In this document: piece after piece, positions 1 to 64,000 of the stretch
Position numbering within the stretch: position 1 is the stretch's first letter
How the letters are laid out: each line of letters opens with the position of its first letter
Source: a virus
IMG/VR virus record: IMGVR_UViG_3300043446_003110
Direction: 5' to 3' (one strand)
DNA length: 64,000 nt
Program-made: the position numbers and the translations under genes
The notes under the pieces: model-generated
What the model was told of the DNA's origin: nothing
Databases searched by the model: none
The model's input: the letters and a program-made list of their open reading frames with translations, nothing else

Positions 1-269
1 GTGGAAATCGTCTTATGATTTGCAAGGTCAATCCACGCGATGTAGTCAGCGTTCCTACTGATTCTAAATTTCAGAAGCTTCGTTGCTGCCAGTATGAAGT
101 TGTAGCTGAATTCGATAGTATTTTTGATAAGGTTGTTCATATGACTAGCGACGATATTGCTCACGTTCAACGTCAGAAGCGTAATCGTGAATGGATTGTT
201 GAAGTCACCGCAAAGATTGAACGCCTTAATAAAGTTCTCTCAAGGCGTATGCAGACAGTGAGTGTTTGA
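1..269 (+). CDS. rIIB: rIIB-like protein, C-terminal fragment (frame open to window edge)
   Basis: KVNPRDVVSVPTD..QKLRCCQYEVV matches the conserved C-terminal motif of T4-type RIIB proteins; no in-frame stop upstream of ATG15. Confidence 0.7.
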   Translation, partial: GNRLMICKVNPRDVVSVPTDSKFQKLRCCQYEVVAEFDSIFDKVVHMTSDDIAHVQRQKRNREWIVEVTAKIERLNKVLSRRMQTVSV

Positions 270-282
270 GTGTGTGTGTTGA

Positions 283-318
283 AGCCGATGGGGGAAGAAA
301 TTCCCCTGTCGGTTTTTT
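283..318 (+). terminator. Rho-independent terminator
   Basis: AGCCGATGGGGGAA-GAAA-TTCCCCTGTCGGTT hairpin followed by T run. Confidence 0.8.
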
Positions 319-331
319 CGTGGAGATATAA

Positions 332-1375
332 ATGAATATTAATAATGACATTAAACTTGACTTTGACGATGTATTACTCGTTCCACAGCGATCCCGAGCC
401 GCTTCACGGTCCTTGGTCGATCTAAAAAGAACATTCAAATTTTTCCATTCATCTTTGGAGTGGAGCGGTACTCCTATAATATCTTCTAATATGGATACCA
501 CTGGTACTTTTCAAATGGCTGAATCATTATCTAAGAGAGATTGCATAACATGCCTACATAAGCACCACAATGTAAATGATTACATTTTAAATATGCAAAA
601 TCTTAATACATTTTGGTACAGTATGGGAATTAGTGACGATGAAATCACTAAACTCAAAAAACTTGTTGACTCTATTGAAGCCGTTCCTAATATATGTATT
701 GATGTTGCAAATGGATATACTGATCAATTTGTAGATCACTGTGCTATGATAAGAGAAAAGTTTGGCACTAGAACTATAATAATGGCTGGCAATGTATGCA
801 CTCCAGAAATGGTTCATGAATTAATCTTGCACGGTGGCGTTGACATTGTTAAAGTTGGCATAGGTCCGGGATCAGCGTGTACAACTCGTCTAAAAACAGG
901 AATTGGATATCCTCAACTTTCTGCTATTGATGAATGTTCTCATGCCGCACATGGATTAAAAGCTAAAGATAAATATTTGGGAAGAATCTGTGCTGATGGT
1001 GGTTGTAGAACCCCATCAGACGTTGTAAAAGCGTTTGCGGCAGGGGCAGACTTTGTTATGCTTGGTGGTATGCTTGCTGGCACAGAACAATGCGAAGGAG
1101 AATGGAGTTGGACAAATGAGGGAAGAGTATTAAAGTTCTATGGAATGAGTTCACATGAAGCACAAGAAAAATATGGTGGAATTAAGAATTATCGTGCTAG
1201 TGAAGGTAGAGTAAAGTCTATTCCATATAAAGGAGAAGCTTTAGACATAATAGATGATATACTTGGTGGTATACGTAGTGCATGTGCTTATGTCGGTGCA
1301 GATAGTTTAAAAGATCTGCCTAAGTGTGCAGAATTTGTTAGAGTCAATAGAGTACATTTTGACAAGAGCGTATAA
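332..1375 (+). CDS. guaC: GMP reductase
   Basis: LDFDDVLLVP, SNMDT, CIDVANGY, KVGIGPGSACTTR, GYPQLSA, ADGG, FYGMSS, YRASEG motifs; 347 aa, no CBS domains. Confidence 0.95.
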   Translation: MNINNDIKLDFDDVLLVPQRSRAASRSLVDLKRTFKFFHSSLEWSGTPIISSNMDTTGTFQMAESLSKRDCITCLHKHHNVNDYILNMQNLNTFWYSMGISDDEITKLKKLVDSIEAVPNICIDVANGYTDQFVDHCAMIREKFGTRTIIMAGNVCTPEMVHELILHGGVDIVKVGIGPGSACTTRLKTGIGYPQLSAIDECSHAAHGLKAKDKYLGRICADGGCRTPSDVVKAFAAGADFVMLGGMLAGTEQCEGEWSWTNEGRVLKFYGMSSHEAQEKYGGIKNYRASEGRVKSIPYKGEALDIIDDILGGIRSACAYVGADSLKDLPKCAEFVRVNRVHFDKSV

Positions 1376-1527
1376 TGGCTATTCCTGCTATAATAATATC
1401 GACGCTGTGTTATTTATTTACATCAATTAATTGTTATATTCAAAACGATAAGCCTCACTGTGTAATGTGGGCTGGATATGTTTTTGCAAACCTTGGACTA
1501 CTTTGGTATGAACTTACAAAACTTTAA
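1375..1527 (+). CDS. Small membrane protein (50 aa, absent from ORF track)
   Basis: ATG overlaps guaC stop (TAATG); MAIPAIIISTLCYLFTSINCYIQNDKPHCVMWAGYVFANLGLLWYELTKL has two hydrophobic segments. Confidence 0.7.
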   Translation: MAIPAIIISTLCYLFTSINCYIQNDKPHCVMWAGYVFANLGLLWYELTKL

Positions 1528-1951
1528 ATGGGATATAAGGTTTTTAGATTTGGCAAAGCTTGTATCAACTTGGTCTAAAGATCCATCTACTAAAATTGGT
1601 GCAGTTATAACAGACAGTGATAATAAAATTATATCACTTGGATATAATGGATTCCCAAAAAAACTTGCAGATGATGACAGATTAAATAATAGAGAAACAA
1701 AATATAAAATGATTATTCATGGAGAAATGAATGCCATCTTATCTGCAAATAGATCGCTTGAAGGATGTACTTTATATACTTATCCTTTTATGCCATGCCC
1801 ACGTTGTGCATCGATGGTTATACAAACTGGAATCAATCGTATAGTATCATATAAAAACATTAATGAAAGATGGGCAGAAGAATTTGAACTGTCATTATCG
1901 TTATTTAAAGAAGCAAACATAGAATATACGGAATATGAGAATGAGTTCTAA
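1508..1951 (+). CDS. dCMP deaminase
   Basis: WSKDPSTKIGAVI, GYNGFP, HGEMNAI, PCPRC zinc motifs; start probably ATG1508. Confidence 0.92.
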   Translation: MNLQNFKWDIRFLDLAKLVSTWSKDPSTKIGAVITDSDNKIISLGYNGFPKKLADDDRLNNRETKYKMIIHGEMNAILSANRSLEGCTLYTYPFMPCPRCASMVIQTGINRIVSYKNINERWAEEFELSLSLFKEANIEYTEYENEF

Positions 1952-2153
1952 TAAAAATAGATCCATAAATGAGACATTAGATTTTATAGAAGAATGTATT
2001 CATTCCAATAAACTAGAATTTCTTGCTCAATTAATAGTTAAATTAGAAAGTGAATATATTGAAATTGCAAGAATATCGACGGATGACAATTACAAATCAA
2101 ATTGGACCCATTTACAAGTTTTAGATTATTTGACATATGAACAAAGACCATAG
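1935..2153 (+). CDS. Hypothetical protein
   Basis: ORF overlapping the previous stop in a coupled run. Confidence 0.55.
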   Translation: MRMSSNKNRSINETLDFIEECIHSNKLEFLAQLIVKLESEYIEIARISTDDNYKSNWTHLQVLDYLTYEQRP

Positions 2154-2185
2154 TGTTTTTGTGTCAGCACAGAACTATAATATGA
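2153..2185 (+). promoter_or_regulatory. Putative promoter (GTGTTT-N17-TATAAT)
   Basis: TATAAT at 2176-2181 upstream of AAGGAGGAG RBS; same architecture recurs at 31172-31204. Confidence 0.5.
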
Positions 2186-2202
2186 CAAACAAAGGAGGAG
2201 AT

Positions 2203-2376
2203 ATGACAGTAATAGATATGGCTAAAGCTCATCTTCAAAATGTTGTTCAACGTATAGAGGACTTGACTAAGCAGCAGGGACTAATACAAAAAGAAATTGA
2301 ACAACTCAAAGTTTATGTAGATAATGGCGTAAAAGATATACAAACATATGAAAGCAAAGTTAATGAAGGAGATTGA
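2203..2376 (+). CDS. Small coiled-coil protein
   Basis: Strong RBS AAGGAGGAG before ATG2203; heptad pattern. Confidence 0.7.
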   Translation: MTVIDMAKAHLQNVVQRIEDLTKQQGLIQKEIEQLKVYVDNGVKDIQTYESKVNEGD

Positions 2377-2377
2377 A

Positions 2378-2695
2378 ATGAATTATAGTGAATTCTTAAA
2401 TAAGTTGTCTAATATTGCTAATGCTTATCATTGGGATATTAACCAAAATCGTGTAAATGCAACTATTCAAAGTGGCAATTACAAGGGTTTTACATTAAAT
2501 CCAATCACCGCACTAGCCCACAAGTCTGGTTTTGGTTTTTTCAACAATAACAGAGAAGATACCGAATTTGCAGCAAGACTTCTTGGCATTCCACGAACAT
2601 TTGCCAGAAATGTATATAGTGCCACATTAGCGTCTGACAATCGCGGAAACACACAGGTTTTAAGAGGTAGGATTCGTTCAGCATTGGAGGTATGA
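2378..2695 (+). CDS. Hypothetical protein
   Basis: GGAG RBS before ATG2378. Confidence 0.7.
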   Translation: MNYSEFLNKLSNIANAYHWDINQNRVNATIQSGNYKGFTLNPITALAHKSGFGFFNNNREDTEFAARLLGIPRTFARNVYSATLASDNRGNTQVLRGRIRSALEV

Positions 2696-2699
2696 TAGC

Positions 2700-3032
2700 A
2701 TGAATATTAACACTTGGCTAGGTTGTGGTAGATTAACGAAAGATGCCGAAATTAGTACTACACAAAAGGGTACTTCAATGGCTAAATTTCGTATGGCAGT
2801 AAATGATCGTAGAAACGAAGAAACTCTTTTTTTGAATATCTTATGCTTTGGAAAGATGGCTGAAGCATTAAAAGATCATCTAAAAAAAGGTAGACTAGTT
2901 GGCGTTCAAGGAAAGTTAAAGATAGATGATTATCAAGACAAGGATGGTAATCAAAAGAATTCAATCTGCGTAATGGCAGATGAAATTTCTTTAGGACCGT
3001 CTGGAACTGTAGGGCAAGATTCTAAAGAGTGA
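2700..3032 (+). CDS. ssb: Single-stranded DNA-binding protein
   Basis: GRLTKDAE..T..G..AKFRMAVN..FGKMAE..LKKGRLVGVQGKL..Y.DKDG OB-fold signature. Confidence 0.92.
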   Translation: MNINTWLGCGRLTKDAEISTTQKGTSMAKFRMAVNDRRNEETLFLNILCFGKMAEALKDHLKKGRLVGVQGKLKIDDYQDKDGNQKNSICVMADEISLGPSGTVGQDSKE

Positions 3033-3057
3033 ATTCTGCCTCTAGTCTAATCTTAGA

Positions 3058-3094
3058 ATGGCCCGTTAGCATCATGCTGCGGGCCATTTTTTTT
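3058..3094 (+). terminator. Rho-independent terminator
   Basis: ATGGCCCG..AGCATCATGCT..CGGGCCAT stem then long T tract. Confidence 0.85.
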
Positions 3095-3104
3095 AAGTCT
3101 GGGC

Positions 3105-3132
3105 TTGACTTTTCCGATACATACTGTATACT
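3105..3132 (+). promoter_or_regulatory. Sigma70-like promoter
   Basis: TTGACT-N16-TATACT directly after a terminator and upstream of GAGG RBS/ATG3148. Confidence 0.6.
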
Positions 3133-3147
3133 TCGTATGAGGAAACT

Positions 3148-3567
3148 ATGAACCCGCAACCAGATCCAACAGTCGGCAATGTTGTAGCAATTATTTTTGT
3201 TTTATCGATTATATTTTATACAATTCAAGCCATTAATCAAAACAAGACTATTCAAATTAGTGATAATTTTATAATTGGATACTTAGAATCTGATCCAATC
3301 ATCATTCAACGTAATGATCCTCCAAACGATTTTGAAAAATTTGATCCTAACACTCCAAAAACCCCGGTTCCTACTAAGTCAAAAGAAATAGATAGTATCA
3401 AAAGTATTGATAAACAACCATTTTATACTGACTGTATTGATGCATTAGTAGCGTTGGGCATGAAGAAGAAAGAAGCAAGACAAACAACTAAAACTGTCTT
3501 TGAGACTACAATCCCGATGCCAGACAATCTACAGTCTTTCTTGTTGACGGCACTAAAAACTAAATGA
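3148..3567 (+). CDS. Membrane-anchored protein with C-terminal RuvA domain III-like three-helix module
   Basis: N-terminal TM (VVAIIFVLSIIFYTIQAI), Pro-rich linker, DCIDALVALGMKKKEARQ...FLLTALK. Confidence 0.7.
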   Translation: MNPQPDPTVGNVVAIIFVLSIIFYTIQAINQNKTIQISDNFIIGYLESDPIIIQRNDPPNDFEKFDPNTPKTPVPTKSKEIDSIKSIDKQPFYTDCIDALVALGMKKKEARQTTKTVFETTIPMPDNLQSFLLTALKTK

Positions 3568-3971
3568 ATATATTACACCAATCTTTAGACATAGCATTAA
3601 GTCTTTTACCAAAAGCCAAAGAAGACCGCAATACAAAAAATAAGTTTTTTCATTTTGCTTTTGCCTATAAACGAAATAAGCTTTTGGCTATGGGTCAAAA
3701 CAATCCAGAAAAAACTCATACCAAAGCATTAATGCTTGCTAAGAGATTTAATACAAATTTGGAACATCCTCACTTTCATGCTGAGACAGACTTAATTTCT
3801 AGACTCTGGGGTAAATACTATATAGATAATAGCCTAAAAATGGTTATACTTCGTTTGAACAAGCGGGGTGAATTACGTTGTAGCAAACCGTGCAAGCGTT
3901 GCGATATGATTATACAGTCACTTGGCATAAATAAAATATGGTGGAGCATTGACAATGGATTCAGTGAATAA
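3564..3971 (+). CDS. Zinc-dependent cytidine/deoxycytidylate deaminase-family protein
   Basis: HAE and SKPCKRC motifs. Confidence 0.8.
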   Translation: MNILHQSLDIALSLLPKAKEDRNTKNKFFHFAFAYKRNKLLAMGQNNPEKTHTKALMLAKRFNTNLEHPHFHAETDLISRLWGKYYIDNSLKMVILRLNKRGELRCSKPCKRCDMIIQSLGINKIWWSIDNGFSE

Positions 3972-4515
3972 TCTTAAAGGTATGAGAACATATTTAGTTG
4001 GTGCTATGGATAGAGTACCAGACGGTGGTGTTACGTGGAGAAAAAGAATAACGGGAATCTTAGAGAAACTAGGGATTACTGTAATAGATCCATGTAATAA
4101 GCCTGTAAATGGCATTGTTGAAGATGAAGAAACTAGGCACTGGATTGATTATTATAAGGAGACAGAACAATACGACAAAATCAAAAATAAATTCTCTGTA
4201 ATAAGAAGTGCAGATTTAAGATGTGTCGATGTTTCAGATTTTATAATTGCACATATTGATTTAGATGTTCACGCTTGCGGAACTTATGAAGAAATAGTGA
4301 CAGCAAATAGGCAAAAAAAGCCAGTTTTGATATGGTGTAAACAGGGAAAAAAGCAAGCACCAAATTGGTTATTTTTTATGCTGCCGCATGAGCATATATT
4401 TAGTTCGCTCAGTGAAATAATAAACTATTTAGATCATATCAATCAAGAAAGAAATATAACTAAACTCAAAAGATGGTTTTTCTTTAAATACAATAATGTG
4501 GGGTACATAGAATGA
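3949..4515 (+). CDS. Nucleoside 2-deoxyribosyltransferase / nucleotide N-glycosidase-like protein
   Basis: YLVGAMD, DLRCVDVSD, GTYEE, KPV motifs of the NDT/DNPH1 fold; start may be GTG3964. Confidence 0.8.
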   Translation: MTMDSVNNLKGMRTYLVGAMDRVPDGGVTWRKRITGILEKLGITVIDPCNKPVNGIVEDEETRHWIDYYKETEQYDKIKNKFSVIRSADLRCVDVSDFIIAHIDLDVHACGTYEEIVTANRQKKPVLIWCKQGKKQAPNWLFFMLPHEHIFSSLSEIINYLDHINQERNITKLKRWFFFKYNNVGYIE

Positions 4516-5597
4516 ATATTAATATAATTGGACCGATAAATCAATTGGGTTACGGCATAACGTCGCTCAATATTGTTAAAGAACTATCTAAATTTGCAGA
4601 AGTGTCATTGTTCATGATAGGACAACCCCAAGTGACAAACCAAGAGGATGCAGACATTGTATCTAAATGTATACAAAATTCTCATTTTTTTGATGTTAAT
4701 GCCCCCAGCATCAAGATTTGGCATCAGCATGATATGGCACAATCTGTCGGTAGAGGAACTAGAATTGGTTTTCCAATATTTGAATTAGATCAATTTAATA
4801 GTTTGGAAAAACATCAATTATCATCTCTAGATATAATATTTGTTTGTTCAGAATGGGCTAAAAGCGTTATATGCAATAATATCAAATCTGTTTCTAAAAA
4901 CAAAGTCATTGTTATACCACTGGGCGTAGATTTATCTATATTTAAACCATCTACAATGATAAACGGTGGCCCAACTAAATTTTTTAATTGTGGAAAATGG
5001 GAAATAAGAAAGGGGCATGATCTATTAGTTAATCTTTTTAATGATGCCTTTAATGAAGATGATAATGTTGAATTACACATGATGTGTACTAATCCTTTTT
5101 GCTCAGAACAAGAGGAATTAGAGTGGATAAATCTATACAAAAACTCAAAACTAGGACATAAAATACATATAATTCCACGACAAGATACTCAACATGAAGT
5201 GTATAATATTATGTCTACCATGCATTGTGGTGTATTTCCAGCAAGAGCAGAGGGATGGAATTTAGAATTATTGGAAATGATGGCCTGCGGAAAACATGTA
5301 ATTACAACAAATTACTCAGCACACACAGAATTTTGCAATGAGGATAATGCTTTGTTGATGCCAATAAAATCTAGTGAAATCGCCTATGATGGAAAATGGT
5401 TTCATGGTCAGGGCAATTGGGCTAAAATAGATGACAATGCCAGAGGATATGCTATACAACATATGAGAAAAATATACAACTCTCATCAAAATAATCAATT
5501 ATTGCTTAATAATTCTGGTATTGAAACAGCAAACAGGTTCAATTGGCAAAATACAGGAAGGAAAATATTAAATGCTATTCAACTTCTTAAAAAATAA
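4512..5597 (+). CDS. Glycosyltransferase, GT-B (GT4-like)
   Basis: GKWEIRKG and PARAEGWNLELLEMMACG (EX7E). Confidence 0.9.
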   Translation: MNINIIGPINQLGYGITSLNIVKELSKFAEVSLFMIGQPQVTNQEDADIVSKCIQNSHFFDVNAPSIKIWHQHDMAQSVGRGTRIGFPIFELDQFNSLEKHQLSSLDIIFVCSEWAKSVICNNIKSVSKNKVIVIPLGVDLSIFKPSTMINGGPTKFFNCGKWEIRKGHDLLVNLFNDAFNEDDNVELHMMCTNPFCSEQEELEWINLYKNSKLGHKIHIIPRQDTQHEVYNIMSTMHCGVFPARAEGWNLELLEMMACGKHVITTNYSAHTEFCNEDNALLMPIKSSEIAYDGKWFHGQGNWAKIDDNARGYAIQHMRKIYNSHQNNQLLLNNSGIETANRFNWQNTGRKILNAIQLLKK

Positions 5598-5940
5598 AAA
5601 CAATAATCTACAAGAGCAATCTGATGATGGTGAAATATTGGCACGAATTAGTTATGTAGCAATGAAAGATTCAGACTCAGTAATAGTCGATGTAGAATTA
5701 AAAGAGTATAATAATGAATGTGTTCAGCAACTAAGCTATATTATAGATGCATTATCAAAAGATACTTGTATAGCTGATACTATACAAATCATAAAAAATG
5801 CTATGGTCAGCGAAGATAAGCAAGAATATTTAGTTAAACTTTTGAGCGAGTTACATGTAAACACAAAAGCAAAATTATTACACTCATATAACGACAGGGA
5901 AGAACCGTGCATAAAACCATCCGAAGTGTTTCTTAAATAA
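5572..5940 (+). CDS. Hypothetical protein
   Basis: Coupled ORF, 122 aa. Confidence 0.65.
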   Translation: MLFNFLKNKNNNLQEQSDDGEILARISYVAMKDSDSVIVDVELKEYNNECVQQLSYIIDALSKDTCIADTIQIIKNAMVSEDKQEYLVKLLSELHVNTKAKLLHSYNDREEPCIKPSEVFLK

Positions 5941-5953
5941 AGGGAGTAAATAT

Positions 5954-6418
5954 ATGGTCAAATTAGTAAAAAAAATAGGATGGCAGAAATATGAAGATTA
6001 TATTGAAAAACAACTTTCATGCCCAATGTTGCAAAATATATTGCAAAGTATGTTTCCAACTGCTGAAGACTTAATAGAAGATAATTCAGATGATAGCGAG
6101 GACGAGGACGAATCCTATGCCGATGAAGATGAAGATAAAAAAAGTTCTTTAGCGATGGTAATACATAAAATGCTACCACTCACACCACAAATCATTGATG
6201 ACATTTCAGTATTGGCAAATTTTGATTGCTGGATTGGACACGCCAATTTTGATATTACCCCCAAAATTCGCGATCAATTAAATAAGATAGCTGGAGTAGA
6301 AGTTCTTAAGATATTTAGTAGATATCGTTTTTTTGTAGGTATTGGTCAAATGTTTGATTTTCAGAATGTAAGATATGACATTGAAAAAATAATTATAAAA
6401 GGAGAAATTGATGACTGA
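5954..6418 (+). CDS. Hypothetical protein with acidic loop
   Basis: GGAG RBS; D/E-rich stretch; CWIGHANFDIT...GVEVLKIFSRYRFFVGIG. Confidence 0.7.
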   Translation: MVKLVKKIGWQKYEDYIEKQLSCPMLQNILQSMFPTAEDLIEDNSDDSEDEDESYADEDEDKKSSLAMVIHKMLPLTPQIIDDISVLANFDCWIGHANFDITPKIRDQLNKIAGVEVLKIFSRYRFFVGIGQMFDFQNVRYDIEKIIIKGEIDD

Positions 6419-6890
6419 ATTGAATGACTTAAACCAAAAGATGGATAAAGCCCTAAAAGATGAAAATATACTTAAAATAATGAATAAAGCATCTAAAAGA
6501 TTTAAAAATCAATTAGACTCTGATACTATCAGAACTTGTCAATTAAATGCTTTATGGAAAACATTTTTACACCATGATGCATCTAAGGGAGCAAAATTTA
6601 CTACATATTTGTATAAAGGTGTTTTTATAGAGTGCATGAAAGAGATAAAGTTTTCAAATAAAAGTAAATTATTTAATAAATTACACAACAATATTCCATC
6701 TAAAAATAATCCATTTTTTTATATTGATCTTATGGACGAATTCAAAAACGAAGATGATCAAAATTTAATCAATGATAGATTAAGCAACATGACTATCTCT
6801 GAAATATCTAATAAGTACGGGAAAAATAGAGAAAGTGTTAGGAGAAAAATACACAAATTAGCAGATTCAGTAAGAAACAAATTTTGCTAA
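6411..6890 (+). CDS. Phage sigma-70-family factor (region 2 plus region 4)
   Basis: ALWKT..HDASKGAKFTTYLY (region 2.2-2.3) and MTISEISNKYGKNRESVRRKI (region 4.2 HTH). Confidence 0.8.
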   Translation: MTELNDLNQKMDKALKDENILKIMNKASKRFKNQLDSDTIRTCQLNALWKTFLHHDASKGAKFTTYLYKGVFIECMKEIKFSNKSKLFNKLHNNIPSKNNPFFYIDLMDEFKNEDDQNLINDRLSNMTISEISNKYGKNRESVRRKIHKLADSVRNKFC

Positions 6891-6971
6891 ATGTGTATAT
6901 ATAACTAGGAATCGGACTAAAAAGGATGCGGACATATATTTTTTACATATGAAAAATTAAAGGAGAATAAT

Positions 6972-7601
6972 ATGGCATCCACATCAGCAAAACAGTCCGG
7001 TGGTAATCCAAACAACGACGGCGGCGTAATAATCCAAGCTGGCAATGTATCAGAAAATTTAACCGATCTTTCAATTATCGGTAATCTTCCCTCAGTTCCA
7101 GCCTATGGAACAGTTGTAGTACAGGATACACCTTCTGCACCATTGGATTATACTGACCCACACGGTGTAACTAAGGCTAAAAGCACTGGTACATTTGCAT
7201 ACACACCAGCCCCCGGTACAAACTTTTTAGTACGTGGTGGCGGTGATAATGCTAGCAGTATTAATGGTGTTTCTAGTCCAGCGTTGTCTGGTGTATTAGG
7301 CATTCCCGGCGGTGCTGCTGGCTTCATGACCAACAAAAACTTGAAGTCAACACAGGTTGGTACATATGCTACTAGGACTTTCAACGTTTTAGCTACACCA
7401 TCAAGTGGTAATTTCCCCGGTTTAACTAGAGGTACTGGTGCTGGTACTGCTGTAACTTACTCATCAACTAGTGGTAATTATCCCGCTGTTGATGATGCCG
7501 CTACAACAAGCAGAACAGTTCCCGGTGAACTTACATACATGTTTGGTTCCACAGTTCCTACACGTAATACAGCTTACAAGGCTAAAGATAGTAACGAATA
7601 A
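6972..7601 (+). CDS. Gly/Ser/Thr-rich protein, probable abundant virion protein
   Basis: Strong AAGGAG RBS, own upstream intergenic region and downstream hairpin; low-charge G/S/T/P composition. Confidence 0.55.
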   Translation: MASTSAKQSGGNPNNDGGVIIQAGNVSENLTDLSIIGNLPSVPAYGTVVVQDTPSAPLDYTDPHGVTKAKSTGTFAYTPAPGTNFLVRGGGDNASSINGVSSPALSGVLGIPGGAAGFMTNKNLKSTQVGTYATRTFNVLATPSSGNFPGLTRGTGAGTAVTYSSTSGNYPAVDDAATTSRTVPGELTYMFGSTVPTRNTAYKAKDSNE

Positions 7602-7613
7602 TTAATCGTTATT

Positions 7614-7654
7614 TAAGATAAGTGCCTTTGAGAAATCTTAGGCACTTTATCTTA
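7614..7654 (+). terminator. Long stem-loop (terminator or mRNA stabiliser)
   Basis: TAAGATAAGTGCCT...GAAA...AGGCACTTTATCTTA inverted repeat after the 209 aa gene. Confidence 0.65.
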
Positions 7655-7675
7655 CCTTTATCCTTGGAGGCAACT

Positions 7676-8269
7676 ATGTTAGACATAAAAGATCCACAAA
7701 ATATACCCATAATATGGGGAATATTAGGAGCAATTGGCACTTTTTGCAGCCTAGTTTGGGTAAAAATAGTAAAACCAACGATAAAATTTGTAAAAGGACA
7801 AGAAGAAATAACTCATTCTCTTGAAACAATACGTAAAGAGTTAACAACTAATGGTGGAAATAGCTTAAAAGATACTGTAATAGATTTGCGTTCTACCATA
7901 AACAGAATGGAAAAAAGACAAAAAATTATAGAACAAAGAACAAAAGCCGCACTACACTATAACGATGTCGCTTTATTCGAAATAGATGATAGTGGCAGAT
8001 TAACGTGGACAAATAATAATTTTTATGAATTAACACAAGATGTATTAAATAGCGTAGATGGATATGATTGGCTTAATTATGTGCAAGAAAATCAAAGAGA
8101 AGAATTATTTGATGAATTAAAATCCTGTTTAGAAATGAACAGAAAATTAGCAAAAACAGTAAAAACGGTAGATGGAAAACTAGTAAAGTTTACTGGTTTT
8201 CCTTATAGGATAAATGAAAAAGAGCATGGAGGATTTTTAGTAAGCATTTCTCAACTCAAGGAGATATAA
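7676..8269 (+). CDS. Membrane protein: TM + coiled coil + C-terminal PAS domain
   Basis: GGAGG RBS before ATG7676; TM IIWGILGAIGTFCSLVWV; ELTTNGGNSLKD; PAS signature LFEIDDSGRLTWTN..FYELT..GYDWLNYV.E.QRE. Confidence 0.8.
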   Translation: MLDIKDPQNIPIIWGILGAIGTFCSLVWVKIVKPTIKFVKGQEEITHSLETIRKELTTNGGNSLKDTVIDLRSTINRMEKRQKIIEQRTKAALHYNDVALFEIDDSGRLTWTNNNFYELTQDVLNSVDGYDWLNYVQENQREELFDELKSCLEMNRKLAKTVKTVDGKLVKFTGFPYRINEKEHGGFLVSISQLKEI

Positions 8270-8271
8270 CA

Positions 8272-8493
8272 ATGTCAGAAGTCAAATGTGGTTCTGGTCC
8301 CTTTGCATTAAATACAACAGATCTGATTTCAGTAGGTAAAAATGCCCTATTAGTAGGTTTAGCCGCAGTACTAACTTATGTTGGCGAAAATTTAACTAAA
8401 TTAGATCTTGGAAATATGACAGCCCTAGTTGTACCCGTTACGGTAGTAGTGATAAACACATTAGTAAAATGGGCCAAGGATAATACAAAGTAA
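8272..8493 (+). CDS. Holin-like protein (2 TM)
   Basis: 73 aa, two hydrophobic helices, charged C-terminus KWAKDNTK; AAGGAG RBS. Confidence 0.6.
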   Translation: MSEVKCGSGPFALNTTDLISVGKNALLVGLAAVLTYVGENLTKLDLGNMTALVVPVTVVVINTLVKWAKDNTK

Positions 8494-9410
8494 TGTTTAA
8501 AACACCAAAAGATCTCTTAAAAGCTTATAAAGAAGGCTTTGTAGGATCATATTGTGATCCAAAAGAATTAGATAAACTTTTAGGTAAATTACCACATCCT
8601 TTATTTGGTGTGGCCGCTCATGATTTATATGGAAGCGGTAAAGGTAAGTTAGCATTACCATTTAAAAATTTACTTAAGTTTGATCCATCTTTTGGCCCAT
8701 CGGAAAGGCAAATTCAAGGAGATTGTGTTTCACATGCTACGCGAAACGCTGTAGACGTTACTAGAAGCTGTGAAATAGTAGACGGCCAACGAGAAGAATT
8801 TGTTTGTCGTGGTGCCACGGAAGGCATATACGGATCTCGCGGCCATGGCGGCGAAGGTATGACTTGTGCTGGTGCAGCAAGATTCGTTCATGAAACCGGC
8901 GGTATATTATTAAGACAAAAGTACGGAGAATACGATCTATCTGAATATAATGCCATTGGTGGCAAATGGGGCAGATCTGGAGTACCAGACGAGTTAGTTC
9001 AATATGCAAAAAAACATCAAGTAAAAACAATTAGCTTAATCAATACTATAGATCAAGCTAGAGATGCTTTAGCTAATGGATATTCTATTAGCGTTTGCTC
9101 AATGTCTGGATTTAGTTCTAGGCGTGATAAAAATGGAATAGCAGCACGTTCTGGATCATGGAGTCATGCCATGGCTTGGATAGGTATGGATGACACTCAT
9201 GAAATATACAATGAAACTTTATTCTTAGTCCAAAATTCTTGGGGGATTTGGAATAATGGGGAAAAGCGTTTAGATCAACCAGATGGTAGTTTCTGGATAC
9301 GAGAACGAGATGCAGCAGAAATGCTTGCATCAAATGGTTCGTGGGTGTTTAGCGATGTAGATGGTTTTCCCCCAAGAAAAGTAACTTGGACATTAAAAGA
9401 TCAATTCTAA
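8493..9410 (+). CDS. Papain-family (C1A-like) cysteine peptidase
   Basis: QIQGDCVSH (oxyanion Q, catalytic C), WSHAM (H), QNSWG (N), GSFWI. Confidence 0.88.
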   Translation: MFKTPKDLLKAYKEGFVGSYCDPKELDKLLGKLPHPLFGVAAHDLYGSGKGKLALPFKNLLKFDPSFGPSERQIQGDCVSHATRNAVDVTRSCEIVDGQREEFVCRGATEGIYGSRGHGGEGMTCAGAARFVHETGGILLRQKYGEYDLSEYNAIGGKWGRSGVPDELVQYAKKHQVKTISLINTIDQARDALANGYSISVCSMSGFSSRRDKNGIAARSGSWSHAMAWIGMDDTHEIYNETLFLVQNSWGIWNNGEKRLDQPDGSFWIRERDAAEMLASNGSWVFSDVDGFPPRKVTWTLKDQF

Positions 9411-9422
9411 AAGAGGTGTAAA

Positions 9423-9659
9423 ATGGCAATAACAACGACAGATGTAATTACTAATGTGGTCAGTGGAAGAGAAACAATCCAGAATGGCTCCGCAATAGTT
9501 TATTGCTGGAGAGGTGTGCCAATCAGCGGAAGTGGAAATTATCAAGCTTTAGTTAGTAATTTTGAATATGACAAAAATTATTCATATACAGGTCATGAAA
9601 CTAGATTAACAAATAGATTTGATGATGTTACATATTATACCACCGGTAGTGGTAATTGA
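9423..9659 (+). CDS. Hypothetical protein (Ser-Gly motifs, possibly virion-associated)
   Basis: GAGGT RBS; 78 aa. Confidence 0.6.
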   Translation: MAITTTDVITNVVSGRETIQNGSAIVYCWRGVPISGSGNYQALVSNFEYDKNYSYTGHETRLTNRFDDVTYYTTGSGN

Positions 9660-9672
9660 TTAGGAGCATAAC

Positions 9673-9804
9673 GTGGCGATAGTAAAAATAACAGAATTGC
9701 CAGAGTCAACTTCTATAGCTAATGACGATTTGTTAGTTATGGTTGATAGTGGAAATCCGTATGTAACTAAAAAAATTGCTTTTCTTATAACAACAATATC
9801 TTAG
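9673..9804 (+). CDS. 43 aa ORF or remnant resembling a tail-fibre N-terminal attachment motif
   Basis: AGGAG RBS + GTG; MAIVKITELPESTSIANDDLLVMVDSGNPYVTKKIAFLITTIS. Confidence 0.5.
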   Translation: MAIVKITELPESTSIANDDLLVMVDSGNPYVTKKIAFLITTIS

Positions 9805-9811
9805 GAATCAT

Positions 9812-10114
9812 ATGAAATATATATTTTTATGTTGCTTTTTATTATGTGGATGTATTAACGAACAAAATTGTTCAGTAAATCCACAAGATATAACAAACAT
9901 GTATTCTTCTTATGTAACGGAATGGCAAGAGAAATGCAAGAACGCATTTGATACGGCTGAACAAGAAGTATTTAAACCGCAACCAAAACCAGTTGTAGAT
10001 GATACTAATCCAGATCCAGCAAAATGTATCTGCAAGGGTACTGGAATAATCGTACAGGGAGATGGGCATAATACTGTTTGCCCATATCACGGCAAGACCA
10101 CTAATAAGAGGTAA
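9812..10114 (+). CDS. Putative lipoprotein with C-terminal Cys/His zinc-finger-like motif
   Basis: Signal with lipobox LLCGC; CICKGTG...GDG...CPYH. Confidence 0.65.
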   Translation: MKYIFLCCFLLCGCINEQNCSVNPQDITNMYSSYVTEWQEKCKNAFDTAEQEVFKPQPKPVVDDTNPDPAKCICKGTGIIVQGDGHNTVCPYHGKTTNKR

Positions 10115-10118
10115 TAAA

Positions 10119-10406
10119 ATGGAACTTTGGCAGATGGTGTTATTGTGCTTGGGATTATTAATATTATCAACAAATTTTATTGATATTCCATATTTAATTT
10201 CTAAGCTTGTTTCTAAATCAAAAACAAGAGAATTAATAGAAAAAGACGAAAACAAACAAGAGGGATTTTTGGAAATTGTCAGTTTATGGTATCAACTAAA
10301 AAATAAATGTGACGAACATAATCTTGATGTAGCTTCCGATAAACTTGATGAAGTATTCCCACTTTTAAACAAGGTAATTGAGGATAATAATGGAAAAGTT
10401 TCTTAA
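10119..10406 (+). CDS. Membrane-anchored hypothetical protein
   Basis: GAGGT RBS before ATG10119; N-terminal TM. Confidence 0.65.
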   Translation: MELWQMVLLCLGLLILSTNFIDIPYLISKLVSKSKTRELIEKDENKQEGFLEIVSLWYQLKNKCDEHNLDVASDKLDEVFPLLNKVIEDNNGKVS

Positions 10407-10860
10407 ATTAAAAAATTTAATAGCTATAATGTTGATTGGAGTGGCGTTATGTGGTTCTATAAATAATGTATTACCAGTAATAATACCAAAACCAGATGTT
10501 GCTATACTTAACATAGATAAACCATCTGACAGAATTATAGAATTAACAAAATCTACATCTAATCTTGTTACTGATCCAACCGATAGAGCTAAATTAGCTA
10601 TTTATAGTCAAGAATTTTCTAGTAGAGTCATAAAATATGACGTTCAGTTACAACAAGTGAACGATATTTTATCAATTGCAGCAAGAGAGTTTTTCCAAGG
10701 ATCAATAAACGATAAATATGTTGGACTTGATGATAGAATTATTAATCTAATTACTTCTGCCTGTGGTGGAGATGAAAACCATAAACTTACTGAACAAGAA
10801 AAAATTGAAATATCAGAAAGATTTTTAGGACTTGCTTGGTTATTAATTCAAAGAAAGTAA
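10390..10860 (+). CDS. Secreted or membrane-anchored helical protein
   Basis: GAGG RBS; hydrophobic N-terminus LIAIMLIGVALC. Confidence 0.65.
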   Translation: MEKFLKLKNLIAIMLIGVALCGSINNVLPVIIPKPDVAILNIDKPSDRIIELTKSTSNLVTDPTDRAKLAIYSQEFSSRVIKYDVQLQQVNDILSIAAREFFQGSINDKYVGLDDRIINLITSACGGDENHKLTEQEKIEISERFLGLAWLLIQRK

Positions 10861-10863
10861 AAT

Positions 10864-11499
10864 ATGGCTATACCAATCTCTCAGATAAAACAAATAGTTG
10901 ATTTCATTTTTTCTAAAAATGGATATGATATAAAAAATCTAAATATTAGTTTTCCACAGCCGCTAGACATAAAAATTGTAAAAGACTCGTCAGAAAATAT
11001 CATCTTGTCTTTCACTGAATCATTACCAAAAGTAACATGGAAAAAATTTGTTAGATTAAGTGCTTATGTACAGGGGTTGACTTTGGGCAAAGACGGTGGT
11101 ACACTTAAGTTGAAGTACCTACCAGACATCAATTTTACTTATGATGACAATTCAGAGTCATTATTTGGCAACTCATTTGATGTTAGCGATATAGAATTTC
11201 AAGTTGATACAGAATTTCCAGATGAAGAACAAAACTTTTTAGCAAAAAAGTGCTTGCACTATGCCAATGAATGGGCTACAATAGTTAGCCAAAGCGGCAC
11301 AGATTTTGGTTCATGCGACAGATATATCAGAAGACAACTCAAAAAAGATTGCAAAAATTTTGTCATATCAAATGTAAAAGATGACGAAGAGGTTCGCCAC
11401 GGATCTGTCGTTTTGACATTTTTATTAATCTATGTTGTATTACCTGTTGTGCTTAAATTTGTGCTTGAAAGACTCTTTAAAAAACTATTTAACGAATAA
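10864..11499 (+). CDS. Hypothetical protein with C-terminal TM helix
   Basis: VVLTFLLIYVVLPVVLKFVL at C-terminus. Confidence 0.65.
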   Translation: MAIPISQIKQIVDFIFSKNGYDIKNLNISFPQPLDIKIVKDSSENIILSFTESLPKVTWKKFVRLSAYVQGLTLGKDGGTLKLKYLPDINFTYDDNSESLFGNSFDVSDIEFQVDTEFPDEEQNFLAKKCLHYANEWATIVSQSGTDFGSCDRYIRRQLKKDCKNFVISNVKDDEEVRHGSVVLTFLLIYVVLPVVLKFVLERLFKKLFNE

Positions 11500-11526
11500 T
11501 TGACGATTGAACAGAAAGGGTAATTA

Positions 11527-13755
11527 ATGCGCGTTCAAAAGAGGAACGGTAGTTTCGAAGTCTATACAGTTGAAAAAATACATAAGGTGGTTGAATGGGC
11601 CATTAAAGATATTGCAAATGTTTCTTGGTCTGACATAGAAATGAACGCCAATTTATCTTTGAGGGATGGTATTACTACACAAGAAATACATCAAATACTC
11701 ATTAAATCTGCAAATGACCTGACCTCACCAAGTAAGCCAAATTATCAATATGTGGCGTCTAGACTACTCAATATGTCTTTAAGAAAAGACCTTTGGGAAA
11801 AACATGACTCGCCACCAAGTCTATTTTCTCATATATATGAGAACGTCAAGGCTGGAGTGTATGACAATGAACTATTGTCTAAATGGTCAGAAGAACAGAT
11901 CGGCCAGATAGAAAAACTTATTGATCACGATAGAGACTATTTATTTACATACGCTGGTTTACAGCAGATGATAGACAAATATCTAATTAAAAACCGCTCT
12001 ACTGGCGAAATGTATGAAACACCACAGTTTGCCTATATATGTATTGCTATGTCTTTGTTTGATACTATAGAAGAGGTAGAAGAAGCATATGAAAGTTTTT
12101 CCACATTTAAAATCAATCTGCCAACACCTATCATGGCTGGAGTAAGGACTAAGATTAAACAATTTGCAAGCTGTGTCTTAGTAGACGTAGAAGACGATCT
12201 TGATTCTATATTCTCTAGCGTACACGCGGTTGGTAAATATACAGCAAGAAGAGCCGGTATCGGATTAAATATTGGTAGAATTAGACCAATTAATTCAAGC
12301 ATTAGGGGCGGTGAAGTAGTTCATACTGGTTTGATACCGTATCTCAAAGTCTTTGAGTCTGCCGTAAAGGCCACAAGTCAAAACGGAATTCGCGGAGGGT
12401 CTGCCACTGTACATATTCCATTTTGGCATTATGAAATTGAAGATATTATGGTTCTAAAGAATAACGCCGGAACTGACGATAATAGGGTAAGAAAACTAGA
12501 TTACTCTGTACAGTTCAACAAGCTTTTTTATGAGCGTTTAATAAAGAATGAAGATATCACACTTATGAGTCCTCATGAAACTGGCGGATTATATTCAGCT
12601 ATGAACAACAATGAAGACTTCAAAAAGCTATACGAAAAGTACGAAAATGCTCGTTACGTCAAGATGAAGAAAAAGATTAGTGCCAGAAAATTAGCAGAAA
12701 TCTTTACAAAAGAAAGATTAGAAACTGGTCGTATTTATGTGATGAACATTGACAACGCCAATGAACATGGTTCTTGGGACGCACCTGTATATATGAGTAA
12801 TCTTTGTCAGGAAATTATCCACCCAACTAATCCAATAGTTTCTATAGACGATGAGGTTGGCGAGATTGGCATTTGTATTTTGTCTGCACTAAACCTGCTT
12901 GAAATAGAGGATGACAAAGACTTACAGCAAGCCTGTTCGGTAACAGTAAAGTCATTAGAATCTATTATTGACTATCAAGACTATCCAGTTGAGGCTGGAA
13001 GAAATTTTACTAAGAATCGCAGATCGCTTGGTATTGGTATAACAAACTTTGCCGCGTTTCTAGCAAAACATAAACTTAAGTATGAAGACGCTGAGACTCT
13101 AAAATTAGTACATCAAACTATGGAAAAAATTCAGTGGCATCTGCTAAATGAATCATGCAAGCTTGCTGAAAAGCTTGGTCCATGTTCTAAGTTTGGTGAG
13201 ACAAAATATTCTAGAGGATTATTACCAATAGATTGGTATAAAAAAACAGTTGACGAACTGGTTGCTCCAGAATATACTATGGATTGGGAAGGTTTACGAT
13301 CTAGAATAGCAAAGTTTGGTCTTAGACATTCAACCGTCACGGCAATTATGCCATGCGAATCGTCAAGCGTAATACAGAACAGTACAAATGGCATTGAGCC
13401 AGTTCGCAATCTTATGTCCTACAAAAAAGCAAAAAATGGAGTTCTAAAACAATTAGTTCCAAATTACGCTTCAAGAAAAAATTATTACAGCTTGGCTTGG
13501 GAAATGGAAAATAATAAGGCCATTTTAAATATCTGTGCCGTGCTTCAAAAGTTTGTTGATATGAGTATTAGCGTCAATCTGTACTATAATTATGCCCATT
13601 ATCCAGACGGCAATATACCCTTGAGCGTCTTAATAAAAGATCAAATTTACGGGTATAAATATGGTGTAAAGAACTTTTATTACTGTAATACCCCTGACGG
13701 TGACGGTGCGACAGAAAAAGAAACCAATTGTGAATCGGGGGCTTGTGCTATATGA
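11527..13755 (+). CDS. nrdA: Ribonucleotide reductase class Ia alpha subunit
   Basis: N-terminal ATP cone, PTPIMAG, SCVL, NLCQEI, YY pair, C-terminal CESGAC. Confidence 0.97.
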   Translation: MRVQKRNGSFEVYTVEKIHKVVEWAIKDIANVSWSDIEMNANLSLRDGITTQEIHQILIKSANDLTSPSKPNYQYVASRLLNMSLRKDLWEKHDSPPSLFSHIYENVKAGVYDNELLSKWSEEQIGQIEKLIDHDRDYLFTYAGLQQMIDKYLIKNRSTGEMYETPQFAYICIAMSLFDTIEEVEEAYESFSTFKINLPTPIMAGVRTKIKQFASCVLVDVEDDLDSIFSSVHAVGKYTARRAGIGLNIGRIRPINSSIRGGEVVHTGLIPYLKVFESAVKATSQNGIRGGSATVHIPFWHYEIEDIMVLKNNAGTDDNRVRKLDYSVQFNKLFYERLIKNEDITLMSPHETGGLYSAMNNNEDFKKLYEKYENARYVKMKKKISARKLAEIFTKERLETGRIYVMNIDNANEHGSWDAPVYMSNLCQEIIHPTNPIVSIDDEVGEIGICILSALNLLEIEDDKDLQQACSVTVKSLESIIDYQDYPVEAGRNFTKNRRSLGIGITNFAAFLAKHKLKYEDAETLKLVHQTMEKIQWHLLNESCKLAEKLGPCSKFGETKYSRGLLPIDWYKKTVDELVAPEYTMDWEGLRSRIAKFGLRHSTVTAIMPCESSSVIQNSTNGIEPVRNLMSYKKAKNGVLKQLVPNYASRKNYYSLAWEMENNKAILNICAVLQKFVDMSISVNLYYNYAHYPDGNIPLSVLIKDQIYGYKYGVKNFYYCNTPDGDGATEKETNCESGACAI

Positions 13756-14828
13756 AAACAATATTGAACAAACATAATGTAGATTATCTTTCTCAGCCAT
13801 TATTCCTTGGCGAAGATCTATCCCTACAGAGATACGATAAGTTTAAGTATCCCGTGTTCTTTGATCTATATAAGAAACAAATAGAATTCTTCTGGAGGCC
13901 AGAAGAAATAGAACTTAAAAAAGATAGAAATGACTTCAAAAATGACGATGTAATGTCGGCAAATGAGAAGTTTATTTTTACTTCCAATTTAAAGTATCAG
14001 ACTATGATGGATAGCGTTATTTGTAGAGGAGTGCCTACGTTGACTCAATATGTTTCTAATCCAGAATTAGAAGCATGTATGAATGTTTGGCAGTTCTTTG
14101 AACAAATTCATAGCTACAGTTATACCTATATTATCAAGAACGTATACAGCAATCCAAGTGAAATATTAGACAGTTGCTTAACAGACAAAGAAATACTTAA
14201 AAGAGCTAATGTAGCAATCAAGGAATATAACGCATTAAGAGAAATAGGTCATTCCGGCAAACTTAAAGATATCAAAAAGCAGATTTACCTAACTCTTATA
14301 AGCGTTAATATTCTTGAAGCAGTTAGATTTTATGTTTCATTTATCTGCGCTTTTGCGTTTGCTGAAAATAAAAAAATGATGGGCAATGCTGATATTATCA
14401 AGTTAATCAAACGTGATGAAGCATTACACTTATACAATACGCAAGAAATAATTAAGATTTTACGTACAAATCCAGATGAAGGATTTATTAAAATTGCAGA
14501 AGAGTGCGAAGATGAAGCGGTTCAAATGTTTGAATCTGCCGCCAATGAAGAAAAAGCATGGTCAGAATATTTATTTAAAGATGGATCAATTATCGGTCTT
14601 AATGAGAAAGTAATGGCAGAATACATTGATTGGTTATGCATGAGTCGCAGAAAGACTATTGGTTTACCATACGATAAAGGGTGTAGAAATCCAATTTCTG
14701 GATGGACCGATCCATGGATGAATAGTGAATCAGTTCAAGTAGCACCACAAGAACATGAAATCACATCATATAAAATTGGTGCAAGCAAAAATGATTTAGA
14801 GGATATGGAGCTAGGAGGACTGCTATGA
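13752..14828 (+). CDS. nrdB: Ribonucleotide reductase class Ia beta subunit
   Basis: FFWRPEE, EQIHSYSY (radical Tyr), LEAVRFYVSF, RDEALH, APQE. Confidence 0.97.
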   Translation: MKTILNKHNVDYLSQPLFLGEDLSLQRYDKFKYPVFFDLYKKQIEFFWRPEEIELKKDRNDFKNDDVMSANEKFIFTSNLKYQTMMDSVICRGVPTLTQYVSNPELEACMNVWQFFEQIHSYSYTYIIKNVYSNPSEILDSCLTDKEILKRANVAIKEYNALREIGHSGKLKDIKKQIYLTLISVNILEAVRFYVSFICAFAFAENKKMMGNADIIKLIKRDEALHLYNTQEIIKILRTNPDEGFIKIAEECEDEAVQMFESAANEEKAWSEYLFKDGSIIGLNEKVMAEYIDWLCMSRRKTIGLPYDKGCRNPISGWTDPWMNSESVQVAPQEHEITSYKIGASKNDLEDMELGGLL

Positions 14829-15253
14829 ATAATTTAGTAAAAGTTCAAATTTTGAAAATTGAAGGTAAAGTTCCCACTAAGGCAAACATAAATGACGCTG
14901 GATTTGATTTATATTCTGCTATTGATACCGTCATACCATCAAAACAACGCAAGACTGTCAGTACCGGGATAGCAATACAAATGCCAGAACAATTTGCTGG
15001 TTTAATTTGGCCCAGATCGGGTTTATCAGTTAAACATGGTATCGATGTTTTGGCTGGAGTAGTGGATAGTGGATATAGAGGAGAAATAATGGTATGTCTA
15101 TATAATACTTCTGATGAAAATGTTAGTATACATACCGGGGATAGAATCGCTCAGATTATATTCCAAGAGGTTCCTCGCGTAATTATGGAGGTCCATGAAT
15201 CGTTAGGTTCCTCGCAACGGGGAGAAAACGGCTTTGGCAGCAGCGGCAAATAA
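14825..15253 (+). CDS. dut: Trimeric dUTPase
   Basis: AGFDL, PRSGL, GVVDSGYRGEI, DRIAQ, RGENGFGSSG. Confidence 0.97.
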   Translation: MNNLVKVQILKIEGKVPTKANINDAGFDLYSAIDTVIPSKQRKTVSTGIAIQMPEQFAGLIWPRSGLSVKHGIDVLAGVVDSGYRGEIMVCLYNTSDENVSIHTGDRIAQIIFQEVPRVIMEVHESLGSSQRGENGFGSSGK

Positions 15254-15914
15254 CAATTCGAAAAAAAACAAAAAATCTAAACAAGAACCAAAACAAAATG
15301 TACTAGTAGCAAAAACAGAAAATCAAAAAGATTATATTAGATCAATCATTGAGAATGATATAATATTTTGTACCGGACCATCTGGAACTGGTAAATCTTT
15401 TATTGCCGCAGGAGTTGCTGCTGAACATTTATTAAAGGATAAAATTGAAAATATAATAGTAACAAGACCGTTAGTATGCACAGGAAAAGATATAGGATCA
15501 TTACCGGGAGAATTGGGAGAAAAAATTAAGCCATACCTACAACCTATGGAAGAAAATCTAAAATACTTTTTGGGTAGAGATAAGTTTGGCTTATATTACA
15601 ATACTCGCAGAATTAAATTTGAGCCACTTGAGACTATGAGAGGATCAACATTTCACAATTCTTATATGATATTAGATGAAGCTCAGAACTGTACCTTAGA
15701 GCAGATTAAAATGTTTATTACACGCATGGGTGAAAATTCTAAAGTAATGATAAATGGTGATACCAAACAAACAGATTTGTATCGCGGGAATGGATTATTA
15801 GAATGTATAGAAAAATTGACAGATATTCATGGTATAGGAATGTGTCGATTAGGATATGAAGATATACAAAGAAATGGAATTTTAGGAGCTGTTCTACACG
15901 CTTTAGAATCTTGA
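15234..15914 (+). CDS. phoH: PhoH-family ATPase
   Basis: GPSGTGKS, RPLV, LPG, MRGSTF, ILDEAQN, TRMGENSK, GDTKQTD. Confidence 0.95.
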   Translation: MAAAANNNSKKNKKSKQEPKQNVLVAKTENQKDYIRSIIENDIIFCTGPSGTGKSFIAAGVAAEHLLKDKIENIIVTRPLVCTGKDIGSLPGELGEKIKPYLQPMEENLKYFLGRDKFGLYYNTRRIKFEPLETMRGSTFHNSYMILDEAQNCTLEQIKMFITRMGENSKVMINGDTKQTDLYRGNGLLECIEKLTDIHGIGMCRLGYEDIQRNGILGAVLHALES

Positions 15915-15921
15915 GGATTAT

Positions 15922-16272
15922 ATGTTATATGATTATATTTGTGACGAATGCCATAATGAAATGAAAGATGTTTATCAGTCCATTAAGGATGATGCATTAA
16001 CCACTTGTCCAGCATGTGGAAAAAGTGGTCTACGAAGAGTAATATATGGTGGCATAGCATCTTTTATGAAGGACTGTAAAACGATAGGCAGTCTGGCAGA
16101 AAAGAATTGGTCACAAAAGGGCAGTTACGAAAAATCCGACATAGAATCACAATCCAAGAAGAGTACGGAGGAAACTTCGTACTTTTCTTCTTTTGGATCA
16201 GCATCTAAAAAAGAAATCAACAAAATGACAGAAGCACAAAAAACAAAATATATTATGACAGGTGAAAAATGA
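15922..16272 (+). CDS. FmdB-like zinc-ribbon protein
   Basis: YDYICDEC...QSIKDD.LTTCPACG..LRR. Confidence 0.8.
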   Translation: MLYDYICDECHNEMKDVYQSIKDDALTTCPACGKSGLRRVIYGGIASFMKDCKTIGSLAEKNWSQKGSYEKSDIESQSKKSTEETSYFSSFGSASKKEINKMTEAQKTKYIMTGEK

Positions 16273-16613
16273 AATTTATCAATTCTGAAAATCAAGCATT
16301 TGAAATTAACCATACAGATGTATTTGAAATCAATCTAAATAAACTGGGAAGACCAATCAGCGATGAGTCTGAAAAGATATTTGCCAAGACAATTGGGAAT
16401 ACAAATTCTATACCTAGTCAAAATAAATATGCAATTTTAGTATTTAATAACCAACCGTATGATCCCTATGGAATTGATAGTCATAGAGAATCCACACTAT
16501 CGCTCAGTTTGAAACAAGTTAGCAAACAAACACATGATATGTATGTATCTTATTTAAAAAGTAAAAATTCTCTATATATGACTAGGGCACAAAGGAGTTT
16601 TATCAATGGCTAA
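16269..16613 (+). CDS. Hypothetical protein
   Basis: ATGA-coupled ORF. Confidence 0.7.
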   Translation: MKFINSENQAFEINHTDVFEINLNKLGRPISDESEKIFAKTIGNTNSIPSQNKYAILVFNNQPYDPYGIDSHRESTLSLSLKQVSKQTHDMYVSYLKSKNSLYMTRAQRSFING

Positions 16614-16893
16614 AACTGGACCTCTCGGTAAAGCTGAATCTTTTTACGTAGAAGAAAAATATAAATCTGGTAATAGTATTGAACAGATTGCACAAGATTT
16701 AGATAGAGCTGTTGGTGCTATTGAAAAATATATCAAGAAATGCAAGATAGAAGCACCAAAAACTATAGTAGATCAACAATTTGTACGTCAGGGCGGTGCA
16801 ACCATAATGACAGAAAATGCATCTACTATGATAGATCAAAAAAAAATTATACCAAACAGAAAAAACCCTAGCTGTGTTACCAAAATACGATGA
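16606..16893 (+). CDS. Small HTH-like protein
   Basis: SIEQIAQDLDRAVGAIEKYI resembles a helix-turn-helix. Confidence 0.55.
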   Translation: MAKTGPLGKAESFYVEEKYKSGNSIEQIAQDLDRAVGAIEKYIKKCKIEAPKTIVDQQFVRQGGATIMTENASTMIDQKKIIPNRKNPSCVTKIR

Positions 16894-17318
16894 ATAATTT
16901 TATTACTTCATATACTGATTGGCTTGAGGAATATAAAAAAGACAAGTATAATACTTGGATTCGTGCTATTTTAAATGATGGTAAAGAAATTTATCTCAGA
17001 AACTATAATGAATGGATGGATCTAAAAAATTATTGTAAATTACACAAACTTTGTATTAATAAAATAGGTTTACAATATAGATCAAGTTCTATAGAAATTG
17101 ATACCTCTGGCACAGATGCGGTTTATTTGATAAGATCTATGTTGGCCACATTTGGTAAAGATGAAAAACATACATACACAGTTGGCAAAGTGTATGGAAA
17201 TAAAGTCAAAAAAACAATATGGATTATACCAGAATTGATACAGCACTTAGAAGAAGAAGATAATATTGAACAATGTTTTGAAGAAGCCATAATATACAAT
17301 TATGCCACAGAAAAATAA
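16890..17318 (+). CDS. Hypothetical protein
   Basis: ATGA-coupled ORF. Confidence 0.7.
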   Translation: MNNFITSYTDWLEEYKKDKYNTWIRAILNDGKEIYLRNYNEWMDLKNYCKLHKLCINKIGLQYRSSSIEIDTSGTDAVYLIRSMLATFGKDEKHTYTVGKVYGNKVKKTIWIIPELIQHLEEEDNIEQCFEEAIIYNYATEK

Positions 17319-17817
17319 ACCAGAGTTATTTAGCCAAAACTACCAAAAAGAATGGTCAGAAACTCATAAATATAAACATATTCATACTGGCGAATATTGT
17401 ACATTTGAAGCTTATGTAGCTGAATATATCGTTTTGAGGAGATCTGAAAAATTGAATTTAGGTAAGCCATCTTACAAATTTTGGACAAAGGGCGATCCTC
17501 TACACTGGATATGGAAGAAGCAACATGGAGCAGCACTTCAATTAAAAAAGAAGTATAGCGAAGAAGCCATTATACAAGCTATACAGTCTAAAGATTTTGA
17601 TAAATTATTAGTTATTGGAGTGCAAAATGGCAGAGGATATAAAATAAATCCAGAGGCAGAAAAAATCATAGCAAAGTATCACCAAAAGATTGAAGATCAG
17701 AAACACAAAATTGAAATCAATATGGATGTATCAATTGAAAAACCGGCACTTGAAACTAGAGCGTCAGCAGGCTATAATAACAAAAAGAACACCATGAACC
17801 AGTTGAGGAACCTATGA
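17302..17817 (+). CDS. Hypothetical protein
   Basis: Coupled ORF upstream of recA. Confidence 0.7.
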   Translation: MPQKNKPELFSQNYQKEWSETHKYKHIHTGEYCTFEAYVAEYIVLRRSEKLNLGKPSYKFWTKGDPLHWIWKKQHGAALQLKKKYSEEAIIQAIQSKDFDKLLVIGVQNGRGYKINPEAEKIIAKYHQKIEDQKHKIEINMDVSIEKPALETRASAGYNNKKNTMNQLRNL

Positions 17818-18920
17818 GCAAAGTTAAAAAGAACAATGTAAAATTCTCTGAAGACGCTATAAGCAATTCTATTGTCAGTAAATATGGAGATGTTGTCAGA
17901 AGCGGAACAGAAGTTCTTGAAAGTATAAATAGTCTAAATGTTATAGGTCTTTCTCCAGCATTAGATATAGCACTTGGCGGTGGAATAAGAGAAGGTTCTG
18001 TCGTGGTGATGACGGGAGATCCAAAAAGTGGCAAAACTACAACAGCTTTACATTTTGCATCTAAATGCCAACAAAAGGGAAAACGCATTATATATGTGAA
18101 TACTGAGGGTAGACTATCAAAACAAAATTTTGATGGAATTAAGGGGCTTCAGCCAGACAATATCTTAATAATAGAGTCAACTGACGAAAGAGTATTATCA
18201 GCAGAAGATTTTCTTAACATTATTGAGTATTATATCAATAATGATCCCGGATGTTTAATCATTGCTGATTCACTATCTAACATGGTTCCAGCGTGTGAAC
18301 TTGAAGGCGAAGTAAGAACTGGCGTAAGAAATGCACTTCCAAGATTGCTATCAATGTTTTTCAAGCGAATCAGTGGTACTTTGATGAAAAATAAGACAAT
18401 TCTTATTTGTATCACTCATAATATTGCTAATACTGGTGGATCGCCATATGCCCCACAAAAGATGGCAGATTGTGGAAATATGTTGCAATATCAGGCCGGT
18501 ACTAATATGGTCATTACTCATCGTGGTAAGTGGCAAGTTCCAAAGGATACTGGTCCACACGTTGGCCAAATAGCAAATTGGGTGATAAAAACTTCTAACG
18601 CTGGCGGTAGACCAAACAGCACGGCAGAAAGTTGGATAAAATATGGAACTGGAGTTGATGAAGTACAAGAAATTGTACAAATTGCTTGCGAATTTAGACT
18701 TATCAAAGCGGCTGGAGCGTGGTATACCATACAATGCGCCGTTGATGATCAAGCTAATCCAATTATAGTAAAATTACTAGAAGACAACGGTATTGGGAAC
18801 ACTTCAGACGAAGTTGAAAGATTTTTTAAATTTCAAGGTGTGAATAATGTATCGGAATTTTTGAATAACAATCCATCGATGTCAGAATTTATATATGACA
18901 AGATAAAGGAACTACATTGA
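17814..18920 (+). CDS. recA: RecA/UvsX-like recombinase
   Basis: LDIALGGGI, Walker A GDPKSGKTT, YVNTEG, LIIADS, IKAAGAWY. Confidence 0.92.
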   Translation: MSKVKKNNVKFSEDAISNSIVSKYGDVVRSGTEVLESINSLNVIGLSPALDIALGGGIREGSVVVMTGDPKSGKTTTALHFASKCQQKGKRIIYVNTEGRLSKQNFDGIKGLQPDNILIIESTDERVLSAEDFLNIIEYYINNDPGCLIIADSLSNMVPACELEGEVRTGVRNALPRLLSMFFKRISGTLMKNKTILICITHNIANTGGSPYAPQKMADCGNMLQYQAGTNMVITHRGKWQVPKDTGPHVGQIANWVIKTSNAGGRPNSTAESWIKYGTGVDEVQEIVQIACEFRLIKAAGAWYTIQCAVDDQANPIIVKLLEDNGIGNTSDEVERFFKFQGVNNVSEFLNNNPSMSEFIYDKIKELH

Positions 18921-19339
18921 AAGTCAAAGGAATCAATGGCAAAGAATATACTTGGAATTTAACTGGATATGATATATTCAATGATGACGCTCGTAAAAGA
19001 TCTAGATACCATTTGCGAGCAAGAAACTTATTAAAAGAAATCTACAATAGCTATAGAATATTAGAAGAGGTTAAACTTCCCGGCAGTACAGCTTTACATA
19101 GAAAATCAGTTTTATATTTAGACTTTTATATACCAACTCTACAAAGAGCCTTTGAAGTTCATGGTCAACAACATTATGAGTACAACCCATTTTTTCACAA
19201 AAGCAAAGCAGATTTCATAAAAAGCCAAGTGCGAGATGAAGATAAAATATCTTGGTGCGAATTGAATAATATTGAATTAATAACCTTAAAATATTCAGAA
19301 AGCGATGATGAGTGGCGAAAAAGAATTAAAAGCATCTGA
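18917..19339 (+). CDS. PD-(D/E)XK / Vsr-like endonuclease
   Basis: LYLDFYIP...FEVHGQQHY...RDEDK..WCELNNI.L. Confidence 0.75.
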   Translation: MKVKGINGKEYTWNLTGYDIFNDDARKRSRYHLRARNLLKEIYNSYRILEEVKLPGSTALHRKSVLYLDFYIPTLQRAFEVHGQQHYEYNPFFHKSKADFIKSQVRDEDKISWCELNNIELITLKYSESDDEWRKRIKSI

Positions 19340-19784
19340 CAAATTAGCAGAACATATAGCACTAATCAATGACTATATAAATAGTAGTAATACTAAATTC
19401 TCATCATTTAGAGAAGAATATCTGATGGTGGCAGATTTGTCATTAGACCAGCTTAAAAAAACAACACAACAAGAAGCATTTGATGCGGCATATCTATTAT
19501 ATGGATATGCTACCTATATTCAAGATGAAATAAATAAAAATAAAGTTGCATTAACTTGGTGTCATGATCAAATAGAAAAGTTAATAGTTAAACATAATAA
19601 TGATTTTGGTCAATATACTAAGCATGAGTCAAAAAAATATATACTAGCACAAAATAACTCATACGCCGCTTCACTAGAAAATATGAGAGAAATAGCTGAA
19701 GCTAGATTGCAATCATTAGATGGCAAAGTATTTGAATTGAAGAGAAAAGCAGACATCCTTCTTGAGAGAGGTAAAAGATCATGA
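19305..19784 (+). CDS. Helical protein, UvsY-like recombination mediator candidate
   Basis: Long coiled-coil helices; position near recA. Confidence 0.45.
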   Translation: MMSGEKELKASDKLAEHIALINDYINSSNTKFSSFREEYLMVADLSLDQLKKTTQQEAFDAAYLLYGYATYIQDEINKNKVALTWCHDQIEKLIVKHNNDFGQYTKHESKKYILAQNNSYAASLENMREIAEARLQSLDGKVFELKRKADILLERGKRS

Positions 19785-20200
19785 GCATGAACGATTTCAT
19801 AAATATGCTCAACGATGAGCAAAAACAGGCTTTATTAAAAGCATTAATTGGGAATACTCCAACAGTAGCACCAGTACCAACAGAAATAAAACAAGAGAGT
19901 ATAAAAACAATCAAGTCTTCAACGCCAACTGCCAGCGTAAATGAAGATTTTACTATACGTAGGCAGGAAGATACTTCTAATGTCAGGAGAAAAGAACCCG
20001 TGAGAGCTAGAAAGAATGAGTGGCAAGATACAGGAGAATTTCGCGATATAGAAACTCCTCAGTTTGAACGCACTCCGCGTAAGCGTCAACCGCACAAAAA
20101 GGTTGAAGTAGAATGCCATGTATGCGGAAAAACATTTAAAGAAGATCCAAGATATGTACATGGTGATTATTACAGATGCAACAGGTGTACTGGAAGATAA
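19781..20200 (+). CDS. Hypothetical protein with C-terminal zinc ribbon
   Basis: CHVCG...RCNRC. Confidence 0.65.
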   Translation: MSMNDFINMLNDEQKQALLKALIGNTPTVAPVPTEIKQESIKTIKSSTPTASVNEDFTIRRQEDTSNVRRKEPVRARKNEWQDTGEFRDIETPQFERTPRKRQPHKKVEVECHVCGKTFKEDPRYVHGDYYRCNRCTGR

Positions 20201-20201
20201 T

Positions 20202-21665
20202 ATGGATACTAAATTAACAGATATAGGTTCAGAACGTGCTGTACTCGCTGGATTATTTCAGCATGGTATAGATGCTTATGTAAATATATCTGATATTATT
20301 AGTCAAGACTCTTTTGGTCACGTAAATAACCAAATTCTTTACAAGTGCATAGAAAAAGTTATTACTAATGATCAAAAAGTAGATATACCGTCTATTTTAT
20401 CAGCTGCCGAACAACTTAATTTGTCTGATAGTATTAATACTGATCAGGAATTAAAATATATCAAATCTTTATCTGATTTTCCGGTTAATAAAGATAATGT
20501 ATTTAGCTTTGGATTGCAACTTAAAAAATTTGAGTTCGCCAGAAAAATAAAACATTTAACAGCAAAAATACATAAAGATATAGATGACATTACTGGATCT
20601 GAGTCTATCAATGAAATTATACAAATTTTAGAAAGTCCAGTAACAGATTTTCTGCGTGAAGATGATAGCGGAGATTTACCAGAAAAAATAGGAAAAGACA
20701 TACAGCAATATCTAGATTTTTTAGAAGAAAATAAATGTGATATTATAGGCATACCAACGGGATTCAATAAATATGATGAAGCAATAGGTGGCGGTCTTCG
20801 CAGAAAATGTGTAGACTTAATATCTGCTCGTCCTAAAGTTGGTAAAAGCGTATTTGCTGATAATGTTGCATTGAATGTATCTTCTAAAAGAATACCTGTA
20901 TTGATGTTAGATACAGAAATGAGCAAAGAAGATCACTTAAATAGACTATTAGCTAACATTAGTGGCATTCCAATAAACGAAATAGCTACCGGAAAGTTTA
21001 CTGAAGATGAAGAAAAAAGAATCAAAGTCAAAGAAGCAATTGACAAAATAGAATCAATACCATATAGCTACGTTAGTGTTGCTGGAAAACCTTTTGAACA
21101 AATATTGAATTTAATCAAAAGGTGGATTATGCAAGAAGTAAAGATGGATGAAAATGGCAAAACAAATAATTGTCTTATTATATATGATTATCTTAAATTA
21201 ATGTCATCTAATTCTATCACAAATAATATTCAAGAATATCAAGCTTTAGGCTTTCAGATAACCGCTTTGCATAATCTATGTGTAAAATTGGATATACCAT
21301 GTTTATCATTTGTACAATTGAACCGTGATGGTATAACTAAAGAAAGTACTGACGCTGTTTCTGGATCTGATAGGTTAATATGGTTATGTACATCTTTTAC
21401 TATATTCAAGGCAAAATCACCAGAAGAACTAGCAGAAGATGGACCAAATGCTGGTAATAGAAAACTTGTTCCAATAGTCTCACGACACGGTGCTGGATTA
21501 GATGACGGCGACTATATCAATATGGTAATGCAAGGATCTCATGCCAAGTTGAGAGAATTAAAAACACGCAATGAGTTCAAAAATCAGCCGGTTGGAGATA
21601 CTGGCATGGTAAACCAAGAAGCATTGGACAAACTAAAAAATGGACTTACAGAAGATAAAGAATAG
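20202..21665 (+). CDS. dnaB: Replicative DnaB-like helicase
   Basis: SERAVLAG, GIPTGF, ARPKVGKS, DTEM, IIYDYL, VQLNR, SRHG; start ATG20202. Confidence 0.95.
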   Translation: MDTKLTDIGSERAVLAGLFQHGIDAYVNISDIISQDSFGHVNNQILYKCIEKVITNDQKVDIPSILSAAEQLNLSDSINTDQELKYIKSLSDFPVNKDNVFSFGLQLKKFEFARKIKHLTAKIHKDIDDITGSESINEIIQILESPVTDFLREDDSGDLPEKIGKDIQQYLDFLEENKCDIIGIPTGFNKYDEAIGGGLRRKCVDLISARPKVGKSVFADNVALNVSSKRIPVLMLDTEMSKEDHLNRLLANISGIPINEIATGKFTEDEEKRIKVKEAIDKIESIPYSYVSVAGKPFEQILNLIKRWIMQEVKMDENGKTNNCLIIYDYLKLMSSNSITNNIQEYQALGFQITALHNLCVKLDIPCLSFVQLNRDGITKESTDAVSGSDRLIWLCTSFTIFKAKSPEELAEDGPNAGNRKLVPIVSRHGAGLDDGDYINMVMQGSHAKLRELKTRNEFKNQPVGDTGMVNQEALDKLKNGLTEDKE

Positions 21666-22665
21666 TCTTAATTTAAGAGCAGAAGAAGTATTCTCTAGTT
21701 TGGGTATGCAATATGAGGTATTAGGAGATAACATATATTGTAATTGTCCAGCACATGAGGCTAGTGATAACCCACGGGCATTCTCATTTTCTAAAGATAA
21801 AGGTATATGGAAATGTTGGACTAGAGATTGTCAGTATCACTATAAAAATGATATATTTGGAGTCATAAGGGGGTTTTTGTCTAAACAGCACGGAGAAGAC
21901 GTTGGTTTTTCAGAGGCACTTAAATGGTCTTGTTCTTTTCTTGGAGTGTCAAAAAGTCCAAATGTTATTTCTAAATCTGTTAAGACTGAAGAATGTGATT
22001 TCTCGCGTATAGTAAATACTATTAATAGTAATATAAAAATTGAAACACAATATTCAGCGATAACACTAGAATGTAATTCTATTCCATCTTGTTACTTTCT
22101 CAATCGCGGATTTAAAAAAGAAACATTATCATTTTTTGAAGTTGGAGATTGCACAGATAAATCTTCCAAGCTATATGACAGATCAATTATACCAATACAT
22201 AATGAAGATGGAACACAAATCATAGGATCTATAGCTAGAGCAATTAAAGAATACAAAAGTCCTAAATTCTTGATCACCCCTAAAGGTTTCGACAAAAGGT
22301 ACATTTTCTACAATTATCATAGAGCAATAGATTATGTGTATACATCTTCTTCGTTGATATTAGTCGAAGGCCAAAGTGACATATGGAGACTTCATGAAGC
22401 TGGAATCAAAAATGTGATGAGCATCTTTGGAAGAACATTATCAAAAGAACAAGAATACAAATTATCTACTATGCCACTTACCAAAGTAGTGATATTAATG
22501 GATAATGATCAAGCTGGTAGAGAAGCAAAAGTGCAATTGCAAAGACAATTAAATAGAATGTACAAATTGTTTTTCCCTAGAATACCAGCAAAAGACGTAG
22601 GAGAAATGACGGTGGATCAAATACACAAAATCTTGGTTCCGCAATTGAGAGGCAACAATGGTTAA
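21640..22665 (+). CDS. dnaG: DNA primase (Zn finger + TOPRIM)
   Basis: CPAH...WKCWTRDC, IIPIHN, LVEGQSD, MDNDQAG, KDVGE. Confidence 0.92.
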   Translation: MDLQKIKNSLNLRAEEVFSSLGMQYEVLGDNIYCNCPAHEASDNPRAFSFSKDKGIWKCWTRDCQYHYKNDIFGVIRGFLSKQHGEDVGFSEALKWSCSFLGVSKSPNVISKSVKTEECDFSRIVNTINSNIKIETQYSAITLECNSIPSCYFLNRGFKKETLSFFEVGDCTDKSSKLYDRSIIPIHNEDGTQIIGSIARAIKEYKSPKFLITPKGFDKRYIFYNYHRAIDYVYTSSSLILVEGQSDIWRLHEAGIKNVMSIFGRTLSKEQEYKLSTMPLTKVVILMDNDQAGREAKVQLQRQLNRMYKLFFPRIPAKDVGEMTVDQIHKILVPQLRGNNG

Positions 22666-23401
22666 AATTATTGGAATTTCTGGTAGAAAACAATCTGGAA
22701 AGAATACTGTAGCAAACTATATCAACGGAGACATTTTAAAGTCTAAATCGATGATAAATGATTTCTCTATAAATGATAATGGAGAATTGTTAATCAATAC
22801 TAGTGATATTACTGGTACAAGTGGGTATGGCATATTTGATGTCACTAGAAAAGATAACATTTTCATAGATTATGCAGAACGAGAACTATGGCCCTACATA
22901 AAAGTATACCATTTTGCTGATCCGCTAAAAGAAATGTCTATCAATTTATTTGGATTAAATCCAGAAAATATATATGGCACAAATGATCAAAAAAATGAAA
23001 AAACTGATCTAAGATGGGAGAATATGCCAGATAATGACTCAAATAAAGAAGACAGAATGACATACAGAGAATTTTTAGAACATTTTGGCACTAAAGTTGT
23101 AAGAAAAATAAAGAATAATGCATGGTCTGAATATACACTAAAAAAAATTGTGTTTGAGCAATCTGAGATAGCTATAGTACCAGATGTTAGATTTCCCAAT
23201 GAGGTTAAGGCGATAAAAGACAATGGGGGGATGGTAATAAGATTAACAAGAGACATTTTTAATAGTGATTCGGAATCAGAATGTGCTTTAGATAGTGAAC
23301 AATTTTCTTGGTCAAATTTCGATATGGTTATTGATAATCATAACATGACGCTAGAGGTCTTGTGCGATGAACTAAGAAACAATCCATTTTGGAGGAATTA
23401 A
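22658..23401 (+). CDS. Deoxynucleoside monophosphate kinase
   Basis: GISGRKQSGKNT, FADPLK, REFLEHFGT, DVRFPNE, SE. Confidence 0.9.
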   Translation: MVKIIGISGRKQSGKNTVANYINGDILKSKSMINDFSINDNGELLINTSDITGTSGYGIFDVTRKDNIFIDYAERELWPYIKVYHFADPLKEMSINLFGLNPENIYGTNDQKNEKTDLRWENMPDNDSNKEDRMTYREFLEHFGTKVVRKIKNNAWSEYTLKKIVFEQSEIAIVPDVRFPNEVKAIKDNGGMVIRLTRDIFNSDSESECALDSEQFSWSNFDMVIDNHNMTLEVLCDELRNNPFWRN

Positions 23402-24420
23402 TGTTAGTTACATATATAAGATCTTCTAGTTATAATAATTATGCTTATTGTCAAATGCAATATTTTATGACTTATGTTTTGGGCCATCAGCCAGATAGTG
23501 GCAAAAAAGCTGAATTAGGAACAATAGTACATAAAGTAATGGAAGTATTGGCCAGTTTAAAGAAATTTCATCAAGATAATCCACGTAAATTAAATCTAGT
23601 CATAGAAGATGATGCCCTCCAAACAATATCAATCAAAAAAAATGAATTATTTACTAGCTCATTAGTAGACAGTTTACTTTCTAAGAGTTTTGAATTTTAT
23701 ACTGGATCATCCAAGCATTCATTTACAAAAGGTGACAAAGATTCATGCTCTAAGTTAGTATGGGACACTTTGAATTATAATGATGGACAATTTGATCCAA
23801 GATATAGAAAAATAGTGGCAGCAGAACCACATTTTGACATACCAATAGACGAAGATTGGGCTTTTTATGAATATGAAGTAAATGGTCAAAAGATCAAAGG
23901 GCAACTTGCGATAAAAGGGACCATAGATCTCGTAACAGAGACAGAAGAAGGAATTATAGAGGTAATTGATTGGAAAACTGGCAAAAGGCTAGATTGGGCA
24001 ACGGGTGAAGAAAAGACATACGACAAATTATGTGCAGATCCACAATTATTGCTATATAACTATGCAATATCTAAATTATTCCCGCAATATAAACAGTCGA
24101 TAATGAGTATTTTCTTTATAAAAGATGGTGGTCCATTTTCTATGTGCTTTGACGAACTTGACCAGCAAAAGTTCATTAAAATGCTCAAAAATAGGTTTTT
24201 AGACATAAAAAGTAATAATAATCCCCAGCCAATTTCACAAAATAGGGATAATTGGAAATGTACCAAATTATGCCACTATTGTAAGCACAACTGGCCGGGA
24301 ACAGATCAGAACATGTGTATATATGTAGAGAACAGTATAAAAACACACGGTATACAAAAGACAATAGAGGATTGTACCAGACAGGGATTTGACATAGGAT
24401 TTTATTCTGCTCCGGGGTGA
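23401..24420 (+). CDS. Cas4/RecB-like PD-(D/E)XK exonuclease with probable Fe-S staple
   Basis: YCQMQY, GTIVH, GTIDLV, IDWKTG, QLLLY, C-terminal C..LC.YC...C. Confidence 0.88.
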   Translation: MLVTYIRSSSYNNYAYCQMQYFMTYVLGHQPDSGKKAELGTIVHKVMEVLASLKKFHQDNPRKLNLVIEDDALQTISIKKNELFTSSLVDSLLSKSFEFYTGSSKHSFTKGDKDSCSKLVWDTLNYNDGQFDPRYRKIVAAEPHFDIPIDEDWAFYEYEVNGQKIKGQLAIKGTIDLVTETEEGIIEVIDWKTGKRLDWATGEEKTYDKLCADPQLLLYNYAISKLFPQYKQSIMSIFFIKDGGPFSMCFDELDQQKFIKMLKNRFLDIKSNNNPQPISQNRDNWKCTKLCHYCKHNWPGTDQNMCIYVENSIKTHGIQKTIEDCTRQGFDIGFYSAPG

Positions 24421-24424
24421 AAAT

Positions 24425-25297
24425 ATGAGTAAATTATTAACTATCGGTATGGCAACATATGATGACTATAATGGAGTATTTTTCTCCATACAGTCATTAA
24501 GGATGTTCCACGAAATATGCAATACAGAACAGGTGGAGTTTATTGTACTTGATGGAAATCCATCTAGTGAACATGGAAAAGCTTGTAAATCATATATAGA
24601 GCATCAAGTCCATGGTAAATACATAGCATATGATGGTGTAAATAGCTCATTTAATAAGTACAAAATAGTAGAATACGCTACAGGAAAGTATATTTTAATA
24701 ATAGATTGTCACGTTTTAATAGAAAAAGATGGAATATCTAAATTATTACAATATTTTCAAGAGAATCCAGATTGCAAAAATTTAATACAGGGTCCATTAT
24801 GGTATGATGATTTAAAAAACATATCAACGCATTTTGATCCAGTGTGGCGTGGAGATATGTTTGGCATATGGGGAACAAATAAAAACGAATATGATAAAGG
24901 GCTACCCTTTGAAATACAAATGCAAGGTATGGGATTAATGGCGTTTGAAAAATCTGCTTGGACAGGAATAAATAATAATTTTAAAGGATTTGGAGCAGAA
25001 GAAGGATATATAGCAGAAAAATTTAGAAGAAATGGTGGTAAAAATATTTGTCTTCCATACTTAAAGTGGAATCATAGATTTGGAAGACCCGATGGTGTAA
25101 AATATAGATTAATATTAGAAGACAGAATATGGAACTATTTCATAGGATGGTTAGAAATTACCAAAGATCCAAATGACATAATGGTTCTGAGTATATACAA
25201 TTACTTTCGAAATAAAATACCAAGAGAAAGTTTAGATAACATCTTTCTTGAAGCTAAAAAAACAATATTAGGAGAAAATCATGCCACTTCCAAGTAG
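24425..25297 (+). CDS. Glycosyltransferase, GT-A (GT2-like)
   Basis: LTIGMATYDD, IVLDG, ATGKYILIIDCH, GFGAEE. Confidence 0.85.
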   Translation: MSKLLTIGMATYDDYNGVFFSIQSLRMFHEICNTEQVEFIVLDGNPSSEHGKACKSYIEHQVHGKYIAYDGVNSSFNKYKIVEYATGKYILIIDCHVLIEKDGISKLLQYFQENPDCKNLIQGPLWYDDLKNISTHFDPVWRGDMFGIWGTNKNEYDKGLPFEIQMQGMGLMAFEKSAWTGINNNFKGFGAEEGYIAEKFRRNGGKNICLPYLKWNHRFGRPDGVKYRLILEDRIWNYFIGWLEITKDPNDIMVLSIYNYFRNKIPRESLDNIFLEAKKTILGENHATSK

Positions 25298-26252
25298 AAA
25301 CAAAGATGAGAATAAGGATAAATTTGTGTCACGTTGCATGAGTAATGAAACTATGCAAAAAGAATATCCAGATTCCAAACAGAGAGTGGCTATTTGTATA
25401 GATCAGGCAACGGCAGACTGTGGATGCATAGAAGCTGCTGACTTTAGACTACAAATGGAAGCGTTTGGCTATGAAGAAGAACTCAATGAAGATAATGTAT
25501 ATATTCCACTAGAAGCAGAATATGAAGACTTTGGTGAAGAAACTGAAGAATTTGATATAGCAGCAGAAAAACCCGGATTATGGGAAAATATTCGCAAGAA
25601 AAAAGAGCGTATGGGCAAAAAATATAAACCAGCTAAACCGGGAGATCCAGATAGACCAGATCCAAAGTCATGGAAAAAGGCTCAATCAAATGGTGATAGC
25701 GAAATGGCTATAGAGCAGTTACAAAAAATGCACGATCAATTAGTAGACATAGTATCTAAGTTAAAAAATATGTCAATGTCTTTAGAATTTCAAGATTGGA
25801 CTAAGGATATGATTTCTAAAGCTGAAGTATATATTCAAAACATACATGATTTTGTAACGTACTATGAACCCGGTAAATATGAAGATGATACAGAAGAATC
25901 ATATAGTTCATATGAATATCAAGATCCAAAAACTGGAGAAGTCTATACTTATAGACGTAAAGGATATTATGAAAAAGATGGTCGAATTTTAATGTATATG
26001 GGAGAAGGAAGTGAATATCAAGGTCGTAAAGTGACATTAAATAAACCATTCAGAACTCCCGGTGGACCAAAGAAATTTGCAGTTTATGTCAAAAATGAAA
26101 GTGGTAATGTAGTTATTGTACGATTTGGTGATCCAAATATGAAGATAAAGAAAAATATTCCAGAAAGACGCAAGAGTTTTAGAGCGAGGCATAATTGCGA
26201 CAATCCCGGTCCCAAATATAAAGCTCGTTACTGGGCCTGCAAAAGCTGGTAA
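25281..26252 (+). CDS. Modular phage protein with acidic linkers and basic modules (probable head-associated protein)
   Basis: Modules MPLP..FVSRCM..QRVAIC; GLWENIRKK; KVTLNKPFR..KKFAVYV..VRFGDPNM..RRKSFRARHNC..ARYWAC, recalled from large phages. Confidence 0.55.
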   Translation: MPLPSRNKDENKDKFVSRCMSNETMQKEYPDSKQRVAICIDQATADCGCIEAADFRLQMEAFGYEEELNEDNVYIPLEAEYEDFGEETEEFDIAAEKPGLWENIRKKKERMGKKYKPAKPGDPDRPDPKSWKKAQSNGDSEMAIEQLQKMHDQLVDIVSKLKNMSMSLEFQDWTKDMISKAEVYIQNIHDFVTYYEPGKYEDDTEESYSSYEYQDPKTGEVYTYRRKGYYEKDGRILMYMGEGSEYQGRKVTLNKPFRTPGGPKKFAVYVKNESGNVVIVRFGDPNMKIKKNIPERRKSFRARHNCDNPGPKYKARYWACKSW

Positions 26253-26264
26253 GGAGAAACACAA

Positions 26265-26687
26265 ATGAAAAAATCTAGAGCAGAAGAATTATTACAATCA
26301 GTTCAAGCTAAAATAGAGTGTCCTCCAGCTACTCAAGATATTACTATTAACTTAGCTAATAGAAAAATATGTGTAGAAAAAGCAAACTATGGACCAGCAA
26401 ATCCAGATCTTCCAAATGAAGATTTTTGGCAAGGTAAAGCAGATCTATTTAAAACATCCATAGACGAAGCTAAAACTATGAGATGTAAAAATTGTGCAGC
26501 ATTCATACAAAAAGAAAAAATGATGAATTGCATAGAAAAAGGCATAGCATCAGAAATAAGCGAAGATCAAATAGCAATTGACATAATAGACAAAGCTAAT
26601 TTAGGTTATTGTGAATTATTTGATTTCAAGTGCGCTGGAGAAAGAACTTGTGATGCATGGATAACCGGCGGTCCAATAAAAAAATAG
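26265..26687 (+). CDS. Cys-rich protein with HiPIP-like CxxC...C-x12-CxxW pattern
   Basis: RCKNCAAF...GYCELFDFKCAGERTCDAW; AAGGAG RBS. Confidence 0.55.
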   Translation: MKKSRAEELLQSVQAKIECPPATQDITINLANRKICVEKANYGPANPDLPNEDFWQGKADLFKTSIDEAKTMRCKNCAAFIQKEKMMNCIEKGIASEISEDQIAIDIIDKANLGYCELFDFKCAGERTCDAWITGGPIKK

Positions 26688-26696
26688 GAGACAAAG

Positions 26697-27218
26697 ATGA
26701 ATAAAATAGATGACTTATTAAGCAAGCAAAGTATAGCACAGGATGTAACAAACTATTCTAGTGAACAAGTAATAGAACTACTAAAAAAATCATTAAATAT
26801 TCATTGGCAGCAGACAACCGTATTAACAGCACAGGCTGTTCATCTTGAAAGATGGGGATATAAAAAGCTCGCTGCTATTATAAAAGAAGATGCTCAACAA
26901 GAACACGAACATGCTGCTGTAAATATAGAAAGATTAGAATTTTTTGATATAGATTATCAACCATTAACAGTATCTCCTCCGACTTGGACAAGGCATGATA
27001 TGTTAGCTATGATACAATATAATCTGAATTCTGTTCAAGAAGCATCGCTAGCAGAAAGGGCAACCATTGTTGCTGCGAGGTCGGTTGGTGATGAGATCAC
27101 TGCTAACACAATGATCCCATTACTACAAGGAAGCGAAGACGGTATCAAGCTCTATGAAGGATTTTTAAAGATGATTGAACAAATGGGTTTGGATAATTTC
27201 TTAACTTTGCAAGTGTGA
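26697..27218 (+). CDS. Bacterioferritin-like protein (ferroxidase centre degenerate)
   Basis: WGYKKL, EHEHA..IERL.F, GDEIT, IEQMGLDNFL align with Bfr. Confidence 0.85.
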   Translation: MNKIDDLLSKQSIAQDVTNYSSEQVIELLKKSLNIHWQQTTVLTAQAVHLERWGYKKLAAIIKEDAQQEHEHAAVNIERLEFFDIDYQPLTVSPPTWTRHDMLAMIQYNLNSVQEASLAERATIVAARSVGDEITANTMIPLLQGSEDGIKLYEGFLKMIEQMGLDNFLTLQV

Positions 27219-27245
27219 TTTTTTCTCATCAGAAAAGGCAGTTAG

Positions 27246-27274
27246 TTGACTAATTGCCTTCTGATGGGTATAAT
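27246..27274 (+). promoter_or_regulatory. Near-consensus sigma70 promoter for polymerase genes
   Basis: TTGACT-N17-TATAAT, embedded in inverted repeat 27229-27264. Confidence 0.8.
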
Positions 27275-27310
27275 AAAGTGTTGATCTCTTAGTATTGACA
27301 AGGAAAATGT

Positions 27311-28942
27311 ATGAATTGGTTCCCATTGAAGAATTTTACACATTACAGTCTTCTTCGTGGATATTCTAAACCAGAAGAACTGGCACAAAAGTGCAAAGAT
27401 AATGGATATCCAGCCTGTGGAATATGCGATTACAAAACATTATCTGGTGCAGTAGCTTTTTATAAAGCTTGTAAAAAGGTAGGCATAAAACCAATAATTG
27501 GATGTTCATTTGATTTTGCCATTCTATTTGCTAAAAATAAGCAAGGTTGGTATGAATTGATAGAAATGGTTTCTTCATTAGATGAAAATGGAAAATTACC
27601 AGAACGTTATGACAATATAGACATTAGCAAAAATCTCGTTAGTGTTTATAAAGGTTCAACTGATGATATGCCTATTAGCTATTATACCAATCGTGAAGAT
27701 GCAAAACTTCACAGAGTTCTATTGTGTTCAGATATGAAAACCACATTACCCAAAATATTTAAGTCTGTTAGACCAGACAATAAGGGTGGAATAAATATAG
27801 ATGCTAAGTTTCCTAGCGAACATGCTGATAAGTTAACATATTTTATGCAAGATAATTTCTATATAAAAGACAAGAACGAATCCAGCAATTTAGATACGTC
27901 AAAGTTAAAAGATATTTATGATCAGTGTAAAGACTATGATATATTAAGTAAACCAATATTACCAAAATTCTCTTGCCCAAATGGGTTAACAGAAGAAGAA
28001 TATCTTAAAGAATTATGCCGTAAGGGGTGGAAAGAATTGCTCATAGACGGCAATAAAGTGTCCAATGAAGATTCCAAGCAAAAGTATCTTGATAGATTTA
28101 AAGAAGAATTCGACGTAATCAAAGACGCCAATTTATTCGGTTATTTTTTGATTGTTCAAGATATCATCAAGTATGTAAATGATCGCGGTTGGCTCTCCGG
28201 TCCCGGAAGAGGATCTGCGGCAGGGTGCTTAATATCTTACTTGATAGGAATTACTAAGATAGATCCAATTGAATTTGACCTTCTATTTGCACGTTTTTAC
28301 AATGCCGGTAGAAATACCGCTGATCATATATCTTTGCCAGATATTGATATGGATGTCCCCGGTACAAAACGAGATGAGATAATATCTTATCTAAAAGATA
28401 AATATGGGAATGAAAGAGTTAGTCAAATGTTGACATTTGGAAGACTTCAAGGTAAAAGTGCAATAAAAGAGGTATTACGCATAAATGAAGCGTGTTCTTT
28501 TGCAGAAATGAATGCTATCAGCAATTGTATACCAGATGAAGCTAGAATTTCAGATCAATTGGCAGAAATGGATGACGAAGATAGATCTATCATCAGATGG
28601 GCATTAATGAATAATGCTGATGAACTAAGAGATTTTTGTAGACTCAATGACGATGGATCATTAGAAGGAGAATACGCTGAGTACTTCGATCAAGCGATAA
28701 AAATAGAAGGAACCTTCAAAACGCAAGGTAAACATGCTGCTGGAGTTGTAATCTCAGCTGACCCTCTTCAAAAAGTATGCCCAATGGTTAAACAAAAAGG
28801 ATCTAATGAAAAAATAGCCGGTCTGGAAATGTCAGATCTGGAAGCATTGGGTCATGTAAAATTTGATGTATTGGGCATAAATTTGCTTGATAAAATAATG
28901 AAAATTGAACAATTAACTGGAGATAATAATGGCAAATCGTGA
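27311..28942 (+). CDS. dnaE: DNA polymerase III alpha, N-terminal part (degenerate PHP + palm/thumb)
   Basis: THYSLL, YFLIVQD, GPGRGSAAG, LPDIDMD, GKHAAGVVIS, KFDVLG. Confidence 0.93.
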   Translation: MNWFPLKNFTHYSLLRGYSKPEELAQKCKDNGYPACGICDYKTLSGAVAFYKACKKVGIKPIIGCSFDFAILFAKNKQGWYELIEMVSSLDENGKLPERYDNIDISKNLVSVYKGSTDDMPISYYTNREDAKLHRVLLCSDMKTTLPKIFKSVRPDNKGGINIDAKFPSEHADKLTYFMQDNFYIKDKNESSNLDTSKLKDIYDQCKDYDILSKPILPKFSCPNGLTEEEYLKELCRKGWKELLIDGNKVSNEDSKQKYLDRFKEEFDVIKDANLFGYFLIVQDIIKYVNDRGWLSGPGRGSAAGCLISYLIGITKIDPIEFDLLFARFYNAGRNTADHISLPDIDMDVPGTKRDEIISYLKDKYGNERVSQMLTFGRLQGKSAIKEVLRINEACSFAEMNAISNCIPDEARISDQLAEMDDEDRSIIRWALMNNADELRDFCRLNDDGSLEGEYAEYFDQAIKIEGTFKTQGKHAAGVVISADPLQKVCPMVKQKGSNEKIAGLEMSDLEALGHVKFDVLGINLLDKIMKIEQLTGDNNGKS

Positions 28943-29609
28943 TTATATTATTTTTGATTTTGAAACTGGATCACGCAACCCACATAGAACACAACCAACA
29001 CAAATAGCCGCAATTGCTTTAGATGGTCGCACATTGCATATGAAAGGTCAATTTAATAGTGAAATCAAACCAATATTTGATGATGAAAAAGCTATAGCAG
29101 CTGGACTTGATCCGATAGAAAATGAAGCATTAAAGATAACTAAAAAGACTAGAGAGCAACTAGAAGAAGCACCATCTTTAAAATCAGTATGGTCTAAATT
29201 CACAAAGTTTGTGGATCAATATAACTGGAAGGGCGATGCATTTTACAATCCAATACCAGTTGGATTTAATATTATTGGATTTGATATGATAATCATAAAT
29301 AGACTTTGTAAAGAATTTGGACCTTGGGACAAGGAAAGAGAGCAGCAAAAACTTTTTAGTAAGGTTTACAAAATAGATATAATGGATAGTATATTTGCTT
29401 GGACAGAAAGTGATCCTAGTGTTAGATCAATAAGCATGGATTCATTGAGACAGCGAATGGGTCTAGATATGGAAAATGCTCATGATGCTCTACAAGATGT
29501 AAAAGATGAAGCTAATATTTTTATTAAAATCATGAAAACCCACCGTGCTGTTTACCAAAATATGAATTTTGACAAAGCCTTTGCTAATGGTGAATTATAT
29601 GTCAAATAA
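28929..29609 (+). CDS. DEDDh 3'-5' exonuclease (DnaQ/epsilon-like)
   Basis: ExoI DFETG, ExoII GFNIIGFD, ExoIII HDALQD; GGAG RBS. Confidence 0.9.
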   Translation: MANRDYIIFDFETGSRNPHRTQPTQIAAIALDGRTLHMKGQFNSEIKPIFDDEKAIAAGLDPIENEALKITKKTREQLEEAPSLKSVWSKFTKFVDQYNWKGDAFYNPIPVGFNIIGFDMIIINRLCKEFGPWDKEREQQKLFSKVYKIDIMDSIFAWTESDPSVRSISMDSLRQRMGLDMENAHDALQDVKDEANIFIKIMKTHRAVYQNMNFDKAFANGELYVK

Positions 29610-31170
29610 TTTATCTTATGACGATAAAGATACTTGGAAATTGTTTGCAGAAGGTAAGACAAAAGGTGTTTTTCAATTAGAAAGCAATCTTGGAAAATCT
29701 TGGGCTAAAAAAGTTGCTCCAACGAATATAGAAGAACTATCTGCATTAATAGCTATTATAAGACCCGGAACATTAAAAGCTTTTGTAGATGGAAAAAGCA
29801 TGACCCAGCACTATGTAGATAGAAAACACGGTCGGGAAGATGTGACTTATTTACATCCAATATTAGAGGATATATTAAAATCAACATATGGAGTATTAGT
29901 ATATCAAGAGCAATCTATGCGTATAGCAGAGAAAGTAGCTGGATTTAACTTACAAGAGGCTGATGTTCTGCGTAAAGCCATTGGAAAGAAAAAGGCCGAT
30001 CTCATGAATGAAGTAAAAAAATCATTCCTAGCAGGAGCAGAACGTGTAGGAATTGTTTCTAAAGAAGATGCAGAGCAGATATTTGGATGGATCGAAAAAT
30101 CTTCTCGCTATGCATTCAATAAATCTCACAGCGTTTCCTATGCCGTCTGTTCTTATTGGAGTGCATACTATAAAGCCCACAACACAAAGGAGTTCTTTTT
30201 ATCATATTTGTATTATGCTAATGAAAAGCAAGATCCACAGAAAGAAGTATATGAACTTATATCTGAAGCAAAATTGTTTGATATAGAGACTAAGACTCCA
30301 AATATATCTAATTTTCAGAAAAAATTCAATATTAAAGACAACAAGATATATTTTGGAATTAAAGATGTAAAGTCTTTGACGGGCGCTACAGGAGATAAGC
30401 TTTTAGAAGTAATAAGTTTAGCTGAGAAGGAATTAAATAAAACTATTGATAAGTTTACATGGTTAGAAATATTATTATTTGTATCATCCAAGATAAGTTC
30501 TACTGCTTTTAAGGCTTTAGCCTCAATAGGATTTTTTAGAGGCAAAACAAGCAATATAACTAGAAACAAAGCACTATATGATTATGAAATATATAGAACT
30601 TTAACTAAAGCGGAACAGTCGTGGGTCATTGAAAATTACAAATCCAAACAGTGGACAACATTTGTAGATTGTCTCAAAGACTTAGCCCCAATAAAAAAAG
30701 ATGGTGGCGGTACTAGTAAAGTAGATAGAAAACAAGCTATTGAAAATGAAATACAACTCTTAATAAATCCACCATATGATTTAGATGACGATCCAAGCTG
30801 GGTAATAGATCAAGAAGTCAAGTTCTTGGGATGCCCAGTTAGCATAACAAAAGTGGAAACATCTGACACATCTGCGGCAAATACTACATGCAAGGAAATT
30901 ATAAATGGAAAACGCGGCAAAAATTTATGCATTGTCGCTAATATACAAAGAGTTTCAGATTATACTATCACCAAGGGCGAATCTAAAGGGCAAGTTATGT
31001 CATTTTTGACCATAGAAGATGATACGTGCATATTAGATAGTGTAATAGTATTCCCTAAAATTAAAGAAAAATACAAGTATATTTTATACGAAGGTAACAA
31101 CTTGATATTCTGCGGAACTGTCAGCGAAAAAGATACATCATTTATCGTAGATACAATCCATGAAATTTGA
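29599..31170 (+). CDS. dnaE: DNA polymerase III alpha, C-terminal part (fingers, HhH, OB)
   Basis: GVFQLES, ALIAIIRPG, TYGVLVYQEQ.M, ADVLRKAIGKK, YAFNKSH, MSFLTIEDDT. Confidence 0.93.
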   Translation: MSNNLSYDDKDTWKLFAEGKTKGVFQLESNLGKSWAKKVAPTNIEELSALIAIIRPGTLKAFVDGKSMTQHYVDRKHGREDVTYLHPILEDILKSTYGVLVYQEQSMRIAEKVAGFNLQEADVLRKAIGKKKADLMNEVKKSFLAGAERVGIVSKEDAEQIFGWIEKSSRYAFNKSHSVSYAVCSYWSAYYKAHNTKEFFLSYLYYANEKQDPQKEVYELISEAKLFDIETKTPNISNFQKKFNIKDNKIYFGIKDVKSLTGATGDKLLEVISLAEKELNKTIDKFTWLEILLFVSSKISSTAFKALASIGFFRGKTSNITRNKALYDYEIYRTLTKAEQSWVIENYKSKQWTTFVDCLKDLAPIKKDGGGTSKVDRKQAIENEIQLLINPPYDLDDDPSWVIDQEVKFLGCPVSITKVETSDTSAANTTCKEIINGKRGKNLCIVANIQRVSDYTITKGESKGQVMSFLTIEDDTCILDSVIVFPKIKEKYKYILYEGNNLIFCGTVSEKDTSFIVDTIHEI

Positions 31171-31171
31171 G

Positions 31172-31204
31172 TTGTTTTTTATGACTGTTACTGCTAAAAT
31201 ATGA
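31172..31204 (+). promoter_or_regulatory. Putative promoter (TTGTTT-N17-TAAAAT)
   Basis: Intergenic, upstream of GAGGAG RBS; same spacing as 2153-2185. Confidence 0.5.
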
Positions 31205-31220
31205 AGATGAGGAGATTACA

Positions 31221-31532
31221 ATGAATATTTGTTCTTTCACTGGATATCTAGTAGAAAATCCAAGAATATCTATAGTTGATGATGTTGTATTAGCTGAATT
31301 TGTTATGGTAGTATATACATACCGCAAAACAAAGAATGGTGAAAAAAATAGAATACCAACTTATATTCGGTGCGAAGCGTGGCATACCGGTGCAGAAACT
31401 ATAGAAAAATATGCTACAAAAGGTACTAAACTAGTTATAAATGCATCAGCAAAACACCCCAGCAGAGATGACCAAGATATAGTTTTTAGAGTAAACGAGT
31501 TTGATTTTTGTCATAATGATTTTGAGGATTGA
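31221..31532 (+). CDS. Second SSB-like OB-fold protein
   Basis: MNICSFTGYLVENP..AEF..YIRCEAW..GAE.IEKY..KG. Confidence 0.75.
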   Translation: MNICSFTGYLVENPRISIVDDVVLAEFVMVVYTYRKTKNGEKNRIPTYIRCEAWHTGAETIEKYATKGTKLVINASAKHPSRDDQDIVFRVNEFDFCHNDFED

Positions 31533-32198
31533 ATGATACCAGACAATATCATACTGACATATAAAGACAATAATATCCCAAATTATGTTCTTAACAATAT
31601 AAAAAGACTAAATAATGACAAAAATATTTTATTTTTTACAGATGAAGACGCAGTAAAATTTCTTTCAAAAGAGTACGATTCTTCTTATAGTGATTTTTTT
31701 GCTAGCTTGAATCTTGGATGTAATAAGGGAGATTTTTTTAGATATTGTTACCTCTTTAAGTACGGTGGATATTACTGTGATATTGATATCGAACATGTAT
31801 TACCAATATCATATTATATTCCAGAAAACTTAGAATTCTTCACCGTTAATTCTGGGGCTTGTAAAAATACTACTTTTCAAGCATTATTATATAGTGAAGC
31901 GGAACATGACATTATTAAAAATTGCATCAAAAATTTGATGGATCCATCATCATTCAATGACACATTTCATTATACAACCAGAGATATGTACAATAATATT
32001 AAAACATATCTCAATGAAGAAAACATTGTGTCAAAAGATTACAACAAAAATAACAAATTAATCAGTATTGGACAAGAAATTCCATTCAATAATAGATGGG
32101 CTTGTACATATAAAAATACATTAATAGGATTTTCAAGATATCAAACTTACCAAAAAACATCACCCGGAACAGATAAAGAAACAGGATTTTTTGTATGA
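31533..32198 (+). CDS. Glycosyltransferase, DXD/GT32 (OCH1-like)
   Basis: MIP..I, KGDFFRYCYLFKYGGYYCDID. Confidence 0.88.
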   Translation: MIPDNIILTYKDNNIPNYVLNNIKRLNNDKNILFFTDEDAVKFLSKEYDSSYSDFFASLNLGCNKGDFFRYCYLFKYGGYYCDIDIEHVLPISYYIPENLEFFTVNSGACKNTTFQALLYSEAEHDIIKNCIKNLMDPSSFNDTFHYTTRDMYNNIKTYLNEENIVSKDYNKNNKLISIGQEIPFNNRWACTYKNTLIGFSRYQTYQKTSPGTDKETGFFV

Positions 32199-33865
32199 GA
32201 AAACCAAGAGTATTATTTTGTAGCGAAGCAACATTTTTAAATACTGGATATGCTACGTATACTAGAGAAATATTAAATTATTTGTATAGTACTGGCAAGT
32301 ATGAATTAGCCGAAATGGCATCATACGGCGAACGTAATGACCCAAGAGCATCAAAAATACCTTGGAAATTTTATGGCGTAGTGCCAGATAATTCTTGTTC
32401 AGAAGAAGAACGAAACCAATACGCACAAAATCCAATAGCACAGTTTGGCGAATTAATGTTCGAATCCGTATGTTTGGATTTTATGCCAGACATAGTGTGC
32501 GATATAAGAGACTTTTGGATGTTAGACTTTGCAGAAAGATCTCCATTCAGGCCATATTTTAAATGGTGTATAATGCCAACGGTTGATGCACGACCTCAAG
32601 CTAGACAGTGGATAGCGACATATGAATCAGCAGATGCCTGTTTAACATATTCAGAGTGGGCTGGTGAAGTATTGAACCAACAATCTGGTGGTAAAATAAA
32701 ATATATTGGTATTTCTCCACCATCAGCACATCCAGCATATCAGCCAATAAATGACAAAAGCGGTCTTCGTCTGTCCATGGGGATAGACCCAGAAGCAAAA
32801 ATAATTGGTACAGTCATGCGTAACCAAAGAAGAAAATTGTATCCAGATCTTTTCCAAGCATTCAGAATTCTATTAGATAGCGTCGAAGATAACTCAAAGT
32901 ATTTCTTATATTGCCACACTAGTTATCCAGATTTAGGATGGGATATACCAGAATTATTACAACAATATCAATTGTCTTCAAAAGTATATTTTACATATAT
33001 ATGTGGGCAAACTGGGCGACCATTCCCATCATTATTTAAGGGTGCAATGGCACAATCTCCATTTACTGGACAGTTTGGAGCTTCATTATCCAATGTAAAA
33101 AATGGCGTAGAATATGAAGATCTAGCAAAGATAATAAACTTATTTGATTTGTATGTTCAGTACGCTAATTGTGAAGGATTTGGATTACCACAGGTTGAAG
33201 CTGCCGCTTGCGGGATTCCAATCATGGCTACTGATTATTCAGCGATGGAGAGCGTAGTAAGAAATCTTGGAGGAACTCCACTTACTCCAAAAGCTCTATA
33301 TAAAGAATTAGAAACTGGTTGTTTTAGAGCAGTTCCTGACAATCACCTAGCTGCTGCCAAATTTAAAGAATTTTTAGAACAACCTTCTAGTATTAGAAGT
33401 AAACTTGGTTTTGATACTAGACAAGCATTTCTAAAACATTATCAATGGGACAAGAGCGGAAAAGCTTGGGAACAATTTTTTGATAGTGTAAAGATATCTA
33501 ACAATTTTGAAAATTGGAAAATGTCACCAAGAATTGCAACTCCCTCACCAAAACCAGAAAAAGTTCCAGATAATATCAATCACAAAAATCTAGCAAAATG
33601 GTTAATTTCTGAAGTTCTTCATGAGCCAGAAAGATTAAATTCTTATTTTGAGTCAAGAATGGTAAGAGACTTGACTTATCATAATTCTACATCAGTAACT
33701 GGTGGTATGTATTTTAATGAAAGTTCAGCTATGTTCGACGGAAAAAGTAATAGAAATCCATTTGATTTTAACATAGCGTATGATCAAATGGTATATCTAT
33801 GCAATAGAAGAAATTATTGGGAAAACAAGAGAATGGAAATTCTAAAACTCAGAGGTATGCTATGA
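32195..33865 (+). CDS. Glycosyltransferase, GT-B (GT4-like)
   Basis: TGYAT, RNQRRK, EGFGLPQVEAAACG. Confidence 0.9.
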   Translation: MRKPRVLFCSEATFLNTGYATYTREILNYLYSTGKYELAEMASYGERNDPRASKIPWKFYGVVPDNSCSEEERNQYAQNPIAQFGELMFESVCLDFMPDIVCDIRDFWMLDFAERSPFRPYFKWCIMPTVDARPQARQWIATYESADACLTYSEWAGEVLNQQSGGKIKYIGISPPSAHPAYQPINDKSGLRLSMGIDPEAKIIGTVMRNQRRKLYPDLFQAFRILLDSVEDNSKYFLYCHTSYPDLGWDIPELLQQYQLSSKVYFTYICGQTGRPFPSLFKGAMAQSPFTGQFGASLSNVKNGVEYEDLAKIINLFDLYVQYANCEGFGLPQVEAAACGIPIMATDYSAMESVVRNLGGTPLTPKALYKELETGCFRAVPDNHLAAAKFKEFLEQPSSIRSKLGFDTRQAFLKHYQWDKSGKAWEQFFDSVKISNNFENWKMSPRIATPSPKPEKVPDNINHKNLAKWLISEVLHEPERLNSYFESRMVRDLTYHNSTSVTGGMYFNESSAMFDGKSNRNPFDFNIAYDQMVYLCNRRNYWENKRMEILKLRGML

Positions 33866-34971
33866 AAGTATTGTACATAGGCCACTATAAAGAGGGAACT
33901 GGTTGGTCAAAAGCAGCTATAGACCTAATTCATGCTATTGACTCAGCTGGTATAGACATAGTATGTAGAGATGTAAAATTAACGCCCAGACTCTCTGATA
34001 TACCAGAAAAAATAAAAGAACTAGAGTCTAAAAAAATAGATAATATTGATTTTTGTATTCAACATCTTTTGCCTCATCATCTAGTTGGAACATCAAAATT
34101 CAAAAAAAATATTGCATATTACGTGGGCGAGTCTACTACATTGAAATACAACAATTGGAAATCTAGTCTTGATCTTATGGATGAAATATGGGTTCCTAAT
34201 CATACACAATTAAATAACATGACAAAAGATGGATTCAAATCCATAAGATATGTACCACATGCATTTAATTTAGACAAATATAGTGTAAATGACAAAAAAA
34301 TAAATTTTGGTCAAAAAAATGGAACATTTAAGTTTTATTATATAGCTGATATAAATGATAGAAAAAATATAGAGTCTGTTATAAAATGTTTTCATAGTGA
34401 ATTTCACAAATATGAACCAGTATCTTTAGTACTTAAGATCAAAAAATTCGGAGCAAATCCAGATGATTTACGTAAACAGCTAAAAAATATGTGTAATTCT
34501 ATAAAACAAACGCTAAGAATATATCCTAAAATAGAAGATTACCATGATGAGATTATAATTACTGATGATATGACATCTAATGAAATAGATATGTTGCATC
34601 AAGCATGTGACTGCATGGTAAATGTTACTCACGGCGAAGGTTGGTCTATACCATCATTTGATGCCATGTGTTTTGGTAAAACTCCAATATGTAGTAACGA
34701 AGGTGGTCCCAAAGAGTATATTTCAGATAAAAATGCCGGTACGCTAATAAATGGCATATATAATATCTGCGAACACACGGATGCTGCATTTTCAAATATA
34801 TTCACTGGAAGAGAATCTTGGTTTGTACCAGATGAAGAAGAAACGAAGGATGCGATGAGATTTTACTACGAAAATAGAGATACAATAAATCGTAATAAAG
34901 GTATAGAAATAGCTCAGAAATTTTCATATCAAAGCGTAGGGAATATGATAAAGGAACTATTAAATGATTAA
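33862..34971 (+). CDS. Glycosyltransferase, GT-B (GT4-like)
   Basis: TGWSKAA, DEIWVP, DRKNI, HGEGWSIPSFDAMCFG. Confidence 0.88.
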   Translation: MKVLYIGHYKEGTGWSKAAIDLIHAIDSAGIDIVCRDVKLTPRLSDIPEKIKELESKKIDNIDFCIQHLLPHHLVGTSKFKKNIAYYVGESTTLKYNNWKSSLDLMDEIWVPNHTQLNNMTKDGFKSIRYVPHAFNLDKYSVNDKKINFGQKNGTFKFYYIADINDRKNIESVIKCFHSEFHKYEPVSLVLKIKKFGANPDDLRKQLKNMCNSIKQTLRIYPKIEDYHDEIIITDDMTSNEIDMLHQACDCMVNVTHGEGWSIPSFDAMCFGKTPICSNEGGPKEYISDKNAGTLINGIYNICEHTDAAFSNIFTGRESWFVPDEEETKDAMRFYYENRDTINRNKGIEIAQKFSYQSVGNMIKELLND

Positions 34972-35959
34972 TACAAATGCTAGTACTATAATAAATTCAG
35001 CCAACAGATTAAAAAAAGATAAATACAATATACTTACTTTTCCAACGCATGAAAGATATGAAACTGAACTATGCAAAACGGGCCATGAATTTTATGCTTT
35101 GAATCTGCCGAATAGCAAAAAATGGAATACTAATCAGACTAGTGTTCCTATAAATTATCATATATTACCAGAGAATCAATTGTGTCCATTTTTAAACTTT
35201 GACATTTTGTTGGTTCAAAGTAAATTTGGTCAATTTCAAATGGCGCAAAATATAAATCGACATCTTGGTATTCCAATAATATGCTTAGAACATACTCTTC
35301 CAACTCCATCTACTATGTCTAATAATCAAATAAATGATATGAAACAGATGGTGGGAAATATTAATGTATTTATTTCTGAATTTTCAAGATCCGCTTGGGG
35401 CATTAAAGGATCCGTAATACGTCACGGGATAGATACAAATCAATTCAAGCCCAATGATGTAAAAGAAAAAAATGGATGCGTTCTTACTGTAGCAAATGAT
35501 TTTCAAAATAGAGACTATTGTTTAAACTTTAGCGGTTGGAAAAGAGTTACTAAAGATTTAAAAGTTAAATTGATTGGTGATACTGCTGGACTGTCTAAAG
35601 CGGCAAAAGATATAGATGAATTAGCGGATGAATATAATTCATGTTCTGTATATTTTAATAGTTCTACTCTTAGTCCTATACCAATGTCTTTATTAGAAGC
35701 TATGTCTTGCGGATGTGCAGTAGTTTCTACGGCAACATGTATGATACCAGAAATAATCAAAAATGGATATAATGGATTCATATCTAATGACGAACAAGAG
35801 CTTAGATCTTATATTGAATTATTGTTAAATGATCAAGACTTAAGATCAAACATTGGAAAAAATGCAAGACATACTATAGAGCAAAATTTTGCTGAAACAG
35901 TTTTTATCGATAATTGGAATGGAGTATTTAATTTAGCTTATGAGGAATCAACAAAATGA
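34964..35959 (+). CDS. Glycosyltransferase, GT-B (GT4-like)
   Basis: HGIDT..FKP, PMSLLEAMSCG, EIIKNGYNGF. Confidence 0.88.
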   Translation: MINTNASTIINSANRLKKDKYNILTFPTHERYETELCKTGHEFYALNLPNSKKWNTNQTSVPINYHILPENQLCPFLNFDILLVQSKFGQFQMAQNINRHLGIPIICLEHTLPTPSTMSNNQINDMKQMVGNINVFISEFSRSAWGIKGSVIRHGIDTNQFKPNDVKEKNGCVLTVANDFQNRDYCLNFSGWKRVTKDLKVKLIGDTAGLSKAAKDIDELADEYNSCSVYFNSSTLSPIPMSLLEAMSCGCAVVSTATCMIPEIIKNGYNGFISNDEQELRSYIELLLNDQDLRSNIGKNARHTIEQNFAETVFIDNWNGVFNLAYEESTK

Positions 35960-36372
35960 AGATACAAATATTAAATGATATTTCAGATTGTATTGACGGT
36001 TACAATCCTGTGTTTTTGAATGACGGTGATCTAAATATAGATGCACCAAATAATTCAATAAGCAATATATTAATGATAGATGTAATAGAACAAATCCCAT
36101 ATGAAAATATAGACAAGATCATAAAAAAGATAAGAACATTGTTAAGGATCAATGGAAGTGTCACAATAACTGGTATAGAAGTAAATTGCATGTGCAGGGA
36201 TTTAATTAATAAGAATATAAATTGTGCAACATTCAATGGAATATTACATAATAGAAAAAGCATTTATGATTGCAGTGAGCTAGCTGATAAGTTGAATGAT
36301 GTTGGCATTCAAGTAGAAAGAGTAACACTAAAGGGATCTACGTATGAATTACATGCCATCAGACAAAATTAG
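35956..36372 (+). CDS. Truncated SAM-methyltransferase-like protein
   Basis: NNSISNILMIDVIEQI..IKKIRTLLRINGSVTI resembles the C-terminal half of class I MTases; no GxG motif I. Confidence 0.5.
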   Translation: MKIQILNDISDCIDGYNPVFLNDGDLNIDAPNNSISNILMIDVIEQIPYENIDKIIKKIRTLLRINGSVTITGIEVNCMCRDLINKNINCATFNGILHNRKSIYDCSELADKLNDVGIQVERVTLKGSTYELHAIRQN

Positions 36373-37078
36373 TGATACAAGTCATACCAGTTGTAAAGAA
36401 TGCATATTTGCTATTTACAAAAACAAGACTCAAATTGGTTGTCTTGACAATAGAATAGAAAAATTTAAAAACAACGTTGTAGCAGCATACGATGATGACA
36501 AAGAATTTTACGTAATAAATAGAGCATGTACTTTATATAGACCAGAAACATGGAACAATGGGGAAAAAAATCTACAAAAGGCTAAAGAAGAATGTAAAAT
36601 CAAATTTGATATCTTAATAAATTGTGATAATATAAATGTCGATATGTTGAAGTACATACAAAATATTGCTAAATTAGCATCTAGCGGATGTAAAATTAAC
36701 ATATTTTATTCGTATAACTTGGAACACAGTCAAAAAGAATTGATTAAAAATATTATTTATGGTTGTCCAAATATTAATATCTCTATGTATCTTGAAAAAA
36801 TAAAGTATATATATTCCATATTGTCTAAAAGCAAAGGGATGTTTCATATCATTTTAGACGAAACAAACTATGTGGGCATATTAGATTTTATAGCTAATAT
36901 AAACAAGGCAATAAATGATGATTTAATTAGAGGAATTATTTTCAAACAAGATAATAAAATAGCTATCTCAACTTTAGCCTGTAGATTATTATATCCAAAT
37001 TTATATATGGATTATAAAATCAACTTTACTAACGTCGAAGCACAAATCAAGAAAAGTAATTTATATATTGAGTTTTGA
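36344..37078 (+). CDS. Hypothetical protein with N-terminal Cys cluster
   Basis: SCKECIFA..GC..RAC. Confidence 0.6.
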   Translation: MNYMPSDKISDTSHTSCKECIFAIYKNKTQIGCLDNRIEKFKNNVVAAYDDDKEFYVINRACTLYRPETWNNGEKNLQKAKEECKIKFDILINCDNINVDMLKYIQNIAKLASSGCKINIFYSYNLEHSQKELIKNIIYGCPNINISMYLEKIKYIYSILSKSKGMFHIILDETNYVGILDFIANINKAINDDLIRGIIFKQDNKIAISTLACRLLYPNLYMDYKINFTNVEAQIKKSNLYIEF

Positions 37079-37841
37079 TATGACTAAAATAAAACACAAA
37101 AAGAAACGTACAAAAGCAGAAAACCCTGTTAATGCTATAGATGAATTAATAACAATAGTAATTTTGTGTGATTTACCCGGATATAGAATGAAATCATATG
37201 GCCCAACTTCATTGGTAAAAATTGACAAAAAATTATTGATAGATACACAGCTTGATTGTCTAAAAAAGTGTTTTCCAAATAATGAAATTATTTTATGCGT
37301 TGGATTTGATGGAGAAAAGATATCTAAATATATAAGATCAAAATACAAAAATCATAATATTAGAATTGTAGAAAATCAACTGTTTAATATATGCAATTCT
37401 TGCGAGGGATTACGAATATCAATAAATAATACTTTTAACAAAAAAATATTAATCATAGATGGCAATTTGCTGGTGAACAAAAAAACATTGTCATTAATAG
37501 ATACCCATAAAACATGCGCTATAGTAGAAAAAAACCCGTCAGAAAATCTAGAGATAGGAATAAATATTAACCAAAATAATATTGCAGAACATTTTTCGTT
37601 TGGTGCATATAAAACTTGGTCAGAAATAATGTACTTGTGCGGAGAGGAAATAATAGAAACTTTAAGGAAATTTTTGAACAATCAAGATAGCAAAAAGAAA
37701 TTTATTTTTGAGGCTATTAATGACTTATTAAAAAACAATCATAGTATTTTTTGCATAGAAAACAAATTTCCAATATATAAAATAAACAATATAAAAACCT
37801 ATCACAGTATAAAGGACAATCATGAAATTTTTAATATCTAA
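37068..37841 (+). CDS. Sugar/choline-phosphate nucleotidyltransferase-like protein (degenerate)
   Basis: IVIL..GYRMKSYGP.SL..LI..Q, EIILCVGF, IVEN..F..N, LIIDGNL. Confidence 0.7.
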   Translation: MSFDMTKIKHKKKRTKAENPVNAIDELITIVILCDLPGYRMKSYGPTSLVKIDKKLLIDTQLDCLKKCFPNNEIILCVGFDGEKISKYIRSKYKNHNIRIVENQLFNICNSCEGLRISINNTFNKKILIIDGNLLVNKKTLSLIDTHKTCAIVEKNPSENLEIGININQNNIAEHFSFGAYKTWSEIMYLCGEEIIETLRKFLNNQDSKKKFIFEAINDLLKNNHSIFCIENKFPIYKINNIKTYHSIKDNHEIFNI

Positions 37842-38625
37842 TTATAGTACACCTTGGATAACTGAACCATTTTATGTCAATGCTACTCTGAATATGATCA
37901 ATGAAACATCTAGTATATTAGATAGCAATCAAAGTTTATATGACGCATTTGACTCATTCAAGCCCGATGTATTTATTACTCATGCTGGGCATATTTCCAA
38001 AGATCTAATCTCTTATCTAATAGAAAACAAAGAAATCAAGCTATTAATTAGTACAACGGGTGTTGGAAAAGATGATGCCGAAAAATTAATGAAATTTTTA
38101 GAGAGCAATAAGATAAACTATGTATTTTTTGGGCAAAATGAAATTGCTAGTTCTAAAGTCAAAAATATATTGATTCCTGCTGGTGCTGATATATTTCTCA
38201 ACCGCGATTCAAAAAAATATAGCATAGAAAAATTGATTTTTGTAGATAGTGAAGATCAAATTAAAGAATATGGTGGAACTTATCATATTACTTCTCACAA
38301 TACGGAATTAACAAATAAAGTAGATTTTATTATGCCAATTACTATGTTGAGCAATTTATTCAGTAATTATAATGAAATTGTTTTTTGCGGTAGTAGTTAC
38401 ATAGGAACACAGTTGTCATTTGATGCTATTTATAGTGGAACGAAAGTAACATTTGATACAAACAAAAATGAAGATTTAGAAAAAATAGATAGCATATTCA
38501 AAAAACAAAAATTATTAACATCGGTCAAGGCTAAACATACATGTTTAAATAGAGTGAAGTCTATGCTTTCACAAGTTTCAAAAAACATCTCTAGTAAATT
38601 AGAAAGTTATATCGAGAAATTATGA
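37822..38625 (+). CDS. Divergent GT-B-like protein (CgeB-like C-terminus)
   Basis: FKPDVFI, PAGAD, KHTCLNRVKSML. Confidence 0.45.
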   Translation: MKFLISNYSTPWITEPFYVNATLNMINETSSILDSNQSLYDAFDSFKPDVFITHAGHISKDLISYLIENKEIKLLISTTGVGKDDAEKLMKFLESNKINYVFFGQNEIASSKVKNILIPAGADIFLNRDSKKYSIEKLIFVDSEDQIKEYGGTYHITSHNTELTNKVDFIMPITMLSNLFSNYNEIVFCGSSYIGTQLSFDAIYSGTKVTFDTNKNEDLEKIDSIFKKQKLLTSVKAKHTCLNRVKSMLSQVSKNISSKLESYIEKL

Positions 38626-39380
38626 ACGTAACAGTAATATTAAGTGGGTTCAAACGCCCATATTCGGCACAACAACAATACAATGCTATAATAAATCAAA
38701 CTCAGAAACCTTCTGACATAATTTTTTGGCACAATGATTCTGATAAAAAAATAGAATTTCCACCAAGCGTAACGTCTAGATGCAAATATATAAGATCTAG
38801 CGAGAATTATGGTGTTTGGGGGAGATTCTCCATAGCATTGAATGCTAGGACCGACTACATATGTATAATTGATGATGATACAATACCGGGATTAAGATGG
38901 ATAGAAAATTGTCTATCAACAATAGAAAAATATAATGGAATTTTAACAACTAGGGGTGTTATAGCCAATCCAAGCAAAATAGATTATTATCCCGGTCCAG
39001 ATAGTTACACCGCGTATGGATGGTGCAATCCAAATGAAAATGTTGTCAAGGTGGATATTGGTTGTCATTGCTGGTTTTTCCATAAAGATATACTACGGGC
39101 TTTTTGGGCGGAAGCTCCATTTGAATTGCCAATGAATTATGGAGAAGATATGCATTTGTCTTATGTAGCACAAAAGCATTTTGGACTTGGAACATATGTT
39201 CCTCCTCATCCCAAAGAAGACAAATCATTGTGGGGTTCTCAGCCAGATACTGGCAAACAATATGGAGAAGATCAATTTGCTATCTCTTGGAACCACGAAG
39301 CAAATCGCGGAATGAATACATATTGGAATTTTATTTTAAGTCAAGGATACAAACCGCTTAGAGGAACTGAAAATGAATAA
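38622..39380 (+). CDS. Glycosyltransferase, GT-A (GT2-like)
   Basis: VTVIL..FKR, NYGVWGRF, YICIIDDD, GEDMHLS. Confidence 0.85.
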   Translation: MNVTVILSGFKRPYSAQQQYNAIINQTQKPSDIIFWHNDSDKKIEFPPSVTSRCKYIRSSENYGVWGRFSIALNARTDYICIIDDDTIPGLRWIENCLSTIEKYNGILTTRGVIANPSKIDYYPGPDSYTAYGWCNPNENVVKVDIGCHCWFFHKDILRAFWAEAPFELPMNYGEDMHLSYVAQKHFGLGTYVPPHPKEDKSLWGSQPDTGKQYGEDQFAISWNHEANRGMNTYWNFILSQGYKPLRGTENE

Positions 39381-40014
39381 ATTATTACAAATACCAAAAA
39401 ACAATCTAGGAAATTACATCATACCAAGAGATGTGGCGGGGGGCTTGGCTATAGATATTGGAAGCAATGTTGGATCATTTCTAAAACAAAGTTATCACAT
39501 ATTTAGTGAAATTTATTACTATGAACCAATTAAAGCTTGTTTTGATATTTGTCAAGATTTCAGTATAAATCATAGTCATATACATGGATACAACAACGCC
39601 GTATCAAAAACTAGAGGGCTTTGTACTATGCTAATGCATGAAAACAGATTAGCAGGATCTTCTGCCGCTAGTTGTTTGGGCAAGGAAATTATAAGCTTAG
39701 AACACAATAGTGACAATAATAGCATAAATGATGTATATAGTATTACGCTTCAAGATATTTATAGTCATGTAAACTTTAGAAATATTGATTATTGCAAGTG
39801 TGATTGCGAAATAAGTGAATATGATATTTTTATGAATCAAGATTTAACACCAATCAATTATTTGGCTATAGAAATGCATTGGCAGATGGGAGAACAAAAA
39901 TTTAACGAACTTATAGATTATATACTCAGTACTCATGATTTGATTTATGGAAATAAATCATTCCCCGGAAGATTTGATAATAGAGAATTGCTATTAAAGA
40001 GAAAAGTAACATGA
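39373..40014 (+). CDS. FkbM-family methyltransferase
   Basis: IDIGSNVGSF, YEP, IDYCKCDCEISEY, IEMH. Confidence 0.85.
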   Translation: MNKLLQIPKNNLGNYIIPRDVAGGLAIDIGSNVGSFLKQSYHIFSEIYYYEPIKACFDICQDFSINHSHIHGYNNAVSKTRGLCTMLMHENRLAGSSAASCLGKEIISLEHNSDNNSINDVYSITLQDIYSHVNFRNIDYCKCDCEISEYDIFMNQDLTPINYLAIEMHWQMGEQKFNELIDYILSTHDLIYGNKSFPGRFDNRELLLKRKVT

Positions 40015-40745
40015 GGTTTACTACACCGCCAAATAAAAATTATAGAGATGATATCAAAGTTTTGGAAACTGCAATCAAAAATAATGAAAATATTAGTTTT
40101 TCTAAGTTTTGTGATGGTGAATGGTCAGTAATATGTAACCAGCAAATAAACAATAAAGAATTTTGGTTTGATCCATCTAATTCAATGGATCAATCTAAAA
40201 GAAAAGCTTTAATAGATGCATTTCAGTACAAAAATGAAAGATACTTTGTAGGGATAACATGTACCAATGTATTTGGTTTAGAAACTCATAGACAAATGAA
40301 AACTGTATGTCAACAGAAAGAAGACCATTTGACTTGGGCCGATATATGGGTAAATAGCAATTATAAATATTATTTAAGTAATATAGTTCCTATTTATAAA
40401 AGTAGACAAGTCGTGTTATTCTGCAACAGTAAAGGAATAATAGAAAATCTACCATTTGCTCCATATATGGTTTGCAAAGTAGAAAACAATGCATGGGAAT
40501 ATAATTGGGATATGATAGATACATATAAAAAAGTTTCAAGTATGATAAAAAATGCATTATTTTTGTTTTGTTGCGGTCCATTTGGTAATATATTATGTCA
40601 CCAGTTAACGGAACATAATCCAGAAAATACATATCTAGATATTGGGTCTACTTTAAACCCATTCTTACAATCGGCTGGTTTTGAAAGACAATATCACATA
40701 GGACACAATTATTTTTCTACAATGACAGGAGCATGGGATCAATGA
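40011..40745 (+). CDS. GT-D fold (DUF1792-like) glycosyltransferase
   Basis: SFSKFCDGE, LFCCGP, YLDIGS. Confidence 0.7.
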   Translation: MRFTTPPNKNYRDDIKVLETAIKNNENISFSKFCDGEWSVICNQQINNKEFWFDPSNSMDQSKRKALIDAFQYKNERYFVGITCTNVFGLETHRQMKTVCQQKEDHLTWADIWVNSNYKYYLSNIVPIYKSRQVVLFCNSKGIIENLPFAPYMVCKVENNAWEYNWDMIDTYKKVSSMIKNALFLFCCGPFGNILCHQLTEHNPENTYLDIGSTLNPFLQSAGFERQYHIGHNYFSTMTGAWDQ

Positions 40746-41227
40746 ATTTAGGAATATACATATCTAGTTTATCCGACAGAGAACAGCTAGGACATATAAG
40801 CGAATTAGTCCAAAACAGTGTCCACAATAAAGACATACGCGATCTGAGTATATTTTATGACGATGTGGACTTTAATCCACATAATACTAGATGTGGAATG
40901 TTTAATGCAGCAGATCTGTGGAGTTTCAATGGAAATTTGATAACAACCTCCTTGGATTCTCTAATAACCTCATTAAAAGTAATTAACAACATTAATATTT
41001 TTTACTATCATGGATGGGAAGAAAATCCAAATATACTTAGATTAATTCTATCTATACAAAATGCCAAAATTATATGTAGATCAGAAAAAGATGAAAAAGA
41101 GATCTACAGATTAACTGGAGTGAAACCAATCGGAATATCTGATAATTTTAAAGACATAATCAACTTAATATTAGGATGCAAAGATGAATACAAATCAAAT
41201 AGTAATGATGTATACCAAACAGCATAA
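40742..41227 (+). CDS. Hypothetical protein (possible isolated GT-B half domain)
   Basis: Coupled ORF at end of glyco island; beta/alpha alternation. Confidence 0.55.
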   Translation: MNLGIYISSLSDREQLGHISELVQNSVHNKDIRDLSIFYDDVDFNPHNTRCGMFNAADLWSFNGNLITTSLDSLITSLKVINNINIFYYHGWEENPNILRLILSIQNAKIICRSEKDEKEIYRLTGVKPIGISDNFKDIINLILGCKDEYKSNSNDVYQTA

Positions 41228-41951
41228 AAGTACATATGAAATTGCTGAACAATTTAATACTTATCCAAATCGCATTAGACGCATTTTAATAAAGAGTGGG
41301 GTAGAGCTAAAAACTAAAAGTGAAGCTCAGAAAAATGCTATTGAAAATGGAACTGCAAAACATCCGACCGATGGCAAAACAAGAACTAAAGAAGAAAAAC
41401 TTAAGATCAGTTCGGGCCTAAAAAAATATTGGGAAAATATGTCTGATGAAATGTATTCTAGCAGGGTTGAGCAATCAAAAAAACGATGGAATACAATGTC
41501 CGATGTAGAAAAAGACAAAATGATGAGTGCAGCCATTAAAAGCATACAAGTCGCTGGAAAAGAAGGTTCTAAATTAGAAAAGTTTTTGTATGAAGAAATA
41601 ACTCGGGCTGGATATAAAGTAGAATATCACAAAAAACAACTTATCCAGAACCAAGACCTTGAACTGGATATGTACATACCGTCGATCAAGACTATAATAG
41701 AAGTAGACGGCCCTTCTCACTTCCTGCCAATTTGGGGTGAAGAAAAATTACAAAAACAAATCAAAGCCGACACACAAAAAAGTGGGCTTATATTAAGTAA
41801 GGGGATGGTCATTATACGAATAAAAAATTTATCTGACTCAGTATGTTTAGCCGATAGAGAAAAGTTGAGACTTGACATTTTGAATTGCTTGGGTACAATA
41901 GATAAGTCATTCCCCAAAAAATCAGAAAGGTATATAGAGATTGAAATATGA
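41184..41951 (+). CDS. Free-standing homing-endonuclease-like protein (HTH + NUMOD3-like + Vsr/PD-(D/E)XK domain)
   Basis: STYEIAEQF..IRRIL; RTKEEKLKIS; ELDMYIP..IIEVDGPSHF. Confidence 0.7.
   Translation: MNTNQIVMMYTKQHKSTYEIAEQFNTYPNRIRRILIKSGVELKTKSEAQKNAIENGTAKHPTDGKTRTKEEKLKISSGLKKYWENMSDEMYSSRVEQSKKRWNTMSDVEKDKMMSAAIKSIQVAGKEGSKLEKFLYEEITRAGYKVEYHKKQLIQNQDLELDMYIPSIKTIIEVDGPSHFLPIWGEEKLQKQIKADTQKSGLILSKGMVIIRIKNLSDSVCLADREKLRLDILNCLGTIDKSFPKKSERYIEIEI
41872..41899 (+). promoter_or_regulatory. Sigma70-like promoter within the 3' end of the endonuclease gene
   Basis: TTGACA-N16-TACAAT about 50 bp upstream of ATG41948. Confidence 0.55.
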
Positions 41952-42703
41952 ACGATGTTGAAACTATTTTTGAAGGTGTTGAATTAGCAACTCCTAGTAA
42001 TACAGATACTTCAGTTAAGGATGTAGTTATGTCAAATGAACCTTCAATGCTTAGTCATGAGTGGCATGACTATGCTATGACACTATTTCACGAAACAGAA
42101 ATGGTCGATGGTCATCCTCTAGTTGCCGGTTTAAGGCGTGTAGCAGAGGCTGTGCTAGGCACAATTGTTTTCAGTGGTCCAACACAGGTCTTTCCAGTAC
42201 AGCGTGATGATCATCATGGTCGTGCGACTGTAGTGTTTACTATTGAATTCGCCAATGGAGTAAGATACTCTGAAGTAGCAGATTCATGGGAAGGCAATAC
42301 GGATGATACATTCTGTGCGTATGCTGTTGCTATTGCAAGTACCAGAGCAGAAGCAAGAGCTTTACGCAAAGCTTTAAAGATTAAGGGCGTTGCGGCAGAA
42401 GAATTGACCAAGAAAGATACAGCAAAGATTGTAAGACAGATTTCTTCTGTTAAGGATTCTAGTGCTGGTGAGTATAATGAGCAGGATAGAATGAGTGATG
42501 CACAATACAACTTTATTGATGTAAAGTGTAAACAACTCAATATTGATGGAGAGAAGCTATTTGCTACCTTTAAGGTAGATGGCGGAAAGAAGGTTTCTAA
42601 GAAAATCGCTAGTGATATCATTGATTCGCTAAACGATTACCAACGTGACAAGAGTTCAATTCCACAAGATATAATAGGCTATCAACAGGAGTGGCGTAAA
42701 TGA
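41948..42703 (+). CDS. Rad52/Sak-like single-strand annealing protein
   Basis: GLRRVA..ATVVFTI..YSEVAD..AIASTRAEARALRKAL; C-terminal MSDAQ..FI module. Confidence 0.6.
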   Translation: MNDVETIFEGVELATPSNTDTSVKDVVMSNEPSMLSHEWHDYAMTLFHETEMVDGHPLVAGLRRVAEAVLGTIVFSGPTQVFPVQRDDHHGRATVVFTIEFANGVRYSEVADSWEGNTDDTFCAYAVAIASTRAEARALRKALKIKGVAAEELTKKDTAKIVRQISSVKDSSAGEYNEQDRMSDAQYNFIDVKCKQLNIDGEKLFATFKVDGGKKVSKKIASDIIDSLNDYQRDKSSIPQDIIGYQQEWRK

Positions 42704-43035
42704 AGATTGTATATACAACAAAAAATGGCAGATTACAGGCAGAACTAGAGGGTGAGTCACAGAAAGATTTGTTTACTGAATTAAGTAAATTCCAAGAAGT
42801 ATTTGAGGAAACTACTTGCGGAAAGTGTGGTTCTGAAGATGTAAGATTTGTAGTCAGGACAGTGGATGATAATCAGTATTATGAACTTCGTTGCATGAAG
42901 TGCGGTGCTAGGTTAGCATTCGGTGTTAATAAGAAGGGTGGCGGGTTATTCCCAAAGCGTAAGGATTCAGAAGGAAATTGGCTACCAGATGGTGGCTGGG
43001 TGAAATGGAATCCAAAAACGGAGAAGTCTGAATGA
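42700..43035 (+). CDS. Zinc-ribbon protein
   Basis: CGKCG...CMKCG. Confidence 0.7.
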   Translation: MKIVYTTKNGRLQAELEGESQKDLFTELSKFQEVFEETTCGKCGSEDVRFVVRTVDDNQYYELRCMKCGARLAFGVNKKGGGLFPKRKDSEGNWLPDGGWVKWNPKTEKSE

Positions 43036-43316
43036 AGTATTTAGTTGCCTTATTTATGCTAATAGCAGTATCCAAAGATGGTATTGCTAATGGTTTACCA
43101 GTTGCGTATACAGTGCCACAACCAGTTGTATTGCAACAAGTTGTTGTGACTCAAACTATGGTATATCAAGCACCTAGCATAGTAGTCACTGTGCCAGTTC
43201 CTATTGTTTTATATCCTCAACCAGTTGTTGATCAACGAATATATTGGGGATATCCTTATTATACAACAACACCTATGCCGGTAATTGAATATCGACATAG
43301 GTGCTGGAAGTACTGA
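43032..43316 (+). CDS. Small secreted Pro/Val/Tyr-rich protein
   Basis: Signal peptide-like MKYLVALFMLIAVS; low-complexity P/V/Q/Y body. Confidence 0.6.
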   Translation: MKYLVALFMLIAVSKDGIANGLPVAYTVPQPVVLQQVVVTQTMVYQAPSIVVTVPVPIVLYPQPVVDQRIYWGYPYYTTTPMPVIEYRHRCWKY

Positions 43317-43324
43317 TGAGATAT

Positions 43325-43347
43325 GGGGCGGGAAACCGCCCCTTTTT
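43325..43347 (+). terminator. Rho-independent terminator at convergent junction
   Basis: GGGGCGG-GAAA-CCGCCCC-TTTTT. Confidence 0.9.
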
Positions 43348-44069
43348 CATAGGTATTCTACTGTATAATAAAGTCCATAATTAGTTTTGCTTCCAATACC
43401 TTCTGGCTCAGAACTCAGAGCAATATACCAATCGTGTCTAGATGATTCAAGTGCCTGCCCGCTTTGGGAAGTAAATTTGAGAAGATCAGCATCGGTATCT
43501 GCTGTTGATGTATTTTGACCACTCATACCCGGAGATGGAGTGAGTGGTAAATCTAGCTGTGCAGCTAAAGGTTCAAATTCTGTCCATACGAAGTGTGTTA
43601 TGCCGCGATGACTTAGGCTAGTTGTACTTGGAGTTGACGATGGTTTGCGGGCCTCGTAAACCCAAGTAGTAACTCCGCTAGCCGGTTTACTAATACCATG
43701 ATCTCTAGCAAATATACGAAGTTTGCCGTTTTGCACTTTTACTGGAGAACTATGAGTAAATCTAATATTTAATGGGCATAGATAATTAGATAGTTTGTCT
43801 AAAGTTATAGGACTAGAACTGCCATCTACACTTACTGTACCCATTTCTACTCCGGGTATTCCGCTGGCAACTTTAGCCGTATTATGGAGCTTTGGACCGG
43901 CAACCGTACCGTCAGCATTAGTAATCCATGTGGTACTTTGTTGAGATCCAACTGGAACAGAAATACCAAAGTCCAAACCATAAAAACCTATACCAGATCC
44001 AAGATCATGCCTAATTAGATTGTCATCGCTGGCACTCAAGAAATTACCATAAAATTTGATTTCAGCCAT
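43347..44069 (-). CDS. Putative virion structural protein
   Basis: GGGAG RBS; beta-rich, G/S/T-rich; ends YYTVEYL; in structural block. Confidence 0.6.
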   Translation of the reverse strand: MAEIKFYGNFLSASDDNLIRHDLGSGIGFYGLDFGISVPVGSQQSTTWITNADGTVAGPKLHNTAKVASGIPGVEMGTVSVDGSSSPITLDKLSNYLCPLNIRFTHSSPVKVQNGKLRIFARDHGISKPASGVTTWVYEARKPSSTPSTTSLSHRGITHFVWTEFEPLAAQLDLPLTPSPGMSGQNTSTADTDADLLKFTSQSGQALESSRHDWYIALSSEPEGIGSKTNYGLYYTVEYL

Positions 44070-44115
44070 AGAATTCTCCCTATATTGGTGGATTACATTG
44101 TAATATACACTTTTA

Positions 44116-47100
44116 TTATGTACTGGTTATTTCTAGCTCTACATATCTGGCAGCTGGAACATCTGAACCCTCTCCAAAAATCACTCCTCCTTCTGGATAA
44201 TTAGCTATATCGCTAACAAAAAAGAAGAAAACGTCATACTTTCCAGTACTATTTGGCTCCAATGTAAAAGTGGTAGTTTTAGTACCAGTAATAAATCCCT
44301 TCGAATTTCCTTCACCATTATTATCTTCATGGGTCAATTTTTTAATTCCATAGAATTGTGATTTGTCTACTTTTAATCTTTCATATACTTTACCTCTGGT
44401 AAATACTATTTCCGCCCCAGTACCATTAACGCTCTGTATTGTAGCATTTGCAGTTGGACCATACTTAAATGGATTTACAGTACCATTATTTGCAGTTTCC
44501 CCGTATATATAACCCGGTCCAACATCTATTGACTTTAATAATTCTTCATCTATACTAAGCTGAGAAATACCACCATTATTTGTTAATCCGGTAACAACTA
44601 AATGTGCCGGTTTACCGCCAATATTAACTTTTACTTTATCAAAATCTGCATATCCAGTTCCAGGCTTGTTAATCTTGATAGATGTTGTATCAAGACCTAT
44701 ATATTTTTGAGCATATGCAAATCCACCATCTGATAACAACATATTTCTTCTTACTTTATTTTTTATAGTATCAAACTTGGGAGATCCAGATGTCAAAATT
44801 GTACCGGTTTGTAGAAATACTTCTTCAAAATCCATTTCTGCACCAGAAGGATTAAACTGCAACGGGGCAAAAAATCTACCATCATATATAGTATTTGGAG
44901 AATGATCATATACAGCGCACCATAGGGCAGTTGTTCCTAATTCTTTCACTTGTTCTGCACCTAGACTACCTCCCCACTTGATATGTTCTACACCCATAGA
45001 TCTACCACTTAAATCTTGCGCAAAACCTAATATTGGACTTATGCTAATATTAGTTTGAGAAATTGTGTATGTTGTATACGTTAATAATCCAAGATATTGA
45101 TTGGTCTTGAATTCAACAATCCCGCCTTTTGTCATTGGAAATGTACCTTTTGCTGCTAATATGCCAATGACATTAGAACTCTCTACGGCATTAACCATAG
45201 GAATCATTTCTGGTCCACCGTCAGGTTTGTCGCCTCTTGCTGGAGGTCCAATATTAATTGCAGCAGTTGGATTTTGAATTGCATAATTAATTAATTTATT
45301 AGCAAATGATAGCTTTGCCCTTACACTTCCATCTGGTTCTAAATTTACGGCATTATTAATGCCAATTCTGCTCCAAGCTCCACCAAAATAATCTCCACCA
45401 TATGTGCCAGCGCGTTGTAAAGCCAATTTTAAATCAGAGTATCCTTCATTTAGAGCCGTTTGGGCACCAAGGCCAAAATTATCAATTTGTGTAGTTGACA
45501 GAGCGAGTTCTAATGATAAAGGTGTAAATTGTACGAATGTTGAATTTATAGGTGTCAATCCATAAGCTGGCTTATTAGAAGAATTGTTAAGATAATATCC
45601 CTTTATTTGTTGGTGTAAATATTGAACATAACTATCACAAGTGTTACCATAATATGCACTCATCATAAAAACAGGATCTATACTTTGATTGCCAGAAGAA
45701 TTTAATGCTATCTGGGCAGGCAGATGATAAAAATATGAATCTTTTAGATTGAAAGTAGTGCCAACCAGATTAGTATATGGTGTAAAATTTAGCGTTCCGC
45801 CTTGATATACAACTCTTCCATTTGAAGAAGCTACTTGGGATACAGATCTTGTAGACTTGGTTCGTCTTACACTCAAAGAACTATATCCATCTGGAAAATA
45901 CATACCCCAACTAGTTGGCACATCTTCAGCCGCCACCCCCATAGTATCACTATATGGAGTTGTTCTTTTTATAACGGTATTTTTTAACTTGGTTGGACTA
46001 CTGTTATTTCCACCAATGTCCTTTGGTAACATATCTGCATCATAAAATGTATGATAATTAAAAAAATTAGGTAATATTGATTTATTGCGATTTGCGATAG
46101 TTACTGCATCGTTTACTTCACTTGATGATGGATCTTGAACAGACCCATTAGTATTAAGAGAATAATCAGCATCATCCATAGTAACTAAATTCCATTCTCG
46201 TAATCGCGGAATAATATTATATTGCAATCCACTCACAAGTGGTGCATAAGTAGCAGAAGTAAGACTATCATAAAATTTGGCTCTTACTGCGGCTATATAA
46301 TCTTGAGGTTCTATGAACGATGTATCAGAATCATTTCTAAAAAATCCTTTTGCATTTACTATATATTTTTGTATTTGTGACCACTCAATGGTTAATTTTT
46401 TTGCTACAGAAACACCATTAGCTAATGGAATAGGAACATAATCTCCATTTATTTGACTAGCTATGACTATTTCCCCTTTTGTGAATGCCCGTGTGCTTCT
46501 ATTTATTAAAAGAATTCTTTCTTTGGAAGAAGTAGCACAACCAAATGAAACGGGCGCAAGTAGATGAGGATTTCCCTTCTCTGTTTGCAAAAGCATACCC
46601 CATCCACTAGCAGTCGGTATTTTCAAACTTTCATTGTCAACAAGATCTACATTTTCTGGGAGATCATCTAAAGATACTCCAGCGATATCGTCCAGTAGTC
46701 TGCAATATACTTGAGTTGTTCCAGATTCCCACTCTCCAGTTCCTCTATTAAAACTAACTTTTAGTGGACCAGCTACTGTATTATTTGGATTTTTTATTCC
46801 ACCAACATCTGGCGCAGAAAATGCACCAATTGGAAGAGTTTCACTGATGGCAAATGCATGTTCTTTTCCGGTTGCTGTACGTGCTACACCAGCAATAACT
46901 GGTGGCTGCAAAGCAACGCTCCTATCACTACCATCAGATTTAGATTGAAAAAATATTTTAATGTCTCCACTTGCAGCTAATCCTAATACGTTATATCCCG
47001 CTGCTGAGAATGTAAGACATCCTTCGCGGCTGTTAATAATTTTAGACCAAATATATTTTACATTGTATGCATCAAGCTTTTCTGTGAGCAAAGTAGAATC

Positions 47101-47532
47101 GGCTTTAATAAATCCTTTTTGATATAAATCAAATTTATTTTGAAAGATTTTTAATTGAGTAAATGCAATTCCACCACCTTCACTACCGGTAGTTCCACTT
47201 GGAGTCCAAAAAATATTATTTTCTTCTTGCCCATCGCTTGTAGTATCCAAATATCTTTTTCCATCTTTATCGAATCTTTGCATATGAACAACCGCACTAT
47301 CTCCAAGTAAAATATTTTGAAGATTACCAATGCTAGTTCCAAAAAATTCTTGAATATCTGGATGCCATTGCCATTGCGCATTTGGGGTGCGCGCTTTTGT
47401 TTTACCAAAATTTACTAAACTATTTCTAGTATATGAAGCTAATCCAATATCATGAAGTTTTGTGTCAGATGGAACATAATAATAGTAATTTTTTACAGAA
47501 AATCCAGATCTAGAGTCAAAAAACTTTGTCAT
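44116..47532 (-). CDS. Large putative tail/virion protein (1138 aa)
   Basis: Beta-rich, Gly-rich; INKPGTGY..GGISQLSI..GPGY..GTGAEI repeat-like unit typical of phage fibres/baseplate. Confidence 0.6.
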   Translation of the reverse strand: MTKFFDSRSGFSVKNYYYYVPSDTKLHDIGLASYTRNSLVNFGKTKARTPNAQWQWHPDIQEFFGTSIGNLQNILLGDSAVVHMQRFDKDGKRYLDTTSDGQEENNIFWTPSGTTGSEGGGIAFTQLKIFQNKFDLYQKGFIKADSTLLTEKLDAYNVKYIWSKIINSREGCLTFSAAGYNVLGLAASGDIKIFFQSKSDGSDRSVALQPPVIAGVARTATGKEHAFAISETLPIGAFSAPDVGGIKNPNNTVAGPLKVSFNRGTGEWESGTTQVYCRLLDDIAGVSLDDLPENVDLVDNESLKIPTASGWGMLLQTEKGNPHLLAPVSFGCATSSKERILLINRSTRAFTKGEIVIASQINGDYVPIPLANGVSVAKKLTIEWSQIQKYIVNAKGFFRNDSDTSFIEPQDYIAAVRAKFYDSLTSATYAPLVSGLQYNIIPRLREWNLVTMDDADYSLNTNGSVQDPSSSEVNDAVTIANRNKSILPNFFNYHTFYDADMLPKDIGGNNSSPTKLKNTVIKRTTPYSDTMGVAAEDVPTSWGMYFPDGYSSLSVRRTKSTRSVSQVASSNGRVVYQGGTLNFTPYTNLVGTTFNLKDSYFYHLPAQIALNSSGNQSIDPVFMMSAYYGNTCDSYVQYLHQQIKGYYLNNSSNKPAYGLTPINSTFVQFTPLSLELALSTTQIDNFGLGAQTALNEGYSDLKLALQRAGTYGGDYFGGAWSRIGINNAVNLEPDGSVRAKLSFANKLINYAIQNPTAAINIGPPARGDKPDGGPEMIPMVNAVESSNVIGILAAKGTFPMTKGGIVEFKTNQYLGLLTYTTYTISQTNISISPILGFAQDLSGRSMGVEHIKWGGSLGAEQVKELGTTALWCAVYDHSPNTIYDGRFFAPLQFNPSGAEMDFEEVFLQTGTILTSGSPKFDTIKNKVRRNMLLSDGGFAYAQKYIGLDTTSIKINKPGTGYADFDKVKVNIGGKPAHLVVTGLTNNGGISQLSIDEELLKSIDVGPGYIYGETANNGTVNPFKYGPTANATIQSVNGTGAEIVFTRGKVYERLKVDKSQFYGIKKLTHEDNNGEGNSKGFITGTKTTTFTLEPNSTGKYDVFFFFVSDIANYPEGGVIFGEGSDVPAARYVELEITST

Positions 47533-47540
47533 ATATTATC

Positions 47541-50500
47541 CTATTCAAAGAATTGAAGTCTTGTTTGATCATGATTAACATTTAATACATTTGGCATATA
47601 TGGATTGTATTCTTTAGAGAATGGGCTGAATAATTCATTAATTGATGCACCACCAGATTTATAGGAACGTTCATTGTACAATACATTTCCTTTGTCTCCT
47701 GTCATCATATTCATTGTATTTATGATTTCAGATTCAGATGTAAGACCTCCAGCAAAATTATAGTCAGTAATATTTTCTTCTGATGTGCTAGAACCAAGAA
47801 TTGGTGAATAAGATTTAGTTTCGTATTGATTAACTGATAAAGCAATATAATTATTTGGTGTAGAAGACATTGGTGTACCATTATTGGCAAATAAATTAAA
47901 ACTTCCTATATTATTTACTGCCTGAGATTTTCCAAGACCCTTTCTAATCAAAGAATTTCTTTCGTCGCGTAATTTTTGTCTTTCTCTACTTATCTTAGAA
48001 ATCATATCTTGTTTCTGTTTTTGTAATTTGCCAAAACTAGATGTATACAAATCTAATTTATATGTAGTTCTTAAACCGTTTTCAGACACATCCACGCTTA
48101 TGTTTGTTACTAATGGCCCACCGACCTCTAGAGCTTGACAAAGTGACCTGTCAGGTATTCCGGGAAAAGAAAATCCACCACGCTCAGAAAATAAAAATAG
48201 GCTATTAGCAAATTGAGCTTGCAATACTCCAGCTTGATTTAGAAGTTCATAACCACCATAATTCCACGGAGCGAGATTTTCATCTTTTATGAATTCTACC
48301 CTACCACCAACATTTGTGTATGCGTTGCTTTGGGGATCGACTTGAGAAGATATCCATGGACCATAACATCTTTCGTTAGATATCAAAGGTAATACTACTA
48401 GATTAGGATATACTGGAGATGGAGCGGCCATATTGATTTGATATGGTAAAGCAAATTGCAATTGCCTTTTGGCTTGCTTTGCAGCCATCCAAGCTTTACT
48501 GTTAACTTCTGCCGGAAATGCTGTAATTGGTGGAGATTTAGGAGTGCCATCTGGTCCTCCTCGCGGTACAGAATTGAATTCTGGCAATCCTTTTACAACA
48601 TCAGCAGTAATATAGTGTTTAATTGTTTTAGTATCAAATTGTTGATTAACAGAATCTAAAAATCTAGAGTCTTTAGTTGGTATTAGTCTTTCTGGCAGAG
48701 TAATTAATGCATAAACATAATTAGTATCTAAATCTTTTAATCCAGTTTTAATTAGATCCCCACCAAGCTCTGGAACATATTCAGTAAGAAAATCTAATCT
48801 ATTGACACTACGCTGTGTTGTGGTCGTTGGATAATAAGACGCTTCAAGGAATCTAAAGCTATCAACATAACATCCGGTTCCCGGCTCTAAATCTGTTCTG
48901 GATGATCTATTTGATCCCGCTTTCCAACCAGAACAAGGTATAAATATTTTGCGAGGTTTAGAAGTTTTTGTTCTATACTTAGGCTGTTCACCATAAATAG
49001 ATAAACTAATACCACTAGTTTTTGGTGGCATATAGAAATTTTCATCTACAGTACATTTAACAAAAAGGCACTGTCTAGGAAGCGGTGTATTATCTCTATT
49101 TACAGCATTTGCATCATTGAATGAGTCATCATCATCAGAAGTATTATCCAAAAATTCACATAAATCTGGTATCATGCCTTGAGCAGTTATCAACTGTTGA
49201 GTAAAATCTTCTGGAGACATGGATCCAACATGTAAATATTCACTATTATCAAATCTGACATATGCAGATAATCTTCCATCTTTATCTATAAAATTGGTAG
49301 CATCTTGTGGAGCAAGTTGTTGTAAAACAGCTAGCGGTTTTGCTGATGAGGAAAGTGCATTAATTTGATCAAAAGTTAATGTATTAGTATATAAATCAAA
49401 TGGAAAATATCCACCAAGATTAGTTGGCGTATAATTAAATTCATATTTATCAGACATAGGATTAAAATTTACTCTCAATCCGCCAACGTATTTATCTTGA
49501 TTTGGATCATGCTCGTGAGATAAAAAACTTTCCATAGCATTTTTGGATGCGGGTCTATCTCGGGATACGCTTTGTATAAAAGTGCTACTAAATTCTTCTG
49601 ATATGCCGGACGTAACCGGTCTTGGTCTAAAACCAAATGGTCCAGCTGTATATTCATCACTGTTATTTTTTACTATATCTTTTGCATAAAATAGGTTTAC
49701 TTTGTTTGGTATTCTTACTAAAAATTTTTTACCAAGATTTTCATCAGCAATTTTTTTTAAAAAATTATATACTTTTAATGCATTTTCTGTTCCTTTTTTA
49801 GCCAAGCGTGGTAATATAGCTCCAATTTGATGTAAATTTTCTTCTACATTATTAAGTAATTCTATATCTGGTGGAGTACTATTTAATGCCCCCGATATAG
49901 CAGTATAATAAATTTGTTCCGCTGGTGTTAATTCACCATAATTTATTTCTTCAAGTTGTGAAAGTTGTGAGTTTTTTATATCATCCCAAGAGTTAGCATC
50001 AGCACCGCGAATAGCAGCACCACCAGTAATAAGTCCAGTTATTCTAGATTGTAATTTAGTTAATCCGCCCTCTGGTATCCCTAATTTTGTCATACGCTTA
50101 TAATATAGGGGATATCCATATGGAGGATTACATGGGCTAGATGGTAATTCATCTGGACCAAATAGTGAACCACTACCGGGATATGAGCGAAAAACAGATC
50201 TCGGTACAGTAACAACATATTTATCAGATATTGCTCCCGGAACTCCACCAAAATTCATCGTTTGGCTTAATGCTGCTGATTGTTGACTATCATCTTCCTC
50301 TATAGATTCTAAATATATATCATTATATTGTGCTAAGAAATTTTTCCAACATTCATATGATATAGAAGCAGACCTCAATTCCATTTCTGTCGCAACATAG
50401 TAAGACCCAACACCTTTAGCGTTTAATCCTGTGGTATCTAATAGAATTTGTTGATATGCTCCCCAACCTTTTGGTATTGTCACAGCATTTTGTCCTAATT

Positions 50501-52202
50501 GACCGTAATATGGCAATACTTGTTGTGTTAATTGTTTTTCCAGAGTCCATTGTCGCCAACTACCATCGGTAGCTGGTTCGCCAGTTCTATTGCCTTTTAC
50601 TTCTATAAAATCTCTGTCAGCATTAGTAGAAAAACAATACATATCTACTTCTTGTGCGCCAACAACAAATTTATCCGTTACTAAATTAGATAATTCGTAA
50701 CCGACATCTTGATTTTCAACATATATTCCCCCGCTAGCTGCTAATCTGTCTATATATCTTTTAATTGAACCATATGATGGGGGCGTAGATCTATCTATAG
50801 CATCAAGTCTTATTATGCCAGCGATAAATTTTGTGGGATCAGATAGATTTGTACCATTTTGAGAATATATTTGACTACAAGCTGGATGATTGATTACTGG
50901 CAACAAAGAAACATACAAATCTCTACTAGTAATCTCACAAATTTCTAAAGCAAGATCCAAGAGATTGATTTGATCAAAATCCAAAAAATACAAAGCTGGC
51001 AAAGTTGGCAAGCCAGAAAAATCAATTACATAATTATAGCCACGAAAATTGATAGTGCCACCATATGATTTATTTATATATTCTTGTGGTAACGGTGCGT
51101 CAACAGATAATAAAGCTCTCATAGCTTGGGCGACTCTGTAATACGGAATCCCTTGTGGACTTCTTCTAGACATTCCTGTTCCCGTAAATGGAAAAAATTT
51201 AGCTGGAGATCCAAACATTCCAGAAGCACTTCCCACCCAACAATCTACAGGACTAGTAGAACTAATAGAGCCACTATAAGTGACAGCGCCGGTGGCGTTA
51301 TCTACATATTTTTGGAGCATATTAAATGGACCAAATGTAGAATTAAGAATACCAGAAGTTGTTGTGCTAAAATTGTGTTCTAAAAATCCATAAACATTAA
51401 AAATATTTTTAGTACCAAATGAGCTTCCAGCGTAATTATTCAATATAAGAACAACGTTAGATAATATCTCGCGAGGATCTACAACTTGAACAGAATATGT
51501 GGGATTTCCGGCTGGTCCTCGATTTTGTATATATGATTGTAAAATTCCACCAAATACTATATGCCCAGATCCACGGCCAGCATCTCTATAATAGCTACTA
51601 AAATCAAGTATACTGCTTGCAGCCAAATTAACGTAATTATACGGATTTAAAGAAGTAAAATTGTTCTTATCAAATGATCCAATATTAGTTATATTAACTG
51701 AAGTCAATGTATTGATTCGATAAAGACTGTCAAATGTAGCTCTATACGCTTCTTCAACTGTTGCAAAATTTTGACCAAATTTAAAAAATACAGGACTACC
51801 AGCAATTGGTGGGACAAAACCATCTCCATTTCCACTATGATAAACGTCATCACCCGCTCCTTGAGCGGTATTATCAGATTTATTGTATTCATCAACTACT
51901 AAATCAATAGATAATGTAGAACTAGAATCGCCAAAACCACCATTCATACTAAAATTACGTATAGAAGCACCTAAAAATGTTTGTTGTGGATATCCTCTAT
52001 CGTATGTTTTTGGAGTAGTAGGATCCAAACCCCATCCGCCAGTAGAAATACCTTGCGGTATAACACTTCCGCTTTGTACTGGCCAGCTAGTGCCATAATA
52101 ACCACTTGGTTGTCTTATAGATAATCCGTTAATTCCATTATAAACAGATGGAGTTAGATTGGGATTGCCATAGATACCGGATGTTAATTGTGTTCTATGC
52201 AT
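47541..52202 (-). CDS. Large tail-tip/baseplate hub-like protein (about 1550 aa)
   Basis: FGGILQSY..YSVQVVDPREIL, LLDLALEICE, VTNISVDVSENGLRTTYKL resemble gp27/Tal-type hub elements; start ATG52202. Confidence 0.5.
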   Translation of the reverse strand: MHRTQLTSGIYGNPNLTPSVYNGINGLSIRQPSGYYGTSWPVQSGSVIPQGISTGGWGLDPTTPKTYDRGYPQQTFLGASIRNFSMNGGFGDSSSTLSIDLVVDEYNKSDNTAQGAGDDVYHSGNGDGFVPPIAGSPVFFKFGQNFATVEEAYRATFDSLYRINTLTSVNITNIGSFDKNNFTSLNPYNYVNLAASSILDFSSYYRDAGRGSGHIVFGGILQSYIQNRGPAGNPTYSVQVVDPREILSNVVLILNNYAGSSFGTKNIFNVYGFLEHNFSTTTSGILNSTFGPFNMLQKYVDNATGAVTYSGSISSTSPVDCWVGSASGMFGSPAKFFPFTGTGMSRRSPQGIPYYRVAQAMRALLSVDAPLPQEYINKSYGGTINFRGYNYVIDFSGLPTLPALYFLDFDQINLLDLALEICEITSRDLYVSLLPVINHPACSQIYSQNGTNLSDPTKFIAGIIRLDAIDRSTPPSYGSIKRYIDRLAASGGIYVENQDVGYELSNLVTDKFVVGAQEVDMYCFSTNADRDFIEVKGNRTGEPATDGSWRQWTLEKQLTQQVLPYYGQLGQNAVTIPKGWGAYQQILLDTTGLNAKGVGSYYVATEMELRSASISYECWKNFLAQYNDIYLESIEEDDSQQSAALSQTMNFGGVPGAISDKYVVTVPRSVFRSYPGSGSLFGPDELPSSPCNPPYGYPLYYKRMTKLGIPEGGLTKLQSRITGLITGGAAIRGADANSWDDIKNSQLSQLEEINYGELTPAEQIYYTAISGALNSTPPDIELLNNVEENLHQIGAILPRLAKKGTENALKVYNFLKKIADENLGKKFLVRIPNKVNLFYAKDIVKNNSDEYTAGPFGFRPRPVTSGISEEFSSTFIQSVSRDRPASKNAMESFLSHEHDPNQDKYVGGLRVNFNPMSDKYEFNYTPTNLGGYFPFDLYTNTLTFDQINALSSSAKPLAVLQQLAPQDATNFIDKDGRLSAYVRFDNSEYLHVGSMSPEDFTQQLITAQGMIPDLCEFLDNTSDDDDSFNDANAVNRDNTPLPRQCLFVKCTVDENFYMPPKTSGISLSIYGEQPKYRTKTSKPRKIFIPCSGWKAGSNRSSRTDLEPGTGCYVDSFRFLEASYYPTTTTQRSVNRLDFLTEYVPELGGDLIKTGLKDLDTNYVYALITLPERLIPTKDSRFLDSVNQQFDTKTIKHYITADVVKGLPEFNSVPRGGPDGTPKSPPITAFPAEVNSKAWMAAKQAKRQLQFALPYQINMAAPSPVYPNLVVLPLISNERCYGPWISSQVDPQSNAYTNVGGRVEFIKDENLAPWNYGGYELLNQAGVLQAQFANSLFLFSERGGFSFPGIPDRSLCQALEVGGPLVTNISVDVSENGLRTTYKLDLYTSSFGKLQKQKQDMISKISRERQKLRDERNSLIRKGLGKSQAVNNIGSFNLFANNGTPMSSTPNNYIALSVNQYETKSYSPILGSSTSEENITDYNFAGGLTSESEIINTMNMMTGDKGNVLYNERSYKSGGASINELFSPFSKEYNPYMPNVLNVNHDQTRLQFFE

Positions 52203-52206
52203 ATTA

Positions 52207-52545
52207 CTACCTATATTGCCTACTATATATTTCAAATCTAAAGTTGGCTTTTATTAAATTTGGAAAAACATTGTACCTAAAACCTTGTGAATGATGTATA
52301 TATTGATTGTAGGCTGTAAAATCAGTTATACCATTTACTCGCGAAGCGTAACCATTGGATATGCCAGTTCCTTGATCAAAAACAAGATTTGTTGGAGATA
52401 ATGCGCTACGATTACTAGCATTTGGCGTATATGTTAAACCATATGTCAAGCCAGAAACATTATCCGTAATTGGTTTAGATATTGCTCTGCTATTAGATGG
52501 TAAAAATTCAGATGGATTGTTATTTGTTTCTGCATTTGTTGGCAT
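52207..52545 (-). CDS. Hypothetical protein in structural block
   Basis: 112 aa, tightly packed between structural genes. Confidence 0.6.
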   Translation of the reverse strand: MPTNAETNNNPSEFLPSNSRAISKPITDNVSGLTYGLTYTPNASNRSALSPTNLVFDQGTGISNGYASRVNGITDFTAYNQYIHHSQGFRYNVFPNLIKANFRFEIYSRQYR

Positions 52546-52547
52546 GA

Positions 52548-54374
52548 TTATCTATTAATCTCGTATGTCCAATTAATTTGTAAAGAATATCTACCACTAT
52601 TTGGATCCCAACTTTCCTGCGGTGGACTAATAAAATATTTTCTAATTCCGGCCTCTTGGATTGGACTATATGCGTGAATTATAGAATTAATTTGACTTTT
52701 AAATGGCTCATTAAGACTCGGCTTAGATAAAACAGATCTGTTTCTTATTCTACTCGTCAGTGTTCCACCTGTACCTTCTGAGTAATATCTATCCATTACT
52801 AAATCTATATTTAAACTTCGTTGATATTCCGTTCTGCCACCAATATATTGTAATACTGGTCCAGTTTGTCTACCTAATACTGGTATTACAGCAAATACGT
52901 CGCCGGGATATGTATCACTGCACGTTATACTTTCTGAAAGCGCGCCGCTCACAATATTCTGTATTCTAGTATCATATTCTATATCATAAGTAATTTCACC
53001 AGTAAATTCGTTAGATGCTAAAGATATCGACAGTGGAATATAATTTAATGATAAATGCGTTAAAGATTGTGCGCGACGGAATAAATAGCAATTTGGACCA
53101 TATACCCCAGTATTGCTTATCTGATGCCATTTATATAAAGCATTTTGATATGATGTGTTTAGTGGGGCAAATCCATATTGAGTAGCAGTACTAGTATTAG
53201 ATCCTCCATATTGAGTAGAACCAGCGTGAACACTAGACAATCCTTTGATAGTACCATTTATATTTACTTTATGTATTGCGGTATCAGCACTCTTAGAAAC
53301 AGAAGTATTATAATTTTCATAAGAATTACCACTAGACAATAGCCATGTATCATTTAACGTAACTGTGCCAGCTGTAGTATCAATAGATTCTGTACGAAGA
53401 TGATTATATCCACCCCATATATCTTTTGCGATATTTAAAAATCCACTACCAAAATATGGTCCTAAACTATGTTCTGGAAATTGTTCATATCCAGTTGAGT
53501 TATTTGTTGAGGTATTATCTGTGTCTTTAAGTATATAGTTGTAAATATAACTTTTTGCTTGTTGCCACGCCTCTTTGCGCTTTATATCGGATGCAGTTCC
53601 ATAATACATAGTCCTACCTGTCGCACTAATGCTGCGCGTGAGTCTATATGTACGTCTAGAAGAAATATGATTGTCATCTAAATAAGTAGGATTTGCTACT
53701 GAAGTATTTGTGGTTCCATTTCCTTCGTCTACTTCTAAAGACCAATTTTCACTAAAGTCTTCTACGAAACCGCTAGCACTTAATGCCGTGGTCAAAGAAA
53801 TTCTATTTTCATTTCTGATTGGAGTGCCAGCCGCATCTACGGGTCGAGAAGTAGAATTTGTAAGTCCGTCAGAAATTATATTGTTAGAGTTGTCTAATAA
53901 AACTTCTGCGCGTAGATTGATTGTGTATTTACAATTAGTAACATATGGCCCCTCTTCAAAACTGATAGATTCAACAATAGGATAGAATTTCAATACGGGA
54001 TTATCTGACATAATAGAATCAGAAGCATTAGAAGCACTGGCTGGTAATAATTCTATTAATTGCCCATCTTTTTTGAAAACTTCTCTGATCAAATTTTGTT
54101 TGTGTATTATAGACCCCATAGCATTGTCTACATGCACACTTTCTTTAGGCGGTCTTTCGTAATCAGTTTTAAAACTTCCTGCGGGACTCGTAGGTGTATA
54201 TCCACCTTGTGTATAAAATGGGCTACCTTCATCTGGCAATATAGTACCATTTAAAACAATACTATAATAACTACCAAGCATACCAGATTTATTTCTGATA
54301 GCATTCTGTGTAATAGAAATAAATGGAGCTGGGCGAAGAACTAATGCGGTTCCATTATAATATATAGCTAGCAT
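52548..54374 (-). CDS. Putative tail/baseplate structural protein (608 aa)
   Basis: Repeated beta-hairpin units (ESISFEEG..YTINL; ESIDTTAGTVTLNDTW; SNEFTGEITYDIEY; ESWDPNSGRYSLQINWTY). Confidence 0.55.
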   Translation of the reverse strand: MLAIYYNGTALVLRPAPFISITQNAIRNKSGMLGSYYSIVLNGTILPDEGSPFYTQGGYTPTSPAGSFKTDYERPPKESVHVDNAMGSIIHKQNLIREVFKKDGQLIELLPASASNASDSIMSDNPVLKFYPIVESISFEEGPYVTNCKYTINLRAEVLLDNSNNIISDGLTNSTSRPVDAAGTPIRNENRISLTTALSASGFVEDFSENWSLEVDEGNGTTNTSVANPTYLDDNHISSRRTYRLTRSISATGRTMYYGTASDIKRKEAWQQAKSYIYNYILKDTDNTSTNNSTGYEQFPEHSLGPYFGSGFLNIAKDIWGGYNHLRTESIDTTAGTVTLNDTWLLSSGNSYENYNTSVSKSADTAIHKVNINGTIKGLSSVHAGSTQYGGSNTSTATQYGFAPLNTSYQNALYKWHQISNTGVYGPNCYLFRRAQSLTHLSLNYIPLSISLASNEFTGEITYDIEYDTRIQNIVSGALSESITCSDTYPGDVFAVIPVLGRQTGPVLQYIGGRTEYQRSLNIDLVMDRYYSEGTGGTLTSRIRNRSVLSKPSLNEPFKSQINSIIHAYSPIQEAGIRKYFISPPQESWDPNSGRYSLQINWTYEINR

Positions 54375-57300
54375 TATTTACCTCTTACACTTAAGTTAAG
54401 AACGTCGATTAGACTTCCTATCCCGCTAGAATATAAATTCAAATACTCTATAGAAGATCCAGATGCACATTCTGCGAATAAATTCAATCCAGATGGAGAT
54501 GCAGAAATATCACCGGATTTTACATAATTGTACAGTCCTAATGTATTATACACATATGCAGAATTTTCCACATCTATAATTAATGGTAATTGTGAACTTG
54601 GTGGTATATGGCCACAATCCACACGTAAAGAAAGAGAATCATCAACCAATTTTCCATATTGATAATGCCCATAAACAGATTCAATATATGGCCTATGTGA
54701 TATAAAGCCTTTTGGGGCAAAATCTTGTCCAGAAACTTCTATAAATATTTCGCCTTTTGACGTAGTTACTACAATTCCACTATTATAATATTTAACATTA
54801 TTACCTATATTAGAAAATTGTAGAGGAACTGTGGGATTATTATTAACATCTCTATATCCAAATACTTTTGCGGATATCCAAGCCCCAGTGCTTGGCAAAG
54901 AAGGCTTTTGTGATTTTAGCATGATGTCTTTTGCGTATGCAACACCAACATTTGTAACAGTCCCAGATGCAAAATTACATCCAGCAAATATACAATAATC
55001 TGCATCACTTCTGTATGGCTTAGTTGGCCTAGTCAAATAAACAGTTCTGCCAAATCTTTCTCCACTGGGTTGATCATGCAATGATACCACTTTTTCAACT
55101 AACTTCCAAGATTGTTGTTTATTTTCCCAATCTGAAATTTTATTTTCGTATAGATATATTGCACCCATATTGTGTTGATATGCGTCATTAATAGATAAAG
55201 AATCTCTAATGCCAGAATATCCTAAATCATATATATTTCTTTTTGGTATATCAAATTGAGGATTGAAATTTTTTCTGGCAAATGATCCTTGTGAATATAT
55301 ATTTTCATAATAACTATTATAACTATGGTTTGGAGCGCCAACAATGATGGTATCATATTGCATATCTACAGAATGACCAAATTGATCAGAATATGTATTT
55401 ATTCCGCTGAGTTGTCCTTTGAGTGATGATGGTTTTAATTTAGATGTTGCTAACCATTTGTTATTTATTGATTTATCAAACATGTATACAGCACCAGCAC
55501 CCCCATCATTTCCTAAACTAAGAGGAATGCCGCTATACCAAGGTGATAATGAATCTTCAGTAAATGCCGAGAATGGAGATCCAATTAATACTTTTTCACC
55601 GCGCACACATACTGAATATCCAAATAAATCTCCGGGATATCCAGATGGGAATTTGTCAAAATCAAGATAATCATATCCCTTTTCGTGTAATATAAGTGGT
55701 AATCCGCCTCCTATAGAAGCATCGTAATAAGTTTTCCCATCTATTACTCCACTAATTCTAGATGTAGCAGAATATTTGGTTTGACTAACTAAAAACCCGC
55801 TAATAAAAATGTTTTTTATATATGCACGAATTTTATCATCTTGTACATCTTCCCATGGTAATTCTGGTCGCTTAACATTATCAAATAAATATCTAGATTC
55901 ATAGGGATTAATTGCATTTAAGGGCGCATCAGATGAATTTCCAAAATTTTTATTAAGTCCTAATTCTGGAGAATTTAAATGATATTTGCTTGGACTTCCT
56001 CTTTGTGGAGAAATTATTTTATTGTAAACATCAAAGTGTCTACCATATTCTAAAGATGTAAATTCAGTTTCTGGATAAAGACTTCTTAAAAATTCATACG
56101 TATCTTGTGGAAGTCGATTGTCTTCTCCTAAAACATATCTACCTTGTAAAATACTTGAGTCAGTTATAACAGTTATTCTAGATCTGGCATAACCAGCATC
56201 AAATTGAGAAAATGTTTCCATCTGTTGTGCGGCAACAACTGGGCCATCTTCTATCAATTTATGTCCTAAGAATTGGCAACTTTTAGTACAGTATTTAGTA
56301 TTATCAGTACTTATACTTCTAATTACTTTAATAGTCTCTTTGTATTCTGGTTTTGCTTCTGATTCTATATAGTATGATACTCCAACCGGTATTGATTTAT
56401 TATTTGGAACAGCTTTTTGATATATTGGAATTAATGTACCAGATACTCCAATAAGTCTTACGCTCTTTGGCTGTCGGTCATTACTTAATCTTGCTCTTAC
56501 GCATGAAATATAGACACTAATATTATCAGTATCTCCAACCTGTAAATCAGCATAGCATGAACTATCACATTTTATAGTAGGAACGCTAGATCTAATATAT
56601 CTAGATCCATACGGTTGTCTGTCCGTATCTAATTCTACTATATCTCTAAGTATAATATCTGGATATGGAGAATCTGCAAATGCAGATGCATCTTCTACGT
56701 CGGCTGATAAATATTCATATTCATTTGGATTTTGAGAATCTGTAGTAATAAATAGTCTATATCCAGATCCGGGTAAAACTGGAAAGTTAATCTGAACTAT
56801 GCCGGGATTTAATTCCCAATTATTGCTGTTATATTCTCTTGGAATTTCATCGTATAGAGGCTTATCATAATAAATGAGTGGAACCGCACCTTCATTTTTT
56901 TTGAAAGCATACATTCCCATATATGGAGTAGTGCTAATAAAATAGTTCGTAGATTTACTCTTAGAAACATTTATGAAAGAATCTCCACCAACTTGATGAT
57001 CAGTGTTAACCCATAATAAACCAAAAAAGTGTTTGTGATATGAAAAATCATATTTTTGTATCAATTCTAATTGGATCCCTAGCAATGAGCATAAATTTTT
57101 GGCATGATTAATACCATCTATAGTATCTTCGGTAGTAATAACTAATTTTTTGTTTCCAGCTGACAACCAAGTACTTAAATTTCTCAATTGAGACTCTGAT
57201 ATCTCGCCGTTTATGTTTGGTAGCCAAGCAACATTATACTTGTTAAATAGTGTTGATACATTTAAGTCTACATTATTCCATGCATTCAACGCATCTCTCA

Positions 57301-60300
57301 ATAGTGAACGTTCATATCCGTCCACAAAAGATGTGCGACCATTCCAATTCAATTGTGCTATATTAGATTCACCAAACCTAGAACGAGATGAAGATACTAG
57401 ATTTTGATAAAATAATATGTTGTCATCATTAAAACCTTGTTTTAAATCGGCTTCAACTTTTACATTTGGTATAACAACAATTTTAGAACTAGTATTTTGT
57501 TTGTAAGAATATTCTAGAACAAGATAAATTTTATCTGATAATTCTTCTTTTTGTATATATGGAATAATATCAACTTTTGGAGTTGCTTTTGCCTGTAGTA
57601 CGCCACCAAGTTCATCAGATGGTTTGTAAAATAAGTTGGCATCTGTTCTGCCAGTTATATTATATTCTACAAAATTATAATCAATACCTTCTTCACTATC
57701 TAGACTATAAGAAAAATTAGCTTGATCATTGATAGGACTACCCAAGTCATAATATACCGTAGCTCCATCTGTTACGGTTTCATACTCTATTCTGATACCG
57801 GAAATAGCTGGAATAGCTGGATATATTATTTCTTGATCTACTTTTTCGGCAGCTGCTAATAATGGTATAGGTTCTTGATTCTTTGTTGGAGAATCTGGAG
57901 AATTATTTACGCTACAGTCTGGAACATAAGATCCAAAAATAAATGGCCAATTTTTTTGATAAATTACTGGAACTGAACCTCTAACTGTTTGTTTGCAACA
58001 GAGTTCATTCCATTCTGCTCTTAAATCACCATAATTTCTGAGTGGCATTTGACATTTAGTTTGAATCTGTACCTTTTCTGGTGACATCGGATCGCACAAT
58101 GAAACTTCTTCACATGGCATTTCCTCGTCGTAATCAAATACTATTTTTATATCTGCTACACCACTACCCCTAACTGGTGAACGTTTTATATAAGTTGAAG
58201 TAGATCCTCTTGGTATAAATGATGGAACTATATTATTAAATGTAGTATATCCATCTGGCAAAGATTCATATTGGTTTCTAGCCGGAACAATTCTCATATT
58301 TGATTTTAATCGTGCTAATAACTTGTTAATAATATCATTAGATTTAGCATAAATTCCACTAGCTTCCCATCTTGGATCATTGCCAACAAGAACTAAGTGC
58401 CTATCACCTAAAGCCAACCAGCTCTCTATACTTTCAAAAATAGTGTCACTTAACCTATCTTCGGCTGGGGTAATAATAAAAACTAATCCAGCTTCTCGGG
58501 GTATATTCAAATTTTCTTGGAATGGAGTTTTAGTAAAGTTTTTATCTACAAATATACCACTTAAATATCCAAAACATCCAGAGTCAGCAGTATTTGCACT
58601 AATATTTTCGTGTAAATTTCCAAAAGCACCGTATTCAATAGCAGTGCTATGTGGATAATATTTACGAGATTCAAATATATGGGCAGAACCGGCGTATAAA
58701 CTAGACGCCCATGAAGGTGTAATTTTTCCTGCTAAATTGCTATCTGGATCTGGATCTAAATATGTAGCAGAATAACTTTTACCGCCATAAGACCCATCAG
58801 TATAATATACATCAGTATCATTATATAGATTTAAGCTATCAGTTGGCGCACCAGCAACTACAACGCTACCGTCTTCATTTACATCTACGCTGTATCCTAA
58901 TCTCGCCGTAGGTGCATATGTATCTGTAATAAATTTCCAACTACCCAAAGCTTGAATATTACTATATGAAAAATTATGAACATTTTTGTATTCTTGTATG
59001 TCATTATCTAATCTGACAAAAAATTTATCTTCTTGATCCAAGGATAAATATAATTCATGTTTTGCTTTTATTCCCTGTGCGGCATTAGCATAATATTTTT
59101 CTAATTGTTGAAAATATTTCTGTTTTCTTTTACTTTCTACCCATGGTATTAACGCATCGTCAAACAGTCTTTCTCTAGCTTCATAATCTCTTTCATATAT
59201 TTTTACGGCTTGTGATATGTATGGAGATCCTATTGCAATTACTTCTCCATTGTCACTAATACTAACAGCATGACCAAATCTATCATAATATTCTGATGAA
59301 ATATTGGGGGATCTAATTTCTTGTATCAAATTCCATGCGCCACTTTCTTTCTCAAAAATATAAACCTTACCTCCACTGTCTGGTGGAATGTTAAAATTTT
59401 TGTCATACTTGTTGAATTGTCCAACATTAGTAGAAAATAATTTAGCTTGATTTTTTTGAACTAATTTTCCAGTGTCTAATACTTCATCTATTATATATTG
59501 AGACATTTCGATCCAATCTATGTCTCCTTCTGTCTCAAATTCTGCCACATAACCGGAAGCGGGGACTCCAAAAAAATCTTTGACACCACTAGAAAAAGTA
59601 TATTGTTTGTAAAAATCAATAAAATTGTCAATTGCTGGCTGCAAAGCTTCTTTTCCGCCAACCCCGTTGCTTCCATCGTAGGCAATTCCTAGTAATGGTG
59701 GCAATCCACTATTAATAGCAGTATTTGAATAAGGAAAAGCTTCTAAAAATCCAGATTTTATACCACTAAAAGTGTTTAGTATTGTTTCTTGTGATAGTGG
59801 ATATCCTTCATTTTTTTTGATTCGCTTGAGCGTGATAAATGATGGCATATCTGGAAATTGAGCGTCTGGCTCATTGGGATCATTGGTAACTGCATAAATC
59901 ACTATTTTAAGATCAAATCTTACTCTAGGAGTTGCAAAGTATTTAAATACAACATCTTTTGTATACAAATGCTTAAGAACAGTATCATATGTAAAATATA
60001 CCAGACTTTGTTTTATTATAACAGGTATTTCATGTTTGAATTCAGAATTATCTACAAATAACATTATACCAACAGATACTGGTGTTGGCTCGTCTTCTTC
60101 AAATGTACGTGTCCATCTAGCACCGACCCCGCCGACTACAACAATTTCTTGTCTATTTTCTCCTATAGATTTTATCTTATCATTGATTGAAACATCTACT
60201 GAATGACCGAACTGCCTTCCGTCTTGACCAACATGCCATGAAGTTTGAATTCCTTCAAAATTTGATGGTAAACCATTTATTTGAATTTTTTGTTCTATCC

Positions 60301-60904
60301 CATAATCTCCAAATAGTCCAGATGGTAATGTTAATTCTTTTTCAAGTATCCAAGATGATTTATAGTTATCTAATGGCCAATCTATTGTGTTTGGACGAGG
60401 ATTTCTACGATATAAGAATACTTTACCAGCATTTTCAAAAATAACTCCACCAGAAGTAACGGGAATTTTTGGACACCCAACAGCAAGAAGATCTTCTTTT
60501 GATGCTATTGATTTTGCAAATTCTCCACCTTGAATAGTGTTACTGTCTATTCTAAATCCTGAGTAATCAGAACTTATTTTATCATCTGGGTTTTTATTAT
60601 ATTCTACTTCTATGATTTCTGTTGGTATTTTTATTGCAGCTTCTGAACCAGATTTACCGGTTATATTAACAACGTAAGGAAGATTTGGAGCCAATCCGCT
60701 GTATTTTCTTATTCCATAAAAGTGTCCGCTGTACGAAAATGGTTCGTAGATAGTGGTGCCGTTTTCAGTATGCTTAAAACCACTAGCAAAAGAAAGATTA
60801 GTATATGTGTTCTTAGGACGAAATACTCCACCGTCAACACAAATTTCTGGATAATACCATTTAACACCATGAATATCAACTATGGCCTCTGTGCAGCGAC
60901 TCAT
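54374..60904 (-). CDS. Giant virion protein with FG-GAP-type beta-propeller repeats (2176 aa)
   Basis: Seven FGxSV...vvGAP...GxVYxY repeats dispersed along the protein. Confidence 0.8.
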   Translation of the reverse strand: MSRCTEAIVDIHGVKWYYPEICVDGGVFRPKNTYTNLSFASGFKHTENGTTIYEPFSYSGHFYGIRKYSGLAPNLPYVVNITGKSGSEAAIKIPTEIIEVEYNKNPDDKISSDYSGFRIDSNTIQGGEFAKSIASKEDLLAVGCPKIPVTSGGVIFENAGKVFLYRRNPRPNTIDWPLDNYKSSWILEKELTLPSGLFGDYGIEQKIQINGLPSNFEGIQTSWHVGQDGRQFGHSVDVSINDKIKSIGENRQEIVVVGGVGARWTRTFEEDEPTPVSVGIMLFVDNSEFKHEIPVIIKQSLVYFTYDTVLKHLYTKDVVFKYFATPRVRFDLKIVIYAVTNDPNEPDAQFPDMPSFITLKRIKKNEGYPLSQETILNTFSGIKSGFLEAFPYSNTAINSGLPPLLGIAYDGSNGVGGKEALQPAIDNFIDFYKQYTFSSGVKDFFGVPASGYVAEFETEGDIDWIEMSQYIIDEVLDTGKLVQKNQAKLFSTNVGQFNKYDKNFNIPPDSGGKVYIFEKESGAWNLIQEIRSPNISSEYYDRFGHAVSISDNGEVIAIGSPYISQAVKIYERDYEARERLFDDALIPWVESKRKQKYFQQLEKYYANAAQGIKAKHELYLSLDQEDKFFVRLDNDIQEYKNVHNFSYSNIQALGSWKFITDTYAPTARLGYSVDVNEDGSVVVAGAPTDSLNLYNDTDVYYTDGSYGGKSYSATYLDPDPDSNLAGKITPSWASSLYAGSAHIFESRKYYPHSTAIEYGAFGNLHENISANTADSGCFGYLSGIFVDKNFTKTPFQENLNIPREAGLVFIITPAEDRLSDTIFESIESWLALGDRHLVLVGNDPRWEASGIYAKSNDIINKLLARLKSNMRIVPARNQYESLPDGYTTFNNIVPSFIPRGSTSTYIKRSPVRGSGVADIKIVFDYDEEMPCEEVSLCDPMSPEKVQIQTKCQMPLRNYGDLRAEWNELCCKQTVRGSVPVIYQKNWPFIFGSYVPDCSVNNSPDSPTKNQEPIPLLAAAEKVDQEIIYPAIPAISGIRIEYETVTDGATVYYDLGSPINDQANFSYSLDSEEGIDYNFVEYNITGRTDANLFYKPSDELGGVLQAKATPKVDIIPYIQKEELSDKIYLVLEYSYKQNTSSKIVVIPNVKVEADLKQGFNDDNILFYQNLVSSSRSRFGESNIAQLNWNGRTSFVDGYERSLLRDALNAWNNVDLNVSTLFNKYNVAWLPNINGEISESQLRNLSTWLSAGNKKLVITTEDTIDGINHAKNLCSLLGIQLELIQKYDFSYHKHFFGLLWVNTDHQVGGDSFINVSKSKSTNYFISTTPYMGMYAFKKNEGAVPLIYYDKPLYDEIPREYNSNNWELNPGIVQINFPVLPGSGYRLFITTDSQNPNEYEYLSADVEDASAFADSPYPDIILRDIVELDTDRQPYGSRYIRSSVPTIKCDSSCYADLQVGDTDNISVYISCVRARLSNDRQPKSVRLIGVSGTLIPIYQKAVPNNKSIPVGVSYYIESEAKPEYKETIKVIRSISTDNTKYCTKSCQFLGHKLIEDGPVVAAQQMETFSQFDAGYARSRITVITDSSILQGRYVLGEDNRLPQDTYEFLRSLYPETEFTSLEYGRHFDVYNKIISPQRGSPSKYHLNSPELGLNKNFGNSSDAPLNAINPYESRYLFDNVKRPELPWEDVQDDKIRAYIKNIFISGFLVSQTKYSATSRISGVIDGKTYYDASIGGGLPLILHEKGYDYLDFDKFPSGYPGDLFGYSVCVRGEKVLIGSPFSAFTEDSLSPWYSGIPLSLGNDGGAGAVYMFDKSINNKWLATSKLKPSSLKGQLSGINTYSDQFGHSVDMQYDTIIVGAPNHSYNSYYENIYSQGSFARKNFNPQFDIPKRNIYDLGYSGIRDSLSINDAYQHNMGAIYLYENKISDWENKQQSWKLVEKVVSLHDQPSGERFGRTVYLTRPTKPYRSDADYCIFAGCNFASGTVTNVGVAYAKDIMLKSQKPSLPSTGAWISAKVFGYRDVNNNPTVPLQFSNIGNNVKYYNSGIVVTTSKGEIFIEVSGQDFAPKGFISHRPYIESVYGHYQYGKLVDDSLSLRVDCGHIPPSSQLPLIIDVENSAYVYNTLGLYNYVKSGDISASPSGLNLFAECASGSSIEYLNLYSSGIGSLIDVLNLSVRGK

Positions 60905-63900
60905 TGTTTACAACCTCCGTAGCAGATCAAATCCGTTCCTCTTATGTTATCATCAGAATCAACATATGCATAAACATTATCCACAGATGTAATACCTTGA
61001 CCAATATTATCGCTATCCCACTTAATAGTTGCGCTGGTAGAAGCTAATGAATCTGATATTGGATAATTGAGTGTAACCAGCGGTAAATTACCAGACGCAT
61101 TAAATAAATCTGGAATGAATCCAGAAAGGTGTAGCCCAATTGATCCGCTGGCATTATTTACTATTACATCATTATTATACACATATAATGGCATAGTTGA
61201 AAATGGGTATGCATTTATAGATTTATTAATACCTTTAATTCTAAGAGATATATTATCATCTATAATCACAGATCCAGTTGGACTTAATGCGACGAAATTC
61301 AAGGAATTGCTTGCACTAAATGCCATGCCGCTGGTATATAGTGGTAAGGTGCTTTCAGTCATGAACTCTCCACTAACATATAGCGACATACCCTTGAGTG
61401 GAGATGATCCAAATAGTCCAGCGAATATTTGTTCACTACTATCAACAACGCCATTGCCAATAGTAAATAAATTTAGTGTTTTCGGTGGTACATAAAATCC
61501 ACTGCTATCAAGAAAAATATTTAGCCTATCATTTAGTGGTATGGGTAAATGACCCTTAGTGACCAGATTTATATAATTTGGACTAGCTTCAATTACCGTG
61601 CCATCTTCTGGAGCAAACAAATTCATTATTCCAAATTGATAATATGCTCCACTCACATGTAGAGATAATGGAGTGACGGTGCTGGAGTATTCACCTAAAA
61701 AGATAGCATTATCAGATCTAATATTAGTATTATGTATTTTAATCTTAGATTTATATGGTGCGCCAGATGGATATACAACATCATATTGTAAAAACATTTG
61801 ATTAATGTCATCTACAAAATATGTTTCTTTGAATTCTTTGCTATATATTTCTTCAGTAAAAATAGCCCATGGTTCAGATTTATCAAGAATATCATCAAAA
61901 GTTAATCTACTAGTAATCTTCCTTATGCAACCAGATGGCTCTAGATAATGAATTGATCTATTGACAAGTCCAAGAGACTTGCTTTTCATATATGGGTTAT
62001 CTTTTGTTGGCGTATACAAACTGATTATTAATTTTGCGCCAACATTGTTATCTGGCCATATAAAGTCATTATTTGTTTCATGTTCTATTACCGTGTCAAC
62101 AAATAAAGCTTTTTCTTTGAAATTGTATCCTTTTGGTAAATTTTTAGAAATTCTTGGAGCTATAGCATGGAATCTATTTATATCTAAATCATCTATATTA
62201 GATAGATCTAGTCTTAAAAAGTCATTTTCAATTTGAGTATGGTATGAAACTCCAGATAAATATATGTTTGATGGCAATAGTTTATCAGTATATTGAGAGT
62301 AACCAGATCCATGGTGATTTAAACTAAAAGTAATGTAGTCTTTACCTTCTCTCTTAGTATAACGATCAAATGATGGAGAAAATTGACATATTTTGAATGC
62401 ACCAAGTTTCCATTTTGAAATATCATCGTCAATGTTTTCACCAAGCACTTTGTAAGAATCAAAAAAGTCTTTAGCTGTAATTTGATTAATGAATCTATCT
62501 GGATTTGATTGTAAGATATTACAAAAAGCATTGGAGCATCCAATTTCGTGCAAAAACATTGGAAGGGCCGGATAGGTTGTAAAGTTTTGAGAAAAACCTA
62601 TACGTAAAGTTGGATTATTAGATAAAATATATGTTTCTATTGATTCTGATTCTGCTCGTAAATATTCAAAAGATAAATTTGAACTATTATCAGTATAGAG
62701 TTTGTATTTATATGATAGTCCATCATCATTATATGTAATTAAAATAGGTATGGGAAATTGATAATTTGATATTGGTATGGTATCTGTTATTGTTACAATA
62801 GTATCATCTGATTTTCTTATTTTCAGTTTTAATATACCGTTTTCGCAGATTAACGCTAAAGAATATTTGTTATTATTTTCATAAGATAATATAACGCAGT
62901 TATTCAAATCATTTGTAGAGACTTTATCTGGACTAAATCTAATAAATAGTGCAAATCCTAAGATATTGTTTGCATTGCCGCCATCGTCAAATGAGTTATT
63001 ATTTAATGCATAAAATTCTAATGAATTTGCAGATGATATTCTAGCAGATCTATCAAAGGCATCGAATATATTACTTGACCAAGAGGTAGATTTGTAATCA
63101 GTAGTAATGCCATCTATCAATTGATCTGATGAATACCTCCAACCAAAATTAGAAAGTATATTTAAAGATGTTGCAGATTGTCCAATTAAATTATTTTTAT
63201 GATCATATATGTCAGCATCATCTATATTAGTAAAATCTACATATGATGTTAAAAATGGAGTATCAGACTGTTTATGATTAAATGAAAAATCAAATTCATA
63301 ACGAGAAAAGTCACCACCACTAAAAATATCTCCAGTATTTCCTCTCCATCTCCTAGCTAGATTAGATGACAAGTAATCTGGACTTGAAAAACCTATTGGT
63401 ATACCACTTACTTGCTTGTCGCTTGTAATTGTTCCTTGACCTTCTGGAAACAAAATAATAGATTTTTGAATAGCATTTTTATTAGACGGGCTTCCAATAG
63501 TATGCATCATCAACGCATTGGCTGGCTTGTAATATACATTTAAGCTAACATAAGATATTGATGCTCCACTTGGTATTGGACAAATATCTAAATATAGGTG
63601 TTCAAAGTATGGACTTAATGAATATTTTGTGTATCCTAATTTTCGTGGATTTTGATAAATCTCTAGTGGTACAATATATTCTTTGAACTCTGTACTATCT
63701 ACAGTTACTAAATTGCTGACAACATAATGATCACCAAGGGGAGAAACATCATAATTAAAATAATCTGAAAAATCAGATATGCTACTATTTGATAAACCAT
63801 AATTGTTATTTAATAAACCAGAGACATTTGGAACATTATTTTGGTTAAATACTAATGAACCACTATTTTGTAAGAATCCCCCAATTGGGCTTGTAACGTA

Positions 63901-64000
63901 TAACAATTTATCATCACTATATCCAACTACATCAATATTGTAATCTGATTGGCCAGATAATTTTTTGGCAATAATACGTAACTCTACACTATCTACTTCA
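60901..64000 (-). CDS. Large virion protein with LamG/concanavalin-like segment, 5' truncated by window
   Basis: Frame open to window edge; FALFIRFSP..ILS..YSLALICENGILKL..ILITY..YKLY resembles LamG; C-terminal LxL repeats. Confidence 0.65.
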   Translation of the reverse strand, partial: EVDSVELRIIAKKLSGQSDYNIDVVGYSDDKLLYVTSPIGGFLQNSGSLVFNQNNVPNVSGLLNNNYGLSNSSISDFSDYFNYDVSPLGDHYVVSNLVTVDSTEFKEYIVPLEIYQNPRKLGYTKYSLSPYFEHLYLDICPIPSGASISYVSLNVYYKPANALMMHTIGSPSNKNAIQKSIILFPEGQGTITSDKQVSGIPIGFSSPDYLSSNLARRWRGNTGDIFSGGDFSRYEFDFSFNHKQSDTPFLTSYVDFTNIDDADIYDHKNNLIGQSATSLNILSNFGWRYSSDQLIDGITTDYKSTSWSSNIFDAFDRSARISSANSLEFYALNNNSFDDGGNANNILGFALFIRFSPDKVSTNDLNNCVILSYENNNKYSLALICENGILKLKIRKSDDTIVTITDTIPISNYQFPIPILITYNDDGLSYKYKLYTDNSSNLSFEYLRAESESIETYILSNNPTLRIGFSQNFTTYPALPMFLHEIGCSNAFCNILQSNPDRFINQITAKDFFDSYKVLGENIDDDISKWKLGAFKICQFSPSFDRYTKREGKDYITFSLNHHGSGYSQYTDKLLPSNIYLSGVSYHTQIENDFLRLDLSNIDDLDINRFHAIAPRISKNLPKGYNFKEKALFVDTVIEHETNNDFIWPDNNVGAKLIISLYTPTKDNPYMKSKSLGLVNRSIHYLEPSGCIRKITSRLTFDDILDKSEPWAIFTEEIYSKEFKETYFVDDINQMFLQYDVVYPSGAPYKSKIKIHNTNIRSDNAIFLGEYSSTVTPLSLHVSGAYYQFGIMNLFAPEDGTVIEASPNYINLVTKGHLPIPLNDRLNIFLDSSGFYVPPKTLNLFTIGNGVVDSSEQIFAGLFGSSPLKGMSLYVSGEFMTESTLPLYTSGMAFSASNSLNFVALSPTGSVIIDDNISLRIKGINKSINAYPFSTMPLYVYNNDVIVNNASGSIGLHLSGFIPDLFNASGNLPLVTLNYPISDSLASTSATIKWDSDNIGQGITSVDNVYAYVDSDDNIRGTDLICYGGCKQ

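Follow-up and report, generated by a model that had tools for sequence, protein, structure and literature searches.

The window, a 64,000-nucleotide stretch of the record IMGVR_UViG_3300043446_003110, stems from an uncultured aquatic phage with a complete genome of 161 kb and encodes a protein that joins an N-terminal transmembrane (TM) helix, a helical hairpin and a PAS domain (Table 1). Its gene is translationally coupled to that of a two-TM holin-like protein, and genes of the family recur next to those of three families of lytic enzymes. The TM-hairpin-PAS protein is read here as a component of the lysis cassette acting at the membrane step, in which a cytoplasmic cue perceived by the PAS domain would set the timing of permeabilisation; a probability of about one half is assigned to this reading.

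Gene, membrane anchor and PAS domain

Table 1. Features of the TM-hairpin-PAS locus; positions refer to the window.
Feature	Position	Strand	Remarks
c1, 209-aa Gly/Ser/Thr-rich protein	6972..7601	+	Directly upstream of the PAS gene, always so in the lineage
Stem-loop AAGTGCC ... GGCACTT, followed by a T-rich tract	7620..7662	+	Between c1 and the PAS gene
Ribosome-binding site GGAGG	7666..7670	+	5 nt ahead of ATG 7676; kept in relatives
TM-hairpin-PAS gene (P0001)	7676..8269	+	197 aa
TM helix, residues 10-30	7703..7765	+	Hydropathy and flank-charge analysis; small residues abundant (GILGAIGT)
Hairpin tip, ELTTNGGNSLKD, residues 55-66	7838..7873	+	Most conserved stretch of the family
PAS domain, residues 95-193	7958..8254	+	Family profiles, AF2, Foldseek, VIA-align; predicted cytoplasmic
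c4, 73-aa two-TM holin-like protein	8272..8493	+	Translationally coupled to the PAS gene
Papain-family (C1A) cysteine peptidase, 305 aa	8493..9410	+	No signal peptide; ATG overlaps the c4 stop codon
Predicted lipoprotein, 100 aa (MKYIFLCCFLLCGC...)	9812..10114	+	Cluster c14; syntenic with the module

The stem-loop upstream of the PAS gene occurs only once in the genome, and four of its base pairs keep pairing despite changes on both sides (alignment fold of eight relatives); it is probably a terminator or an attenuator. An alternative start codon, GTG 7622, falls within this conserved element. Because of this, the spacing of the GGAGG and the length of 197 amino acids shared by nearly all close homologues, ATG 7676 is taken as the real start. 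The c1 protein had no match in Pfam or PHROG.

Close homologues of the PAS protein number 375, and the family includes 721 representatives of 50%-identity clusters at E ≤ 1e-3, with lengths clustering at 185 to 220 amino acids. A motif scan returned 38 IMG/VR contigs and more than 120 metagenome contigs compared to a single contig in 596 Gb of prokaryote genomes. The family of about 200-amino-acid proteins is essentially virus-only, and on the same counts a moron for lysogenic conversion or superinfection exclusion was set aside. No relative of the PAS protein, c4 or the peptidase was found by blastn and tblastn in 50,697 deposited phage records, and no related loci were retrieved with two single distant family proteins (P0125 and P0165) as queries. 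A PHROG without annotated function (phrog_9869) was weakly matched by 28 of 63 diverse members, and phrog_15431 (‘holin’) by two of them at 9e-6, in the TM/motif region only. The window protein itself had no match to a Pfam holin family. When stand-alone TM+NGG proteins of about 100 amino acids, of the kind placed beside holins in the first-pass annotation, were sought, nearly all matches were full-length PAS proteins or truncated copies.

The single TM helix proposed in the first-pass annotation is borne out, residues 10-30 being the only hydrophobic segment of the protein; the approximately nine residues ahead of it are predicted to lie outside the membrane. Glycine makes up 12.3% of the TM windows across the family and Gly, Ala, Ser and Thr together 38%. 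Lysine and arginine are more frequent on the C-terminal than on the N-terminal flank of the helix in 266 of 273 family members (mean 3.2 versus 0.5), from which, by the positive-inside rule, an N-out, C-in topology with a cytoplasmic PAS domain is predicted.

In the AF2 model (pLDDT 94.9, pTM 0.72), a helix (residues 9-56), a loop (57-63, TNGGNSL) and a second helix (64-94) precede the PAS fold (99-193). The region described earlier as a coiled coil is modelled as an antiparallel hairpin with NGGNSLKD at its tip. The NGGxSLKD motif at this tip is near-invariant in the family: N59, G61, S63 and D66 are conserved at 90-98%, and the column entropy is 1.34 compared to about 2.6 elsewhere. HAMP linkers consist of two parallel amphipathic helices with a connector of about 14 residues, directly following a TM helix, whereas the hairpin modelled here is antiparallel with a seven-residue turn; no HAMP match to Pfam was obtained for the window protein or 63 relatives.

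Taken alone, the window protein scores 14.7 bits against PF00989, under the cut-off of 22.6. This family was matched by 42 of the 63 diverse homologues, PAS_3 reached an E-value of 7.6e-20, and the family profile retrieved PAS, LOV, Aer and ARNT chains from the PDB (best 7e-7). The model contains a five-stranded antiparallel sheet (strands 99-103, 109-112, 158-164, 169-178 and 184-193) with flanking helices, as is typical of the PAS fold. It was matched to RsLOV by Foldseek (E 4.7e-6) and, by VIA-align, to 3h9w (Z 13.8, rmsd 2.1 over 101 residues) and the FAD-binding PAS domain of NifL (2gj3, Z 13.6), with Z-scores of 12.4 and 12.1 for PF5-LOV and Aer. The structural comparison thus agrees with the family profiles that the C-terminus is a PAS domain, as had been claimed from the letters.

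An output domain is absent, as also claimed, the stop codon following four residues after the last PAS strand; neither HisKA/HATPase, GGDEF/EAL nor HAMP plus MCP domains were found with Pfam in the window protein and 63 relatives. The flavin-adduct cysteine of LOV domains (GXNCRFLQ) is missing, with no NCRF-like motif in the window sequence. Cysteine occurs at just two positions, C24 in the TM helix and C151 in helix 138-154, the latter kept only inside the near clade. In the heme-PAS sensors FixL and EcDOS, the proximal histidine is located on the F-alpha helix; the corresponding helix 138-154 contains none, the only histidines being H47, H94 and H183. Conservation within the PAS domain falls on the S-box core rather than on an obvious pocket. 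That the PAS sequence is devoid of a cofactor-binding motif speaks against sensing. Overall, the protein is predicted to be a bitopic inner-membrane protein, phage-specific and free of enzymatic or DNA-binding output.

Genomic neighbourhoods of the PAS gene

The position upstream of a two-TM holin-like gene and a protease gene, described in the first-pass annotation, was confirmed. The ribosome-binding site of c4 (AAGGAG, 8258-8263) sits within the last codons of the PAS gene. The nearest Atlas clusters of c4 are annotated ‘Holin family protein’ (0.95), and no match was found in Pfam or PHROG, holin families included. The peptidase matched PF00112 below threshold (E 0.011) and was grouped with viral C1A clusters in the Atlas (0.99); the motifs QGDC, SHAM and NSWG are readable in its sequence. 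Throughout the lineage, c14 genes are located downstream of the peptidase gene.

The PAS gene and c4 are adjacent in all 39 loci of the lineage (seven PAS clusters at 60% identity) with a gap of 1-9 nt, which is retained in relatives with PAS proteins only 36-44% identical to that of the window. The C1A peptidase is encoded within 1.4 kb in 21 of the 22 PAS/c4 loci with enough flanking sequence, and the pair is unbroken where two extra genes separate c4 from the peptidase. Since synteny within the lineage reflects common descent, the 39 loci are counted as one observation. Both c4 and the C1A peptidase are lineage-specific: neither turned up in the remaining PAS-carrying records searched, three of which have a completeness of 91% or more.

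The module is placed in the arm for replication and nucleotide metabolism, not in the structural arm, which speaks against the lysis reading. The phage's own complete genome had no match to eight muralytic Pfam families (PF00959, PF01510, PF01464, PF13539, PF05838, PF01551, PF00877 and PF00182). Most of the eight were also unmatched in the other PAS-carrying records, where the negatives for PF00182 and PF05838 are weak, as their positive controls were unmatched at E ≤ 0.01. An archaeal host with an S-layer was rejected in view of bacterial-type DnaB, DnaG, Pol III alpha and RecA and of the lipoprotein and outer-membrane barrel genes. An anti-sigma role toward a sigma-like gene located two genes upstream was likewise rejected, this gene being absent in other lineages.

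Lytic enzymes of two further families are encoded next to PAS genes in high-GC lineages unrelated to that of the window. At three loci with three different PAS clusters (L054, L092 and L111), the last 4 nt of the PAS gene are shared with the start of a Peptidase_M15_3 gene (PF08291 at 31.1 bits in L092 and 83.2 bits in L111; phmmer 3e-6 in L054). At five others, L045 and four relatives, it overlaps an NlpC/P60 gene (PF00877, 41.6 bits) by approximately 11 nt. No N-terminal hydrophobic segment was found in the enzymes at these loci, so that they would need a holin-type exit. The PAS gene is flanked by small TM ORFs of 49 amino acids in L054 and 58 in L045, while L111 encodes an 88-amino-acid two-TM ORF 1.4 kb downstream. 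Lying beside an endolysin gene, as holin genes do, thus applies to the PAS genes of the M15_3 and NlpC/P60 loci, not to all members; in the window, one small gene separates the PAS gene from that of the C1A peptidase.

Overall, the next gene encodes a holin-like protein or a peptidase in 47 of 91 loci, corresponding to 11 of about 32 PAS clusters; by the author's rough estimate, a random gene would lie directly 5' of a lysin by chance in about 1-2% of cases per lineage. In the other 44 loci, the PAS gene is located between HNH and portal genes (8), ahead of an outer-membrane beta-barrel gene (13), among tail-fibre genes (2) or next to unrelated or uncharacterised genes (21); ERCC4, 5'-3' exonuclease, ferritin-like and Pyr_excise genes are among further neighbours. 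The linkage of homologues to holin or lysis genes, on which the first-pass annotation had made its proposal depend, therefore holds for about half of the loci and for three enzyme families, and fails for the remainder. Conversely, the notion of a family unlinked to lysis genes is wrong in part, given the NlpC/P60 and M15 genes in the high-GC loci. The link of the PAS family to lysis genes is recurrent, not universal.

Readings of the protein's role

The initial proposal of a signal-gated lysis regulator is partly supported, by the PAS fold and the recurrent adjacency to lysis genes, and is weakened by the many members in non-lysis neighbourhoods. What the analysis shows are the architecture, the topology rule, the PAS fold, the operon coupling and the recurring proximity to lytic enzymes of three families; a role in lysis, a ligand and the way in which regulation would be directed are inferred. 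In the window phage, the TM-PAS protein would be made together with c4 and the peptidase and would most plausibly act as a partner or regulator of c4, as an antiholin or co-holin. In the lineages with M15 or NlpC/P60 enzymes, its gene takes the usual position of a holin gene, and the protein may form the hole itself or act as gatekeeper of the hole-former. On a cue from the cytoplasm, the PAS domain would shift its own oligomeric state or its binding to a partner, and the hairpin would relay this change to the TM helices. The timing of permeabilisation would thereby depend on the state of the host.

A general membrane-tethered PAS sensor or adaptor, not dedicated to lysis and using lysis-cassette positions as some of several accessory slots, is rather unlikely, even though it would account for the absence of an apparent lysis link of the next gene in about two thirds of the PAS clusters. 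Such a protein might pair with host PAS membrane kinases or energy sensors, PAS domains commonly forming heterodimers, or recruit a phage protein to the membrane; virulent phages would then read or manipulate host physiology. The architecture of about 200 amino acids, which stays constant whatever the neighbouring genes, and the TM sequence, which is poorly conserved across the family as would suit a simple anchor, are also in line with it. Yet a place immediately 5' of three unrelated lytic-enzyme families, with start overlaps, is improbable by chance, the coupling to the holin-like gene is invariant through a deep lineage, and no host target can be named.

If the protein were a structural part of the lysis machinery that senses nothing, the PAS domain would serve for dimerisation or docking only. 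It could be a single-TM holin in which the cytoplasmic domain does no more than set oligomer size, or else a membrane tether or chaperone that, until release, prevents the cytoplasmic peptidase from acting or retains it near the membrane. The missing LOV cysteine and F-helix histidine, the conservation of the S-box core rather than of an obvious pocket, the small residues of the TM helix, as in oligomerising helices, and the signal-less peptidase, which in the argument made here is always adjacent or one gene away, would fit. This explanation is considered distinctly unlikely, however: one and the same PAS domain would have to bind the unrelated C1A, NlpC/P60 and M15 folds, members outside lysis contexts would stay unexplained, and many PAS domains bind ligands without a sequence signature. 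A chance ORF or an annotation artefact without function carries next to no weight and is refuted by the hundreds of conserved homologues that share a constant length and architecture; the very confident fold prediction and the conserved ribosome-binding site point in the same direction.

Relation to known systems and implications

Lysis timing is a central trait of phage fitness and is known to be controlled through holin concentration clocks, dual-start antiholins and superinfection sensing of the T4 type. A holin or antiholin bearing a PAS domain was not found described in the literature. In T4 lysis inhibition (holin T, antiholins RI and RIII), a sensory protein acting on the holin sets lysis timing; T combines a single TM helix with a large soluble domain, and RIII works from the cytoplasmic side (PMC8385771, PMC11413866). 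However, T has its soluble domain in the periplasm, where RI also senses superinfection, whereas a predicted cytoplasmic PAS domain is fused to the TM helix in the window protein. The T4 proteins share neither sequence nor fold with the TM-PAS protein, for which lysis is a proposed role.

A phage PAS sensor that couples a small-molecule cue to the lysis decision is VqmA-Phage of vibriophage VP882 (PMC8284805, PMC12802170). In contrast to the TM-PAS protein, which is membrane-anchored, lacks a DNA-binding domain and belongs to a family almost absent from prokaryote genomes, VqmA-Phage is a quorum-sensing receptor and soluble HTH transcription factor of a temperate phage and acts on gene expression. 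With the stand-alone short PAS/LOV proteins RsLOV (4hj4/7ob0) and PF5-LOV (7r5n) and with the FAD-PAS energy/redox sensors NifL and Aer (8dik), the TM-PAS protein shares the PAS core with its flanking helices and the lack of a catalytic output; the comparison proteins signal via partner binding or oligomerisation. They are soluble or, like Aer, carry HAMP and signalling domains, whereas the TM-PAS protein has an N-terminal TM anchor; all four bind flavin, through residues not seen in the TM-PAS protein. The combination of an N-terminal TM helix and an NGGxSLKD hairpin is specific to the TM-PAS family.

In gene order, the TM-PAS loci resemble the lambda S/R, S21 class II and r1t-type cassettes, in which a gene for a membrane protein likewise lies 5' of, and overlaps, that of a signal-less lytic enzyme, and the window lineage additionally encodes, in c4, a partner of about 70 amino acids resembling class II two-TM holins. 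Canonical holins are small and have no folded sensor domain, whereas TM-PAS proteins carry a cytoplasmic PAS domain, and canonical cassettes contain known muralytic enzymes, while the window lineage has a papain-family peptidase, which is not a known muralytic family. The size of 200 amino acids and the folded cytoplasmic domain are unlike any characterised holin or antiholin and speak against a role in lysis.

Even if the lysis reading were wrong, the TM-hairpin-PAS proteins would be among the largest virus-specific families of stand-alone PAS proteins without a known role. Their occurrence ahead of M15 and NlpC/P60 genes supports the idea of the papain-type block as a lysis module, in a genome in which no muralytic enzyme is recognisable. 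A wider proposal, which is doubtful at present, is that they form a widespread, unrecognised class of lysis-clock components in aquatic phages, with a cytoplasmic PAS sensor joined to a TM helix that forms holes or gates the holin, responding to a metabolic, redox or energy cue of the host and serving papain-type, NlpC/P60 and M15 enzymes alike. If the lysis reading is true, a cytoplasmic ligand or redox sensor within the membrane step would represent a new principle of lysis control and would tie host physiology to burst timing in abundant uncultured freshwater and marine phages.

The PAS gene, its module and the phage genome

The gene encoding the TM-hairpin-PAS protein starts at ATG 7676 and not at GTG 7622, since GGAGG is located 5 nt before the former, the GTG reading would begin within a conserved stem-loop, and almost all close homologues have a length of 197 aa. 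The stem-loop and its T-rich tract show compensatory base changes among relatives and occur only once in the genome; the element is probably a terminator or attenuator setting the expression level of the module.

Features of the phage DNA discussed here
Feature	Position	Strand	Length (aa)	Remarks
Stem-loop and T-rich tract	7620-7662			AAGTGCC...GGCACTT; between the Gly-rich c1 gene and the PAS gene
PAS gene	7676-8269	+	197	ORF
C1A peptidase gene	8493-9410		305
Envelope-type proteins	9812-11499			After the peptidase gene
DNA polymerase III alpha, both parts	27311-31170
Part with PHP and NTPase domains	27311-28942
ORF between the two parts	28929-29609		226
Part with finger domain	29569-31170
Row of giant ORFs	44116-63999	-	1138, 1564, 608, 2176 and >1000

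The ATG of c4, which encodes a 73-aa holin-like protein with two TM helices, follows 2 nt past the PAS stop codon, its ribosome-binding site (AAGGAG) lying within the last PAS codons, and the ATG of the peptidase gene overlaps the c4 stop codon. The peptidase carries the QGDC, SHAM and NSWG motifs (Q/C/H/N-type) of papain-family C1A cysteine peptidases, is devoid of a signal peptide and is 89-93% identical between close relatives, being better conserved than its neighbours. These junctions and motifs confirm the first-pass annotation, according to which the PAS gene is located directly upstream of a 2-TM holin-like gene and a protease. No Pfam or PHROG match was obtained for c4; its nearest clusters in the language-model Atlas are 'Holin family protein' (0.95) and an r1t-holin cluster (0.87). 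The envelope-type proteins encoded further downstream, a lipoprotein and three membrane proteins, could be spanin-like partners. The lipoprotein (MKYIFLCCFLLCGC) contains a Pro-rich and CxxC region; two of the membrane proteins have an N-terminal TM helix, and the third (211 aa) a C-terminal one.

The record is a complete virus genome of 161,058 bp with 127-bp terminal repeats. One arm (plus strand in the window orientation) harbors small early genes and those for GMP reductase, RNR, RecA, DnaB, DnaG, a split Pol III alpha and glycosyltransferases, and the other the giant structural genes. The PAS gene belongs to the early/replication-gene arm, where it is flanked by a sigma-like gene and RNR. 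At E<=0.1, no match was obtained in this genome for any of eight common families of muralytic enzymes (Phage_lysozyme, Amidase_2, SLT, M15_4, GH108, M23, NlpC/P60 and GH19). The giant ORFs have almost no Pfam matches except for FG-GAP repeats in the 2176-aa protein.

PAS fold, membrane anchor and helical hairpin

The fold places the protein in the PAS superfamily, and the evidence from the family is clear. The window protein alone scores under the Pfam PAS thresholds; 42 of 63 diverse homologues match PF00989 (PAS_3 best 7.6e-20), and the family profile matched PAS, LOV, Aer and ARNT chains in the PDB. The structural model matched RsLOV in Foldseek (E 4.7e-6) and, with VIA-align, the PAS/PAC domain 3h9w (Z 13.8), the NifL FAD-PAS domain (13.6) and Aer (12.1). 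The C-terminal PAS domain proposed from the sequence is thus borne out, as is the lack of an output domain: the stop codon follows 4 residues past the last PAS strand, and no relative carries such a domain.

The N-terminal part comprises a 9-residue tail, one hydrophobic helix (residues 10-30), in agreement with the single TM noted before, and a Lys-rich juxtamembrane stretch. The C-side flank of the helix is richer in K+R than the N-side in 266 of 273 family members (means 3.2 versus 0.5), which, by the positive-inside rule, puts the N-terminus outside and everything past the helix in the cytoplasm. Small residues are frequent in the TM helix (G 12.3%, G+A+S+T 38%), and in the near clade one face of it, S..GG.GT..S, is conserved; this would be compatible with helix-helix packing but proves nothing.

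An AlphaFold2 model built with a 63-sequence alignment (pLDDT 94.9, very confident) consists of a helix (9-56), a 7-residue turn (57-63), a second helix (64-94) and the PAS fold (99-193). Where the first-pass annotation had seen a coiled coil with ELTTNGGNSLKD, the model instead predicts an antiparallel helical hairpin with this motif at its tip. NGG closes the first helix there, and S63 is the N-cap and D66 the N3 position of the second, so that the tip resembles a helix C-cap with a capping box after it. Nowhere else in the family is conservation as high as at this tip (column entropy 1.34 versus about 2.6 elsewhere), N59, G61, S63 and D66 being 90-98% conserved. A 385-aa metagenome protein (P0147) has a tandem duplication in which another helix (KNGKSLVEI) and another PAS domain come after TM-NGGSSFKD-PAS; this makes the NGG-helix element part of the PAS unit, as its N-terminal flanking helix.

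Distribution and gene neighbourhoods of the family

Close relatives form 375 clusters at 90% identity. At 50% identity, 721 cluster representatives were found at E<=1e-3 and 82 at E<=1e-10, nearly all of 185-220 aa; members are labelled 'PAS domain-containing protein' (JGI) or 'PAS domain [uncultured Caudovirales phage]' (UniProt), and the GC range of the family is 0.32 to 0.64. Among deposited phage genomes no relatives were found. A degenerate DNA pattern (NGGxS[LIM][KR]D, 28 codons, ExDxxGxxxW), which covers just one spacing class of the family, matched 38 IMG/VR viral contigs and at least 120 metagenome contigs, compared to one contig, phage-like and from a MAG, in 596 Gb of genomes from 185,579 prokaryote species. 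Members of the family thus occur almost exclusively in free viral genomes.

Among the matches listed, 106 loci carried a TM-NGG-PAS ORF (35 PAS clusters at 60% identity); in 91 of them the downstream flank reached at least 300 nt, and for these the next gene was tallied. ORF calling is error-prone in high-GC loci, and neighbour annotation is incomplete beyond the families modelled locally.

Next gene downstream of the PAS gene
Next gene	Loci	PAS clusters
c4 (holin-like)	39	7
Peptidase_M15_3	3	3
NlpC/P60	5	1
Portal	8	4
Outer-membrane beta-barrel protein	13	1
Tail-fibre-region gene	2	1
Unrelated or unknown	21	15

Both c4 and the C1A peptidase are confined to the window's lineage among PAS-carrying records. 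Of 22 c4 loci with enough flank, 21 have the peptidase within 1.4 kb, and the PAS-to-c4 gap is 1-9 nt even at just 36-44% PAS identity to the window, also where two genes separate c4 from the peptidase. Each Peptidase_M15_3 gene overlaps the PAS gene by 4 nt (L092 and L111, PF08291 31.1 and 83.2 bits; L054, phmmer 3e-6). The NlpC/P60 genes (L045 group, including a 100%-complete 58.8-kb genome; PF00877 41.6 bits) overlap it by about 11 nt. Neither enzyme type has an N-terminal hydrophobic segment. L054 and L045 have small TM ORFs adjoining the PAS gene, and L111 has an 88-aa 2-TM ORF 1.4 kb downstream.

Portal loci have the order HNH gene, PAS gene, portal gene and protease-capsid fusion; Pyr_excise, ferritin-like, ERCC4 and 5'-3' exonuclease genes are among the unrelated or unknown neighbours. 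In viral and metagenome loci of another phage lineage (L017, L051, L063 and L067), the PAS gene precedes a secreted 234-aa protein ending in ...RWNF, as is typical of outer-membrane beta-barrels, and follows either an ankyrin-repeat and nucleotide-cyclase protein (PF00023, PF00211) or a lipoprotein carrying TM helices at its C-terminus.

A quick first-look search of up to 18 PAS-carrying viral records for Phage_lysozyme, Amidase_2, SLT, M15_4, M15_3 and M23 gave no match; either the lysins are unconventional or such a search misses them. The records include G005, G007, G013, G023 and G027, four are at least 91% complete, and NlpC/P60 matches in the L045 group are excepted.

Readings of the function

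A classical holin gene lies directly 5' of, and overlapping, the lytic-enzyme gene. The TM-PAS gene holds this position before three unrelated families of lytic enzymes in separate lineages; synteny inside the window's lineage is inherited, and this lineage was therefore counted as one observation. Since a random gene would be expected there in about 1-2% of lineages (our own rough estimate), the association with lysis genes is taken as real. It is not universal: the linkage claimed in the first-pass annotation stands where c4, M15_3 or NlpC/P60 comes next and fails at portal, barrel, fibre and unrelated neighbours. Homologues before canonical M15 and NlpC/P60 endolysin-type genes support the interpretation of the module as one for lysis and, for the PAS protein, a role linked to lysis, to which we assign a probability of about 0.5.

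A general sensor or adaptor unrelated to lysis, with which the mixed neighbours elsewhere would be consistent and the overlaps with lytic-enzyme genes less so, appears rather unlikely. A non-sensing structural role, in favour of which the lack of a visible cofactor signature would speak, is more doubtful still. The window protein has neither the LOV NCRFL cysteine nor a histidine on the F helix, C151 being invariant in the near clade only. It lacks the features that define LOV domains, heme-PAS sensors, histidine kinases, Aer and HAMP. Its nearest functional analogues are the T4 T/RI/RIII lysis-inhibition system (PMC8385771, PMC11413866) and the phage PAS receptor VqmA-Phage (PMC8284805), neither of which is related to it; literature searches returned no description of PAS-bearing holins or antiholins.

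For the lysis-linked role, the most economical mechanism would be that of a membrane protein of the lysis cassette in which the PAS domain, on the cytoplasmic side, controls association of the TM helices or binding of a partner. Because this phage has a separate, coupled holin-like gene, the PAS protein would here rather act as a regulator or co-holin.
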